Positions 1 to 64,000 of a stretch of DNA of 64,000 nt are shown here, piece after piece (within the stretch, counting starts at the first letter, position 1; each line of letters opens with the position of its first letter). The position numbers and the translations under genes were made by a program. The stretch lies in assembly GCA_963575745.1 (NCBI GenBank), contig CAUYUJ010000192.1, positions 372,001-436,000 on the forward strand. Direction: 5' to 3'. This DNA comes from Prorocentrum cordatum (taxonomy: Eukaryota). The notes under the pieces were generated by a model. It was not told where the DNA came from. It did not search any database and worked only from the letters and a program-made list of their open reading frames with translations.

Positions 1-1062
1 GGCTCGAAGACGCACCATGCGACCCGACGCTCGCCCCCCCCCCCCCCCCCCCGACGCCCGGCCCGGCGCCCAAGCCCAACGGCAGCCCGACCAGCAAGGA
101 CGCGGGCCTGGACGAGAAGAGGAAGGGCGCCGCCCACCAGAAAACGCTCTACGAGCACAAGCGTTAGAAAACGACTTGCACGGACGATGGCTGGCCAGGG
201 GCGTTGGTCGCCCTTGAGTGGGGCGCGCGCGACGGCCACGTCGGGGAGACGTGGAGGCGGACGCAGCCGCCCGCGCCAGGGCCAAAGCGCAAGGCGCTCA
301 AGGAGCAGAACGAGCTGGCAAAGCGGCGGGACACGGCATTCGAGAGGGCGGGAATCCCCGCTATCGGCCCCGAGGGGGGCAGGGCAGCGAGCGGGTCAAG
401 GGCAAGGGCAAGATCGCGCGCAAGCCAGCCAAGAGCCAGCAGAGCCCGCGCAAGGCCAAAGCTAAGGCCAAGTCCAGAGCCAAGGCCAAGTCCAAGAGCA
501 AGGTACGCGGCGGCAACTGAGTAGGGAGAGATCATTTGCAATTCAATTTGAACAAGGCGATGACTGTGGGCGGCCAGCATCACGGAAAACCACAAGTTCT
601 CGAGCGCCTGACCCAGGCGGCGGCGAAGCGGATTTCGCCGGGACCCATGGGGAATGAGTCGGGGCAACTGCCGGTCAGACTGCCCCCCCCGGCGTGCGGA
701 CTAGGAGCTGAATTAGGGGGCCCTCGCTGCCAGTGCGGCACACCTTGGCCTGGGAAATGCCTTGAGGTTTCCTCGGGGCTCAGTTGGCCGCGATCATTGC
801 GGCGCGCGTTGCGCAGAAATCGACCGCAGCCGTCGTCATCGTTCGTCGTCGCCGTCGTCGTCACCCAGAAGCGCGCGGCGCTCAGTCTCCTCACCTCCAA
901 ACGCTTGCCGCTCTCACCCACCCCCCCCGCGCTCTACCTCGCCCAAGCGCGCTGCGCAGCAAAAAAAATGCAATACAAATGGCAGGGGTGGGATGGGCGA
1001 GGGCAGCTGCAACCGCCCGGCCGCCCGACCGCCCGACGACATCGCAAGGACACCTCGGCCGC

Positions 1063-1504
1063 CCCGTAACGCCCCGATAACACCCCGATAACACCCCGCG
1101 CGATCGCCCGATAACACCCCGATAACACTTCGATGGCGACGCGATAACACCCCGAGAACACCCCCGATAACACTCGATAGCAATGTTATCGACATGTTAT
1201 CGAGGTGCTATCGAGGTGCTGTTGAGTGTTATCGATTGTTACCAAGCTCGATATTCTCGATAACATCTCGGTAACGCTGCTACCGAGTGGTATCGAGCTC
1301 GAGAACACTCGGTAGCAGTGTTATCGAAACGCTATCGAGTGCTACCGAAGTGTTATCGAGTGGTATCGAGCTCGGCAACACTCGATAGCACTCGATAACC
1401 CCATCGGTAGCACCTCGATAACAGTTCGATAACATTGCTATCGAGTGGTTATCGGGAGTGTTCTCGGGGTGTTATCGAAGTGCTATCGGGGTGTTATCGG
1501 GCGG
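1063..1504. repeat. Foldback minisatellite built from ~11-12 bp GATAACAC/GTGTTATC units
   Basis: Left part repeats ccccgataacac; right part repeats the reverse complement ggggtgttatcg; orientations are mixed in the middle. Confidence 0.8.
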
Positions 1505-2892
1505 TTGCGCTTTCGTTTGCCTAGCGTCCAAGCTGTCGCTGAGCTGTCGCTGCGCTGCCGCTGCGCTGCCGCAGAAGCGCGCGAGCGCCTGCCGCGCGGC
1601 CGTCGCGCCAGGAGGCCGCTGCTGCGCAGCTGTCGCATCAGAGGCCCCGTGGCGGGCGTCGCATCAGAGGCCTTCCGCAAATCGCCGCATGGTTCGGTTA
1701 ACGACGTCTCTCGAAGCGGCAACGACATCGCACTCGGCCCTGAACGTGTTCGCGGCCCCCTCTGTTGCCATCTGGCAGCGCTGACACGCTTCGGCCGCTC
1801 GGCCCCTGCTTCCGCGCAGCTCAAGCAGCATGTCCATCTCCACCCTGGCCGCGCCCCTCAGCCCCTGAGCACCGATGATGGGTTGCAGCGCTCCGTCATC
1901 TCGGCCGACCTGCAGGCTCGGAGCGGGGGTACTTCTCGTGTCTCGACGTCGACTGGCTACCTCACCGACCGCAGAGGTCAGCCGCTGGATCTGATCGTTC
2001 ATCCCATCATTATCCTTGCTCTTGTCCTTGTCCTTGTTCTTGTAGCCCTTGCCGCTGCCCTTGTCTTCGTCGTTGCCCCTGCCCCGAACGCCTTGGAGGG
2101 GATCGCTGGCCCTGCTTCTTGACCTGCGCCGACGTGGGGGCACGGGGATCTGCTGCTCCGCGCGCCCTCGGGGGCTGCTTCTTGATGGCGGGGGAAGTTT
2201 GGCGGATTTGGGGCAGGGTTGGCCTTCTCGCGCTGCCTATGTATACCTCTCTGCCATTGTAACTATCCAACTCTATCTCTGAATCCACCTCCTCATCCAA
2301 GATCAGGCTCGTCGGTTCGTCGCTCAGGTCATGGTGACTACGCATCACCAAGTGATGTTTGGCACAACACAGACGCGGATCTCGACTCTGGCACGACCAA
2401 GCTTTCACCTTGCCCCGCGAAGACGCCGCGCATTCATCACTCCTCGGGCACGCACATACTCTCCACCAATGACGCACGCACCCTTGGTCGCCATCTTCAC
2501 GGTCCAACCAGGCGTTCTCCTCGTTCTTCTCGGGGGGAAAACGAGCCATGGCGCCTGCTGCCACGGTCGCCTCGGCCGCCGCTCGAGCGGCGCAAACTTC
2601 TGCCCTGCGCGGGCGGGTTGCTTGAATCCTTCAAACGGCTAAAGCGCCACGCGCTCTGGGAGGCGCAGCGTAAATCGCTTTGGGCGGCGCGAGATGTTTT
2701 GGGTAGGCGGCGATATATTCGACGCAAATAATAAGTCGCATGCGGTAAACTATGCGTTGGTAACTAATCTTGACCGCCTTGAAGCTGTCCTCTCCACTGC
2801 TCGTGCAAACATCCCACCCTCCCACCCGCAACTTGGTCGCAAGACATCTTCAGACAAGACCGTGACGGTAGGTACTGCATGGCACTTGGCCA

Positions 2893-3551
2893 CGACACCG
2901 ATGCCGACGACGACAGCGACATCGACGACGACGGCGCCGCCGACAGCGACTGCGACGACACCGACGACATCTCCAATGTTTTCGACGACGACAACGACGA
3001 CGACGACACCGGCGACGACGACAACTACGCCGACGACGACGACGAAGACGACGACGACGTCGCCAACGGAGACGACGACGAGGGAGGAGACAAAACGACG
3101 ACGGCGACAACGACGACAACAACGATGGAGGAGCGAAGACGGCGACGACGCCAACGACGAAGAAGGAGGAAGGACGGCGACGCCGACGACGACAAAAACG
3201 AGGGAGGAGGGAAGACGACGACGATGACAAAGACGACGAAGACGATGACGACAGCGACGAAATAGGAGGGGCGACGACGAGACGCCGACGACGGACGACG
3301 ACGACGAGGGAGGAGGACAACGACGAGGGAGGAGTGAAGACCACGACGACGACGACGACGACGGCGACGAAATAGGAGGGACAACGACGAGACGCCGACG
3401 AAGACAACGAGGAACAACGACCACGGCGACAACGACGACGGAAACGACGACGACGCCAAGACGACGACAACGACGACGAGGAAAGACAGAAGACGACGAC
3501 GGCGACGACGACGACGAGGGAGGAGGGAGGCCGACGACGACGACGACGACG
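2893..3551. repeat. Degenerate (ACG)n microsatellite
   Basis: Runs of gacgacgac interspersed with gagg/aag. Confidence 0.9.
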
Positions 3552-4527
3552 CAAGAGCGCGCGCGCAAAATGTTGTTGAAAACCCGTGTTGCGAAACCTT
3601 GTGTTTTTGTGCGTGTTTTTTTTTGCGCACGATTCTAAATCGTTCCGAAACCGAAAGTTTTTGAATGATTTCGGCATGCGCCCGCGACGACGCGCGCGTC
3701 TGCACTTCGCCCCGCTTTTTGCAGAGGATTCTCGCGACGGCACACGCGCAAGGGCGTTCGACAGATTTCGACATGCGCGCGCGCGAAGCCCGTTTGGTAG
3801 CATTTTGTGAAAATCTTGGAAAACCTATGGTTTTCTGAAGATTTCACAAGAGCTCGCGCATAAGTTTTTTTAGCAAATCAGTGTTTCGAAACCATGTGTT
3901 TTTATATATATTTTTTGAAATTCAATTTTGAAATCTCTCCGGAACCGACGGTTTTTGAAGGATTTCGGCATGCGCGCGCCACGACGCGCGCGCGTGCACT
4001 TCGTCCCATTTGTTGCAAGGGATTCGCGAAAAAGTGTTATGTTAGAACAAAACATGTCACCGCATACTGTTTTTCACCAGGGAACCGCAGGGGGGGGGGA
4101 TACCGGCTTGGCTGGGATGGTACGAATTCATATTTAGGATGGACATGTGGTCAGAATCATATGCGATTTGCAACGCGCGCGGGGGGCCCGATAAGTCCGG
4201 GGGGGGGGGGGGGGGTAGAATCTATTACTCTTTTAGAAATGAGAATATACTACAAATGCAGCGCGGAGCGCTGTCTGGTCTAAATGGTAACCACATTCTA
4301 ACGCACAAGCTGTTTCAGCCCCTGCCCCGCAAGCGCACTGCGCTGCCGCAAGACTAGGCCACCCCCAAGCGCACTAACCCCCAAGCGCACTGCGCTGCCG
4401 CAGGGCTAGGCCACCCTCACAAGCGCACTGGGCTGTCCAGCAAGGCCATGGGCCACCCCCGAAGCACAGCGCTCGCTGCGCAGCAAACACTGTCACCACA
4501 CGCGCTCGCGATGTTAGTTTCTTTCCG

Positions 4528-4547
4528 CGTAGCCATTTTGGTGCAAG
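4528..4547 (+). other. Relict dinoflagellate spliced-leader (DinoSL) sequence
   Basis: cgtagccattttggtgcaag versus DinoSL (D)CCGTAGCCATTTTGGCTCAAG: 18/20 identical, including a 14-nt exact run. Confidence 0.75.
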
Positions 4548-4572
4548 GATCGCAGCGCGATGCGCCACGTTG

Positions 4573-4623
<51 letters not shown>

Positions 4624-5764
4624 ATATGGCTCGTCCTTTCCATATCGCCTGGCGGATGGCCGATGCCGCTGGCCAGCGCAGGACTCGCCTCGCTGCGGAG
4701 GCCGCTGCGCAGAAGCAGACCATCAAGGAACTGAAGGCCACGAACAGAAGGCAAGAACGCGTGATCAACCGCATCGCGGACATGGCCGGGGGGCATAGGG
4801 CCGCGGATGGGCAGAGGGCAGGGCCGCGCGAGCAAGAACGGCAGCGGGCAGAGGCCAACGCTCTGCAGCAGGAGCGGCAGAGGCAGGAGGAGCGGCGGCA
4901 GGAGACACTGAGGACGAGGGTGGCTGAGCAGAGGCAATGGGCGGAGATGGCCAACAAACGTTTGGCCGCAGAGGCGCGCGAGAGGGGCGAGGCGCGTCCT
5001 TTTTCGCAGGCGGGCCGGCGGGGCGACCGATGACACGACTGTTGCCCCCGACCTCAATCAGGCGATTGCCGCGGGCGATGGCGGCCGCCATGGAGATGGC
5101 GACCGTCAAGGGGATGGCGACGGCTAAGCCGACGAGGCGCTTGCTGCGGGCGATGGTGGCCGTCAAGGGGGCGATCTCGATATATGCATATATATATATA
5201 TATATGAGTAGGCCGTCGCGGCGGCGACGACGACGACGCAGCGTCGACGAGGGCGAGGGCGACGGCGACGGCGCAGACCCGACGAGGGCGGCAACGACAG
5301 CGACGACGACGACGCTGAATGTTGCAACTTGAATGTAGTGTATATAGTGCCGTGGTCTCCCGGGCGGGCGGCTGTCGGTTGCGTCGCGGCGCAAACCTCG
5401 CGGCCCCGTCGCGGCTAGGGGCGCCTCGCTGGGGCACAGCGCTACGCGCTTGAAGTGCATATTGTCTGGCGCAGCGCTATGCGCTGTAAATGTGCAGCGC
5501 GATGCGCATCAAATGCACGGTCTGGGGCGTGGAGTGCGGGCGCAGCGCTATGCGCTTAAACTGTAGTCTGACGTAGCGCCATGCGCTTATTATGTACAGC
5601 GCTATGCGCTTCAATTGTATGCTCTAGAATCTGGAGGCCAGGCGCAGCGCTATGTGCTGAACATGTATAATCTGAAATCTGGGGCAGTGCGACAGCGCAT
5701 CGCGATTGAGTGATCCTCTTTTTGACGAAAATGCGCTGGCGGCCCGATTCGCGGGCAAGGGCAA

Positions 5765-6950
5765 TTATAATGCATCGGGTGGCTGCTCTACGTCCAGCTC
5801 ATCCAACCGCCCGCCTTGTCGCAATGCCTCCATCCAGCTTCCCCACTGCGCCGTCCACTCGGCGTCGTCTCCATCCGGCTGCAAGGGGTCCTCGGCGCGG
5901 CCAGCGCCGCTCGATGCCACCGCCGCCGCGTTGCTGTCAAGCTGGGGCTTTTCCGGGACGGGCCCCTGTTTTTCCATGGCGGAGCCCAGCTTTTCCAGCA
6001 TTTCATTCTTCTTCCTCAAGACCTGGTCCATCTTCAGCTCCAGCTCGTCCAGTTTTGCCGTCTTCAGCAAAACATGGCCCAGCTCCTTGTCCAGCTCGTG
6101 CGCTTTCTCCGTCTGGGCCAAGACCTGGTCCATCCCATCCATCAAGGCACCAGCCTTGGGGTCATTCGAAGCCTGGTCCACCTTCTGCAGGACGAGCTCC
6201 GTCTTCTCCTCGTTCTTGCTGAAACTGGCGAATAAGCTCTTCATCGCGTCGCCATTCTGCTCAGCCATCGCGCCCACAACAAGCATGAGGCCCACTGGGT
6301 CCACGCTCGGCTCCGCCGCCGCCGCCGCCGCGTTCAAGCCCTAGGACGCCCCCGGTGGGGCGCCTAGCTCGGGTTCCGCCGCTGAGTCGAAGCTGGGCCA
6401 TGAAGCTCCTGATGGCGCCCCTGCGGATGCGATGGCCGCTCCGAGCCCGACTCCTGTTGCCGCCGCTGCGGAGGCGTTGGCCGTTGGGTCTGCTGCTGCC
6501 GCCGCTCCCGCCTCCGCCGCCCCTGCTGCAGCCGCCGCCGCCGCGCTTGCTGGCGCCTCCCCCCTCGGCTCTGCGCCATCCCGCCCTGCGCCGCCGAGGC
6601 CATCATATTCTGGAGAGGTCGGCCCCCCATACATGCCGGACCTCACCACTTTCTCGATCTCGACCTTGATATTTTCTGCCCTCTGGATGTGTTCAAGGTA
6701 CTTCAAATCTCCTTCTCCAATTCTGCCTGTGTGATCAGCAGAATCCAAGTGCCCCTTGGTAACCAGCTTCAACCCGCTGTTCTTCTTCGAGCACAGCGCG
6801 CGCGTCCAATGCGCCGAAACAGTAGCGGGGGGGGGGGGCCGCGTACTTGCGCCGCGGCGCGTTTCGCTTCCCGCCACCTTTGAGTGCCAATATCTCAAGG
6901 CAGTCCGCCTCCGATACCTCATAGTGCTCCTCGCCCCATGTCTGAGCTCC
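5765..6950 (-). pseudogene. Decayed coiled-coil/Ala-rich protein ORF of unknown function
   Basis: ORFs 6341-7186 and 5765-6337 are in the same frame, split by one TAG. Protein-like, GC3-rich segments (GLKLVTKGHLDS...KVEIEKVVRSG; repeated MDQVL..K). The 5' boundary is approximate. Confidence 0.45.
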
Positions 6951-7404
6951 ACTCGGCTCAAGAGCGGCAGCGGCCACCGTCGCTGGCTGGTCCTGCTTCG
7001 CCGGGCGAATCTTCGCGGCTCCAAATGCTCGCGCCTCGGTTGCCGAGGGGGGCGCGGGGAGGTCCACGCGCGAATCAGCTCAGCCCGGGCCCTTGTCGAG
7101 GGGGGGAGGAGACCATCATCGGCATCATCATCGCCATCGTCATCATCGCCATCATCATCACCATCACCACCATCAGCGCCACTCATTCATTCACTCATTA
7201 CGCAGCCATGCGTGCAGCGCGAGGAAGTCTCACGCGGGAGCCCCCTCCCTAAGGGGCACGCGGGTCAGGTTATTAATCTCGCGAGTTATTCTTCCCCTAC
7301 TCGCGGGTAACATTGCATTTCTTCCGTAGACGTCGCGTTTGGCTCAGCCCGCCGACTGCGATTGGCTCGGCACGCGGCCTCGGCAGCGACCTTCGCTGCA
7401 GCGA

Positions 7405-8742
7405 TGGAGGTTCTCGCGGCCCATTCTGGTCAGGCTGACAAAAGCTGTGCTGAGCTGGTGGCATCGCTCAACGCTTGCCCACCTCTACCGCGGGCCCCGA
7501 AACAAGGCAACGCCGCCCACCTTTACCGAGGCCTGCGAGCGCCCCCGCGACGCTCGGACCAGCACCCGAGAGCACGCAGAGCCTGCAGAACAGGAAAGCA
7601 GAGAATTCGATGACGAACGATGCGCTGCGCAAAATCGAAGCCACGATGTCAACGAGGGGAGAATTCACGACTCGAGCCGGTCAGCTGAAGTAGAAGGTGA
7701 AGCCGCAGGACTTCGCGCCTACACCCCTGCAGCAGAAGCTGGCCGAGTAACTGGCCAGTCGCGCACCAGAGGCGCAGGGTGCGAAAGCATGGCGCGAGCC
7801 GTCGAAGCAGGACCCAGTCTCGGAGCAGAAGTGGGCCCACGAGGGCCGGGCGCGCCACCATGACCAGCGGGTGCGGGACGACGAGGCGCAGGGCGGGAAG
7901 CGGGGCGAGCGGTGGGGCGAGGCGCAGGACGAGCGGGGCGAGCAGTGGGACGAGGCGCAGGACGAAAAGGGGGGCGAGCAGTGGGGCGAGGCGCAGGACG
8001 AGAAGTGGGACGAGCAGTGTGGCGAGGCGCAGGGCGAGAAGCGGAAGCAGCAGCATCGTCGGCGGTGCGACGCGGTGGACCCGCGCCAGCAGGCTGACAT
8101 GCAGAAGCGGCCCGCGGACGAAAAGGAGCAGTGGCCCAGCTGGAAGTGGGATGAGGAACAGCAGGCGCAGAAGCAGAAGTGGCCCGCGGACGAGTGGAAG
8201 CATAATCAGCAGTGGCTCCGCTCGGGGTGGGATCATGAGCAGCAGGCGCCGGAGGTCAAGGGGCCCGCGGGCCGCGTGGGCAGCGAGCGGAAGGAGCATG
8301 CCGATGAGCACTTGCAGGTGCCCGTGGACAAGGCCCAGTACTGGGCCTGCGACACAAGAGCAAGCAGATGGCAACCAGGCAGCCAACTGCAAATGCATCC
8401 GAGTGGCAGCGCTGGCATCAGGAGCAGGCTAAGGCGCTTGAGGCTGCAGCCAGATGGCATCGATACCAGGCCTGGCAGGCGACTGGGCAGTGGAACGCGG
8501 CTACACCTTCAAACTTGGAGTGGGTGAGGCAATGGGTCCCTCCAGGCAAGTGGGGGCTATTGCAGGACGGACTTCGCACGGGCGATGCTGAGACATGGGC
8601 GCGTGCGCATGAGCTGATGCGCGCGTGCTGGGCGACGTCTTCGGAGGAAGGTCATCAGGCTGCACAGATGCCGATGATGCCACCGCAGTACCGCGGAGAA
8701 GAAGGCGGCGGGGGAGCCGATGGTGGAGAACAAGCCCAATAA
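7405..8742 (+). pseudogene. Decayed ORF with W/E/Q-rich tandem repeats (EQWDEAQDEK)
   Basis: Protein-like pieces across frames with stops (MTNDALRKIEATMS.., NLEWVRQWVPPGKWGLLQDGL..); ~30-33 bp tandem repeat at about 7878-8040. Confidence 0.35.
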
Positions 8743-9299
8743 CCACGTCAGAAGAAGCAGAGGCAGCAGCGCGGCGGCAGGTTCAATAGGCAAAATTCCA
8801 AGCGTGCCGCGGGCAGACAAGGATGGCCGGCTCAGCTCTTGGCAGAGAACCCCAACCCCCGGAGGCGCATCCAGATGAGGCGCAGCCGTAGGCCTGCCAG
8901 TGACTTAGCGCGCGCGCGCTGTATATACACTGTTTAGCGCCTGCGCTATTAAACGCTCGCTGCGCTGCACTGGAAGGGCGCAGAACAGCAGCGTGGCCTG
9001 CCCAGCGCTTTGCGCTGTAATCCTGACCTCACCCCTCCCGAGCGCACCGCGCTGCACTCGTGAGCTCATGGCGCCTGACAGCGGCGACGAAGAACGGGGT
9101 GGGGAGGAGCGAAGGGGTGGAGGTTATTGAGGAGAGGTCAGGCGCGAGGAAGAGCTGGAGCTCGGAAAAGAGCGCGACGCGCGCGGAATCAGATGATCGG
9201 ATACGAAGGGCCCAGGCTAAGCGCTAAACCTTAAGCGCTGCGGGGAGGTGGGATGACTCACTTTCCCTGCCGGCGGAAAGCAGCGCTAGCGCTATACAT

Positions 9300-11008
9300 G
9301 CTTGCGCAGCGCGGCGCAGGCCAACAGCGGCCCGATCGCTCCGCCAGCATCGCTGACCCCCCGCTTCACTTGCACCCGTCTGAGGCCAACTTCCTCGCCG
9401 CCGACGTCGCCGCGGCCGTCGCCTTGAACGCGCGGCCCTCCGCTTCCCCCCGTCGGAGGCCCTTGCGTTGCATCCCGCCGTTCTTTTTTTCTCGAAATCC
9501 GCACTTGCGTGTTCTCGCGCGAGTGCCCCGCGTCGAACCGAGCCTTGCTGGCCCCCGGACTCGGCTTAGCAGGCGCATGGTGCTTGAGCGACGTGGCAGG
9601 CGTGCGCAAGTTCTGCTAACTCTTCACGGACTCCCCTGGGGTTGCGACCGTCTCGTCCTCATCCCCCGACGCCACTTCAGTCTTCGAGGCGCGCCCATTC
9701 GCTGCATCCGCCTTCCTCTTTGCAGTCGCCTTCTCCTCCTTCTGCGCCTTCGCCTTCGCCTTCGCCTTCGAATTCACCTTCGGCTGCCCGTCCGCCCTCA
9801 CGTCCGCCGTCGCCTCCCTCTCGCCCATGATCCCCAGAAGATCAATCGCAGAAGGCGCTGGCGCTGGCGCAGGGGCAGCAGGGGGCGGCGCAGGCTCGTC
9901 AGCGGCCGCAAGCGGCGGCGCAGGCGCAGCCGCAGGCGGCGGCGCAAGCGCAGCTGCATCAGCGCCCCAGCCGCTCTCATCGGCGCTTGCGTCAGCGAGG
10001 GCGAAGAACTCATCGCTGCGAGACCGCCTCGCGCAGAATTGCGCGCGCCCGTTGTCGATCTGAAGACGGCGTTTGCCGCGCATGGCGCCTCCGAAGGGTG
10101 ACCCGCAGCGCCTGCCGGCAATGGGCGAGAGTCCCCCCGCCATCATTGCATCCGGCAAGCGGTCATGTCAATCCGATTGCCGCTGGAGCTCCCGCGAGAC
10201 GCCGCTCGCCATGTTCTGCAACTGGCGGTCCAGGGCGCCGCCAGGCAAATACGACATTGACACATCAAGTGATGTCGCCCCGTTGCCTCTAGAATTGAAC
10301 GTAGCGGCCATCGCTTCGATCATCGCAGTACCGATGTTGCTCGAAACTGGCAGCACCCCGTCGGCGTAGGCTCGGGCGAAGATCGCAGGGTACTTCTCCT
10401 CGCGCTGCGATGGGGGCGGCGGCTGCGCGGCTACGCGTCGACGACCTCGACGGGGCTTTGCGCCCCCGCGCCCGTGCTTTCCAGGCGCTTTTGAGTGCGT
10501 GAAACGCCTGGGTATTATTCGCCTGGCTGGCGCGCTTTCGTGCCCTCTGTCTGCAGGATCAGGCGCGCCGACAGCATGCGCTTCGCATCCTCCGATGGCG
10601 CCCTCGCCCCCCAGGCCGCCATGCGGTTGCAGAGGGCCTCCCTGACTTCTAGCGGTCGCCCCCGCCGGTTCGACATGGCGCCCCATTCGGCCTCTGTGAA
10701 GTAGCCGAAAACCGCGCTGAAATTCTGCATCGGGTACCGTTTCTTCTTATCCTTCTTCTTGACGGCGGCGTTCCGCGAGTCGACCACTACGGCCAAATCG
10801 CTCGCAGCGAAGCCCACTTGCGATGCGAGCGCCAACAGGTCTGACGCCTCAGTCGAACTCAGGGCGGCCGCCGCCGAGCTCGCATACGATCTGAACGCGT
10901 TCGCCTGGACCTCAGAAGCGGTAGCGCGCGCACTCGCTGGGACCTGCTGCAGAAGCAGCTTTGTCGCCCCATGGCGGGCCTGCAGATCCTTGTTCAGATC
11001 CCCCATGG
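9300..11008 (-). pseudogene. Frameshifted hypothetical protein, probably mobile-element derived
   Basis: Protein-like segments in successive minus frames: MGDLNKDLQARH..QNFSAVFGYFTEAEW..APSEDAKRMLS, then EEKYPAIFARAY..IEAMAATFNSRG, then IDLLGIMGERE..KAKAKAKA. An SL-like relic lies ~85 bp upstream. Confidence 0.5.
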
Positions 11009-11090
11009 CGTCGCGGCCCTCGGCCTGGCTCTGCGGGCCGCGGACGCCGCCCATAACGAGTCGATAGCCCCGCGCGGCAGCGCGTGCGCG

Positions 11091-11106
11091 CTCGAGCCAA
11101 AACGGC
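11091..11106 (-). other. Relict spliced-leader fragment
   Basis: Reverse complement gccgttttggctcgag versus GCCATTTTGGCTCAAG (14/16, both differences A>G), upstream of the ATG at about 11008. Confidence 0.5.
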
Positions 11107-11943
11107 GGCAGCGCGCGCGACAGCGCTTCGCGCTGAAGTGGGCAGCGCTATGCGCTTGTGGGAGTGAGGAGGAGGAGGAGGAGGAGGAGGAGGAGGAGGA
11201 GGAGGAGGAGGAGAGGAAGGAGGAGAAGAGGACAACGCTATGGCGCCTATGCGTGGAAACATGCGCGGGAAACACAACTGGAGCGCAACGCGCTTAATTG
11301 AAATAGAGCGCAGCGCGCTTGAAATCCAGAATGGAGCGCAACGCGCTTCTATACTAGAGCGCAAAGCGCTTCATTGAACTGGATACATGAAAGCACGAAA
11401 CGCATGATTGAATTCAAACTGGACCCGAATGCGCTAGGTTGGAAGGGGCGCGAAGCGCATGCTGCGCAACGCGCTTGGCAAGCGCTGGCATCGCAAAGCG
11501 CTGGGGAGAAACAAATACGTGGGGCAGACAGAACACAACAACATGGAAAAACGTGGCTGACCAAACAATCAATATGTGTTCGCAGCGCGTGCTTTGTAAA
11601 TTGTAAAAAAACAGGAATTAGAGTGGTTGAAGATTTGGGGGAAGTTAGGGGATATAGTGGTTTAACATAGGGGAAGTGAATTTTCTAGAAAAAAACAAGC
11701 CAAACAAATACGAACATATATCTTCCACGACTCCAACCTAACTTCCACAATTTCAACATAACTACCAAAACTAGTCATGAGCATCTCGGATGTGGGCGGG
11801 ACCCCTCGGCCACGTCCCCCGGGGCTTTGGTGGGTCCAGGTGGCGGAAACCCGGTAAAACAAACATTAGGAAAGTAAGGCCCCGGGCTCGCCATGCCCTG
11901 GCGAGGTCCTTGGGAGGGACCCCCCTTGCCACGTCCCCTGGTG

Positions 11944-11979
<36 letters not shown>

Positions 11980-12328
11980 CATACATATATACATAAACAT
12001 ATATAGCCATATACCCAGAACGGTTGTACGTACATGCGTACTAGATACGAAAGAAAGCTTCGGGTCTCGGACATCGTGCTTTCATGGTGCCCTCCTGCCG
12101 CTCCGCGGCCGCTGCCCCCGCCCCCAGCGACGGAGGCACCTCGAGAAAGCGCGACAGGGGCTCGCAGCGGCGCGCGCCGCCTTGGCCACCGGCTTCACCG
12201 GGAACTGCGGCCTCAGGGCCTTCGGCGCCTCGCGGAGCCCGAGCGCGGGGGGCGGCTGCAGAGGGGGGCACCGCGAAGGAGGCCTCTGCTTCCCGACGGC
12301 ACCGACCCACGAGACCCGCAGCGAAGCA

Positions 12329-12535
12329 CTGGGTTACAAGGAGGGGGGCGAGGAGGAGGACGAGGAGGACGAGGAGGAGGACGAGGAGGAGGACGAGGGG
12401 CCTCCCCCTCCCCCTCCTCCTCCTCCTCCTCCTCCTCCTCCTCCTCCTCCTCCTCCTCCTCCTCCTGTCCTCCTCCTCTCTCCTCTCTCCTCCTCCTTCC
12501 TCCTCCTCCTCCTTTTCCTCCTCCTCCTCCTCCTC
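12329..12535. repeat. (GAG)n/(CTC)n foldback repeat with fixed head, copy 1
   Basis: ctgggttacaaggaggggggcgagg-(gag)n-cgaggggcctccccc-(ctc)n; same layout at 13753-13958. Confidence 0.75.
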
Positions 12536-12784
12536 TGCCCAGCTCAGGGGCGGGGAGGCGGGCGGGGGCCGAAGCCCGAGGGAAGAGAGAGAGGCCAGAG
12601 AGAGAGAGCCCGCGGGCGCGCGCGCGCCCCCCCCCGAGGGTGCCAAGTCGGCGAGGGGACGCTCGGTGGACGCAGTCGGATGCCAGGCTGATGCGACTCC
12701 GATCTCCGCAGGTCCTCCGCGCCTTCCCGCCGTGAGCGCCGCCAGAGCCACCCGTGTGCAAAATCTCGACTCGGTGTCTACTAC

Positions 12785-12795
12785 CTCTCCCTCTT

Positions 12796-12844
<49 letters not shown>

Positions 12845-12912
12845 ATATATACATATTCATATATATAGAGAGATATATCGGTATGTCTCTCTCGCTCTCG
12901 CTCTCGCTCTCG

Positions 12913-12971
<59 letters not shown>

Positions 12972-13410
12972 ACGGATGGAAGTATGAACTCTTTACTCTC
13001 TACTCTCTACTACCTAGTTAACTAGTATAGTTATCTCTCTGTCCCTCTGTCTCTCTCTCTCTCTCTCGTCTTCTGATTACCTCTTTCTCTTCCTCTCTCT
13101 CTCTCTCTTTCCCTCTCTCTCTCTCTCCTCAACTCTGCTCTGTGATCGCTGAGATATACTCTTTCTCTCTCACTCTCTCTATATCCCTGTGCGTTTCCGA
13201 CAGTGTTCGCAAGCATGTTCTCGACCTCTCTATCTCACTCACTCTCTCTCTCTGGCTCTCTCTCTACTCCGTCCTTTCCTCTCTCTCTCTCGTTGATACT
13301 ACTCTGCTGAATTAAAGTATATGTATTCTGAACTCGCTCTCCTGTCTAAACAACTCTACTTATCACTCTCTTTCTTTCTCTCTCTCACGCTCTCTGCTAA
13401 CCTCTGCTCT
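12785..13410. repeat. Degenerate (CT)n microsatellite
   Basis: Long ctctct tracts with short (TA)n interruptions. Confidence 0.9.
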
Positions 13411-13575
13411 CTACTCGATGATGCGTACAATCGTGCCTCAACTCCGCTCTGAAATGCCGGGAACCCCGGAACCGGGGACCCGGGAACCTGGGCGCCCAAC
13501 GAGATCGGCCCGGCACTGTCGCCGGAACCGAAGACACCATGCCTCCTGCGCCCTCTACTCGTACTCGGCGCGAGT

Positions 13576-13753
13576 ATCGGGTCGGGCGAAAGGGGGGGAT
13601 AGGGTTTGAGAATCAGCTCGCGTAGCTGATTTCCCCGGCGCCTCCCGGCGCCGGGAGGCGCCAACGTATCGAGGAATGGGCCCCTCGGTGAGGCCGAAAC
13701 CAGCTGCATGCAGCAACTTTCGTAACCCCCCCTTTCCCAATCCCCCCCTCGCC
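13576..13753. mobile_element. MITE family M1, copy 1 (right TIR truncated)
   Basis: Starts atcgggtcgggcgaaaggggg and shares its internal sequence with 14167, 14747 and 34551. Confidence 0.8.
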
Positions 13754-13958
13754 TGGGTTACAAGGAGGGGGGCGAGGAGGAGGAGGAGGAGGAGGAGGAG
13801 GAGGAGGAGGGAGGAGGAGGAGGGGAGGAGGAGGACGAGGGGCCTCCCCCTCCCCCTCCCCCTCCCTCCCCCTCCCCCTCCCTCCTCCCTCCTCCTCCTC
13901 CTCCTCCTCCTCCTCCTCCTCCTCCTCCTCCTCCTCCTCCTCCTCCTCCTCCTCCTCC
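13753..13958. repeat. (GAG)n/(CTC)n foldback repeat with fixed head, copy 2
   Basis: Same head and centre as 12329-12535. Confidence 0.75.
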
Positions 13959-14152
13959 TACTCGTACTCGGCGCGAGTAAGGCCATCGAGACGCCACATG
14001 GACTGCCCCGCCTTGGGAGGGCTCTCCAGGCAACGGCGGGCCTCGGCCACGAGCAGGCGGCCCGGCACGGAGCCGAGGAGCGGCCCGGAGGCCAGCCCTG
14101 CTCCTGCTGCCAGCGTGGTCCTGTACCGACTGGCAGGTGGCTCCAGAGATTC

Positions 14153-14561
14153 GGACGCCCGACATGGTCGGGTCGGGCGAAAGGGGGGGATAGCAAAGGG
14201 GGGGTTTGAGAATCAGCTCACGTAGCTGATTTTCCCGGCGCCTCCCCGCGCCGGGAGGCGCCCACGTATCGAGGAATGGGCCCCTCGGTGAGGCCGAAAC
14301 CAGCTGCATGCAGCAAATTTCGTAACCCCCCCTTTCCCAATCCCCCCCTTTCGCCCGGCCCGACATGGGTACCGAAAAAATGGGTACGATGCCCAACAAC
14401 ACATGTTGTCCCAAAGCAACAACGGCCGCTGTTGGGCCGGCGGCCTCCTGTCTCGAATGGACACAGGCCGCGGCGGCGTGGACAGCGGGGGCCCATTCAG
14501 AATGAACGGGAACTGCTGTTGGGCATTGTACCCATTCTTTCGGTACCCATTTCGGGCGTCC
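14153..14561. mobile_element. MITE M2, host of nested M1 copy 2
   Basis: Removing M1 and one ATG restores TIR ggacgcccgacatgggtaccgaaaaaatgggtac, which pairs with gtacccattctttcggtacccatttcgggcgtcc. Confidence 0.75.
14167..14364. mobile_element. MITE family M1, copy 2
   Basis: ~24 bp TIR gtcgggtcgggcgaaaggggggat / atcccccctttcgcccggcccgac; ATG on both flanks. Confidence 0.85.
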
Positions 14562-14746
14562 AGAAGAGGGACCGGGGGGCCCCACCAGGCACGACTGGCG
14601 ATCCCTCTGTGCCTGCAGGGTTGCTGTCCCCTGTGCCTCCTTGTTGCCCGGGCCTAGCCACCAGCACCTCTTGTGAGGCCCTCCTCACGCTACTTTCGTG
14701 CACCACTTGAGCAAGCCCTTGGGAACGGGACACGCAGGCAGGTCTG

Positions 14747-14943
14747 ATCGGGCCGGGCGAAAGGGGGGATAGCAAAGGGCAGGGTAGAGAATCAGTTCAC
14801 GTAGCTGATGTTTCCAGCGCCTCATGGCGCCGGGAGGCGCCCATGTATCAAGGAATGGGCCTGGCGGCGGGGCCGAAACCAGCTGCATGCAGCGAATTTC
14901 GTAACCCCCCCTTTCCCAATCCCCCCCTTTCGTCCGGCCCGAC
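14747..14943. mobile_element. MITE family M1, copy 3
   Basis: Same TIRs and internal sequence; CTG on both flanks. Confidence 0.85.
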
Positions 14944-15175
14944 CTGACCCGAACTGAGCGGAGACGAATTGCCCAGATGCTCGACTCGAAGCTGCCGAAG
15001 ATGCCCCCGGGATTGCCCCAGGACAACCCCCCAAACAGGCGGCATCTTCCTCGGACTGTGGTCAGCAGGCGCCACCTCGGTTGGCCCCGCGCCGAGGGCT
15101 CCAAGCGGCTTTCGCGCCGCCCGGCGGCGGAGAAGAGAGAGGGCTGGAAAAGCACGTCGGATGGCAGAAACAGTA

Positions 15176-15341
15176 CTCCAGATTTCGTGACAAAAGGGAG
15201 GGGGTCTGGACCCTCCAAGACAAACCATTTCAGACCTCCCCCGTGGGAGAAGCCTCCAAAACATCGTCCCCAGACCCCCCAGGCCCTCCAAGATAGCCTG
15301 GAAGAGACCCCCCCGAACTGAGACTCCCCTCCCGTTATTAC
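15176..15341. mobile_element. MITE M3 (left part); its right TIR is split by the retrotransposon and finishes at 22586-22596
   Basis: TA|ctccagatttcgtgacaaaagggagggggtct matches the reverse complement of the joined flanks, TA|ctccagatttc+gtaataacgggaggggagtct. Confidence 0.7.
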
Positions 15342-15529
15342 TTCCTCAAGCTAGGCGCGGCCACCATTCAACATACCTGAGACGGACGATACATTTTTTC
15401 TGAGGACGCGTCCTTACACAGGACGAGGTGCACTTGAGATACTATAATGCTGAGCTTGCGTGGCAGCTACGGGAAAAGGACCCGGGCCCGGATCAAATTA
15501 CCAGAACAGACTGCGTAGCATTGGCTCCC
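15342..15529 (-). repeat. Split direct repeat B2 (3' terminus)
   Basis: 188 bp, near-identical to 15683-15871 (a few substitutions and one indel). Confidence 0.95.
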
Positions 15530-15547
15530 CAAAGTGGGTAGGGAGGG

Positions 15548-15682
15548 AAGCCTTGAAACCAGAATGGCCGCGAGAGGGGAGAGCAGCAGCAGGGGCGACA
15601 AGCAGAGGAGAAAGAAGGAAGGGGTGGAGCCCCTCTCGCTTGGCCGCTCGACGCGGAGGAAAACTGCATCCAAAGATAATCA
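15548..15682 (-). repeat. Split direct repeat A2
   Basis: 135 bp, identical by eye to 22451-22585. Confidence 0.95.
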
Positions 15683-15871
15683 TTCCTCAAGCTAGGCGCG
15701 GCCACCATTCAACATACCTGAGACGGACGATCCACTTTTTTCTGAGGACGCGTCCTTACACAGGACGAGGTGCACTTGAGATACTATAATGCTGAGCTTG
15801 CGTGGCAGCTATGGGAAAAGGACCCGGGCCCGGATCAAATTGCCAGAACAGACTGCGTAGCATTGGCTCCC
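15683..15871 (-). repeat. Split direct repeat B1
   Basis: 189 bp copy of B directly abutting A2. Confidence 0.95.
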
Positions 15872-15880
15872 ACCCCCAAA

Positions 15881-17209
15881 TCATTTGTCATTGGGTGGGC
15901 GGGTTGGGAAGAAACAGGAAAAAGAAGAATATTCGCTAGGCGCCCGACTCGAACAAGCCACGCGAGAGACGAGGTGCCGCAGGTCCGCCGCCGTGAAGTG
16001 GGCAGCGCGCTGGCGGGCGGCGGCGGGCACAGCCGCACGTTGACGCAGGAGTGAGCCGTGCTTTTCATAGATGCGCGCAGACTCTCGAGCGCGCCATCTT
16101 CCTCGCTGCTGGATCTGATCCAGGCTGCGCAATTGCTCTAAGGCATCGCGCGAGGGGCCTCCGTGCCGAAGCTGGTGAGGCACGGAGAAAACGTGGCAAA
16201 GGCCCAAGTCAGAGGCCACGCCTCGCACCATCCTCTCGTATGCGCTGAGATTCAAAGGAGCAGAAAGCTTGGCCGCGTCTGCTCGGCCCCTACGGAGGGC
16301 AAGCAGCGCCGCCGGAACCTGACGCCTGAGGGGGACAGGCGTGCCAGCAACGACAGCGCGGTCGAACTCATTCGTCTTGGGGGGCACTCCGCCTGTGAAA
16401 GGCGCGATGATGACGGAGACCTGGCCCCCCGCACTGCCGTGGACGTCGCCCGCGGTGATGGAGAGCACCTCACTGGGCCGCAAGTACAGATCAAACTGGA
16501 CGATCATGGCCACGGCGGCGAGGGCCCCCAGTGGCGAGCGCTCCGAGAGGGCTGCCATGCAGGCGACCACGGCGTCGAAGGGGGCGGGCATCCTGGGATG
16601 CCGAGGCAGCTTGGCGCACCAGCCCGCCAGGGCGTCCTTGGATCGCACGAATTGAGGCTTGGCCACTGCCCATCCACGTAGTCGAGCAAGGCCGTAGAGT
16701 GCATTGCGAGCCATGTACTGAGGGGAACCAGAGAAGAAAAGGTGCTCGATGTACAGGTTCTTTGTCGTGTCGGCGTTCTTAGGGTCGTCAAAGAGAAGAC
16801 GCCGGCGCCGGGCCCAGGCCTCGAAGTCGGCGACCGCCTGCTGATACTTTGTCAGGGTCGCTGGCCGCAACGAAGCCGCGCGTAGGAAATCTCCCGGAGG
16901 CACTCGACGAGCTTGCCGCTGCTGCTCGGCGCGGTCCACGGCCGCTGCCGCTCGCCTGCGGCGCTCTGCCGCCAGCGCCCGACGGCCCCGCGCCTGGCCG
17001 CCGCCTGGGGGCGGGGCGGCGCCGCGAGGCCCGCCCGCCGCCCGCGGGGCGGGGGCGCGGGTCGAGCGCGGAGGCCCAGGCGGCTCGCCAAGGGAGCCTG
17101 AACCTCCGCGGGCAGAGCGGGAGCCCAGGGGCGCGGAGGCGGACCTCGCCCGACGCGGCTGCCAGGACGCCATCCCAAGTCGCGAGGTCTCGGGGCGTGG
17201 CTTGGCCAT
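15881..17209 (-). CDS. Tyrosine recombinase (phage-integrase family) of the retrotransposon
   Basis: Catalytic set: YLRPSE (R), PKTNEFD (K), PHQLRHGG (HxxR), RGRW (W), RIYEKHG (Y); N-terminal core-binding-like helices (TLTKYQQAVADFEAW). Start uncertain (ATG 17209 or 17173); overlaps the 3' end of pol in another frame. Confidence 0.9.
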   Translation of the reverse strand: MAKPRPETSRLGMASWQPRRARSASAPLGSRSARGGSGSLGEPPGPPRSTRAPAPRAAGGPRGAAPPPGGGQARGRRALAAERRRRAAAAVDRAEQQRQARRVPPGDFLRAASLRPATLTKYQQAVADFEAWARRRRLLFDDPKNADTTKNLYIEHLFFSGSPQYMARNALYGLARLRGWAVAKPQFVRSKDALAGWCAKLPRHPRMPAPFDAVVACMAALSERSPLGALAAVAMIVQFDLYLRPSEVLSITAGDVHGSAGGQVSVIIAPFTGGVPPKTNEFDRAVVAGTPVPLRRQVPAALLALRRGRADAAKLSAPLNLSAYERMVRGVASDLGLCHVFSVPHQLRHGGPSRDALEQLRSLDQIQQRGRWRARESARIYEKHGSLLRQRAAVPAAARQRAAHFTAADLRHLVSRVACSSRAPSEYSSFSCFFPTRPPNDK

Positions 17210-20200
17210 AGGCGGACCTCGGGGCGGAGAGGGAGGCGATGCGCACGAGCTCTCGGCACCGCTCTGGGAGGTACGCGCCAGCCAAGGTAGTCCGCCAAAC
17301 CCAACCCCTCGTCGGATGTCGGACTTTGCCCTGAAGAACTTCCCGATGCGGCTGGCAGCACTGGCAGCGGCGGCCCAGCAGCTCCAGGCTGGGGAGCGCG
17401 CCGGCGATCGCCCCCGGCTTCTTGAAGGGCGCCCCGAAGCGGCAGGAGTCGTACTCGATCCTGCCGGGCCTGTGGTAGCGGAGCTCCCTCTCCAGGGGGC
17501 GCCAGCGCCAAACACGGCTGGGGCCAGGGTTCTCGAGGAGAACGAAAATGTCGAGCTTCCTGCAGAGCTTGAGCACCCGCACGGCGAAGCTGACAAGAGC
17601 GAGGTCTGCCGGCCGAGGGGGCCGATTGCCCCCGGCCGGCACCCAGTGGGCACACGGAAGGCCAATATGTATGCACCAAAAGCGGCGCTGGGTAATCCAA
17701 GCCAAGATAGTGTTACGGACTCCAGGATGCGCGAGGTCGCGATGCTTGCCGTGCGTGATGTCCAGAGGGCAGGCGATGCGAAGACCGGCCTCGTGGAAGG
17801 CCCCCGATAGGTTCGCGCCTCCGGCAAATAATTCCAGGAAGCTGGTGCGCCCAGTACGGTGGCCCCGCGGGGCCGTGGACGAAGACCCCGAGGAGCACCA
17901 CTTACGAGGCCCGCTGCAAGCCCGAGGAGGAGCCGAAGAACTTGATGACCCAGTTTTGGGACCTTGACTTGGCGTTGATGCCGATGGCCTGGCCCACGAC
18001 GCCCAAGAAGCCGAGGACGCAGGGGGCCCAGCCAGGGGTCGCTGATGAGCCGATGCCGTTGGAGTCCCAATGCGAGGCCAGTGGCCCGACGTAGAGCTCG
18101 ATGGCCCGATCTGTGAACGATAACCTGTAAGTGGTGTCGATGAAGTAGAGCACGATGGAGGAGGGGAAGGACAGGATGGGAGCACCGACTCAGCTGGGGT
18201 GGTAGAGAGGATGATCCCTTGTGCGAGGTCCTCGCTCCACTGTCCAGTGCAACCGATAGGTTTCTCCCCAAGCCCTGGCGGCTCGGAGACGCGGCTCGAG
18301 GTAGGCCGAGTCGCGAAGGCAACGCTGGCGACGGGGGAGGGCCCGGGCACGTCAGGCCCTGGGCCGGGCAAGCTGCCGCTGGGCCCCACGACGGGGGCGC
18401 CCCTGCTGGGCGCCGGCGGGCAGGCCCTGAAGCCGGCCCCGCGGAGCCAGCCAGGCAGGAGCTCACGGCGGTCTGCGGCCCGGCTCCCCCAGTCGGCAAC
18501 GTTCACACATCCTGGAACGTGTCGCACTCGCCACGTGATCTCGGCGCCCAGCTGCAGGGCGCCAGCGCGACGACATTGGGCGAGGAGCTCTCGGTTGCTG
18601 GCACGGCCCTTCGCGAAAGACAGCACGCTGGAGAGGTTGTCAGAGAGGCTCAGGAGCTCGGCCCCACGGCAGTTGGCCTGCCGGGCGGCGGCCCCCAACC
18701 CGATCACCGAGGCCCGCGCCTCCAGGCTGTGGATGCGGCCTGGATGGCGCCAGGCGCCGCGGAAAGCCTCGGCCCACCGCTGCGGGTCGACCAGCTCGGG
18801 CGGCAGCGGGGGCGGGGGGGGGCCCACCTCCATCTCCTGGCGACGGCGGCGGGCTCGCGCCTGTCGGCGGGGACGTCCCGCGCTTGCGTCGCCGAGCTCG
18901 TCATAGTACAGGTCGGAGACGTCGTCCAGCCCTGCAGCGCGGCCCAGGTAGGCGCCCCCGTCGGGGTCGCCCGAGACCTCGACCTCCTTGAAGCGCTGCC
19001 TCTCGCGCCACCGCGACACACCAAGGACCTCGTGCCCCAAGAGCTCGGCCTCGCAGACGGCGTAGCCCAGCATCGAGCTGTCCGTGGTAAAGGACACCGG
19101 CGCAGGGGGTCGGCGCAGGTCCACCTGGCCAAGAAACACGAGGCCAGCGGCGCAGCGAAGCTCCGTCACCACGCTGGGCGGCAAACGGGAGACGCCCTCC
19201 ATCGGGCCAGACTCGAAGTAGGCGTAGCACTCGCCCAGGACACTGAGGGCAGGCCGCATGATGCTGAAGTAGTGCACGATGTGCCCCAACAGCCTCCTGA
19301 CCTGCCAGCGAGCCAGCCGCGGCCTGCGTAGAACCTCATGTAGACCAAGGTACAGGCGCCAGGCTCGCCGAGAGGTGCGGCGAAGGCGCCCGTGCCGCCC
19401 GTCGAACTCGAGACCGAGAATACCCTGGGACAAGGCGGCGTGCTGCAACTCGTGCCAGCGCAGCCCCCTCTTGTCCAGCTCGTCCGTCACGGCGCCGAGG
19501 CGCTGGTCGAGCTGGGCGGCGCCCAGGGAGATGAGGTCCGCGTTGTCGACGTAGGGCGCGTGGGCGACCCCCCCGTTCAGCAGGGGGGGCGGCTTGCCCT
19601 TGTCCAGGCACCAGGAGTCCTTCTCCCCGAAGACGGCACCCATGGTGTCGATCAAGACCTCCTGGCAGATCCACAAGGCCCAGGGCCATCCCATGGGAAG
19701 GGCCTCGAAGCAGGGCCAGACTCGAGAGTCCGGGCTGATGTCGATGTAGCGGCCGAGATCCTCGTCGTGCAGCTGAGTCACCCCCAGCTCGCCGGCAGAC
19801 ACCTCGATGTCGAAGCACATCCAGGAGCCCCAGGCCGGGTGGCGAAACTGGTAGAAGCCATCCTGCAGGTCCACCGAGCCGGCCACCAGGTCGCCCCCGT
19901 TGATCACGATGTCCAAGTCGTCGGGGCCGAGGTCGGTGGCGTCCACGAGGCTGATGGCCGCGAGCGCCTCACCTGCGGCCAGCGCGGTCTTGGGCGGGAG
20001 TCGCTGCAGTTGATTAGCCTGCCGAGCGCCCAGCACCATCCTCTGATCCCCGTTCTTCCTACGCGCGAAGAACGCGGAGATGCACGACTTCCGACGGGCC
20101 CGAGCACCCACGAGCCCCCGTAGGGCCAGTGCACGAAGAAAGGCCACGAGCGCAGGGCGCGTGCCGCGCCGGCGCGGGTCGAGCTGCGGGCCCCAGTAGG

Positions 20201-20441
20201 GTTGCACCAACGGCTCGTCCTCGGTGAGCTCGGAGAGCGGGCGGACGACGGCAGAGTCGAAGTTGGCCATCACATCCCTGACGCTCTGAGGGGCCACGTC
20301 GTCGAGTGGCGTTGAAAAATGTTCCTCACGTAGGATGTTGAGGCGGCTCGGATCAAAATCGACCACGGTCGTGGACGCGTCGAGGCCACCGTAGACGCCC
20401 CTGGTCCTGAGGAGCTCCTGTAGGGCTCCAGCGCCATCCAA
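16788..20441 (-). CDS. pol: Pol polyprotein: reverse transcriptase + DIRS-type RNase H + C-terminal C5-cytosine methyltransferase
   Basis: RT: SVDLQDGFYQF, LPMGW, YVDN (19553-19542), ILGLEFD. RNase H: FTTDSS, IHSLEARA, LSDNLS, HVPGCVNVADWGSR. MTase: FLELFAG, GLPC, LLENP. The true N-terminus probably extends upstream through frameshifts to about 20780. Confidence 0.92.
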   Translation of the reverse strand: MDGAGALQELLRTRGVYGGLDASTTVVDFDPSRLNILREEHFSTPLDDVAPQSVRDVMANFDSAVVRPLSELTEDEPLVQPYWGPQLDPRRRGTRPALVAFLRALALRGLVGARARRKSCISAFFARRKNGDQRMVLGARQANQLQRLPPKTALAAGEALAAISLVDATDLGPDDLDIVINGGDLVAGSVDLQDGFYQFRHPAWGSWMCFDIEVSAGELGVTQLHDEDLGRYIDISPDSRVWPCFEALPMGWPWALWICQEVLIDTMGAVFGEKDSWCLDKGKPPPLLNGGVAHAPYVDNADLISLGAAQLDQRLGAVTDELDKRGLRWHELQHAALSQGILGLEFDGRHGRLRRTSRRAWRLYLGLHEVLRRPRLARWQVRRLLGHIVHYFSIMRPALSVLGECYAYFESGPMEGVSRLPPSVVTELRCAAGLVFLGQVDLRRPPAPVSFTTDSSMLGYAVCEAELLGHEVLGVSRWRERQRFKEVEVSGDPDGGAYLGRAAGLDDVSDLYYDELGDASAGRPRRQARARRRRQEMEVGPPPPPLPPELVDPQRWAEAFRGAWRHPGRIHSLEARASVIGLGAAARQANCRGAELLSLSDNLSSVLSFAKGRASNRELLAQCRRAGALQLGAEITWRVRHVPGCVNVADWGSRAADRRELLPGWLRGAGFRACPPAPSRGAPVVGPSGSLPGPGPDVPGPSPVASVAFATRPTSSRVSEPPGLGEKPIGCTGQWSEDLAQGIILSTTPAESVLPSCPSPPPSCSTSSTPLTGYRSQIGPSSSTSGHWPRIGTPTASAHQRPLAGPPASSASWASWARPSASTPSQGPKTGSSSSSAPPRACSGPRKWCSSGSSSTAPRGHRTGRTSFLELFAGGANLSGAFHEAGLRIACPLDITHGKHRDLAHPGVRNTILAWITQRRFWCIHIGLPCAHWVPAGGNRPPRPADLALVSFAVRVLKLCRKLDIFVLLENPGPSRVWRWRPLERELRYHRPGRIEYDSCRFGAPFKKPGAIAGALPSLELLGRRCQCCQPHREVLQGKVRHPTRGWVWRTTLAGAYLPERCRELVRIASLSAPRSAYGQATPRDLATWDGVLAAASGEVRLRAPGLPLCPRRFRLPWRAAWASALDPRPRPAGGGRASRRRPAPRRRPGAGPSGAGGRAPQASGSGRGPRRAAAASSSSASGRFPTRGFVAASDPDKVSAGGRRLRGLGPAPASSL
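17240..17845 (-). other. C5 DNA methyltransferase domain within Pol
   Basis: Motif I FLELFAGGANLS, motif IV GLPC, motif VI LLENP, motif VIII-like CRFGAPFKKP, motif X-like LAGAYLPERC, in canonical order. Confidence 0.82.
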
Positions 20442-20850
20442 GTCGGTGGGCCGATCTCCAAAGGCCCCGATCCGACGGCGGATGCGCCTGAGCGCCGACT
20501 CTTGAGCGATGTCGGCGCTCCCAGGGGCCGAAGCACGACGCCCCTCCCAGCACAGGCGGCGGCCATCCCATTGAGGGTCGTGATCGCCTCGATGGCACGG
20601 GCCGAACGACGATCAGCAGCGGCAGCACGCTGTGCCTTATACCGAGGCAAAGCGGCACGTTCCCCTTCGCGGTGGATGCGAATAGAAGGCGTCCGTGACC
20701 GGAAGCGGGAACAAAGATGGGGCCCCCGCGAGGAGGAACCCTCGACGGGGAGGCAGCCGCGGTCCAAGGTGGAGGCCATGGTGACGCGGTGCGCCGACGG
20801 CCGCGGCGGAGGTCGCCACGGCCGAGGGGGGCGCGGAGGCCCCCGGCTCG

Positions 20851-22032
20851 CTAACCAGCACCGCCAGGCCCAGCCCCGGCCTTGCCCTTCGGCTTGGCCT
20901 TGGGGCGCGGGGGCCTTGCCTCGTCCCTCTGCTCGTTGCGGTACTTATTGTCCTCGTGGTCGGCCTCCTCCCTGTACATCCTCTCCTGCTTGAGAACGGT
21001 GCTCCTCGCCTTCTGCTGGTCGGCGACCCAGGCATCGAACTTGGTCGTGACCGCCCCGCCCGAGTCGTCGAGCCGACTCGAAACCATCAGCTCCAGGCCC
21101 TCGAAGGAGGGGCGGCGAGGGCAACGCTTGACTGCCCTCTGAATCTGGAGGCCCCGGCGGCTCAGGAGCTCGAACGAGGCGAGGTTCGAGACGTCCAGCG
21201 CGTCGAAGACCAGGGCGTGGTGCAGGACCTCGACGATGTTCTTCAGCTCCTGGGCCACCGCACTGCCACGCGCGACGCCCGACTGGGCCACCCAGAAGCC
21301 CCAGTAGGACGAGAGCGAGTGCCCAGAAGAGACCACGGCAGCCAGAAACTCGACCAGGGCCTTGGGGCCCTCGAAGGGCCAGTCGTCCACGTCCACGCTC
21401 CTCAGCAGGGCCACCAGCTGCGCCAGAGAGACGGTCTGAGCGGAGACGCCCGTCTGCGGCAGCACTCGGCGGTCCCTGCCAGGACCGGCCCTCTTCTCCG
21501 CCTTCCAGTCGGGCTCGTCGGTGAGCTGGACGTTCTCGGCGGCGACCCAGCCCTCGGCCTCCGACAGCATCACGAGAGCGACGGCGTCGCGGCTGATGAA
21601 GCGCTCCGCCGAGGTGATCAGCTCCAGGCTCACCTCCTCCCCGAAGTGGTCGCTCGCGGGGTCGGAGACGATCCACCTCGGGACGTCGACCCCCGCTTGC
21701 ACCGCAGGGAGGGGAAAGCCCAGCACCTTCGCGAAGTTGCGGCCGTCGCGGCGGAGGTCGGAGAGGTCGGCGTCCGAGAGGGCTCCAAACGCGTAGACCT
21801 GGCCTCGGACTCGCTGGGGAAAGGTGGCCGCCCGAGGAAGGGCGACCACTAGGTACTCGTCCAGCTTCAGAAGATAGATCTCGGCGTCGGGCGCGGCGGC
21901 CACCCAGTGTCCAGGCGTGGGAGAGGGAACCAAAAGAACTCTGTGGTGCCATCTGAAGTTCGGGTCGTCGTCGAACGCGATGCAGACCTGGCTCTCGGAG
22001 ATGTCGAGAGTCTCCGGCCCCCGCGCGAGCCA
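20851..22032 (-). CDS. Gag-like ORF1 of the retrotransposon
   Basis: Frame is open for 393 codons from the TGA at 22035-22033 (..PETLDISESQVCIAFDDDPNFRWHHRVLL..), with strong GC3 bias, lying upstream of pol and ending in a basic tail. Gag is called from position only; there is no in-frame ATG at the 5' end. Confidence 0.65.
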   Translation of the reverse strand, partial: WLARGPETLDISESQVCIAFDDDPNFRWHHRVLLVPSPTPGHWVAAAPDAEIYLLKLDEYLVVALPRAATFPQRVRGQVYAFGALSDADLSDLRRDGRNFAKVLGFPLPAVQAGVDVPRWIVSDPASDHFGEEVSLELITSAERFISRDAVALVMLSEAEGWVAAENVQLTDEPDWKAEKRAGPGRDRRVLPQTGVSAQTVSLAQLVALLRSVDVDDWPFEGPKALVEFLAAVVSSGHSLSSYWGFWVAQSGVARGSAVAQELKNIVEVLHHALVFDALDVSNLASFELLSRRGLQIQRAVKRCPRRPSFEGLELMVSSRLDDSGGAVTTKFDAWVADQQKARSTVLKQERMYREEADHEDNKYRNEQRDEARPPRPKAKPKGKAGAGPGGAG

Positions 22033-22428
22033 TCAGCCACGGATGGCCCTAGGCCAGGAGGCAGGAGCGGCAGCGCCGTCGCCTGGCGGACGAGCCGGCG
22101 CCCGCGAGGTGAACCCGTGCAGGATGGCTGCGACGGGGGCGCAGGCCGCCAGCGCCGCCACGGCGCACAGCACGCCCAGGACCCAGCCCAGCACCAGCCA
22201 CGAGACCCAGTCCAGCGACGCCGGGACGGGGATCGGGCAGGACAGCTCGGGGCAGGGCCGAACGTCAGGCGCTGCCGGGCACGCCACGGCGGGCGCCGGC
22301 GGGCAGTTGCCGCAGGTGACGTTGACCGATCCGCAGGGAGGACAGGCCGGGCAGGCAGGACACCGGCTGGCCCGGACTGAAACCAGTGCCGCGCCCCACT
22401 GCCCGAGAGCCGCGAGGGGAACGGGCAT
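22033..22428 (-). CDS. Small Cys/Pro-rich single-pass membrane protein (ORF0) of the retrotransposon
   Basis: 131 aa: MPVPLAALGQWGAALVSV, CPACPACPPC..NVTCGNCP..CP..CPELSCP, hydrophobic helix WVSWLVLGWVLGVLCAVAALAACAPVAAIL; ATG lies 23 nt inside repeat A1's inner edge. Confidence 0.6.
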   Translation of the reverse strand: MPVPLAALGQWGAALVSVRASRCPACPACPPCGSVNVTCGNCPPAPAVACPAAPDVRPCPELSCPIPVPASLDWVSWLVLGWVLGVLCAVAALAACAPVAAILHGFTSRAPARPPGDGAAAPASWPRAIRG

Positions 22429-22450
22429 GCGGAGCGGCGCAGGCCCTTGC

Positions 22451-22585
22451 AAGCCTTGAAACCAGAATGGCCGCGAGAGGGGAGAGCAGCAGCAGGGGCG
22501 ACAAGCAGAGGAGAAAGAAGGAAGGGGTGGAGCCCCTCTCGCTTGGCCGCTCGACGCGGAGGAAAACTGCATCCAAAGATAATCA
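22451..22585 (-). repeat. Split direct repeat A1 (5' terminus)
   Basis: 135 bp, identical to 15548-15682. Confidence 0.95.
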
Positions 22586-24871
22586 GAAATCTGGAGTATC
22601 AGTGCCGCGCCCGCCGGACGACCCACGGCCCCTAGCAGCGTGCTGCTGCGCCAAGGAGGCACCAGGCTCTTGGAACCCCCGCGGGACAGAGCGACGCAGC
22701 GCGTGCGTGCCACCGATACGCACTCCCCAGAGATCCGATGCCGTGATTCTGTCCGATACGAGGTCCCCGGAAGTCTCGACCCACTCCCCAGGACCGATTT
22801 TTCCTCCTGAATCGTTGTTTGACGGTCCCGGGACCCCGCGAGGGCCCCTATAGGCCGTAAATTGCGAAAAGCCTGCGCCTTGATTGTTCTCAATGCGTTG
22901 GACCTCTGGGTTATCCCTCGCGGGCGGGCGGGCAGGTGGCGGCGCGCGCGCGGGAAGGCACGCGGGCGCGGCACAGGGCGGAGACAGCCCGCCCAGACCC
23001 GAGGCCGCTTGGGCCCCTCCGGGCCCGGCCCGGCAAAACTCACGGGGCTGGCCCTTGGGCGCGTGCGGCGGGCGGGCCGCAACCAGCGCCAGCGCCCACG
23101 GTTCCCTTCCTTGCGGGCACGCTCAAAAATTATATGTTTTGTGGGTGAGCGTCTTCTGATTGGGCGTTTCGACATGGAGCGGAAGCGGGGGGGAGGGTCT
23201 GGCTCCAGACCTCTGCTTCATGCAACTGATTGCAGCAGTGCTTCCTGTGGGGGCAGGCTCCACCTCCAAGATCTACTCTATGGGAGGGGAGGGAGGGTGC
23301 GAGGGCCCGCGCCGATCGGCAAAACAACGAATCAACAAACGATCACTTGCAAGGACCGACCACAACGATGTTTGAAGCGCGTTGGCGTGTAAGGTCGAAA
23401 ACGAAAAAGAGTCCGAGCGTTTACAGCGAAACGTTCGAAACGATAACTACGGGTGCAAGCAAGCACGAAAACGACACGATGCCGCTCCATGGGCCAAGCA
23501 AGTGCACCAAGCGCCAGCATGGGTTAGGGATCCGTGGAACTGGCGCGTGGTCGCCAGATCCACGAAGTGGGGGCAATGTCCCTCGAAGCATCGCGCCAAC
23601 GCAGCCTCAATTAGCGACGCAAGGCGCCGATCCTGCATGGAAACGGGGGTCTTCGCCGATGAACGGGCCTGAGGCCATGTTTAGCGCTTCGTTGATCCGT
23701 CCTCCTCCTCCTCCTCCTCCTCCTCCTCCTCCTCCTCCTCCTCCTCCTCCTGCAGAGAGGCCTCTGAAGAACATATCTCCGCGCCACCGCACCGGCGAGA
23801 GACCTCTGGGCCTCGGCCCGATCTTTCCCAGGGCGCAGCCTTCGCTCGGGAGGCCGGCGGAACAGCACGCCGCGCCCCGCCAGACTCTCCCGCGCCCAGG
23901 CAGAACTGAGGGGCCACGATGTGCACGGTTTCCCCCGGGGCCGCAGGCGACCCGAGGAGGAGGAGGAGGAGGAGGAGGAGGAGGAGGAGGAGGAGGAGAT
24001 GGCGGAGGAGGAGGAGGAGGAGGAGGAGGACGAGGAGAAGGAGGAGGAGGAGGAGGAGGAGGAGGAGGAGGAGGAGGAGGAGGAGAGGGAGGGGTCGCCT
24101 AAGCCCTTCGGAGAAACCCTCCACCACGATGGGGGGGCTTGGCTCTGGGGGGAGAACATCGACCTGTAACTGGCGATGCATCGCCGACAGAGCGGCGGAG
24201 CAGGCCCCCGGCAGCGAATCCGAACACGCTCCTGGGCGGGGGGAGCTGCCACGCCCCTGTCGGCGAGCAGTGTGCGGTCGGGAGGCGATTCGTCCCCCCT
24301 GAGCCTGTGCCCCCTCACGTTGTCGCCCCCGAGAAACTCTTGGGCAACGGACGCCGCCGCCCCCGGCCTGCCCCCGGCTTCTTTTTCTCGTTGTCCTCTC
24401 GGAGCGGACTCTGGACATTGCCTTGGCTGCACCCCGGGACTAGGCCCGCATAGGCGGGCCTCTGGCACAGGAAGTGCCCCGCGAACGAATTCGAGGCTGG
24501 CTAGCTTCTGAGAACCTCTCTGTTCGCTCGAAGCGGACTTTGAACGTTGCCTGGGCTGCACCTCGAGACTAGGCCCGCTTCGGTGGGCCTCTGGCACAGG
24601 AAGTGCCAGCGAACGAACTTGAAACTGACTGGCTTCTGAGAAGAGAGTCTGTCCGCTAAAAAAAAGCCTCTGCTCTGTTCAGGAATCTGCCCAAGCATGC
24701 TGCCAGTTGCGAACACCGCCAGGCTTAATTCAGCCTGCCGAACACAACTGATTCAGACTGATCGACGCACGGCCGATCGATCGGAAGCACCGCCGGGCAC
24801 AGAGGCCTTCAAAAAATGCCCTCGTGGCACAGCTCAGGGCACACACGGAGGCGGCACTTGCAGCGCGGCCC

Positions 24872-25760
24872 TCAGGCGAGAATGGGGACGTACCCTTCGG
24901 GAACCGCCGTCCGAGCCGCGGCGCTGCGGGACCGCCGCCACATCGCGAAGCCCGCCAGCAGCAGAGCGGCGAGCAGCGCCGCCGCGCAGCCCAGCCTGAG
25001 CGCGAGGGCGCCGATGCCCGCGGGGGCACCTCCGAAGGGAGCTTCGAAGGGGGACATCGAGGACCTCGCCTCTGCGTCGGCGTCGACGCGCGCGGCGTGC
25101 TTCGCGTTCGCCATGGCCTCCGCCTCTGCGCGCCCGCGCGCCGCGCGCTCCGCCTTCCGCTGCGCGACCACCGCGGCCTCCCTGCGAGCGCGCCCCTCCG
25201 CCTCGCTCTCCGCGGCCTCGACCGCCTCGCTCTCCGCGATCCGCCTGGCCTCCTTCTTCGCCTCGTGCTTCTTGGGCGCCTCCGCCTTGGCCCTCGCCTC
25301 CGCCTTTTAACGGGCGAAAAACGATATAAAATAAACTTTTTCGCTGTCGGGGGCGCCTGTCCCAGGGCGGCTGGAAAGTTTATACCCTTACGGTGGCACT
25401 GTAGGGGTATAAACTTTCCAGCCGCCCAGGGACAGGCGCCCCCGACAGCGAAAAAGTTTATTTTATACTGCTCTTCGCTCGCTGAGCCTTGGCCTTGCCG
25501 ACGGCCGTGGCCTCCGCGTCCGCCGTGGCCTCCGCGGTGCCGGTGCGCTCCACGGTGACGTCCCCGCGCGTCACGCGGGCGGTGGCCGTGGCGTCGGCCG
25601 AGGCGCTGGCCCGTGCCGTCGCCCTGGCGCGCTCCCGAGCGGTCGCGGTGGCCGTGGCCGTGACGTTCGGCCGCTTCTTGTGGTGGCTCTCGTGGTGCTC
25701 GTGCCCGAGGCCGACGACGGGGAGCGCGAGCAGCAGAGCCACCGCAAGGCGGAGAGCCAT
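24872..25760 (-). CDS. Two-exon gene (25760-25488, 25303-24872) for a 234 aa Ala-rich type I membrane protein
   Basis: Signal-peptide-like MALRLAVALLLALPVVGLG, Ala/Glu/Thr-rich stalk, TM LGCAAALLAALLLAGFAMW followed by RRSR, and tail GYVPILA*. Splicing a GC-AG intron joins the exons in frame (GKAK|AEARAK). Confidence 0.75.
25304..25487 (-). mobile_element. Introner-like palindromic intron (GC-AG)
   Basis: 71 bp arms (25325-25467) with 3 mismatches and a 1-nt loop, plus looser outer TIRs; flanked by an AAGGC direct repeat that supplies both splice sites. Confidence 0.8.
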
Positions 25761-25855
25761 TTGTGAGCGGCTGCCCCCCCCCTTTGTGCCTAGAGAGCCG
25801 CTTCGCGCGGGGGAGAGGCCAGCCGGTGGGCCAAGAGCCTCTGAGCCGGGAGGGT

Positions 25856-25865
25856 CTTGAGCCAA
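25856..25865 (-). other. Relict spliced-leader 3' end upstream of the membrane-protein gene
   Basis: Reverse complement TTGGCTCAAG equals the last 10 nt of DinoSL, ~95 nt before the ATG. Confidence 0.5.
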
Positions 25866-26809
25866 GCCTACCCCGGGCCTCATGGACTCACGGGCGCCAT
25901 GCTCGCTGGAGGGCACGCTCCGCCGCAGGAGGCCACCGCGCGCGCGAGGGCTCCCTGCGGCACGCGTAATGTTACCACACGGGATGTGCGCGTGCGACCG
26001 CCGTGCCAAGAGGAGCGTCAGACAGGGAACGGAGCCCACTTGTGGCCCCAAGAGCAGCAGGGTGCACGAGGAGCGCTGGCCGCTGCAGGAACAGCGAGCC
26101 CTCTCCGAACCCGAAATGCTCCCTATGACTGCGTCTTGGCACCTCTTGGGTGCAACAACCAGCCTGGGCTCCGAAGGATGGTGCGCCCCTGCGCTGCACG
26201 AGCCTCGGCACTCTAGCGAACGCGGGGCAGGGCTGCGAATCAACCACAAACCCCTCAGCGGCGCAGGCGGTCCTGCTGTGAACAACCGTGCCGAGGGCAG
26301 GCACAGCCTGGCAGTCAGAAGGCGGTCCTTCTTGCCACAGCACGGCAAACAGCCAACGAGACATCGGAGGTGCCAGAAGTGAGCCACGTCATCCCCTGGT
26401 GCTCTTGGAGCTGAACACGACGGCGAGCGTGAACGGCGTCTGAGGCGGTGGATCGGCGACGAGCCCAGGGGGGAGGAAGTCTGAAGGGGCGGGCATGCTC
26501 AGAAGGCTCCATGGCCTGCTGGGAATAGCTTCCTCTGTCCTCCCCGAGGGCACAGAGCGAGAACTTCTCGGAAGGCCGGAGGGCTTCTGAGAGGCCCCGC
26601 CGCCTCCTGAGAAGGCCTTCTCCTTCCCTTCCCCCCCCTCGCTCGTCGCCGCGAGGAGGAGGAAGACGGCGGAGGTAGCCAGAAGACGTGGAGGCGGTGA
26701 TGAGGCACCGCTTGGTGGCAGCGAGAGCGGCGACGCGCTCGGCGGCGGGGGACCTCCCAACCGACCCCCAGAGAACCGCAGCTGCGCCTCTGGCCCAGCC
26801 CACCTCGGG

Positions 26810-27033
26810 GATCTACTGACCTGGGTTACTCCAGACCCGGGTCAGTCGGGCCTTGCAGGATCCTGCAAGACTCAGCAGGGCCCTGCACCCGAGCCCGGGT
26901 CAGTGCGCCCCTGGCCCTGCAAGATCCTGCAAGAGCACCCAACCCTGGACCGGGGCGCACCTGGCTCTGCAGGATCCTGTCAGATCCGGCGCTCTGGCTG
27001 ACCCCCGCTTGCATGACCCCCGTCTCTTGAGAC
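26810..27033 (+). repeat. Dispersed repeat rich in ctgca(a/g)gatcctg, copy 1
   Basis: Homologous to 30365-30525; both start gatctactgacc..cccgggtcagtc. Confidence 0.75.
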
Positions 27034-27227
27034 CCGGCACACCTGGGGGACAGCCCACCCGTTGGCGTGCAAAGCCTGGCGCCCCCAGCCCGAGGCGGGA
27101 TGCGTCCGCGAGCAGGGGCGCCTGCCGTATAGTCTCCGCAGCTGCCGACGGCGCCACCGCGGCGCCAGCAGAGCCACAGCCCCGCCGTGTGCCCCAGGCC
27201 GGCCGGCACACGGAAGGGGGGCGAGGA

Positions 27228-27357
27228 CCCTGACCTTCCAGGAGGGCTAAAAAATAGCACCAGGACCTCGATATCTGAATTCCAGTCGAGGTTTTAGGCA
27301 GCCCAGATAGGTCCATAGGTCTGGAGGGCTATTTTTTAGCACCCTCGAAGGTCAGGG
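27228..27357. mobile_element. MITE-like inverted-repeat element
   Basis: ccctgaccttccaggagggctaaaaaatagc / gctattttttagcaccctcgaaggtcaggg. Confidence 0.7.
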
Positions 27358-27741
27358 GAGAAGGCGGGGAATAGGGGCAGGAATGACTACAGTGCGGGCG
27401 CGGCCGCAAGAAACCCTCGCAAGAAGCCCAACCCTGAAGACACGCACGCGAGGTGCACCTGAGGGGAAGACCCAGAGCACCCCGAAGGCAGCAGCTCCGT
27501 CCACAGTTGCGGGAAGTCACTGCGCAGCGCGCGGAGCGAAGAAACCCAAGATACCCTGACGAAAAGCACATGGTTTCTAGATGTGCGCACCACCCACTGT
27601 GCGCGATCGTGTCGATGACAGAAACGGCCCAGAGATCAGACGTGCCGACCGTTCGGCCGCACTCGAACTCGAACCGCGGAGAAACGTTCCCTGAAGAGAG
27701 GCTCCAGATGGGCCCTCCTGGCATCGCTCGGAGAATGGGAA

Positions 27742-28222
27742 GAGGAGGAGGAGGAGGAGGAGGAGGAGGAGGAGGAGGAGGAGGAGGAGGAGGAGGAGGA
27801 GGAGCAGGAGAAAGAGGGAGAACAAGAAGGCCAGGAGGTGGAGGCCAAGCAGGCCAAGGAGGAGGTGGAGAAGGAGGCCAAGGAGGAGGAGCAGGGGGAG
27901 GAGGAGGAGGAGGAGAGGAGGAGAGGAGGAGGAGGAGGAGGAGGAGGAGGAGGAGGAGGAGGAAGCAGGAGGGAAAGAGGGAGAACAAGAAGGCCAAGGA
28001 GGAGGTGGAGGCCAAGCAGGCCAAGGAGGAGGTGGAGAAGGAGGCCAAGGAGGAGGAGCAGGGGGAGGAGGAGGAGGAGGAGGAGGAGGAGGAGGAGGAG
28101 GAGGAGGGGGAGGAGGAGGGAGGCCAAGCAGGCCAAGGAGGAAGGAGGCCAAGGAGGCCAAGGAGGGAGGCCAAGCAGGCCAAGGAGGAGGGGGATGAGG
28201 GAGGCCAAGGAGGAGGTGGAGG
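27742..28222. repeat. (GAG)n microsatellite with interspersed ggccaag units
   Basis: Direct reading of the sequence. Confidence 0.9.
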
Positions 28223-28970
28223 GCAAGAGTGACAACGAGCGAGGCGCGGCCGGCCCCAAGGGACGACGAGGGGTGCGCCTCTTGCTATGGCCGCCCCCCG
28301 GACCTCCGGCCCCGGGCGCGACATGGCCAGCCGTACGCTCCAGCCCATTGAGTGCGGGACGCAAGCGGGTGCCCTGAATGAGGAGCAACGAGTGGAGGGG
28401 GGGAATCGGCATATGTGAAGGGGCCCTGGGACACACAAATAAATAGACACAAAGAACAGGCTTCCCCATGTTTTCCCATATGTTTTGGGTTTCTGTCTTC
28501 CCCCGCACTTCCCATATTTTCCCATATTTTCTTGGGAATCGACGATGAAGTTTGTCTGTGTGTTTTTTCCCCTCCTCATCCTCCCCCCCCGCACTTGCCG
28601 CCCGGCGGCGGGCGAGGAGAGCCGTGGCCAGCTGCGCCAGAGCCTGGCTGGGCCCGCTCCAGGCACGGGGTCGGCGCACGTGCCATCCCAGTCCCCCAAC
28701 GCCATGATTTGTTTTCTTTTTTTGCTGCGTCGACCCTCACAAAAGTCTGGGCCCCTTCCCCAGGACCGCTCGTGCACCCCGAGTCCGCGTCTGGCGGCCC
28801 CGAGGCCCGGTCAGGGCCCCCCGGGGGCCGACACCGGTGCAAAAACTTCCGTCGTGATGTTTTATCACAGCGCGAGGGGGCCTGGGCTCCTGGCCGAGCC
28901 AGAGAGGCGCATATGCCCCGATCCTGGGCCCAGCGGGCGGGCCTGGCCAGGCTCGGCGCCTGTGCACGTA

Positions 28971-29118
28971 GGGGGCCACAGGCGAACCCTACCCCTTACC
29001 TCCCACGATTTCTGAGGGGGAGGGTGGGGTTCACTTCGTTCGGGAGGTCACGAGCGAATTGAAGCCCCCCCCCCTCAAAAATCGTGGGGGGTAGGGGTAG
29101 GGTTCGCATATGGCCCCT
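28971..29118. mobile_element. MITE-like inverted-repeat element, TA-flanked
   Basis: ggggccacaggcgaaccctacccct..cccacgatttctgagggg pairs with cccctcaaaaatcgtggg..aggggtagggttcgcatatggcccc. Confidence 0.7.
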
Positions 29119-30364
29119 TAGAACGGCCCCCCGCCCTCTGCCAGCAGGCACTGCAGGCGGCGTGGCCGCCGGCTGCCGCTGCGGCCGCGGCCGCGGCGGC
29201 ACGCGCCCGCCGCACGGCGCCTCCGCCGCGCGGAGGGCGCGGCGGAGGCGCTGAAGGGGTGCGGCCAGCGGCCCGGGAGCCCGCCTGGACATCCGCATCC
29301 CAGCGGCCCGAGCGAGGTGGGCAGCATGGCCGCCTCAGCACGGCCGGCCGATCTGATGCCATGCGCAGCTGCCCACGAGCCACCGGCCACCTGCTTCACG
29401 AGGGCCACGCGCCTGTGAAGCAGGTGCACGCGATGTCCAACCACCCCCTGCGCCCGCAGTGGGCTCGCCTGCAGGCGCGCAGGCTTGACCTGGACCTTGA
29501 CCCTCCCTCACTCCATGCGCAGCATGCTCACCCGACCGGAGGGGGGAGGCTCGCGGCGGCGGCGGCGGCGGCGGGCGCCTCGGCGGCCTGGTTGGCCGCG
29601 GGCAGCCCCCCTGGCGGGGCGGCAGGCGGGGCCCGCCCGCCGCGGGCGCAGGCGGCCGCCGTGCGCAGCGGCGCGCCGAGGGCGCTCAGTTGGAGTGCCC
29701 GGCGCGCCGCGCCGAATCGAAGCGGCCGCGCCCGCCCCGCTCCCCCTTTTCTGCAGCTTCGGCGCACGGCGCGCGGCAGCTGGACACTCCCAGGGAAGCT
29801 CGGCGGAGCGCGCCGCGCGCCACGCGCTCGATGCTGCCACGGGGGGGCCGCCCCAGGCCCGCCTGCCGGGCGGGCGCGCGGCCGGGAGCCCGCCGTCCGC
29901 GCCGGGCGCCTGCCGTCCGCGGTGGTGGGCCCGGGAGCGCGCGGGCCAGCGCGCGCGCGCGCGCGTGGCCGACGAGGGGCGAGGCTCGAGGCCCGCCGAG
30001 GGCTCGCCCAAGCGCCGAGGCGCTGGGGCGGGCTCGCTCTGGGCGCTGCCGACTGCGCGAGGCAGCCTCCGCCCTGCCCGTGCCCTCGCCGCGCCCCTCT
30101 GCGGCCCTCCCCCCTCCCTGCAGAGGCTCTGGGGAGGAGGTGCCCCGACTCTGGCCCGCCTCCCCGGCTGGCGGGCCCGTTTAGCCCCCGTACTCCCTCG
30201 GCCTCCTCCGCCTTCCGCAGCCTCCGCGCGGCAGGTGCCACCGCGGCGCGGCCGCAGCGGCCACCGTGGCCGCGGTGGCAGCCGCCGCTGCGGCCGCGGC
30301 CGCTGCGCGGCACCTGCCGCGGCGCGGAGGGTGCGCAAGGCGGAGGGCCCGTGGCCCCTGGCCC

Positions 30365-30525
30365 GATCTACTGACCCGGGTCAATGCAGACCCGGGTCAG
30401 TCAGGCATTGCAAGATCCTGGAAGATCCTGCAGGATCCTGCACCCAAGCCCGGGCACATTGCGCCCCTGGCCCTGCAGGATACTGCAAGATCCGACGCTC
30501 CGGCTGACCCCCGTCTCTTGAGCCC
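30365..30525 (+). repeat. Dispersed repeat rich in ctgca(a/g)gatcctg, copy 2
   Basis: Homologous to 26810-27033. Confidence 0.75.
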
Positions 30526-32315
30526 CGATCCTCTTCGGGAGCGAGCGGCCGGGCCGCCGCTGGGAGCGGTGCTGCACCCGCTGCATGCACGCACGTGCGC
30601 CGCGTGCACGGAAAGGAGGGGCCGCCGCGGCGGCCGCTAGGCCGCTGCGCTCTGGGGGCCCTCTGAGGTGTGCCCCCGACACGGCCCGCGGCCTTCCGAG
30701 TGGTGCAGGCACCCCGCAGGTGGGACGCACGAGGAGATTCCAAGTACTATCCGCCACCCCCTGGAGGCGCACGTCCTAACCGAGCGTGTAGCTCGCACAC
30801 ACACACACACACATATCCTATAGCATAGCCTGTTTCTCTGACGGGATGTCGCCAGACAGCGCCCGCCACCGAGCCTGCACCATGAGATTTCTGGGCGCGC
30901 GCGCGCGCATCGCCCCTGCGGGGCCAGCGCACTCCTGTACAAGAACGTTTGGGCGACATGCCGCAGGATGCCGAGGAGGCGTCGGCCAGACACCCCAGGG
31001 GGCGCTCACTGGAGCCACAGGTCCTCGATGTCCGAGGGGCCGGCAAAAGGCCGCGCACGCGCCAGGTCCAGGCCCTTGCCGCCTGCCCCATCCCTCCCCC
31101 CCTTCGCTGGCGGTCGGCCTTCGACGTCTCGGGGGGGTCTCCCATCCCGGCCCCCCCTGTTCCGTTGGGGTCGGACTTCTGCTGCTCCCCCTCGGGACGC
31201 AGACGAGCATACACCAGAGCGTGTCGTGCGCCCCGTCTGGACGGCGCACGTCCGCAGCTGTAGCAGCGAGCACACACTTGCACATCTTCGTGCATCGCTG
31301 CCCAGGCGGCACGGCCAGAACACGCCCACCGCCGAGCATGCACTGAGGGAGTTCCGAACGCGCGCCGCTCCTGGAAAAAGCCGACGCCCACACAGCAGAA
31401 GCACGCCGCGTGCCTGCGTGATGACGACCTCTGGGCCATCCCCTCTGCGACCGCCGGGCGCGACGACGTCACGGCGACGGCCTCCCGCCCAAACCCCGCC
31501 CTCCTCCTGCCTCCTGCTCCCCAGCGGCGACCGCGGGCGTGCCACGGCGATGGAAGCTCTGCGCCTGGCCCCCGCCTTACCAGCTGGGAACCGTCGACCT
31601 TTCCCCCCTCGGGCGCACGCCAACAGCAGGCTTACGCGGATCCCTGGCTCTGACGCGCGCGCGCGCCAGCTCCACCGCTCGGGGAACGCACTCCCCGATG
31701 CCGAGGGCCGGTGCTGCCCGATGCGGCCTCGGAGGGCGCCGACTCTGCACGAGAGAGGGGCCCGTCGCACACCCACGCGCCTCAATCCGTGGCTGCGTCT
31801 CCTCGACTCCCCCACCCCTCTTCCCTCCCCGTCCACCCTCCGAGCACGACGGGCAAGGAACAGGTCGGGCATGTCCCCCTACGGGCGGATTTTGGACGAC
31901 AAGTAATACATAAACAATGACATGAAGAAATCGTCCCCAGACTATGTTTTGACTACTTTTGAATCTCGGGCGTTGGTAGAACTGGGTTTTGTGGAACCTG
32001 GTTTAGTGATCTGTACTGGGGGCGCCCCCCCCGTCCCATTCCCACTCACCGGAACCGCCGTCGCCCGAAAAAACACGAGCTATGGCAAACCTGGCTTCGT
32101 GATCCTGGCCAATCCAGGGGCTCCAGGGCCCTCTACCACCGACGGGGCCCCCTTACCCGGGGCCCTGGCCCCACCCGAGCATCTCCCCCCTGCAGCAGGA
32201 CAGGGGCCCGACTCTAGGCATTGGGGGAGCCCGCGGCGCGCCCGCCCTCGGAGGCCCCAGTGCCCCCTGCCGCGCGGCGAGCCGCCGCCCGAGACCCCCT
32301 CTGACGAACGAGCAA

Positions 32316-32474
32316 CACCCACCCATACCCAAAGGGAGGTCGTTGGGAGGAGGACTGGCTATGGGTATGGGTGCGGGTTGTCGGACCCTGGAGAACGCTC
32401 CCGTTCGAGCGGGGACCCTCATCCGACAACGCGCACCCATAGCCCTCTCCGACCCCTCTATGGGTATGGGTGTG
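32316..32474. mobile_element. MITE-like element with acccataccc/gggtatgggt inverted ends
   Basis: cacccacccataccca at the left and tgggtatgggtgtgt at the right, plus an internal inverted pair. Confidence 0.5.
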
Positions 32475-34550
32475 TGTTGTTAGTTCGTCACTGGCGCCCG
32501 ACGCCCCCGCCGACGCCCCGACGCCCCCGCTGGCGCCCCGACGAAAGGGCGCCCGCTGCGCGCCCGAGACAGAGCAGGCCGAGCAGGGAAACCACAAGTC
32601 CGGGAGGGCGGCGCTGCGACGCGGGCCCCGCCGCCAGGGCACCGGATGCGGGCAGACTGCCGCCAGAGAGCTCCAGAGAGCTCCAGAGACCCAGACCCCC
32701 TCGAGTCATTAAAAAATCACGACGGGAGGTTTTCTGCCATTTTCGGCTTCTGGGGGCCCCTACCAGGCCTCGGGGCTGTCAAAAAACGACTCAGGATGAA
32801 AAACCGGTCTCGGGGAATGGGTCCAAACCGCTGGGGGTCGACGTCATGAAAAAATCATGACGTCGGGGATCTGGAGAGCTCGCACCTCGATCCTCGATGC
32901 TCTCCCATCAGGCGCCACCGCCCTCGGCTGTCGCCATGCCCGGTCCTTGACGGCTGCACGTTCCCCAGTCATTTGACGTCGTGATGTTTCCACGAGGCGG
33001 GCCGCGCTGGCGCGCGGCGCTCGCGGCGCTCCCCTGCGGCCTGCAGGGCCCGGCGGCCGCCTTCGGGAGGATCCCCATCGCCCGCCGACAGAACGACACT
33101 CGGAGGACGGCGGCGACGGCGGGGACGCGAGCAGACGGAGGCTGCCACCGGACCCAGGCAGCTCGCGCGCTGCCGGCCCAGCACGCCGCCCTCGAGGAGC
33201 GCCGGCACGCCCTGGGCGAGGATCGCGGCTCTGCAGCCAGGGGCCGACGAGCACGACGCACGGCCATCATCGCGCCCCCCGCGGGTGGCCCAGACAAGAA
33301 GAGTTCTTCGCCGCAGCTCTGCGGCTCGGGAAGCCGCCGGAGGCCCAGACAGCGAAGAGCCTCGATCCTCCGGCCTGCGGAGACGAAGAGAGGAGGCCGC
33401 GCCATGACGGCACCTCGGCAGAGATCGAGAGTGCGGATCACCTGCGTGCCGGCGTGCACGACAACCCGTGGCTGCACAGCGACTCGGGGCACCGTCGTTG
33501 TGACCTCCAGCCTGCGTGTACGGCGTGAAAGGGAGGAGGAGGAGGAGGAGGAGGAGGAGGAGGAGGAGGAGGAGGAGGACGAGGGATGGAGGAGGAGGAG
33601 GAGGAGGAGGGAGGGAGGGAGGGAGGAGGAGGGGGAGGAGGAGTGCCAGTGCGCCAGCCCTAGGGTGCAGGCCAAGATCGAGAAACACGATCACCCCATG
33701 TCCCATTACATCCTTGCACATTCGTCCATCATCTCTGTACACCCTCTCTCCTTTACACTTGTACATCTTGTTTTCTCTATCTCATTTCAGCGTTACGCTG
33801 CACTACCCTGTACTACCACGTACGGCAGCAAGCGCTTCCTCGGCTACGACATTTACCTCGTACGCCCACGCAGCCAGCACCACTCACGTGGCCATCTTGG
33901 CCTAGCGAGTGCAGCATCTTGCAAGCAGTAGCGCCACGACTCCGTCGATGTCTCTCAGCCCTGCCTGGCACCGCAGGCAAAGAGAAGGGCAAGCAGCGGC
34001 ACGCACACCACTACGGGCAGCCTCGGCGCGAGCCCTACTCGACCAACCAACCTGCCAGCAGCGCCAAGCAGCACATCTTCTACGCAACTGACATCATAGC
34101 GCACAGCATCTACCACGACAGCCAGCCCAGGAGAGCCCAGGATCGGATCGACAAGTCGGATCGGCGATCGACATGAATCGAATCGTCGGAAGTCGGCAGC
34201 TGAGTCGGGAAAAGTTGGATCGGCAGAAATCGGCAGGCGAGTATGCCTCCAATAAGAAATCGGAACTCAAATCGGAATCCCAGATCGAATCGAATCGGAA
34301 ACCATCGAAATCGAATCGAATCGAATCGGAGAAATCGAAACGAGCCCTGGCGGCCAGCCGACACCCTGCACGCCCACACACACAAGCCCCCAGGCGAAAC
34401 AAGGGGAAACACCAACAGCGACAGCAAGACAGCGAAGGCAGAGAACAATCCTGGCAGCCCGTCGGGCACAGCGGGCACGCCCATCCAGCTTAACAGGGTC
34501 CGACCTACGCAGCACAACCACAACACCAGTGGGAAAAAACAACACGTACT

Positions 34551-34744
34551 ATCGGATCGGGCGAAAGGGGGGGATAGCAAAGGGGGGGTTGAGAATCAGC
34601 TCACGTAGCTGATTTTCCCGGCGCCTTCCAGCGCCAGAGGCGGCCATGTATCGAGGAATGGGCCCCTCGGTGGGGCCGAAACCAGCTGCATGCAGCAGAT
34701 TTCGTACCCCCCCTTTCCCAATCCCCCCTTTCGTCCGGCCCGAT
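34551..34744. mobile_element. MITE family M1, copy 4
   Basis: Same TIRs and internal sequence; ACT on both flanks. Confidence 0.85.
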
Positions 34745-35644
34745 ACTACCAAGCAACACCGACCACACCATACTGGGCACAACAGCCGCACACTCCACGA
34801 CAGCAGAAGAATACCAGTCCAAGACCGGAACAAACATATTTCCACCAACCACACTCACAACAAAGAACAACTACTACGTCCCGTAACCTGCCTTCGGCTG
34901 CAAACCGGACCACGCAGAATACACGTCACGAGAGAACCAGTCCTCGATCGACAGCGCACCAGAAGCTTACCAAAAGGACGTCGCACACGAAGAGAAGCCT
35001 GGCGCCACTTCGCTCAAAGTCTGGCGGGCGCATGCTCTGAGGTCTCAAAATCCTACACTCCTTTCGCGCCCCTTTGCCCCTCCTCAGGCCGGCCGGGCAA
35101 ACGTCGCCACACACAGGGGGATGGACGTCGTCATCTCCGAGAGGACGGCGGCGCCCTGCCAGCTGCTTCGGAGGGTGTGGCTTGCAGCTGGCGAAGAGGG
35201 GAAGGCGGGCGAGGACCTCGACCGAGGTGGTCTCCGCCGCGCGCCGACCGGGGCCCATCGGGCCGCTGGCACGGCGCGGCGGCCCCCAAACACCAACGGC
35301 GCCGATCGCAAACAGCACTCGGGCGAAGCCACGCCCGTTGCAGGCTGGGGCCTGCACGCCGAGCGCCTGCACCGGGCTCCTCTGCGCGTGTCGACCAGAC
35401 GGCGCAGCGTACACATCGGGAGCCCCTCCGAAGGCCCCCGACGTCCAGACCTCTTCGCACTGCATCAGCGGCGAGCGAGGATGGGACGCGAGAAGGAGAA
35501 TGCCTTCTCAGAAGGCGGCCGGGACCTCTCGGAAGCCCTCGCGCCTCCTGAGAAGTGTTCTGCGTCTTCGGGGAAGGCTTATAGGCAACTTCTCAAAGGC
35601 CCAGGGGGCCTCCGAGTCTTTTGAGAAGGCCCGCCCTTTCTAGA

Positions 35645-35876
35645 GGCCTCCTAGAGGGGGTCGGGCCAAATGGGGTCGGAGGACCGCGCCGCATCGCCGA
35701 TGCCTCGGCGATGTATTGGCGATGCACCGGCAATGCATCGCCGGCATCGGCGATGCATCGGTGACTTCGGCGTGGAGAAAACGGGGCTCCGCATCGAGCC
35801 GCATCGCCGATGCGTCGGCGATGCGGGGCGCTTCTCCGACCCCATCTGGCCCGGCCCCCTCCCTCTAGGAGGCCTA
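35645..35876. mobile_element. MITE-like element with internal gcatcgccgatgc palindromic repeats
   Basis: aggcctcctagagggggtcgggccaaatggggtcgga / tccgaccccatctggcccggccccctccctctaggaggcct; a related internal stretch lies at 37030-37160. Confidence 0.7.
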
Positions 35877-36603
35877 GACTTGGGTCGGGCATGTCCCCCC
35901 CACAGGCGGATTTTGGTTGGAAAATTAGAAAAAGTACTCCAGCATGCCCCCCAAAGGGAGTCCAAAGATGCCCAGAGAATCGTCGCCAGACTATGTGTTG
36001 AGTTCTCTTGAAATAGAGACTGTTTTTTATAATTTTGGGTAACGGCTGTTACCCGGGGGGGGCGGCGGGTACTAATAACGGCGGCCGCGGCGTGCGCCCG
36101 CCAGGGTGCGTCCGCGCCATCGGCACATCAATTGCCATACCTGCTGAGAGGAGGGGGGTCCGTCGTCCACCCCCAACAAAAACGTACGATCGTTAGCGTC
36201 ACCCGGGGGGAGGGGCGGGGGGGGGGTTGGGCCCAGGTAGCAAGCGTTACCCGCCAGAGGGGGGGAAACAAAAACACTCTCATACTCCTCCTGTAGATGG
36301 ACAGGCCCGACTTGAGCCTAGACCCTCTCGCTCCCCCCCCGAAACTTTTGGAGTCCCGCAACGGTGCGGTGACAGACCGTGCGGTGACCTCGGAACCCCA
36401 GGGAACCTCACCGCACGGTCCGTCACGCACGGTCCTGGGACCCTGGAGGCCCCTTTCGCCCGAGGCATCCTCGGAGAGGCACTCGAGCCCCAAAACCGTG
36501 CGGTGACCCCGAATCCCCTCCGACTCACCGCACGGTGTGGTCACCGCACCGTTTGGGGGCCCCCGATTTCTGGGAGGGGCGACACGTGGGGGATGGGGGG
36601 CGG

Positions 36604-36982
36604 GGGAGGAGGAGGAGGAGGAGGAGGAGGAGGAGGAGGAGGAGGAGGAGGAGGAGGAGGAGGAGGAGGAGGAGGATCGAGGAGGAGGAGGAGGATCGAG
36701 GAGGAGGAGGAGGAGGAGGAGGAGAAAGGAGGAGGAGCGAGGAGGAGGATCGAGGAGGAGAATCGAGAAGGAGGAGGAGGAGGAGGAGGAACGAGGCAGA
36801 GGAGGCGGAGGAGGAGGAGGGAGGAGGAGGAGGAGGAGGAGGAGAAGGAGGAGGAGGAGGAGGAGGAGGAGGAGGAGCGAGGAGGATCGAGGAGGAGGAT
36901 CGAGGAGGAGTAACAGACGGAGGAACAGGAAGAGCAGGAGGAGGAGGAGGAGGAGGAGGAGGAGGAGGAGGGAGGAGGAGGA
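36604..36982. repeat. (GAG)n microsatellite
   Basis: Direct reading of the sequence. Confidence 0.9.
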
Positions 36983-38717
36983 TGGGCGTCTGTGCCTCCC
37001 AGATGGTGTCGGAGCGGATGGGCTTGGCGGATCGCGCCGCATCGCCGATGCATCGCAGATGCGGCCCGATGTGGAGCCCGATTTGCTTCACGTCGACGTC
37101 GCCGATGCATCGCCGACGTCGACGATGAATCGCCAGCGTATCCCCGATGCATCGCCGACCCCCCATAGAAGAGTCGTCTTAGGAAGCTACTGCTGGGAGG
37201 TCTTCGTCGGAAGGATTAGAGTTAGGCTGGGCCTGAAGATTTTGGGCGAAACGTTACAAATACCCAAAACATGCGCCAAAATACTGAGACACACTCAAGA
37301 GATCGTCCCCGAACTATATTTTTACTATTCTTGAAGATTCCTCCTGGAGAGGGACAGGCCGGACTTACGATCAGAGAGGACGCCAGTACGCCATAACGGT
37401 AATAGCCGCTGGCGCTCCGCGCGGACTTCGTGGCCGGGCCCCCCTCCCTGGCGCGCGGAGCGCGCCGGGGGGCAGCGCAGGAAGCGCCGCCCGGGGGGGT
37501 CCAGGCGCGGATCCGAGAAAAATCCGCACGGAGCGCTACAATTTTATGTTTACGGCGCTGTTTCTTCGTCGAGATTAAGGTCGGGTGTTGCTAGAAGTGC
37601 CCCTGGCCAAAGGTGCCCCCAGCTTTTCCCTTCATTTCAGAGCCCCTGGGGCCCTCTGGGCCTCGTGGGGCACTTCTAGCAACACCCGATAAGGACAATG
37701 AAGCCCCACTGGGGGGATGCCACGCCGCATTAGGCCGCGCATTCAGCGGGATTCAGCCCGATCAAGCGGGACTCAGCGGGGTGAGGCGGGATTAAGACGG
37801 GCTTCGGACCAGGGCAAAGTCAGACTTTGACATCCCAGGAGTTGCATCCGAACCAGACCGGTTTAAGACGAAGCCAGGACGAGGATAACATCGGGTGAGA
37901 ATATATCGAGAAACTTTAAGGTCAAGCGGCTCTAGAGGATGCCTCGGGTCACGTGGCCTTATCAGAGCGTTCCAGAACTCTGAGAGCGTTCCGGAACGCT
38001 CTGGTACGGATTTATCCTCGTCCGAGCCCCGTCCGATCTCGCGTCGTGACAAAACCACGACGGACAATTTGGAAAGTCTTGGGCCTCTGGGGGCCCTCAT
38101 ACCGGGCCTCGGGCCCGTCTAACAACGGCTCGGGATGAAACACTGGTGTCCGGGATTATGTTCTCCCATCCCAGAAATCATTTCGAGCACCCAAACAAGT
38201 GTCGACACAGTGTCGAACGAGCATCGCCCCCGAGGGCCCGACACTTGAAAACCCTCGAGTTTCGGTACGTTCTTGGTGCTCGAAACTCTCTCGAGCGATC
38301 AAGGCGCTGAAGTAGGCTGGAACATCAAAAGCTGGGGAATGGACCCAGGCCTCTTTGGGGGCCGACGTCACGACAAAAAAAGGCGACGTCGGAAGTCCGG
38401 GAACGCATCCCGGTCCATATTCCACGCCCTCGCGGCCTGGACTTCGGGGCGCATTTCGCCGTGGATGCGCGGTCGCATGGAGACGTTCCGCGCGGTGCAT
38501 CTGCGACAAAAGCGCCCTGTATACTCCACATCCCTAATTCAGCGACCCCCCCTAAAAAACCGCACCCCCGTGTAAATGCGACCCAATATTCCGGACCCCC
38601 CTCTTCGACGGGGCGAAACCGGACTCCCTAAGCTCCAATCCAAAGAAAGCGAGCCCTAATAACCAGACCCCCCAGTTACAAAAGAGGCGCCTCGAAAAAC
38701 CGGGCCCGGGGGACGAT

Positions 38718-40786
38718 CCCTAGCCTACAAGACGGGGTGTCTATTTTCGCTTTCGTTTTCCGTGATACTGTTGCAGAGTTTCTATTTCTAGTCGTGTCTA
38801 TAAATTCGCGCTGCGCGCAATGTAAAGCATATGGTTTTGTATAAGAAAAATAGACACGAATAGACACTTCTCTGACATAGACACGAATTCATTGAAAATA
38901 GACACGAAAGTGAATTAACAATAGACACGAACGTCATAAATAGACACGATAATAGACACGGCTCATACATAGACACGAATAGACATGATTAGACACGAAT
39001 AGTCACGCGACGAATATACGCGCAAAAGAAGCCCGAAACGAATAGACACGGTGTGGCAAAAATAGACACGGCATACGGGGGGGGGAGTCGGGACGGGAGA
39101 ATGTGGAATAACGTGGAGGATGGGATTGAAATTCAGCGGAGTTGAAAGGAGTGCAGAAACAATGAGCATGATAAACGGGCGAATTGGGGGGAGCTGAGGA
39201 GAATCACATATTGAAACGCTTTGGAATCACACGAGAGATCTAGGGGGAGCGCGGAGACTGCGGAATCGCTGGGGAAAAAAACGCGGAGAAGATGAGTGGA
39301 GTGTGGAGGAGGAGCCGTGAACAGGAATGGGAGGGGAGGCGCGGCGTGCACTGGGGTGTTGATGAACCATGGGGTGGTAGAGCGAGCGCGGAAGAAAGCG
39401 GAAAAATGAGGCGGAGTGCGGGGGATCGCGGAAGAGCGGAGAGAGTGAGGATGAGCGATGACTCGGAGGAACGCAGATGAGTTGGGAGGAGTGCGAATAC
39501 GTGGGGAAGGATGTGAGGAGCCAGGAGGGGGGTGGTGGGAGGATTGTGGAGGAGGTGCGGAAGGCATGGAGGGGAGCGGAGGAACGGTGAGGAATAGGAG
39601 GGCTCAGGATTGAGAGGTGGCCCAAACGGTGGACCCGAACGGACATTTCGAGCCCTCGCCCCCGAGAGGCCCCCAAGAGGCTCCAACGCGCCCCCAAGAG
39701 ACCCCCAAGACGCCCCAAGAAGCCCCATTCCCAAGAGGCCCGAAAAACTGCCCCCACTATGCCCCCACGATCGTGCCGAAGAGATGCCATATGACGGCCG
39801 CCGACGCGAAAGTGGACCGCAATACGTTTGCCAGCCGGTGGTGCGGTCGCGCCAAGACGTTCGCAAAGGCGCAGGGCCTCGACCCGAGCGAACTTGCCAA
39901 GGAGGCGTACGCCGCCGCGAGCAAGGTCTGGAAGAGTGCGCAGTGAGAGTCTGGGCATTTCGACGACCTCTGACAGAAACCGGTTGAAACATGTCGTGCG
40001 AGAAAGGGGGGCGCGCGAAAGGGAGAGGGGGGAACGGGAAATGCACAGGACGCCGTCCTGGCGTGGATGAGAGGCAGGAGAAGGGGACCTCTTGGAAGCC
40101 GCTTGGGGTTTCCTGGAAGCCCCGTTTGGGCCGCCTCTTGGAGCCGTCTTGGGGCCCTCTTGGGCTGTTTTGGGGCCCTCTTGGAGGCTTCTTGGGCCGT
40201 CTTGGGGCGATCTTTGGGGCCTCATGGGCCGTCTTGGAGCGTAAGCCGAAGAAGCGAGAACGCCCAAATCCTTCAAAACTTACGTGAAATAACTGGATTT
40301 GGAGTGCTGCCGCAGGCCTTGTGGCGTCTTGGAGGCCGCATTGGGCCGTCTGGATGCCATCTTGGGCGTCTTGGACCGATCGTTCGGCGACTCGGGGCCA
40401 TCTTGGACCGTCTTCGGAAATTCGAAATTGGGCGCCAAGACATCTTGTTGAACAAACGGTACTCTTGGGAAAAATAGACACGCACTTTGAAAAATAGGCA
40501 CGGCAATAACAGACGCGAACACGTCGAAATCATGGAAAATAGGCACGAATAGACACGTTCAAATTAGACACGTTAGACATGCACGAATAGACACCAATGC
40601 ATATAAACACGGATAGACACGACATAGACATGAGAATTAAAGCCACGTTGGGGCCGGAGCTGAATTTCTATAAAAATAGACACGAAAACGATACCGAGTC
40701 TATTTTTTTAGAAACGCGCAAACCGTGTGAAACATTCCACAACGGCGAGTCTAATTTCTATTTTTCTGGTGGTCTGTAGGCTAGGG
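38718..40786. mobile_element. Non-autonomous TIR element with AATAGACACG motif arrays and nested inserts
   Basis: TIR ccctagcctaca(a)gac / gtctgtaggctaggg; many atagacacg copies at 38850-39070 and 40470-40690, separated by unrelated GGAG-rich and ccaaga/tcttgg foldback DNA. Confidence 0.65.
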
Positions 40787-40954
40787 CATATGATCAAGGG
40801 ATTTGGAGTACATATCCGACGGGTCGCGGGCAAGGGGCCCAGCCCGCAGCTCCCCGCCCGCGAGGAGTGCCGAGCTGAAGGGCGGGAGGACCGAGGATCG
40901 GTCCGGGGCTCCTCCCGTGCCCCCCGGGGCCTCCGGAGGCTGAGGGGAGGGGCA

Positions 40955-41097
40955 GATCCTCGACGATCGCTCCTCGACGATCCTCGATCCTCGACGATCC
41001 TCGACGAATGAGAATCATCGACGATCCTCGACGATCCTCCTCCTCGACGATCCTCGACGATCCTCGACGAGTGTGAGAATGATCGATCCTCGAGGAT
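40955..41097. repeat. (GATCCTCGAC)n minisatellite
   Basis: 10-bp unit repeated with variants. Confidence 0.85.
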
Positions 41098-42257
41098 CGC
41101 TGCAGATTCCGCGCAGCGGCCACCGCCGAGGCCGCGTGCGCCACGGCAGCCGCGGCGGCCACGTCGCGGCCACGCCGCAGCCGCCTGCCGCTGACTACCC
41201 ACCAGGCCACACCAACCCAACCCGAAGACCCGAATCTGACCCACATTTCGGGTTGGGGGGGGTACGGGTTTCATGTGTTTGTTCAATGCTCCCCGACCCC
41301 CCCCCACTGGAAATGTAGGGCAAGTTGAGGCCTTCGGGTTGGGCTGGGGTGGTGTGGTGGGTGGTGAGCCGCGCGCCAGGGCGCGGAGGGTGGAGGCCGA
41401 GGGCACCGACCGCAGAGGTCGAGGCCGAGCCCCGGAAACTGACGGAACGAGAGCAGCCCAGGAGGACGCGGCGGCGCGGCGGCCGACCCGGACGAGCCCG
41501 ACCCAGTGCGGCCGCCAGCGAAGCAGCCGAGCCGACCGAAGCGCAGACGCCCTCGTCATCCAGCTCCTGCTGCGGAGAGGAGAGGGCGCAAGCAGTCGAC
41601 CTGGGAGCCAGTCTTGCCAGACAACACCGTCTGGCAGACCGACCCGGCCTGTGCTAGATTCTGCGGTGCTTGCTGGCACCCCCCCTCGGCGCCACACTCG
41701 AGCCAGCCTGGACAGGACGGGACAGGACGCTGAGTACGTGCGGTCGCGAGCGCGACGACGTGCCCTAAGGGCTCAGCGGAAGTTTATCAGCCCATCTGAT
41801 CAATGGGCGTCCGCGGGCTCTGTGCCCGTTAGGTTCCCAGCTCTGGACTCCTCGCGCCCAGCACTCGTGGCTCATCTTTCCCAATGTTTGACTTCAGCGT
41901 TGCATTCTGGAGTTGCGCTCTTTGAGAGCCAGCCTGAGAGAGCTCAATCTCTTCTGTTAGGAAGCCGCAGTTGGCAACAGAGAAATGGTGCCCATGCCGC
42001 CCTGTGGACTTCCATCTGCTTCGCTTCCTACCCCCTTCTCCCTGCTCCTTGCCCCCTCCTGCCCATCGAAAGGGTTCAGTGGAACGGACTCCCTCCCCAG
42101 GGCCAGCTTCTAATCTCGAGCGTCTTTCATCGACGGCCGTCAGACGTCCTCTGGGGGGCCGAACAGCCACTCGCCGCGGCAATTCAACGTGCGAATCCTT
42201 GATCTGCTACTCCTCCTCCCCTCCCCCCTCTTCCCATTCCCTCCTCCTCCTCCTCCT

Positions 42258-42295
42258 CATCATCAGCAGCATCATCATCATCATCATTATCATTG

Positions 42296-42370
<75 letters not shown>

Positions 42371-42428
42371 GGATCAGCATCATCATCATCAGGATCAGCA
42401 TCATCATCATCATCATCATCAGCATCAG

Positions 42429-42463
<35 letters not shown>

Positions 42464-42502
42464 GCATCATCATCATCATCATCGTCATCATCATCATCAT
42501 CG

Positions 42503-42534
<32 letters not shown>
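42258..42534. repeat. (CAT)n microsatellite
   Basis: Direct reading of the sequence. Confidence 0.95.
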
Positions 42535-42882
42535 GACCTCCCTGATACTTCTCCGCCTCATTATCCTTCCTCCTGCTCCTCCTATTCCCCTCTCCCTCCC
42601 TGCTCGGTCCTCTATCCTCCTCCCTCTATCCCTTCTTCCATAACAATGAAACTCCTGCCTATCGCGACCCCGCAGGCGTGGTTGCAGGGCTCTCCAGGCG
42701 TTTCGCCCAAAGCTTGAAGTTTGTAACAACTTCCCGGACGGAGGGTGGGTCCTTTGAGAAGTGGTGTTCGCCTGGGCGCCGCGCGCCACTGTCTGAACCG
42801 TATATGTAAGGCGGGTCCTTTTCAAAACGTGACCCTCGCCCTGGCGCCTTATGCGCTCGTCATGTCGCAGGCCTGGAGATTG

Positions 42883-43050
42883 ACACCAACACCAATTTCG
42901 GCGGTGTGCCTCCACCGAGGGAAGAAGATCCCGATCTCGGTGATGGTGGTAATATTCTGGCTTCCAAGGTGGCCGAAATATTACCACCAACACCGAAATC
43001 TAGGATCACCTTCCCGCTGTGGAGGCAACCTCCTGTCTTGGTGTTGGTGT
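42883..43050. mobile_element. Palindromic MITE-like element
   Basis: acaccaacaccaa..gcctccac..ggtgatggtggtaatatt / aatattaccaccaacacc..gtggaggc..ttggtgttggtgt. Confidence 0.65.
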
Positions 43051-44599
43051 TCAGCATGCGGCTCTCGCCCCAGCGCTGCGCACGTTCGCTTCAAAGTGTG
43101 CCAGCAATTTCACGGACAGAGGTTGGGTCCTTTTCAGAATGTGCCTCTCGCCTTCGCGCCGCGCACACCCGTGTTGAGTTCGCAACGACTTCACGGATGG
43201 AGAGCGGGGCGATTTCAAAATGTGGCTCCCGTCCCAGCGTCGCGCACATTCGTCTCAAAACATGGCAGCCGCCTCTCAGGTGGAGGGCGGTTCCTTTTCA
43301 AGATGCAGCCCTCGCCGTAGAGCCACGCACAGTCGTCTTCGTATGTGCGACAGGTTCATGAATGATTGAAGACTGTCAGGACACACCCTTCACGTTGACT
43401 CGCGATGTTGAAATCCCAGAAACGGTGTTCTGGCACGAGTGAAGATGGTCAGGACGCTACTATCATGACATGTTGATCCGCGGCGTTCAATTCACAACAA
43501 AATTGAGATTTCACTGAAAATTGTCTTCTAATGAGCCACCTCCCGCAATGATTGTTTTAGGGACCTATGATGAGGGAGCTTTGAGGGAGGGTTATTGCAT
43601 CATCGTTCGTGCGTCTTGGGTTTACGCTAGTCCTCATTCTCCCCCTCCCCGTCCCACACCTCCTCCCTTCTCCTCCTCCTCCTCCTCTTCCTCCCCTTCC
43701 TCCCTCCTCCTCCTCCTCCACCTCATTCCGCATCCTCCTCTCAGGCCTGTCTCTTTGCTAGGCGCTAGGTCCTCGGTGATGACATCTGGCCGATGACTGC
43801 AATTGTAATGGTCGTCGTTGCCTGTCCTGCTTCGTCGTGTGTGCCTCCTGGATATTCACTCATCCTTGCCTCACTGTCCCACAAATCGACCGGAACCCTG
43901 AACCCTTCTGCACCGTATTTCGAGCCCGATCGATCCGTGAGGGTCTCGGGGGCCTGAAGCAGGGCAAAGCCGCGCGTTGTCCAACAATAACGACGACGGG
44001 GTCTCAGGGCTCGGTGGCAACTCGTGGGAGCCTCCCATGCCGTCTTGTTGGCTCTTGCGAATCGATCTCGCCGACGCTAACCGACGACTTTCGACCCTGG
44101 ATCGACGCTGACCGATGCTAAGTCGGCGCTCCCTCATCGATGACAAAACGCTGGCGCACGCGAGTGCACTCGAATGACGGCGTCACGAGGATACGCAAGG
44201 CCCCCATGATTTGCTACCGGGTCAGGGGCTTCCCTTAGGTTGGGCATGTCCTCCTACAGGCTGATTTTGGACGACAAATGAAACATACAAAAACAAATAC
44301 TCAAACAACATCCACAAAATAGTCGAACAATCGTCGCCAGACTGTTTTTCCCCACATCCACAGTGGGGCTCTTGTTTTCTCTGGACACCCCGCGCAGGAA
44401 CACACAGGAACACACACTCACTCACACTCACATTTATTCACACAGAGGCCATCTTGATCACCTTGACCATGCCTCGACCACACACTCACTCACCCACCCA
44501 ACCAATCATCTGCATCATCATGATCATAATCATCATCACTCATTCACTCATTCACTGACGCCCTCACTCACCCACTCATTCGCTAGTTTGGAGATGGGG

Positions 44600-45153
44600 G
44601 AGGTATCCGGCGGAAGCCTCGTCTGTGAGTGAACTGTGAGGAAGTCTCACGCGGGAACCCCCTCCTCATGGGGCCCGCGCGTCATGTTTTTTAAATCCGA
44701 GCGGGTCATCCTCAACCCTGTAACTGTCTTCACTTTGGGGCTCCCGAAGCCTGAATATGGAGGAAATATCGGGCGGGGAGCCTCGTGTGTGAGTGAACTG
44801 TGAGGAAGTCTCAGGCGGGAGCCCCCTCCCTATGGGGCCCGCGCCTCACGTTTTTAATCCGAGCGGGCCATCCTCAACCCTGTAACGTCGCCTCTCTGGG
44901 GCTTCTGAGGCTTGAATATGGGGAAAGTATCAGGCGGGAGCCTCGTCTGTGGGTGAACTGTGAGGAGGTCTCACGCGGGAGCCCCTTTCCTATGGGGCCC
45001 GCATCTCATGAATTTAATCCGAAACGGTCACCCTCAACCCTGTAGCTGTCGCCACTCTGGGGCCGCCGAAGCCTGAACATGGAGGAAGTATCAGGCGGGA
45101 GCCTCGTCTGTGAGTGAACTGTGAGGAAGTCTCAGGCGGGAGCCCCCTCCCTA
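44600..45153 (+). repeat. ~161 bp tandem repeat, about 3.4 copies
   Basis: gcctcgtctgtgagtgaactgtgaggaagtctca recurs at ~44616, 44780, 44940 and 45101; a partial solo copy lies at ~7221-7280. Confidence 0.9.
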
Positions 45154-45659
45154 GGCGCTCTTCAGAGGGCGATTTGTCCGACCCATCAGGTGAGGAGGAC
45201 AAGGAAGAAAAGGAGGTGATGACGACGACGGCGGCCGGGCGCAGGGGGAAACCCTCGCGTCCGGGCCGGGGGTTGTAACACATTTTCGGCCGCAGCGGGG
45301 GCATGGGGAAACCTTTGTCTGCGGGCTGGCGGTGGTAACCCATCGTCAGCCAAATCTGGGAGGGTGCGCCGCTGGATCTCCCCAGGGGGGGGGGGGGGGG
45401 GCCTTCCCCGATCCGTCGTCGGGGACCCCCCCCCTTCCCCGATCCGTCGTCGGGGACCCCCCCCACCCCCCTTTCAAAAGGGAGAGGGGGGGGGTCCGAA
45501 CCCCCCTCCCCCCTTTTGGCCGCCCCCCCCCCCCCCTCTCTCCCTTTCGCCACGCCGCCCCCTGACTCCAGAACCCGACCCCCGCCACCCCTACCCCTAG
45601 TCCTCACCCAAACCCAATCCCCTAACCCGAACCCCAACCACTAACACCAGCCCCAAAGA

Positions 45660-47040
45660 GTACTCACTACTCATTACTCCCTACCCACTACTGTCTAATC
45701 GTTACTCGCTACTCATATGTCACTACCCCCTACTCACTACACACGACCCACTACTCACTATCCACTACTCAGGACCCACCACCCACTACTCGCTACTCAC
45801 TACTCCCTACTCACCACACCCTCCTCCCTACTCACTACTCACTCCTCACTACCCACAACTCAATACTCGCTACTCACTAAGCACTACTCACTACTCCCTA
45901 CTCACTAATCACTACTGGTTACCCACGACCAACTAATCCACTACTCACTACTCATTGCCCGCAAATCACGACCCACTACTCGCTACTCGCTACTCCCTAC
46001 TCCCTAGACAATGCTGACTACACAGTACTCAGTACGCACTACTCAATACTTCCATACTCGCTACTCAATACACACTACCCACTCCCCGCTACTCACTACT
46101 CGCTACACTCTACTTACTACTTCCTACTAACTAATCACTACATAGTCTCTAGTCGCAGGTCACTAGTCACTTGTCACTAGTCACTACCCACTACTCACTA
46201 CTCACTAATCGCTATTCACTACCCACCATCGCTACCCACTTCTTACTACTCACTGCTCACTGCTCCCTACTCCCTACTCTGTACTCACTACTCGCTACTC
46301 GCTACTCCCTAGTCGTTACTCACTAATCACTAATCACTACCCACTGCTCACTACTGACTACTCTCTACTCACTGAGATCACTCACTACTCGCTACTCCAT
46401 ACTCGCTACTCACTACACACTACCCACTGCCACTACCCACCACTCTCTATTCATCACTACGCACTACTCACCACACACTAAGCGCTACGTACTACTCAGT
46501 ACTCACTACTCACTACTCGCTAGTCGCTACTCACTACTCACTACTCAATAGTCACTACTCACTACTCACTACGCGCTACGCACCACCCACTACTCACTTC
46601 TCACAAATCACTACTCGCCTCCCACTACTCACAACCCACGACTCATTACTCCCTACTCCCGACTCAGTACTCACGATTCGCTACTGGCCACTCACTTGTC
46701 ACTACTCACTACCCACGACGCACTACGCACTACCCACTACTCACTACTCACCAATCACTACTCGCCACCCACTACTCACTACCCACGACTCACTACCCAC
46801 TACGCATTACTCCCTACTCCCTACTTTGTACTCACTACTCACTACTCGCTACTCACTACTCACTACTCACTACTCGCCACTCACTACTCACTTATCAGTA
46901 CTCAGTACTCATTATTCACTACTCACTACTCCCCTCGCCACTTAGTACCCACTACTCACTACCCAACACTCACTACTCACTACGCACTAACTTACTACTC
47001 ACTACTCACCACTCCCTACTCCCAACTCCGTACTCCCTAC
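45660..47040. repeat. Degenerate (CACTACT)n heptamer satellite
   Basis: Dominant ctcacta/ctcgcta/ctcccta units over 1.4 kb. Confidence 0.9.
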
Positions 47041-47292
47041 ACACCTTCTCTGGCGCAGAAAGGAAAAGCGAGACAACCCCCCCGTCCCCGGCTCCATTTC
47101 CGGCGCAATGGGGGGGAGGGGGGGAGGGGTTCGCACCCGAAGTGGTACGAATTACAACCGACTAAGACCGATCCCAACCGTTCGGGGTGAATTGCAACCA
47201 GAAAAGAGACCAATTCCAACCACAAATGAGACCAATTCCAACTCAGCCAAAAATGAGACCAATTCCAACCACGGATGGGATCTTCAGAAGTC

Positions 47293-47303
47293 CTACTACT
47301 ACG

Positions 47304-47348
<45 letters not shown>

Positions 47349-47349
47349 G

Positions 47350-47394
<45 letters not shown>

Positions 47395-47437
47395 GTACTA
47401 GTACTAGTACTAGTACTAGTACTAGTACTAGTACTAG

Positions 47438-47533
<96 letters not shown>
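47293..47533. repeat. (TAC)n/(TAGTAC)n microsatellite, left of the array
   Basis: Direct reading of the sequence. Confidence 0.95.
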
Positions 47534-47534
<1 letters not shown>

Positions 47535-47976
47535 GGATGTAAAAAAACTAAACGCGAAACCCATCCGTAACATTGAATTCCGCCATTCAAAGATATGGAA
47601 CGCAAGCTAGGCATGAACGGCCCAAGGTTGAAAAAATGTTTCCGTGTTTCGCGTTTATTGTTTACATTTTCGCGGGCAGCTGCCGATCTTGCCCTACCTG
47701 GAACTCGCGGCCTTTGAATGGCGAAATCCAATGTTATGAATAAATTTCGCGTTTATTGTTTACATCCACGGCCTTCCAGCAACGCTAACTTAGTATCCCT
47801 TATGCGCTACTTACGTGATATTGAACAAACGAATAGTAGCCAGCGTGGCCCCCGAACGTCGATGTCTTGCAATCCACGCGGTGCAATCTAGGCGGTGCAA
47901 CGCATGCTATGCAACCTAGGTAGCGCGAGCCACGCGGTGCAGTTCATGCAACGCACAGCGACGCCAAGCAACGCTA

Positions 47977-48733
47977 AGCAATGCAAAGCAACCAAACCAA
48001 AGCACAAAATGGCCTAGAGCTGGCTCCGGGCACCCAAAATGTGGCCTGGGCGTTGTGTTCTGGGAACACGAAGAGCACAAAGTGGCCTACTGTTGGCTCC
48101 GGGCACTCACGATGTGGCCTGGGAGTGGTGTTCTGGCAAGATGCATCGTGATTCCAGACAAGAGTTTCACACTTTCCAACGTTATGATTTGTTGCGTCCT
48201 AGCCTGGCTAGGACGAAACGAACATGAAAGCCACGAAGTGCGATAGGGTTGCAACTTTCCAACGTTATGAATGCCTTTTTGGAGCTCTGGTGCAGGACAT
48301 CCCCACAAAAACGACGCCGTTCGTAACGTTGAAATTTCTTGAATAAAGAATATTCGAATATTCTTATTCAAGCGTTTCCAACGTTACGAACGGCGTCGTT
48401 TTTGTGGGAAGTCCTGCACCAGAGCTCCAAAAAGGCATTCGTAACGTTGGAAAGTTGCAACCCTATCGCACTTCGTGGCTTTCATGTTCGTTTCGTCCTA
48501 GCCAGGCTAGGACACAACAAATCATAACGTTGGAAAGTGTGAAACTCTTGCCCGGAATCACGATGCATCTTGCCAGAACACCACTCCCAGGCCACATCGT
48601 GAGTGCCCGGAGCCAACAGTAGGCCACTTTGTGCTCTTCGCGTTCCCAGAACACCACTCCCAGGCCACATCTTGGGTGCCCGGAGCCAACTCTAGGCCAT
48701 TTTGTGCTTTGCTTTGCGTTGCTTTGCATTGCT
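47977..48733. repeat. 757 bp spacerless palindrome (first of one per array unit)
   Basis: Centred on aagaatattcgaatattctt (48355/48356); arms pair out to agcaatgcaaagcaac / gttgctttgcattgct. Confidence 0.92.
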
Positions 48734-48734
48734 G

Positions 48735-49012
48735 AGACCCCTGAGACCTGCGACACCTGTCGGTCCTGTGGGACCTGCGAGACCTGCGAAACTGGTGGGA
48801 CCTGTGGGACCTACGACACCCGAGGAGCTTGCAACACCTGTGGGACCTGGGGGACCCCTGTGGCCTGTGGGACCCGTGGGACCTGCAAAACCTGTGGGAC
48901 CGGTGGGACCCGCAACTCATGTGGGACCTGCGGAACCACTGGGGCTTGTCGGACCTGCGACACCCGTGGGACCTGGGGGTCGTCTGTGGTCCGTGGAACC
49001 CTGTGGGACGCC
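48735..49012 (-). repeat. 9-bp-period repeat reading as Gly-X-Y (GPT) on the minus strand, one per array unit
   Basis: (tgtgggacc)n variants; translation [35 protein letters not shown]. Confidence 0.8.
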
Positions 49013-52000
49013 TGAGAGCCAGCCGAAGCAACGCGTGAATGCGGCAGGCATTTGAAGGTGGCAGAAGCGAAAAGTGTCGGGAAATGTACGAGCTTAGCGT
49101 AGTCTTGGGGCCCGTAACAGCGTAGTCTTGGGGCCCGTAACAAAATGGCAGCCGTGGATGTAAAAAATTAACGCGAAACCCATCCGTAACATTGAATTCC
49201 GCCATTCAAAGATATGGAACGCAAGCTAGGCATGAACGGCCCCAGGTTGAAAAAAGTGTTTCCGTGTTTCGCGCTTATTGTTTACATTTTCGCGGGCAGC
49301 TGCCGATCTTGCCCTACCTGGAACTCGCGGCCTTTGAATGGCGAAATCCAATGTTATGAATAAATTTCGCGCTTATTGTTTACATCCACGGCCTTCCGGC
49401 AAAACTAACTTAGTATCCCTTATGCGCTACTTACGTGATATTGAATAAACGAATAGTAGCCAGCGTGGCCCCCGAAAGTCGATGTCTTGCAACCCACGCG
49501 GTGCAATCTAGGCGGTGCAACGTATGCTATGCAACCTAGGTAGCGCGAGCCACGCGGTGCAGTTCATGCAACGCACAGCGACGCCAAGCAACGCTAAGCA
49601 ATGCAAAGCAACCAAACCAAAGCACAAAATGGCCTAGAGCTGGCTCCGGGCACCCAAAATGTGGCCTGGGAGTTGTGTTCTGGGAACACGAAGAGCACAA
49701 AGTGGCCTACTGTTGGCTCCGGGCACTCACGATGTGGCCTGGGAATGGTGTTCTGGCAAGATGCATCGTGATTCCGGGCAAGAGTTTCACACTTTCCAAC
49801 GTTATGATTTTTTGCGTCCTAGCCTGGCTAGGACGAAACGAACATGAAAGCCACGAAGTGCGATAGGGTTGCAACTTTCCAACGTTATGAATGCCTTTTT
49901 GGAGCTCTGGTGCAGGACTTCCTCACAAAAACGACGCCGTTCGTAACGTTGAAGCTTCTTGAATAAAGAATATTTGAATATTCTTATTTAAGCGTTTCCA
50001 ACGTTACGAACGGCGTCGTTTTTGTGAGGAAGTCCTGCACCAGAGCTCCAAAAAGGCATTCATAACGTTGGAAAGTTGCAACCCTATCGCACTTCGTGGC
50101 TTTCATGTTCGTTTCGTCCTAGCCAGGCTAGGACACAACAAATCATAACGTTGGAAAGTGTGAAACTCTTGCCCGGAATCACGATGCATCTTGCCAGAAC
50201 ACCACTCCCAGGCCACATCGTGAGTGCCCGGAGCCAACAGTAGGCCACTTTGTGCTCTTCGCGTTCCCAGAACACCACTCCCAGGCCACATCTTGGGTGC
50301 CCGGAGCCAACTCTAGGCCATTTTGTGCTTTGCTTTGCGTTGCTTTGCATTGCTGAGACCCCTGAGACCTGCGACACCTGTCGGTCCTGTGGGACCTGCG
50401 AGACCTGCGAAACTGGTGGGACCTGTGGGACCTACGACACCCGAGGAGCTTGCAACACCTGTGGGACCTGGGGGACCCCTGTGGCCTGTGGGACCCGTGG
50501 GACCTGCAAAACCTGTGGGACCGGTGGGACCCGCAACACATGTGGGACCTGCGGAACCACTGGGGCTTGTCGGACCTGCGACACCCGTGGGACCTGGGGG
50601 TCGTCTGTGGTCCGTGGAACCCTGTGGGACGCCTGAAGCCAGCCGAAGCAACGCGTGAATGCGGCAGGCATTTGAAGGTGGCAGAAGCGAAAAGTGTCGG
50701 GAAATGTACGAGCTTAGCGTAGTCTTGGGGCCCGTAACAGCGTAGTCTTGGGGCCCGTAACAAAATGGCAGCCGTGGATGTAAAAAATTAACGCGAAACC
50801 CATCCGTAACATTGAATTCCGCCATTCAAAGATATGGAACGCAAGCTAGGCATGAACGGCCCCAGGTTGAAAAAAAAGTGTTTCCGTGTTTTCGCGCTTT
50901 TGTTTACATTTTCGCGGGCAGCTGCCGATCTTGCCCTACCTGGAACTCGCGGCCTTTGAATGGCGAAATCCAATGTTATGAATAAATTTCGCGTTTATTG
51001 TTTACATCCACGGCCTTCCAACAACTAACTTAGTATCCCTTATGCGCTACTTACGTGATATTGAATAAACGAATAGTAGCCAGCGTGGCCCCCGAACGTC
51101 GACGTCTTGCAATCCACGCGGTGCAGTCTAGGCGGTGCAACGTATGCTATGCAACCTAGGTAGCGCAAGCCACGCGGTGCACTTCACGCAACGCACAGCG
51201 ACGCCAAGCAACGTTAAGCAATGCAAAGCAGCGCAAACCAAAGCACAAAATGGCCTAGAGCTGGTTCCGGGCAACCCAAATGTGGGACCCGGAAGTTGTG
51301 TTCTGGGAACACGAAGAGGACAAAGTGGCCTACAGTTGGCTCCGGGCACTCACGATGTGGCCTGGGAATGGTGTTCTGGCAAGATGCATCGTGATTCCGG
51401 ACAAGAGTTTCACACTTTCCAACGTTATGGTTTTTTGCGTCCTAGCCTGGCTAGGACGAAACGAACATGAAAGCCACGAAGTGCGATAGGGTTGCAACTT
51501 TCCAACGTTATGAATGCCTTTTTGGAGCTCTGGTGCAAGACTTCCCCACAAAAACGACGCCGTTCGTAACGTTGAAATTTCTTGAATAAAGAATATTTGA
51601 ATATTCTTATTTAAGCGTTTCCAACGTTACGAACGGCGTCGTTTTTGTGGGAAGTCCTGCACCAGAGCTCCAAAAAGGCATTCGTAACGTTGGAAAGTTG
51701 CAACCCTATCGCACTTCGTGGCTTTCATGTTCGTTTCGTCCTAGCCAGGCTAGGACACAAAAAATCATAACGTTGGAAAGTGCGAAACTCTTGCCCGGAA
51801 TCACGATGCATCTTGCCAGAACACCACTCCCAGGCCACATCGTGAGTGCCCGGAGCCAACTGTAGGCCACTTTGTGCTCTTCGCGTTCCCAGAACACCAC
51901 TCCCAGGCCACATCTTGGGTGCCCGGAGCCAACTCTAGGCCATTTTGTGCTTTGCTTTGCGTTGCTTTGCATTGCTGAGACCCCTGAGACCTGCGACACC

Positions 52001-55000
52001 TGTCGGTCCTGTGGGACCTGCGAGACTTGCGAAACTGGTGGGACCTGTGGGACCTACGACACCCGAGGAGCTTGCAACACCTGTGGGACCTGGGGGACCC
52101 CTGTGGCCTGTGGGACCCGTGGGACCTGCAAAACCTGTGGGACCGGTGGGACCCGCAACACATGTGGGACCTGCGGAACCAGTGGGGCTTGTCGGACCTG
52201 CGACACCCGTGGGACCTGGGGGTCGTCTGTGGTCCGTGGAACCCTGTGGGACGCCTGAGAGCCAGCCGAAGCAACGCGTGAATGCGGCAAGCATTTGAGG
52301 GTGGCAGAAGCGAAGTGTGTCGGGAAATGTGCGAGCTTAGCGTAGTCTTGGGGCCCGTAACAGCGTAGTCTTGGGGCCCGTAACAAAATGGCAGCCGTGG
52401 ATGTAAAAAATTAGCGCGAAACCCATCCGTAACATTGAATTCCGCCATTCAAAGATATGGAACGCAAGCTAGGCATGAACGGCCCAAGGTTGAAAAAAAT
52501 GTTTCCGTGTTTCGCGCTTATTGTTTACATTTTCGCGGGCAGCTGCCATCTTGCCCTACCTGGAACTCGCGGCCTTTGAATGGCGAAATCCAATGTTATG
52601 AATAAATTTCGCGTTTATTGTTTACATCCACGGCCTTCCAGCAACGCTAACTTAGTATCCCTATGCGCTACTTACGTGATATTGAACAAACGAATAGTAG
52701 CCAGCGTGGCCCCCGAACGTCGATGTCTTGCAATCCGCGCGGTGCAATCTAGGCGGTGCAACGCATGCTATGCAACCTAGGTAGCGCGAGCCACGCGGTG
52801 CAATTCATGCAACGCACAGCGACGCCAAGCAACGCTAAGCAATGCAAAGCAACCAAACCAAAACACAAAATGGCCTAGAGCTGGTTCCGGGCACCCAAAA
52901 TGCGGCCTGGGCATTGTGTTCTGGGAACACGAAGAACACAAAGTGGCCTACTGTTGGCTCCGGGCACTCACGATGTGGCCTGGGAATGGTGTTCTGGCAA
53001 GATGCATCGTGATTCCAGACAAGAGCTTCCCACTTTCCAACGTTATGATTTTTTGCGTCCTAGCCTGGCTAGGACGAAACGAACATGAAAGCCACGAAGT
53101 GCGATAGGGTTGCAACTTTCCAACGTTATGAATGCCTTTTTGGAGCTCTGGTGCAAGACTTCCCCACAAAAACGACGCCGTTCGTAACGTTGAAGTTTCT
53201 TGAATAAAGAATATTTGAATATTCTTATTTAAGCGTTTCCAACGTTACGAACGGCGTCGTTTTTGTTGGGAAGTCCTGCACCAGAGCTCCAAAAAGGCAG
53301 TCGTAACGTTGGAAAGTTGCAACCCTATCGCACTTCGTGGCTTTCATGTTCGTTTCGTCCTAGCCAGGCTAGGACACAACAAATCATAACGTTGGAAAGT
53401 GTGAAACTCTTGCCCGGAATCACGATGCATCTTGCCAGAACACCACTCCCAGGCCACATCGTGAGTGCCCGGAGCCAACTGTAGGCCACTTTGTGCTCTT
53501 CGCGTTCCCAGAACACCACTCCCAGGCCACATCTTGGATGCCCGGAGCCAACTCTAGGCCATTTTGGAATTTGCTTTGCGTTGCTTTGCGTTGCTGAGTC
53601 CCCTGAGACCTGCGACACCTGTCGGTCCTGTGGGACCTGCGAGACTTGCGAAAACTTGTGGGACCTCGTTGGGACCTACGACCAACGATCGCGCTTGCCC
53701 AACACCTGTGGGAACCTGGGGGACCCCTGTGGCCTGTTTGAGACCCGGGGTGACCTGCTATAACCTGTGGGACCGGTGGACCCGCAACACATGTGGGACC
53801 TGCGGAACCAGTGGGACTTGTCGGACCTGCGACACCCGTGGGACCTGGGGGTCGTCTGTGGTCCGTGGAACCCTGTGGGACGCCTGGGAGCCAGCCGAAG
53901 CAACGCGTGAATGCGGCAGGCATTTGAGGGTGGCAAAAGCGAAGTGTGTCGGGAAATGTGCGAGCTTAGCGTCGTCTTGGGGCCCGTAACAGCGTAGTCT
54001 TGGGGCCCGTAACAAAATGGCAGCCGTGGATGTAAAGAATTAGCGCGAAACCCATCCGTAACATTGAATTCCGCCATTCAAAGATATGGAACGCAAGCTA
54101 GGCATGAACGGCCCCGGGTTGAAAAAAGTGTTTCCGTGTTTCGCGTTTATTGTTTACATTTTCGCGGGCAGCTGCCGATCTTGCCCTACCTGGAACTCGC
54201 GGCCTTTGAATGGCGAAATCCAATGTTATGAATAAATTTCGCGCTTATTGTTTACATCCACGGCCTTCCAGCAACGCTAACTTAGCATCCCTTATGCGCT
54301 ACTTACGTGATATTGAACAAACGAATAGTAGCCAGCGTGGCCCCCGAACGTCGATGTCTTGCAATCCACGCGGTGCAATCTAGGCGGTGCAACGCATGCT
54401 ATGCAACCTAGGTAGCGCGAGCCACGCGGTGCAGTTCATGCAACGCACAGCGACGCCAAGCAACGCTAAGCAATACAAAGCAACCACACCAAAGCACAAA
54501 ATGGCCTAGAGCTGGCTCCGGGCAGCCAAAATGTCGCCTGGGCATTGTGTTCTGGGAACACGAAGAGCACAAAGTGGCCTACTGCTGGCTCCGGGCACTC
54601 ACGATGTGGCCTGGGAATGGTGTTCTGGCAAGATGCATCGTGATTCCAGACAAGAGTTTCACACTTTCCAACGTTATGATTTTTTGCGTCCTCGCCTGGC
54701 TAGGACGAAACGAGCATGAAAGCCACGAAGTGCGATAGGGTTGCAACTTTCCAACGTTACGAATGCCTTTTTGGAGCTCTGGTGCAAGACTTCCCAACAA
54801 AAACGACGCCGTTCGTAACGTTGAAATTTCTTGAATAAAGAATATTTGAATATTCTTATTTAAGCGTTTCCAACGTTACGAACGGCGTCGTTTTTGTTGG
54901 GAAGTCCTGCACCAGAGCTCCAAAATGGCATTCGTAACGTTGGAAAGTTGCAACCCTATCGCACTTCGTGGCTTTCATGTTCGTTTCGTCCTAGCCAGGC

Positions 55001-57448
55001 TAGGACACAAAAAATCATAACGTTGGAAAGTGTGAAACTTTTGCCCGGAATCACGATGCATCTTGCCAGAACACCACTCCCAGGCCACATCGTGAGTGCC
55101 CGGAGCCAACAGTAAGCCACTTTGTGCTCTTCGCGTTCCCAGAACACCACTCCCAGGCCACATCTTGGGTGCCCGGAGCCAACTCTAGGCCATTTTGTGA
55201 TTTGCTTTGCGTTGCTTTGCATTGCTGAGACCCCTGAGACCTGCGACACCTGTCGGTCCTGTGGGACCTGCGAGACCTGCGAAAATGGTGGGACCTGTGT
55301 GACCTACGACACCCGAGGAGCTTGCAACACCTGTGGGACCTGGGGGACCCCTGTGGCGTGTGGGACCCGGGGGACCTGCAAAACCTGTGGGACCGGTGGG
55401 ACCCGCAACACATGTGGGACCTGCGGAACCACTGGGGCTTGTCGGACCTGCGACACCCGTGGGACCTGGGGGTCGTCTGTGGTCCGTGGAACCCTGTGGG
55501 ACGCCTGGGAGCCAGCCGAAGCAACGCGTGAATGCGGCAGGCATTCGAGGGTGGCAAAAGCGAAGTGTGTCGGGAAATGTGCGAGCTTAGCGTAGTCTTG
55601 GGGCCCGTAACAGCGAAGTCTTGGGGCCCGTAACAAAATGGCAGGCCAGTGGATGTAAAAATTAGGGGCTCCGAAAACCCAGCCGTCGATATGAATCTGA
55701 ACATTCAAAGATATGGAACGCAAGCTAGGCATGAACGGCCCAAGGTTGAAAAAAGTGTTTCCGTGTTTCGCGCTTATTGTTTACATTTTCGCGGGCAGCT
55801 GCCGATCTTGCCCTACCTGGAACTCGCGGCCTTTGAATGGCTAAATCCAATGTTATGAATAAATTTCGCGTTTATTGTTTACATCCACGGCCTTCCAGCA
55901 ACGCTAACTTAGTATCCCTTATGCGCTACTTACGTGATATTGACCAAACGAATAGTAGCCAGCGTGGCCCCCGAACGTCGATGTCTTGCAATCCGCGCGG
56001 TGCAATCTAGGCGGTGCAACGCATGCTATGCAACCTAGGTAGCGCGAGCCACGCGGTGCAGTTCATGCAACGCACGGCGACGCCAAGCAACGCTAAGCAA
56101 TGCAAAGCAACAAAAACAAAGCACAAAAATGCCTAGAGCTGGGCTCCGGACACCCAACATGTGCCTGGGCATTGCGTCTGGGGAACACTCAGAGCACAAA
56201 GTGGCCTTACCCCTGTTGGCTCCGGGCACTCACGATGTGGCCTGGGAGTGGTGTTCTGGCAAGATGCATCGTGATTCCGGGTAAGAGTTTCACACTTTTC
56301 AACGTTATGATTTTTTGTGTCCTAGCCTGGCTAGGACGAAACGAACATGAAAGCCACGAAGTGCGATAGGGTTGCAACTTTCCAAAGTTATGAATGCCTT
56401 TTTGGAGCTCTGGTGCAGGACTTCCTCACAACAACGACACCGTTCGTAACGTTGAAAATTTCTTGGAAAAAGAATATTCGAATATTCTTATTCAAAGCGC
56501 GTCCAACGTTACGAACGGCGCCGTTTTGTGCGGAAGTCTTGCACCAGAGCTCAAAAAAGGCATTCATAACGTTGGAAAGCTGTAACCCTATCGCACTTCG
56601 TTGCTTTCATGTTCGTTTCGTCTTAGCCAGGCTAGGACGCAAAAAATCACAACGTTGGAAAGTGCGAAACTCTTGTCCGGAATCACGATGCATCTTGCGA
56701 GAACACCACTCCCAGGCCACATCGTGAGTGCCCGGAGCCAACTGTGGGCCACTTTGTGCTCTTCGTGTTCCCAAAACACCATTCCCAGGCCACATCTTTG
56801 GTGCCCGGAACCAACTGTAGGTCATTTTGTGTTTTGCTTTGCGTTGCTTTGCATTGCTGAGACCCCTGAGACCCTGCGGACACCTGTCGGTCCTGTGGGG
56901 ACCCGCGAGAACCTGCGAAAACTTGTGTGACCTGTGGGACCTACGGACACTGTGGATCCCTTGCAAAAACACCTGTGGGACCTGGGGGACCCCTGTGGCC
57001 TGTGGGACCCGTGGGACCTGCATAACCTGTGGGACCGGTGGGACCCGCAACACATGTGGGACCTGCGGAACCACTGGGGTTTGTCGGACCTGCGACACCC
57101 GTGGGACCTGGGGGTCGTCTGTGGTCCGTGGAACCCTGTGGGACGCCTGAGAGCCAGCCGAAGCAACGCGTGAATGCGGCAAGCATTTGAGGGTGGCAGA
57201 AGCGAAGTGTGTCGGGAAATGTGCGAGTTTAGCGTAGTCTTGGGGCCCGTAACAGCGTAGTCTTGGGGCCCGTAACAAAATGGCAGCCGTGGATGTAAAA
57301 AATTAGCGCGAAACCCATCCATAACATTGAATTCCGCCATTCAAAGATATGGAACGCAAGCTCGGCATGAACGGCCCCAGGTTGAAACAAGTGCTTCCGT
57401 GTTCCGCGTTTATTTTTTACATTTTCGCGGGCAGCTGCCGATCTTGCC

Positions 57449-57548
57449 NNNNNNNNNNNNNNNNNNNNNNNNNNNNNNNNNNNNNNNNNNNNNNNNNNNN
57501 NNNNNNNNNNNNNNNNNNNNNNNNNNNNNNNNNNNNNNNNNNNNNNNN
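57449..57548. other. Assembly gap (100 N)
   Basis: Run of N inside the array, so true copy number is unknown. Confidence 1.
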
Positions 57549-60500
57549 CGGAGCCAACAGTAGGCCACTTTGTGCTCTTCGCGTTCCCAGAACACCACTC
57601 CCAGGCCACATCTTGGGTGCCCGGAGCCAACTCAAGGCCATTTTGTGCTTTGCTTTGCGTTGCTTTGCATTGCTGAGACCCCTGAGACCTGCGACACCTG
57701 TCGGTCCTGTGGGACCTGCGAGACCTGCGAAACTTGTGGGACCTGTGGGACCTACGACACCCGAGGAGCTTGCAACACCTGTGGGACCTGGGGGACCCCT
57801 GTGGCCTGTGGGACCCGTGGGACCTGCATAACCTGTGGGACCGGTGGGGCCCGCAACTCATGTGGGACCTGCGGAACCACTGGGGCTTGTCGGACCTGCG
57901 ACACCCGTGGGACCTGGGGGTCGTCTGTGGTCCGTGGAACCCTGTGGGACGCCTGAGAGCCAGCCGAAGCAACGCGTGAATGCGGCAGGCATTTGAAGGT
58001 GCAGAAGCGAAAAGTGTCGGGAAATGTACGAGCTTAGCGTAGTCTTGGGGCCCGTAACAGCGTAGTCTTGGGGCCCGTAACAAAATGGCAGCCGTGGATG
58101 TAAAAAATTAACGCGAAACCCATCCGTAACATTGAATTCTGCCATTCAAAGATATGGAACGCAAGCTAGGCATGAACGGCCCAAGGTTGAAAAAAGTGTT
58201 TCCGTGTTTCGCGCTTATTGTTTACATTTTCGCGGGCAGCTGCCGATCTTGCCCTACCTGGAACTCGCGGCCTTTGAATGGCGAAATCCAATGTTATGAA
58301 TAAATGTCGCGTTTATTGTTTACATCCACGGCCTTCCAGCAACGTTAACTTAGTATCCCCTATGCGTTACTTACGTGATATTGAACAAACGAATAGTAGC
58401 CAGCGTGGCCCCCGAACGTCGATGTCTTGCAATCCACGCGGTGCAATCTAGGCGGTGCAACGCATGCTATGCAACCTAGGTAGCGCGAGCCACGCGGTGC
58501 AGTTCATGCAACGCACAGCGACGCCAAGCAACGCTAAGCAATGCAAAGCAACCAAACCAAAACACAAAATGGCCTAGAGCTGGCTCCGGGCACCCAAAAT
58601 GTGGCCTGGGCATTGCGTTCTGGGAACACTCAGAGCACAAAGTGGCCTACTGTTGGCTCCGGGCACTCACGATGTGGCCTGGGAGTGGTGTTCTGGCAAG
58701 ATGCATCGTGATTCCAGACAAGAGTTTCACACTTTCCAGCGTTATGATTTTTTGCGTCCTAGCCTGGCTAGGACGAGACGAACATGAAAGCCACGAGGTG
58801 CGATAGGGTTGCAACTTTCCAACGTTATGAATGCCTTTTTGGAGCTCTGGTGCAGGACATCCCCACAAAAACGACGCCGTTCGTAACGTTGAAATTTCTT
58901 GAATAAAGAATATTCGAATATTCTTATTCAAGCGCTTCCAACGTTACGAACGGCGTCGTTTTTGTGGGGAAGTCCTGCACCAGAGCTCCAAAAAGACAGT
59001 CGTAACGTTGGAAAGTTGCAACCCTATCGCACTTCGTGGCTTTCATGTTCGTTTCGTCCTAGCCAGGCTAGGACACAACAAATCATAACGTTGGAAAGTG
59101 TGAAACTCTTGCCCGGAATCACGATGCATTTTGCCAGAACACCACTCCCAGGCCACATCGTGGGTGCCCGGAGCCAACAGTAGGCCACTTTGTGCTCTTC
59201 GCGTTCCCAGAACACCACTCCCAGGCCACATCTTGGGTGCCCGGAGCCAACTCTAGGCCATTTTGTGCTTTGCTTTGCGTTGCTTTGCATTTATTTTTGC
59301 ACCCCGAACCTTGCGACAACTGGTCGGTCCTGTGGGACCTGCGAGACTTGCCAAACTGGTGGGACCTGTGGGACCTACGACACCAGAGGAGCTTGCAACA
59401 CCTGTGGGACCTGGGGGACCCCTGTGGCCTGTGGGACCCGTGGGACCTGCAAAACCTGTGGGACCGGTGGGACCCGCAACACATGTGGGACCTGCGGAAC
59501 CACTGGGCTTGTCGGACCTGCGACACCCGTGGGACCTGGGGGTCGTCTGTGGTCCGTGGAACCCTGTGGGACGCCTGAGAGCCAGCCGAAGCAACGCGTG
59601 AATGCGGCAGGCATTTGAAGGTGGCAGAAGCGAAAAGTGTCGGGAAATGTACGAGTTTAGCGTAGTCTTGGGGCCCGTAACAGCGTAGTCTTGGGGCCCG
59701 TAACAAAATGGCAGCAACGCTAACTTAGTATCCCCTATGCGCTACTTACGTGATATTGAACAAACGAATAGTAGCCAGCGTGGCCCCCGAACGTCGATGT
59801 CTTGCAATCCACGCGGTGCAATCTAGGCGGTGCAACGCATGCTATGCAACCTAGGTAGCGCGAGCCACGCGGTGCAGTTCATGCAACGCACAGCGACGCC
59901 AAGCAACGCTAAGCAATGCAAAGCAACCAAACCAAAACACAAAATGGCCTAGAGCTGGCTCCGGGCACCCAAAATGTGGCCTGGGCGTTGTTCTGGGAGC
60001 ACTCAGAGCACAAAGTGGCCTACTGTTGGCTCCGGGCACTCACGATGTGGCCTGGGAGTGGTGTTCTGGCAAGATGCATCGTGATTCCAGACAAGAGTTT
60101 CACACTTTCCAACGTTCTGATTTTTTGCGTCCTAGCCTGGCTAGGACGAGACGAACATGAAAGCCACGAAGTGCGATAGGGTTGCAACTTTCCAACGTTA
60201 TGAATGCCTTTTTGGAGCTCTGGTGCAGGACATCCCCACAAAAACGACGCCGTTCGTAACGTTGAAATTTCTTGAATAAAGAATATTCGAATATTCTTAT
60301 TCAAGCGTTTCCAACGTTACGAACGGCGTCGTTTTTGTGGGGAAGTCCTGCACCAGAGCTCCAAAAAGGCATTCGTAACGTTGGAAAGTTGCAACCCTAT
60401 CGCACTTCGTGGCTTTCATGTTCGTTTCGTCCTAGCCAGGCTAGGACACAACAAATCATAACGTTGGAAAGTGTGAAACTCTTGCCCGGAATCACGATGC

Positions 60501-61325
60501 ATCTTGCCAGAACACCACTCCCAGGCCACATCGTGAGTGCCCGGAGCCAACAGTAGGCCACTTTGTGCTCTTCGCGTTCCCAGAACACCACTCCCAGGCC
60601 ACATCTTGGGTGCCCGGAGCCAACTCTAGGCCATTTTGTGCTTTGCTTTGCGTTGCTTTGCATTGCTGAGACCCCTGAGACCTGCGACACCTGTCGGTCC
60701 TGTGGGACCTGCGAGACCTGCGAAACTGGTGGGACCTGTGGGACCTACGGCACCCGAGGAGCTTGCAACACCTGTGGGACCTGGGGGACCCCTGTGGCCT
60801 GTGGGACCCGTGGGACCTGCAAAACCTGTGGGACCGGTGGGACCCGCAACACATGTGGGACCTGCGGAACCACTGGGGCTTGTCGGACCTGCGACACCCG
60901 TGGGACCTGGGGGTCGTCTGTGGTCCGTGGAACCCTGTGGGACGCCTGAGAGCCAGCCGAAGCAACGCGTGAATGCGGCAGGCATTTGAAGGTGGCAGAA
61001 GCGAAAAGTGTAGGGAAATGTACGAGTTCAGCGTAGTCTTGGGGCCCGTAACAGCGTAGTCTTGGGGCCCGTAACAAAATGGCAGCCGTGGATGTAAAAA
61101 ATTAGCGCGAAACCCATCCGTAACATTGAATTCCGCCATTCAAAGATATGGAACGCAAGCTAGGCATGAACGGCCCAAGGTTGAAAAAAGTGTTTCCGTG
61201 TTTCGCGTTTATTGTTTATATTTTCGCGGGCAGCTGCCGATCTTGCCCTACCTGGAACTCGCGGCCTTTGAATGGCGAAATCCAATGTTATGAATAAATT
61301 TCGCGTTTATTGTTTACATCCACGG

Positions 61326-63578
<2,253 letters not shown>

Positions 63579-64000
63579 CAGGAAGATCCATTTGCATATT
63601 TTAGAATCGATGTTTACGCTTCGGTGCCCTCTTGCTCATCTTAACGTAGTGCTCGTGTGCAAACCAAAACTGAGACCAATTCCAACTCGAGCATGCATGT
63701 TGGCTTCCAGATCCTGTGCGTTGACATAAGGAATGTCACTTGGTCTTCGCACTCGTCTTGGGCTTCTCTACAATTAAAATCCTATTGTGGGCCTATCCCA
63801 AGATGGTTGGGATTGGGCCCAGTTTGCTTTTCGCACTGGTTGGGATTGGTCTCAGTTGGTTGGGATTGGGCCCAGTGGGTTGGGATTGGGCCCACATGCG
63901 GTTCGAACCCCCCCCCCTTTCAGCGCCAAGGGGGGTGGGGGGTCTGGACCCCCCCCCCTTCAAGGGAGGAGAAGGGGGGAAGGGGGTCCGAACCCCCCCC

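Follow-up and report, generated by a model that had tools for sequence, protein, structure and literature searches.

Within the window, the 64-kb stretch of Prorocentrum cordatum DNA that was analysed, positions 15342-22585 on the minus strand hold what we read, with a probability of roughly 0.8, as a tyrosine-recombinase retrotransposon of the DIRS order and the split-direct-repeat type, whose Pol carries a compact C5-cytosine methyltransferase. The closest named relatives of the element are P. cordatum proteins. Its features, in minus-strand order, are:

22451-22585, minus strand: A1, 5' terminal repeat (135 nt), 100% identical to 15548-15682
22036-22428, minus strand: ORF0 (131 codons), with CPxCP repeats in a Cys-rich stretch and a hydrophobic segment after it
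20854-22032, minus strand: body of ORF1 (393 codons), presumably Gag-like, homologous to the N-terminal parts of the related proteins P0004, P0005 and P0013
20524-20779, minus strand: N-terminal segment of Pol, from ATG 20779, in a frame separate from the rest of Pol (three-frame translation)
16791-20612, minus strand: main Pol frame (1274 codons stop to stop), first in-frame ATG only at 20270
19200-20105, minus strand: reverse transcriptase (RT), approximate limits, YVDN box at residue 354 (19553-19542)
18333-19112, minus strand: RNase H, approximate limits, D..E..D..D motif pattern starting at FTTDSS (residue 508)
17178-17882 as modelled, core ~17232-17840, minus strand: C5-cytosine-methyltransferase-like domain (~210 aa), from the AF2 model, alignment invariants and profile
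15884-17209, minus strand: tyrosine recombinase ORF (442 codons), conserved from about residue 108
15683-15871, minus strand: B1, internal copy of repeat B (189 nt), adjoining A2 without a spacer
15548-15682, minus strand: A2, internal copy of repeat A (135 nt), matching A1 at 135/135 positions
15342-15547, minus strand: B2, 3' terminal repeat, the clear copy being 15342-15529 (188 nt)

The order A1-ORFs-B1-A2-B2 and the identity of the two A copies are as given in a preliminary description of the locus. B1 and B2 differ by three substitutions and one single-base indel in 189/188 nt (97.9% identity), and the remaining 18 nt of B2 (15530-15547) align only loosely, to sequence upstream of B1. 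No further copies of repeat A or B were found in the 64-kb window, and no target-site duplication is visible at the element. PAT-like and Ngaro elements are split-direct-repeat tyrosine-recombinase retrotransposons (Goodwin and Poulter 2004, cited in PMC5890265); the present element has in common with them the A1-internal-B1-A2-B2 termini, a recombinase instead of a DDE integrase and the lack of a visible target-site duplication. Repeat anatomy and domain content together bear out the classification as an element of this kind, and the label ‘PAT-like’ derives solely from the repeat anatomy. To our knowledge, PAT-like and Ngaro elements encode a Dam-like adenine methyltransferase or none, whereas the slot after RNase H is here filled by a C5-type domain. 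The observed/expected CpG ratio of the element is 0.95 at 67.7% GC, so CpG is not depleted and leaves no footprint of methylation. Since the flanks range from 0.77 to 1.33, the earlier notion of a CpG-rich cDNA stands as far as CpG has been retained, but the element is no richer in CpG than its surroundings.

The main Pol frame encodes RT, RNase H, a Pro/Ser-rich linker, the methyltransferase and a low-complexity tail. As described earlier, FLELFAG (residue 925), PC and ENP follow RT/RNase H in the same frame. The Pol family is large, with 4295 representative proteins matching at E≤1e-3 and 337 at E≤1e-30. Its profile matched retroviral and retroelement RTs in the PDB (7sr6, with E 3.6e-4, and those of FIV, HIV and Ty3), and the RNase H family consensus reads DSS, KE, DN and RNxxDxxSR. 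The HMM search proposed for Pol had a divided outcome. The window's own Pol matched no Pfam family at E≤1; this search gave no direct match for its RNase H and found neither a Dam-type nor any other methylase family in it. Some relatives did score: RVT_1 was matched by 4/41 and 10/43 relatives (14/84 scanned sequences), one of them above the Pfam cut-off; PF00336 (hepadnaviral RNase H region) by 4/43, likewise with one above the cut-off; and PF00145 by a single sequence among the 41 relatives (1/84 scanned; E 4.5e-4), with 0/84 at the Pfam cut-off.

Pol and the recombinase ORF (17209-15884) share 420 nt at the end of Pol, read in different frames, in agreement with the overlap noted before. 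All six candidate catalytic residues, R244, K278, H345, R348, W372 and Y381 (R-K-HxxR-W-Y), are invariant in a three-sequence alignment. Phage_integrase was matched over the same region in the window (E 0.073) and in two relatives of 47-48% identity (E 0.026 and 3.9e-4), all below the Pfam cut-off, and in a PDB search with the recombinase profile the R..E and HxLRH boxes aligned to the integrase 3nkh (E 0.057). In the relative P0109, the recombinase sits between RNase H and the methyltransferase.

At the 5' side, the stop codon of ORF0 (TGA 22035-22033) overlaps an ATG at 22033-22031 (TGATG). ORF0 aligns with the N-terminus of P0005, within a 44.7%-identical tblastn match spanning 22428 to 20857. 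No Pfam family was found in ORF0 at E≤1, and a Pfam search of ORF1 found none either. In this copy the body of ORF1 continues the reading frame of ORF0 beyond the TGA. ATG 22033 lies in another frame, having been uncoupled from ORF1 by one extra base near 22014; the related contig of run X1 is without this base, and there the ATG is in frame with ORF1. A second lesion, a 10-nt deletion at 20523/20524, cuts the conserved N-terminus of Pol off from the RT frame. The missing nucleotides are present behind 20523 in contigs of runs X2 and X3, and P0013, which is 88% identical, reads the N-terminal segment and the RT frame as one. This copy is therefore not coding-intact, with no full-length Pol or ORF1 as read, and the claim of a complete element holds for its ends but not for its coding sequence, which is broken by the two frame-breaking indels. 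Likewise, the identical A copies speak for a young insertion, but the case is weakened by these indels and the four differences between B1 and B2. Assembled from this copy and its relatives, a plausible plan of the intact family comprises four ORFs, as had been proposed: ORF0, a Gag-like ORF1, Pol and the tyrosine recombinase. The TGATG overlap and the frame of its ATG in the related contig are consistent with this plan, in which Pol would be ~1333 aa from ATG 20779, with RT, RNase H, linker and C5-cytosine methyltransferase.

Structural modelling supports a C5-cytosine methyltransferase fold for the domain after RNase H, whose core agrees with the limits first given for it (17240-17845). The AF2 (AlphaFold) model is predicted with a pLDDT of 91.5 and a pTM of 0.88. 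With this model, 34/34 rows listed by Foldseek against the PDB were DNMT3A/B/C (E 7.8e-8 to 2e-6, prob 1.00), at TM-scores of only ~0.5 and 15-17% identity. VIA-align against 48,161 chains returned C5-methyltransferases as all of its best 12 (Z 12.1-10.2), among them DNMT3A (12.1, 201 residues aligned), DNMT3B (12.0), a prophage methyltransferase (11.9) and M.HhaI (11.6). Dehydrogenases with a generic Rossmann fold stayed at Z≤10.1 and ~150 aligned residues, a margin of ~2 Z units. Cytosine methyltransferases were returned again from a viral library, where compact ones of ~210-220 aa align end to end. At the sequence level, the best match of the family profile in the PDB was DNMT2 (E 2.7e-4, spanning motif I through PC), and 9/11 matches at E≤10 are C5-methyltransferases. 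The nearest ESM Atlas cluster, an automatically named cytosine-5 methyltransferase family (score 0.97), is a lead only. The domain thus aligns and folds as had been claimed for the end of Pol.

The recognizable motifs are I (FxG, G21), IV (PC, P76 C77, codons ~17657-17652), VI (ENP, 117-119, ~17534-17526) and a VIII-like FGxPxKKP, in which (K/Q/R)K replaces the usual RxR. The target-recognition domain has shrunk to ~40 residues, with a Cys/His mini-insert (C147, C173, H179) at its usual position. Throughout 28 aligned sequences of 22-52% identity, G21, P76, E117, P119, C147, C173 and H179 are invariant, C77, N118 and K155 are kept at ≥90% and the positions of motifs II and III retain acidic residues; conservation does not extend to the second and third glycines of motif I. 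With the catalytic domain of DNMT3A/3B and with compact viral C5-methyltransferases (e.g. that of Tetraselmis virus 1, 218 aa) the domain shares its fold, the order of motifs I, IV (PC), VI (EN-) and VIII and a short target-recognition region; it differs from them in its low identity (12-19%), the replaced arginines of motif VIII, the conserved Cys/His set and the retroelement polyprotein setting. Three runs gave contigs across 17046-18060, showing that other copies have kept the domain, and it occurs in 95/150 representative Pol relatives, always after RT (93/93). PC is kept in 56/69 full-length domains and E[NS]P in 60/69. The methyltransferase is thus stably maintained in this large Pol family.

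A chance resemblance, through short motifs on a generic Rossmann-type fold, is very improbable. Short-chain dehydrogenases do score Z 8-10 against the model and Pfam is blank for the window's Pol, but the best 12 chains align ~50 more residues than the dehydrogenases, the motif order I-IV-VI-VIII is both preserved and conserved, and the profile matches in the PDB are C5-methyltransferases. The changes in motif VIII, the lost glycines of motif I and the reduced target-recognition domain mean that activity or substrate could differ. The domain might even be a catalytically dead relic that persists in Pol for a structural role or for binding SAM or DNA, given that the motif VIII arginines are replaced, only one glycine of motif I is invariant, little is left of the target-recognition domain and PC is lacking in 13/69 relatives. 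We regard this as unlikely, because a catalytic Cys at ≥90%, an invariant ENP Glu and the retained acidic motif II/III residues, at 22-52% identity, form the pattern expected of selection on catalysis. Equally unlikely is methylation of RNA instead of DNA. DNMT2 is a tRNA methyltransferase, and the domain might in its manner modify the element's own transcript or a primer tRNA, affecting RNA stability or priming. The best sequence-level match is indeed DNMT2, the target-recognition region differs from that of DNA enzymes, and RNA methylation has been raised as an idea for a LINE-borne DNMT (PMC5890265). The DNMT2 match is, however, limited to the generic motifs I-IV and the best structural matches are DNA enzymes (DNMT3, M.HhaI); moreover, the domain lies beside RNase H in Pol as it does, by the published description, in SymbioDIRS-Dnmt3 of Symbiodinium, the isolated DNMT domain of which methylated CG in yeast (de Mendoza 2018, PMC5890265).

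The last comparison is the closest. SymbioDIRS-Dnmt3 is described as having A-coding-B-A-B ends, a DNMT as part of Pol and the recombinase in an ORF of its own; its RT was likewise missed by Pfam seed alignments and SymbioDIRS-Dnmt elements bear no CpG depletion footprint (PMC5890265). The present element has in common with that description a dinoflagellate host, the A-coding-B-A-B repeats, a methyltransferase encoded together with RT and RNase H in Pol, the separate recombinase ORF, an RT too diverged for Pfam seeds and undepleted CpG. The preliminary description had suggested that the PAT-like ends and layout may mark a distinct family; because SymbioDIRS-Dnmt3 is published with exactly that layout, the ends are not distinctive here, and while the earlier observation as a whole is confirmed, its interpretation is only partly supported. 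By the published description, the differences are the host (Prorocentrum, not Symbiodiniaceae), a methyltransferase of ~210 aa that is invisible to PF00145, KK for RxR in motif VIII, the Cys/His mini-insert and the additional upstream ORF0. Whether the domain is nevertheless the SymbioDIRS-Dnmt3 DNMT after long divergence, and the element an ordinary member of that family in another dinoflagellate, is a serious possibility to which we give slightly less than an even chance. The identical layout as described and the shared escape of RT from Pfam seeds agree with it, as do the first Foldseek rows, which are all DNMT3, and the domain order of P0109, which recalls the two orders described for SymbioDIRS-Dnmt3 (PMC5890265). 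Against it, the SymbioDIRS-Dnmt3 domains were found by a PF00145 scan and placed in the Dnmt3 clade (PMC5890265), whereas none of the 84 sequences here reaches that cut-off. DNMT3 is missing from the 11 profile matches, in which DNMT2, DNMT1/MET1 and bacterial enzymes do occur, the VIA Z-scores of DNMT3 and bacterial enzymes tie, and viral methyltransferases of similar compactness match end to end; the lack of a Symbiodinium-named protein among the matches of candidate-limited searches is weak evidence in the same direction. DAM-DIRS is likewise reported as a DIRS-type element bearing a DNA methyltransferase, but its methyltransferase, the classical one of DIRS elements, is of the Dam-like N6-adenine type, which has no structural relationship to C5 enzymes (bioRxiv 10.64898/2026.05.21.726589); no such family was found in Pol here (Pfam, E≤1).

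The kind of element is thus already known from its published description, and what we regard as new is a compact, Pfam-invisible and far more diverged methyltransferase clade outside Symbiodiniaceae. By analogy with established models for PAT/Ngaro/DIRS elements, the element would be transcribed from A1 to B2 and copied into cDNA by RT/RNase H, with the internal B1-A2 junction as the template that joins the cDNA ends into a circle, which the recombinase would insert without a target-site duplication. The methyltransferase would travel with RT in one polyprotein. Its likeness to SymbioDIRS-Dnmt3, as described, suggests that it is catalytically active on DNA and most likely methylates cytosines, probably those in CpG, on the newly made cDNA or circle; the benefit may be that a methylated copy would reach the genome with the marks of host DNA in place.

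The element at 15342-22585 is bounded by split direct repeats and encodes a Pol protein in which a reverse transcriptase is followed by a conserved domain with the fold of C5-cytosine methyltransferases. Read along the minus strand, the order is repeat A1, ∼6.6 kb of coding sequence, and then B1, A2 and B2, with no gap between B1 and A2.

Repeats and reading frames of the element, in window coordinates
22451-22585 (A1) and 15548-15682 (A2), minus strand: repeat A, 135 nt, identical at 135 of 135 positions
15683-15871 (B1) and 15342-15529 (B2), minus strand: repeat B, 189 nt, with three substitutions and one single-base indel between the copies
22036-22428, minus strand: ORF0, 131 codons from the ATG at 22428, upstream of ORF1 and in the same frame across a TGA
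22032-20854, minus strand: ORF1, a 393-codon frame upstream of Pol
20612-16791, minus strand: long Pol frame, 1274 codons, with YVDN at residue 354, FTTDSS at 508 and FLELFAG at 925, then PC and ENP, all in the same frame
17209-15884, minus strand: recombinase ORF, 442 codons, overlapping the tail of Pol in a different frame

The split-direct-repeat anatomy given in the preliminary description is borne out by the repeat comparison, and the termini, with B1 adjoining A2, are those of PAT-like and Ngaro elements. No further copies of repeat A or B were found elsewhere in the 64-kb window. The flanks beside B2 and A1 (15250-15341 and 22586-22700) share no short repeat that could represent a target-site duplication, a comparison made on the occupied site alone. 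The element has a G+C content of 67.7% and a CpG observed/expected ratio of 0.95, within the range of its flanks (0.77 to 1.33), and this ratio gives no sign of CpG depletion. SymbioDIRS-Dnmt elements of Symbiodinium are reported not to be CpG-depleted either (PMC5890265).

Several features of the surrounding DNA were recorded. Long (CTC)n and (GAG)n runs (23700-23751 and 23954-23998) face each other ∼200 nt apart just outside the element, and a 187-nt direct repeat with 88% identity (14181-14367 and 14760-14946), containing G-rich/C-rich inverted repeats, lies just past the end of B2. The G+C content, 57-72% over the first 44 kb of the window, declines at ∼44000-48000, and the final 18 kb are at ∼52% or below; GC skew is strongly negative at 46-48 kb and 62-64 kb. 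Pfam searches of 20 long frames elsewhere in the window returned nothing beyond one weak Tetraspanin match (E 0.007), and the neighbourhood gives the element no context.

The window copy carries lesions in two of its frames. The conserved N-terminus of Pol (ATG at 20779) is out of frame with the reverse transcriptase, and in P0013, a relative with 88% identity, the same two parts lie in a single frame. Contigs of two public sequencing runs, X2 and X3, each have 10 extra nt behind 20523; as we read the alignments, adding these would restore a Pol matching that of P0013, and the intact protein would be ∼1333 aa long. A programmed frameshift was considered and rejected, because relatives have 10 more nt at exactly that site and read through. 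In ORF1, a contig of a third run, X1, has one base fewer at 22014, which puts the ORF1 body and the ATG at 22033-22031 in one frame. That ATG shares nucleotides with the stop codon of ORF0 (TGATG); in the window copy, ORF1 is in frame with ORF0 across the stop and not with the ATG. The overlap and the frame of the X1 contig together suggest a plan of four ORFs with a stop-start overlap, in keeping with the layout proposed earlier. Each lesion has one or two contigs behind it, and a single-base difference could reflect an assembly error. The contigs of all three runs hold small shares (0.19, 0.09 and 0.07), and depth is not equivalent to copy number. The view of a complete, young insertion consequently stands for the ends of the element and not for its coding capacity, given the frame lesions in Pol and ORF1 and the four differences between B1 and B2. 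A further variant was noted at 19247-19449, within the part of Pol that runs from reverse transcriptase to RNase H, where one contig each of X1 and X3 leaves out 201 or 190 nt. The gap has short flanks (25 and 33 letters) and may reflect either an artefact of mapping or a deletion carried by some related copies.

The small protein encoded by ORF0 has a series of CPxCP-type cysteine motifs and, after them, a hydrophobic stretch resembling a membrane segment. P0005, a P. cordatum gene model from a subfamily that is only ∼45% identical, begins in the same way, which makes ORF0 look like a selected stretch and not a spurious one. No Pfam family was detected in ORF0 or ORF1 at E≤1, and ORF1 had no match of at least 0.9 in the ESM Atlas.

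Pol itself matched no Pfam family of any kind at E≤1 and no PDB sequence in a phmmer search. The ORFs of the element are nearly invisible to standard searches, and the identifications accordingly draw on related proteins, profiles and a structure model. The methyltransferase segment of the window and 40 relatives, mostly full-length Pols, gave a profile that matches reverse transcriptases of retroelements and retroviruses in the PDB (best match 7sr6, E 3.6e-4). The Pfam reverse transcriptase family RVT_1 was detected in 4 of 41 and 10 of 43 relatives, that is 14 of 84 scanned sequences, with one relative (P0136) alone above the cut-off. Together with the YVDN box of the window Pol, these matches provide the reverse transcriptase expected of the DIRS order. 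For RNase H, the hepadnaviral model PF00336 matched 4 of 43 relatives, one of these above the cut-off, and gave no match in the window Pol itself, and an acidic motif series of the D-E-D-D style is kept in the family consensus; an RNase H in the window copy is supported but not proven by these sequence comparisons.

The recombinase ORF matches Phage_integrase with an E-value of 0.073 over profile positions 14-167 of 172, below the Pfam cut-off. Two relatives of it (47-48% identical) match the same family in the catalytic half (E 0.026 and 3.9e-4), also below the cut-off, and a profile of the three sequences matches the Arg-Glu and HxLRH boxes of the integrase 3nkh (E 0.057). R244, K278, H345, R348, W372 and Y381 are invariant in the three-sequence alignment, and we take these residues to be the catalytic set of tyrosine recombinases. 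No DDE integrase (rve) or protease was detected in any ORF by Pfam at E≤1. The element thus has the combination expected of DIRS elements, a tyrosine recombinase with neither DDE integrase nor aspartic protease, albeit with recombinase matches that stay below cut-off. A tyrosine recombinase overlapping the end of Pol had been described from the sequence, and the Phage_integrase matches in three homologues, with their invariant candidate catalytic residues, support it. In the Pfam searches, RVT_1 is absent from the window Pol and present in some relatives, and the match of the recombinase is weak.

The C-terminal part of Pol was modelled with AlphaFold2 from a 41-row alignment (long-frame residues 911-1145, window 17178-17882), with a pLDDT of 91.5 and a pTM of 0.88. 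Foldseek gave 133 PDB matches at E≤0.001, and the best 34 of the 133 are all catalytic domains of DNMT3A, 3B or 3C (E 7.8e-8 to 2e-6, probability 1.00, TM ∼0.45-0.57, identity 12-20%). In a VIA comparison with 48,161 representative chains, the top 12 are all C5-cytosine methyltransferases, with Z-scores of 12.1-10.2 over 186-211 aligned residues. DNMT3A (12.1, 201 residues aligned), DNMT3B (12.0), a prophage enzyme (11.9) and M.HhaI (11.6) are followed by EhMeth, DIM2, MET1, DNMT1, M.MpeI, a Shigella enzyme, Dnmt2 of S. pombe and a second DNMT1 chain (3av4). The Z-scores of generic Rossmann dehydrogenases are at most 10.1, with only ∼150 residues aligned, and for the model the margin of C5-methyltransferases over them is modest but consistent. 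A viral structure library again returned cytosine methyltransferases, of which very small ones of 199-225 aa match over their whole length; that of Tetraselmis virus 1 (218 aa) matches end to end with TM 0.56/0.60.

Sequence profiles point to the same enzyme class. A domain-only profile of 28 sequences matches DNMT2 in the PDB (4h0n, E 2.7e-4), aligned from motif I to the Pro-Cys motif, and 9 of its 11 PDB matches at E≤10 are C5-methyltransferases, the other two being unrelated. An RNA substrate, as for DNMT2, is an improbable reading of the domain; DNMT2 is the profile match reported here, and the best structural matches are DNMT3 enzymes. The Pfam family of C5-methyltransferases, PF00145, reached its gathering score in none of the 84 scanned sequences; below the cut-off it was found in 1 of 41 relatives (E 4.5e-4) and, at E≤0.01, in none of 43 further relatives. 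Pfam at E≤1 detected no N6-adenine (Dam-like) methyltransferase family in Pol, and Foldseek and VIA identify the fold after RNase H in the model as C5 rather than Dam-like. The model, both structure searches and the DNMT2 profile match agree that the domain aligns and folds as a C5-methyltransferase, as had been proposed from its motifs.

The positions conserved in the 28-sequence alignment, numbered within the modelled region, are those important for this enzyme class. In motif IV, P76 is invariant and C77 is present in at least 90% of sequences, this PC aligning with the PC of DNMT2; in motif VI, N118 is present in at least 90%, between the invariant E117 and P119. The Pro-Cys nucleophile of motif IV and the Glu-Asn-x of motif VI are therefore both in place. 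Canonical C5-methyltransferases have FxGxG in motif I and QxRxR in motif VIII, and neither form is present here. Motif I retains F19 and G21 only, leaving one glycine, and motif VIII is represented by FGxPx(K/Q/R)KPT, in which K155 is conserved and lysines replace RxR. At the positions of motifs II/III, the second strand is followed by an acidic residue, and an Asp-Leu pair is conserved. The target-recognition region is shortened to ∼40 residues, in which C173 and H179 are invariant, and C147, C173 and H179 could form a metal site. A catalytically dead module, which the eroded motifs I and VIII might bring to mind, is unlikely. Among 69 full-length methyltransferase domains, PC is kept in 56 and E[NS]P in 60.

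The methyltransferase is also a regular part of the Pol family. A HMMER search with the 1160-aa, ATG-started Pol against 1.84 billion representative proteins gave 4295 matches at E≤1e-3, 1751 at E≤1e-10 and 337 at E≤1e-30 (best E 1e-216). The domain is present in 95 of the best 150 representatives and follows the reverse transcriptase in all 93 that have both; among 84 representatives extending at least 300 residues past the RNase H match, 78 have it. Contigs of the three public runs cover 17046-18060 at an identity of at least 88%. Other copies thus retain the domain, as the preliminary description would require. Word-based protein searches returned 9 and 13 relatives, 6 and 7 of them named and the rest nameless; all the named ones are entered as ‘unnamed protein product [Prorocentrum cordatum]’ and are 28-80% identical in the methyltransferase region. 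On this basis, the host is very probably a dinoflagellate belonging or close to Prorocentrum. The recombinase is encoded within the same predicted protein as Pol in 16 of the 150 representatives (P0109, P0027, P0068 and P0095 are examples). Its usual place is after the methyltransferase, whereas P0109 has it between RNase H and the methyltransferase, so that domains occur in at least two orders within the Pol family. The P. cordatum gene model P0007, annotated as N(6)-L-threonylcarbamoyladenine synthase (PF00814), shares 80% identity with the methyltransferase domain over one stretch and is probably a fusion of a host gene and a transposon fragment. A metagenome contig (L001, 13.5 kb, 47% G+C) was left out of the evidence; it has a weak methyltransferase-like piece over two frames (7051-7609) and no reverse transcriptase nearby.

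Transposon-borne DNA methyltransferases (DNMTs) are known from SymbioDIRS-DNMT3, SymbioLINE-DNMT and streptophyte Gypsy-DNMT3 elements, and as DNMT4-like domains in elements of Euglena and Collodictyon, as listed in a 2026 preprint (10.64898/2026.05.21.726589). As described for Symbiodinium, SymbioDIRS-Dnmt3 elements have A-coding-B-A-B repeats, carry a DNMT and the reverse transcriptase in one Pol ORF, and encode the tyrosine recombinase in a separate ORF (PMC5890265). The same source reports two variants that differ in domain order, a reverse transcriptase too diverged for Pfam seeds, DNMTs that were detected by a PF00145 scan and placed in the Dnmt3 clade, and de novo CG methylation by the DNMT domain in yeast (PMC5890265). 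Measured against this description, the present element shares the repeat order, the DNMT within Pol and the recombinase encoded in an ORF of its own; it is set apart by a methyltransferase that is compact, invisible to Pfam, altered in motif VIII and furnished with a Cys/His insert. The layout, which had already been published, does not mark the element as a distinct family in the way suggested earlier. No description of a Prorocentrum DIRS element with a DNMT was found in the literature searched. The phenomenon and the layout are already known, and what is new is the host lineage, the compact Pfam-invisible methyltransferase and the very large Pol family.

The methyltransferase may stem from the same acquisition as that of SymbioDIRS-Dnmt3. 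The identical layout and the rank of DNMT3 as first structural match speak for this, as does the position of the P0109 recombinase between RNase H and the methyltransferase, which recalls the two domain orders of the published description. However, there is no DNMT3 among the 11 PDB matches of the sequence profile, the VIA Z-scores are tied across C5 enzymes (DNMT3 versus bacterial), and small viral enzymes match from end to end. The small viral cytosine methyltransferases are, on the model, a possible alternative source of the domain. We tentatively consider, as a less than even prospect, that the compact methyltransferase was acquired independently of the Dnmt3-type domain in SymbioDIRS-Dnmt3, perhaps from a small viral cytosine methyltransferase, and that it may also be the standard third domain of Pol throughout a very large and largely uncharted lineage of tyrosine-recombinase retroelements, one that comprises thousands of clusters at 50% identity in public genomic and metagenomic data.

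Under the established models for split-repeat tyrosine-recombinase elements, transcription would run from A1 to B2 and be followed by reverse transcription; the internal B1-A2 junction would serve to close the cDNA into a circle, which the recombinase would insert without target-site duplication. By analogy with SymbioDIRS-Dnmt3, the Pol-borne methyltransferase would methylate the new cDNA at CpG, and the copy would thereby enter the genome marked like host DNA.

Few lineages of retrotransposons with their own cytosine methyltransferase are known, and the DIRS type now extends beyond Symbiodiniaceae, most likely to Prorocentrum. The stripped-down methyltransferase is missed by Pfam, yet it occurs in most scored members of a Pol family that counts 4295 representative clusters, and counts of transposon-borne DNMTs based on PF00145 are likely too low. 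At ∼210 aa, the domain offers biochemistry a minimal natural C5-methyltransferase. Should the domain prove to be a separate acquisition or a standard Pol domain, PF00145 surveys would have badly undercounted retroelement-borne cytosine methyltransferases, and the C147/C173/H179 insert would be a new zinc-type DNA-reading module replacing the usual target-recognition domain. In that case, dinoflagellates could owe a large part of their de novo CG methylation to such elements. The finding bears on a question left open in 2018 (PMC5890265), whether such elements came before or after the unusual dinoflagellate methylome.

Follow-up and report, generated by a model that had tools for sequence, protein, structure and literature searches.

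A conserved small ORF for a putative Cys-rich membrane protein upstream of the Gag-position ORF in a tyrosine-recombinase retrotransposon of Prorocentrum cordatum

INTRODUCTION

Retrotransposons of the tyrosine-recombinase class (YR, DIRS order) are described with a Gag-like ORF, reverse transcriptase (RT) with RNase H and a tyrosine recombinase, to which some add a methyltransferase or hydrolase. Some retroelements encode a membrane protein beyond gag and pol, such as Env in retroviruses and errantiviruses and the products of env-like ORFs in LTR elements of plants and animals; Env is a large SU/TM glycoprotein whose gene lies 3' of pol and which carries fusion machinery, with a fusion peptide and heptad repeats in the retroviral type. 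The reovirus FAST proteins (p10, p14) belong to a 100–200 aa class with a bitopic N-out/C-in plan and a hydrophobic patch in a small ectodomain; the p10 ectodomain contains Cys and p14 has a proline-rich tail. Overlaps of a stop with a start codon drive termination–reinitiation in silkworm SART1, influenza B BM2 and the caliciviruses.

Three further systems bear on the locus described here. The sORF2 protein of the Drosophila MDG1 group (412, Mdg1, Stalker2) occurs at the plasma membrane together with capsids and has been called FAST-like (Voichek et al. 2025, PMC11952523). In the available text of that article it is the product of a small ORF (∼70 aa) upstream of gag, with a single central transmembrane (TM) segment, an N-terminal ectodomain and a cytoplasmic tail, conserved within its family and with no detectable sequence family. 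The SymbioDIRS-Dnmt3 element of Symbiodinium has an A-coding-B-A-B layout, a Pol whose RT escapes Pfam and a separate YR ORF, and neither 'gag' nor 'transmembrane' occurs in the main text of its description (PMC5890265); dinoflagellate DIRS RTs align poorly with Pfam seeds, as the available part of the same work reports (de Mendoza et al. 2018). In hypovirus CHV1 the upstream stop overlaps the downstream AUG by one base as UAAUG (PMC2699510, available text).

Here we analyse ORF0, a small ORF in a window of 64,000 nt (the whole stretch of DNA analysed) from the dinoflagellate P. cordatum. ORF0 agrees with sORF2, as far as the available text describes the latter, in its position upstream of gag, its predicted TM, ectodomain and tail plan, and its conservation within a family that has no detectable sequence relatives elsewhere. 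The two differ in that sORF2 belongs to Ty3/gypsy LTR elements of an insect whereas ORF0 belongs to the YR/DIRS order in a unicellular dinoflagellate, and ORF0 is 131 aa long, has a CPxC-rich ectodomain with nine Cys and a stop that overlaps the gag-position start, and lacks the MG motif and the polybasic patch. At that junction UGAUG stands where CHV1 has UAAUG, and here the upstream ORF would encode an accessory membrane protein; unlike both published cases, ORF0 is known from sequence alone. ORF0 shares the size class and the predicted bitopic plan of the reovirus FAST proteins but has no acylation motif or polybasic region and far more Cys, and it sits in a retroelement rather than a dsRNA virus. 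It likewise resembles Env as a putative retroelement membrane protein beyond gag and pol, but is only 131 aa long, is encoded 5' of gag and has no match among Env families. The element as a whole is built like SymbioDIRS-Dnmt3, which comes from another host genus, although the DNMT domain of the latter has no Pfam-matching counterpart in the Prorocentrum Pol. A preliminary description of the locus had known of no membrane protein in YR retrotransposons, and we found none described in the open literature.

RESULTS

ORF0 lies at the 5' end of a DIRS-order element

The host element is a YR retrotransposon on the minus strand, running from 22585 to 15342, with the following parts (window coordinates):

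22451..22585, minus strand: repeat A1, the split direct repeat at the 5' end, identical to 15548-15682 at 135/135 nt
22033..22428, minus strand, stop included: ORF0, candidate gene for a Cys-rich membrane protein, defined by the reading frame and the relatives P0007-P0010
22031..22035, minus strand: stop–start overlap TGATG, read from the sequence, in which the ORF0 stop shares its A with the Gag-position ATG
22018..22022, minus strand: C-run (G-run on the coding strand) that in this copy is longer by one base, so that the ATG and the body of the Gag-position ORF are in different frames
20851..22033, minus strand: Gag-position ORF (ORF1), frameshifted near its start; frame open from 22032 to 20854, first in-frame ATG at 21570
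16788..20270, minus strand: Pol-like ORF with putative RT and RNase H-like parts, 1160 aa, 84% identical to the pol part of P0010
15881..17209, minus strand: putative tyrosine recombinase ORF, with a Phage_integrase match in Pfam that falls short of the cut-off (E 0.019; 15.2 bits against 27.1)
15342..15871, minus strand: 3' repeats B1 (15683-15871), A2 (15548-15682) and B2 (15342-15529); identity is 97.9% between the B copies (189 nt) and 100% between the A copies (135 nt)

The split direct repeats are thus arranged as A1-body-B1-A2-B2, with B1 adjoining A2, which is the arrangement of the DIRS order. ORF0 starts 23 nt inward of A1. The preliminary description had reported an extra ORF in the 5' repeat region of a DIRS-class element, and both halves of that statement hold, since the repeats are A-body-B-A-B and the ORF is conserved.

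The Gag-position ORF has six relatives with 49–92% identity and belongs to no Pfam family; the AlphaFold2 model of its protein (mean pLDDT 47.5) was too poor for a fold search. Neither Pfam nor a PDB sequence search gave a match for Pol. RVT_1 is present in its nearest ESM Atlas clusters, in 34% of members of one with a score of 0.98 and in 91% of members of the one at rank 19, and the RT motif C position reads YVDN instead of YxDD. Motifs like those of a DNMT were seen at the Pol C-terminus by eye only, and DNA_methylase did not match the C-terminal 390 residues even at E up to 10. In the recombinase the weak Phage_integrase match extends over profile positions 12-167 of 172, and by eye the translation contains the R, H-x-x-R and Y motifs as LRPSE, HQLRHGG and RIY.

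ORF0 is conserved in free-standing and fused relatives

ORF0 runs from an ATG at 22428-22426 to a TGA at 22035-22033 on the minus strand and encodes 131 aa, in line with the coordinates and length given before. Its parts are:

22369..22428, minus strand: residues 1-20, mildly hydrophobic N-terminus (Kyte-Doolittle, AlphaFold2, invariant residues)
22234..22365, minus strand: residues 22-65, Cys/Pro-rich core with nine Cys and the sequon N36-V-T38; all nine Cys are invariant in this copy, P0007 and P0008 and present in P0009 and P0010
22120..22209, minus strand: residues 74-103, predicted TM segment (Kyte-Doolittle and AlphaFold2 helix)
22036..22119, minus strand: residues 104-131, Arg/Pro-rich tail ending in WPRAIRG; in the alignment its middle is variable and its last seven residues are invariant

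The Cys/Pro-rich segment had been credited with eight Cys; we counted nine (C23, 26, 29, 32, 39, 42, 50, 59 and 64), and two more lie within the TM segment. The N-V-T sequon and the short tail (28 residues) were described correctly.

Two proteins from the databases, P0007 and P0008, are each exactly 131 aa long, 69–70% identical to ORF0, and have the same start and the same C-terminal WPRAIRG. A partial protein, P0009, is 92% identical over 78 aa. P0010, a P. cordatum gene model, is 81.7% identical over 109 aa; like P0004 below it is an automatic model known as a protein alone (P0010 in a spliced form, P0004 in a fused form). Length, start, stop and the nine ectodomain Cys (9/9 invariant) are therefore shared by relatives, as one would want for the conservation of the ORF raised in the preliminary description, and the substitutions in the TM segment between this copy, P0007 and P0008 are conservative; these relatives were drawn from protein databases that hold intact ORFs only, so their intactness carries an ascertainment bias. 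Compared with this copy, P0010 is 81.7% identical in its ORF0 part, 90.4% in its Gag part and 84.4% in its Pol part. Because ORF0 and Pol give 81.7% versus 84.4%, ORF0 evolves about as slowly as Pol.

A sister family has the same module as an in-frame fusion at the N-terminal end of its Gag-position protein (P0004). Residues 1-134 of P0004 align to ORF0 with a Smith-Waterman score of 152, compared to 50.9 ± 9.1 for 2000 shuffles, none of which (0/2000) reached the observed score. Both proteins read SRCPACP at residues 21-27 and have the motifs RCPACP, VTCG-CP and PCP in common, and M1, P4, A6, G9, W11 and A13 are invariant with P0004 included. The remainder of P0004 is a Gag-position protein with 59% identity. 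Its hydrophobic segment is weaker (Kyte-Doolittle 1.52) and contains an Arg. A Cys-rich module in the equivalent position of a related family, which the preliminary description had thought worth seeking, is thus present in P0004.

ORF0 has the predicted plan of a bitopic membrane protein

The strongest hydrophobic 19-mer of ORF0, residues 78-96, has a mean Kyte-Doolittle value of 2.53, and the corresponding values in this ORF0, P0007, P0008 and P0010 range from 2.36 to 2.53. AlphaFold2 places a helix at residues 71-106 (block pLDDT 77–91), so that hydropathy and model both bear out the strong TM helix noticed earlier. The mildly hydrophobic N-terminus is also as described: residues 1-22 average 0.72 in this ORF0 and 0.67–0.88 across the family, and the AlphaFold2 model has a helix at residues 5-19 with low pLDDT. 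This region could be either signal-peptide-like (a cleavable signal) or a hydrophobic patch of the ectodomain.

By the positive-inside rule the positively charged flank of a TM segment lies on the cytosolic side. In this ORF0, P0007 and P0008 an Asp precedes the TM segment and His/Arg follow it; these flanking charges, taken by themselves, fit a predicted N-out/C-in topology. We infer this topology, together with disulfides in the protein. A myristoylation motif (MGxxxS/T) was absent, since all members begin with MP. Directly after the TM segment there is no polybasic patch but only H104, R109 and R113, and the start of the tail, HGFTSRAPAR, contains one His and two Arg among its ten residues without a cluster.

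Such a plan could belong to a small fusogen like FAST or sORF2, with which capsids or RNPs would pass between cells (for example at gamete fusion or during contact in blooms) in an Env-independent transfer, horizontal or from cell to cell. The predicted plan indeed recalls that of sORF2 (small ORF upstream of gag, one TM segment in the middle, ectodomain on its N-terminal side, tail in the cytoplasm), and at 131 aa ORF0 has both a hydrophobic stretch in its presumed ectodomain (residues 5-19) and a Pro/Arg-rich tail. We consider this reading unlikely, however, as neither the N-terminal MG motif nor a polybasic cluster beside the TM segment is found, and in a unicellular host the soma-to-germline logic of sORF2 does not apply. 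FAST proteins are, moreover, too divergent for a test by sequence homology, according to the available text of PMC11952523. The in-frame fusion to Gag in P0004 would suit a tether better than a free fusogen. By the same fusion, the proposal of the preliminary description that the protein could tether capsids to membranes gains support, although of an indirect kind. The wider idea that a dinoflagellate YR lineage has a disulfide-rich membrane protein of its own for Env-independent transfer of particles from cell to cell seems improbable to us.

The ORF0 stop overlaps the start of the Gag-position ORF

A stop–start overlap of the type seen in termination–reinitiation pairs is present at 22035 to 22031 (TGATG). 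A contig of run X1 that spans the overlap has no listed difference at those bases, and the relatives of the Gag-position protein start at its ATG (P0001 begins with MVRAQPETLD). Logan contigs of run X1 have one base fewer than this copy, at 22014 or 22019, and when one base is removed from the frameshifted start, the ATG frame reads MARAGPETLD, which matches P0001. The preliminary description had noted neither the overlap nor the frameshift of this copy. The AUG of ORF0 stands in a weak context (C at both -3 and +4). No ATG lies between the start of ORF0 and that of the Gag-position ORF, but this is not significant (P of zero 0.21–0.45). A fusion of ORF0 with the Gag-position ORF by -1 frameshifting was considered and rejected, as the frame is open for only five codons before the ATG and no slippery heptamer was seen by eye.

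These features raise the question of whether the peptide matters at all. ORF0 might be a uORF or cis-acting leader, with its translation, or SRP-mediated targeting to the ER, regulating or localising synthesis of the Gag-position protein through UGAUG. The overlap itself, the weak AUG context and the invariance of the last seven codons while the rest of the tail varies would all agree with this, and coupled termination–reinitiation at such pentanucleotides has been documented for the hypovirus (PMC2699510, available text). A leader whose peptide is irrelevant is nevertheless improbable in our judgement: the nine Cys, RCPACP, VTCG-CP and the TM segment are kept across families with Gag-position proteins that are only 59% identical, the module persists as an in-frame N-terminal extension in P0004, and both differences listed for the Cys-rich core in Logan contigs (2/2, at N41 and V56) are synonymous.

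Conservation, and not openness, sets ORF0 apart from chance

The region has a GC content of ∼67–70%, and 42 ORFs of at least 80 aa overlap positions 19000-32000. Counted from an ATG at 23175, the frame of ORF0 stays open for 380 aa; on the plus strand, ORF0 lies within an antisense ORF of 159 aa (21980-22459). The openness of ORF0 alone is not beyond chance; ORF0 is beyond chance because it is conserved in relatives.

Within a tool-selected subset of the differences from the Logan contigs (219 more exist outside the subset), nine fall inside ORF0; six of these are synonymous, and the chance of at least 6/9 is 0.02–0.03. The other three change amino acids (G12S, R19W and A70P), in each case to a residue that occurs in database relatives. 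The antisense frame shares the wobble positions of ORF0 and also gives 6/9 synonymous. GC by codon position is 0.74/0.71/0.83 in ORF0 versus 0.64/0.67/0.70 in the same frame upstream of A1. Synonymous count and GC3 do not separate ORF0 from the antisense frame. One contig of 818 nt (21544-22356) has a single gap, which is located outside ORF0, and the neighbouring A repeat is rich in indels (six in one 110-nt contig). Contigs of the RNA run X3 and of run X4 cover the A repeat and its flanks with no long piece over ORF0, and have no bearing on expression.

ORF0 could accordingly be suspected of being non-functional, that is, an ORF open by chance or in decay within GC-rich DNA, or a shadow of the antisense frame, which entered the databases through ORF callers. 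The 42 ORFs within 13 kb and the equal synonymous count of the antisense frame speak for this, as do the lack of a matching known family and the damage to this copy of the element by the frameshift at 22018-22022; our view of ORF0 also comes from DNA and predicted proteins. We regard it as quite improbable all the same, given two relatives with the same length, start and stop at 69–70% identity, the invariant Cys and conservative TM substitutions, the significant similarity to the N-terminus of P0004, an amino-acid identity on a par with that of Pol in the same copy (P0010), and the absence of indels from ORF0 in the 818-nt contig beside a repeat in which they are frequent.

Searches for distant relatives

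ORF0 matched no family in Pfam (E up to 0.1), nothing relevant in a PDB sequence search and nothing usable in the ESM Atlas; P0004 and P0010 likewise had no match in Pfam. A profile of ORF0 searched against 1.84 billion representatives gave 0 matches at E up to 0.001, a weak negative, as members of its own family were not recovered either. Neither the Gag-position alignment nor that of ORF0 recovered a relative in metagenome scans, and the Gag-position alignment recovered none from viral contigs either. The viral-contig scan with ORF0 returned 10 loci. Six of these were inspected (L001-L005 and L007) and rejected; they encode AT-rich, giant-virus-like membrane proteins that have only CPACPAC(P) in common with ORF0, and their shuffle z-scores of 6–9 are too high, as that 7-mer was what had singled these loci out. 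We treat the viral loci as a motif-level resemblance and not as homology. The label 'envelope-like' used in the preliminary description is not supported: Pfam, PDB, the ESM Atlas and the 1.84-billion search gave no homology to support it, and a 131-aa product encoded 5' of the Gag-position ORF is unlike a retroviral-type Env.

As to origin, the stretch of 17 nt from 22471 to 22455 resembles what we take to be the core of the dinoflagellate spliced leader, and with 26 nt between it and the ORF0 ATG it is placed as at the 5' end of a trans-spliced mRNA. ORF0 might thus have been captured by template switching from the 5' part of such a host mRNA (leader, short UTR, signal, Cys-rich domain and TM segment), one that coded for a secreted or membrane protein. 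This origin is nonetheless very improbable, since the leader pattern was written after the sequence had been seen (so that its chance estimate cannot be taken as fair), the leader core without gaps is not matched here within three mismatches, no host homologue of ORF0 was found in the protein databases or the 1.84-billion search, and the leader-like stretch belongs to the A repeat, of which the element has a copy at either end.

DISCUSSION

We conclude that ORF0 is probably genuine, a coding accessory gene whose product is a membrane protein. That its job is the membrane tethering of the Gag-position protein is a tentative suggestion, for which we see a reasonable case but less than even odds. 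The full reading, in which selection maintains ORF0 as an accessory gene and its membrane product places the Gag-position protein and its RNA at a membrane, has in our estimate a probability of about 0.55.

According to this reading, the ORF0 protein would be bitopic, with its N-terminus and a CPxC-rich segment of ∼45 residues facing the lumen or the outside, one TM helix and a cytosolic Arg/Pro tail. ORF0 would be the 5'-proximal ORF on the element RNA, its UGA overlapping the Gag-position AUG (UGAUG), and because of this arrangement the downstream protein would be made by termination–reinitiation or by leaky scanning past the weak AUG of ORF0. The membrane protein may then hold the Gag-position protein and the RNA at a membrane that serves as a platform for assembly or trafficking. 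We infer both the translation mechanism and the tethering.

If a conserved 5' gene for a membrane protein is coupled to the Gag-position protein or, in one family, fused with it, the life cycle of YR retrotransposons, a little-studied class, would include a membrane step. UGAUG is also a concrete stop–start overlap in an element of the dinoflagellates, in which translation of several ORFs from one RNA is little understood. ORF0 parallels the small TM protein that insect LTR elements encode upstream of gag for cell-to-cell transfer, as described in the available text of PMC11952523. If the transfer reading were true, sORF2 and the reovirus FAST proteins would have a protist counterpart in ORF0, some DIRS-order elements would be infectious agents and not strictly intracellular parasites, and this could help to explain the massive spread of retroelements in dinoflagellate genomes.

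ORF0 in a DIRS-order element

ORF0 lies on the minus strand, with its ATG at 22428 and its TGA at 22035-22033, and starts 23 nt to the inside of repeat A1 of a retroelement with the layout A1-body-B1-A2-B2. This is the A-body-B-A-B arrangement given for dinoflagellate SymbioDIRS elements in the main text of de Mendoza et al. 2018 (PMC5890265), and in this the two have their repeat arrangement in common.

Features of the element and of the ORF0 product
22585 to 22451, minus strand: repeat A1, 135/135 identical to A2
22428 to 22033, minus strand: ORF0, product of 131 residues
ORF0 residues 1-20: N-terminus, mildly hydrophobic, no charges
ORF0 residues 22-65: Cys/Pro-rich segment, nine Cys in CPxC-type spacing, sequon N36-V-T38
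ORF0 residues 74-103: strongly hydrophobic segment
ORF0 last 28 residues: tail, Arg/Pro
22033 to 20851, minus strand: Gag-position ORF, downstream of ORF0
20270 to 16788, minus strand: Pol-like ORF, 1160 aa
Downstream of ORF0, minus strand: YR candidate ORF, 442 aa, weak Phage_integrase match
15871 to 15683, minus strand: repeat B1, 97.9% identical to B2 over 189 nt
15682 to 15548, minus strand: repeat A2, pair of A1 (135/135)
15529 to 15342, minus strand: repeat B2, pair of B1 (97.9% over 189 nt)

The 442-aa ORF matched Pfam Phage_integrase weakly and below the cut-off (E 0.019), yet over nearly the full length, and R, H-x-x-R and Y motifs are visible in its translation. Pfam gave no reverse transcriptase (RT) match in the ORFs of the element, in line with the statement in PMC5890265 that dinoflagellate DIRS-type RTs align poorly to Pfam seeds; the nearest ESM Atlas clusters of the N-terminal part of Pol are RVT_1. 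The database proteins nearest to the Gag-position protein and to Pol carry the label Prorocentrum cordatum. No fold is recognised for the Gag-position protein (AlphaFold2 mean pLDDT 47.5), so that 'Gag' here refers only to its place in the element.

Several further observations concern Pol and its relatives. At Pol residues ~237-246 (19551-19562 region) RT motif C reads YVDN instead of YxDD, likewise in P0010 (a P. cordatum gene model), and the window's VLGARQAN has G where P0010 and the gene model P0003 have D. C5-DNA-methyltransferase-like motifs (FAGG, PC, ENP) were seen by eye at residues 811-918 (17517-17840), as expected of the SymbioDIRS-Dnmt3 type; a Pfam search relaxed to E 10 gave no methyltransferase match in Pol. 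Open from 20612, the Pol frame runs in the +1 frame over the last ~240 nt of the Gag-position ORF (20612-20851), and the P0003 and P0010 gene models link the two parts near ...DEAR/TGGADIAQES, which hints at a Gag-Pol frameshift or fusion. Two Gag-position relatives, P0004 and P0005, are named 'RING-type E3 ubiquitin transferase' in UniRef; Pfam gives P0004 neither a RING nor any other family, and the name looks like automatic carry-over.

Each A repeat has at its inner end (22455-22471 and 15552-15568, minus strand) a 17-nt stretch, 26 nt upstream of the ORF0 ATG. It resembles the dinoflagellate spliced-leader core; the pattern was set after viewing the sequence, so that the chance estimate made for it is not a fair one.

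Plan of the product and chance background

The membrane prediction for ORF0 is based on hydropathy and AlphaFold2. The 19-residue Kyte-Doolittle mean reaches a maximum of 2.53, and AlphaFold2, given a three-sequence alignment, placed a helix at residues 71-106 (block pLDDT 77-91), the remainder being of low confidence (mean pLDDT 54). The layout in the preliminary description thus stands, including the mildly hydrophobic N-terminus, the sequon, the transmembrane (TM) segment and the tail, while its count of eight Cys has to be corrected to nine.

By itself the length of ORF0 is unremarkable in the surrounding GC-rich DNA (67-70% GC): the interval 19000-32000 is overlapped by 42 ORFs of 80 aa or more, the ORF0 frame is also open upstream as far as 23175, and on the opposite strand ORF0 is covered by a 159-aa ORF. 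Elsewhere in the window, long GGA/TCC-type microsatellites (23680-24110 and 27700-28230) give long low-complexity ORFs on both strands, and 48000-61100 is a tandem array of 8-9 copies of ~1.62 kb units, 91-100% identical, each with 354-nt inverted arms separated by 17 nt; an assembly gap of 100 N lies within it (57449-57548).

Conservation of the protein

Relatives of ORF0 were searched by word-indexed HMMER in a near-length and a longer-length class. The first yielded three proteins from 404 candidates: P0007 and P0008, each exactly 131 aa with 69-70% identity, which share the opening residues and the last seven with ORF0, and P0009, a partial sequence (78 aa, 92% identity) whose EukProt label, a green alga, is taken to be contamination. 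The second yielded one from 7720, P0010, which over its first 109 residues has 81.7% identity to ORF0. None of the nine ectodomain Cys varies among the relatives, TM substitutions mostly exchange hydrophobic or small residues for one another, and the middle of the tail is variable. Compared with the window, P0010 has identities of 81.7% (ORF0), 90.4% (Gag-position part) and 84.4% (Pol), so that ORF0 changes about as slowly as Pol.

The most telling sign of conservation is P0004, which like P0010 is an automatic gene model. In its Gag-position part P0004 has no more than 59% identity to the window's, and in frame with this part it carries an N-terminal extension of ~134 residues of the same plan as ORF0, with SRCPACP at identical residue numbers; the Smith-Waterman score of the two was 152 versus 50.9 +/- 9.1 for shuffles (0/2000 shuffles reached 152). 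No sequence family matching ORF0 was found in Pfam, a PDB sequence search, the ESM Atlas or a profile search of 1.84 billion representatives.

Among viral contigs, ORF0 led to ten loci (L001-L010). The six loci inspected (L001-L005, L007) are on AT-rich, giant-virus-like contigs, and their products, membrane proteins anchored at the N-terminus, have a conserved ...VPPVCPxCP... / KCPACPAC... motif; L001 and L003-L007 have a conserved ...DFSxFG end as well, and L002 has CPxCPEAKE repeats after a TM segment. They resemble ORF0 at the motif level only.

Variation at the DNA level

Logan contigs of four sequencing runs were aligned to the window, so that variation is that between the window copy and short contigs. 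Among the differences listed, which leave 219 more across the whole stretch aside, nine fall in ORF0. Six of the nine are synonymous, all at third positions (P = 0.02-0.03 for at least six, 29-30% of possible changes being synonymous), and the replacements (G12S, R19W, A70P) each introduce a residue that occurs in database relatives; in the Gag-position ORF, by comparison, synonymous changes make up 13 of the 23 differences listed. By codon position, ORF0 has a GC content of 0.74/0.71/0.83; upstream of A1 the profile is flat. The antisense frame has its third positions in common with ORF0, and so shares both the 6/9 count and the GC3 signal; what favours the sense frame is therefore the protein-level evidence, not these two measures. 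Whereas an 818-nt contig from ORF0 into the Gag-position ORF has a single gap (see the junction below), one 110-nt RNA-run contig over the A repeat has six indels. This speaks, too, against the in-frame upstream ATG at 22572 as the conserved start.

Just upstream of the element, 22732-22899 reaches an extreme abundance in run X1, with a summed contig depth of 1100-1385 versus 14-70 over the element, and a marine metagenome run is rich in it too; this stretch is probably a short repeat present in many copies.

The junction with the Gag-position ORF

At TGATG (22035 to 22031) the TGA of ORF0 and the following ATG share one A, and Gag-position relatives start exactly at this ATG (P0001: MVRAQPETLD). 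In the window, coding-looking Gag-position sequence runs from 22030, with the first in-frame ATG only at 21570. Four codons past the TGATG start is a run of five C (22018-22022, plus strand), where X1 contigs are one base shorter (at 22014 or 22019); this is the only gap, besides 44 differences, in an 818-nt contig over 21544-22356. With one base removed the ATG frame reads MARAGPETLD, continuous with the ORF body, and therefore the window copy, or its assembly, has one inserted base. Across the family the two ORFs, ORF0 and the Gag-position one, are distinct and lie in different frames, linked by a stop-start overlap. The ORF0 AUG has C at -3 and +4; no ATG lies between the two starts, which is not significant (P of zero 0.21-0.45).

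Topology and possible role

ORF0 is conserved and very probably a real membrane-protein gene of the element, most likely an accessory one whose product is small and bitopic. By the positive-inside rule the basic flank of a TM segment faces the cytosol. Since Asp precedes and His/Arg follows the segment in the window, P0007 and P0008, the Cys-rich part would face the outside or the lumen, with a cytosolic tail; in the other orientation the Gag-position protein that is fused to the module in P0004 would not be cytosolic. The nine Cys in their Pro-rich stretch suggest a disulfide-bonded stalk, possibly linked between chains. As the 5'-proximal ORF, ORF0 would be translated first, and the Gag-position protein would follow through either termination-reinitiation at UGAUG or leaky scanning beyond the ORF0 AUG. 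The favoured reading of its function is that the ORF0 product would tie the assembly of Gag-position protein and RNA to a membrane.

An alternative is transfer between cells. The preliminary description called ORF0 envelope-like, which its size, position and homology do not bear out. The nearest published analogue is sORF2 of Drosophila MDG1-group LTR elements, described in PMC11952523 as a ~70-aa TM protein whose ORF precedes gag; it localises to the plasma membrane together with capsids and is compared there to the FAST proteins of reoviruses. ORF0 resembles sORF2 in position and general plan, but differs in lacking a myristoylation motif and a polybasic patch, in a very different ectodomain, and in element class and host. 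Alternatively, ORF0 might be a leader serving only to regulate or localise downstream translation. That ORF0 is non-functional is unlikely.

That YR retrotransposons have no known membrane protein held in open-literature searches, which found none reported. The main texts of PMC5890265 and of a 2026 preprint (10.64898/2026.05.21.726589) contain neither 'gag' nor 'transmembrane', and figures or supplements of either might show an unnamed upstream ORF. Retrotransposon-encoded small membrane proteins are already known, and ORF0 would be a further variety of them.
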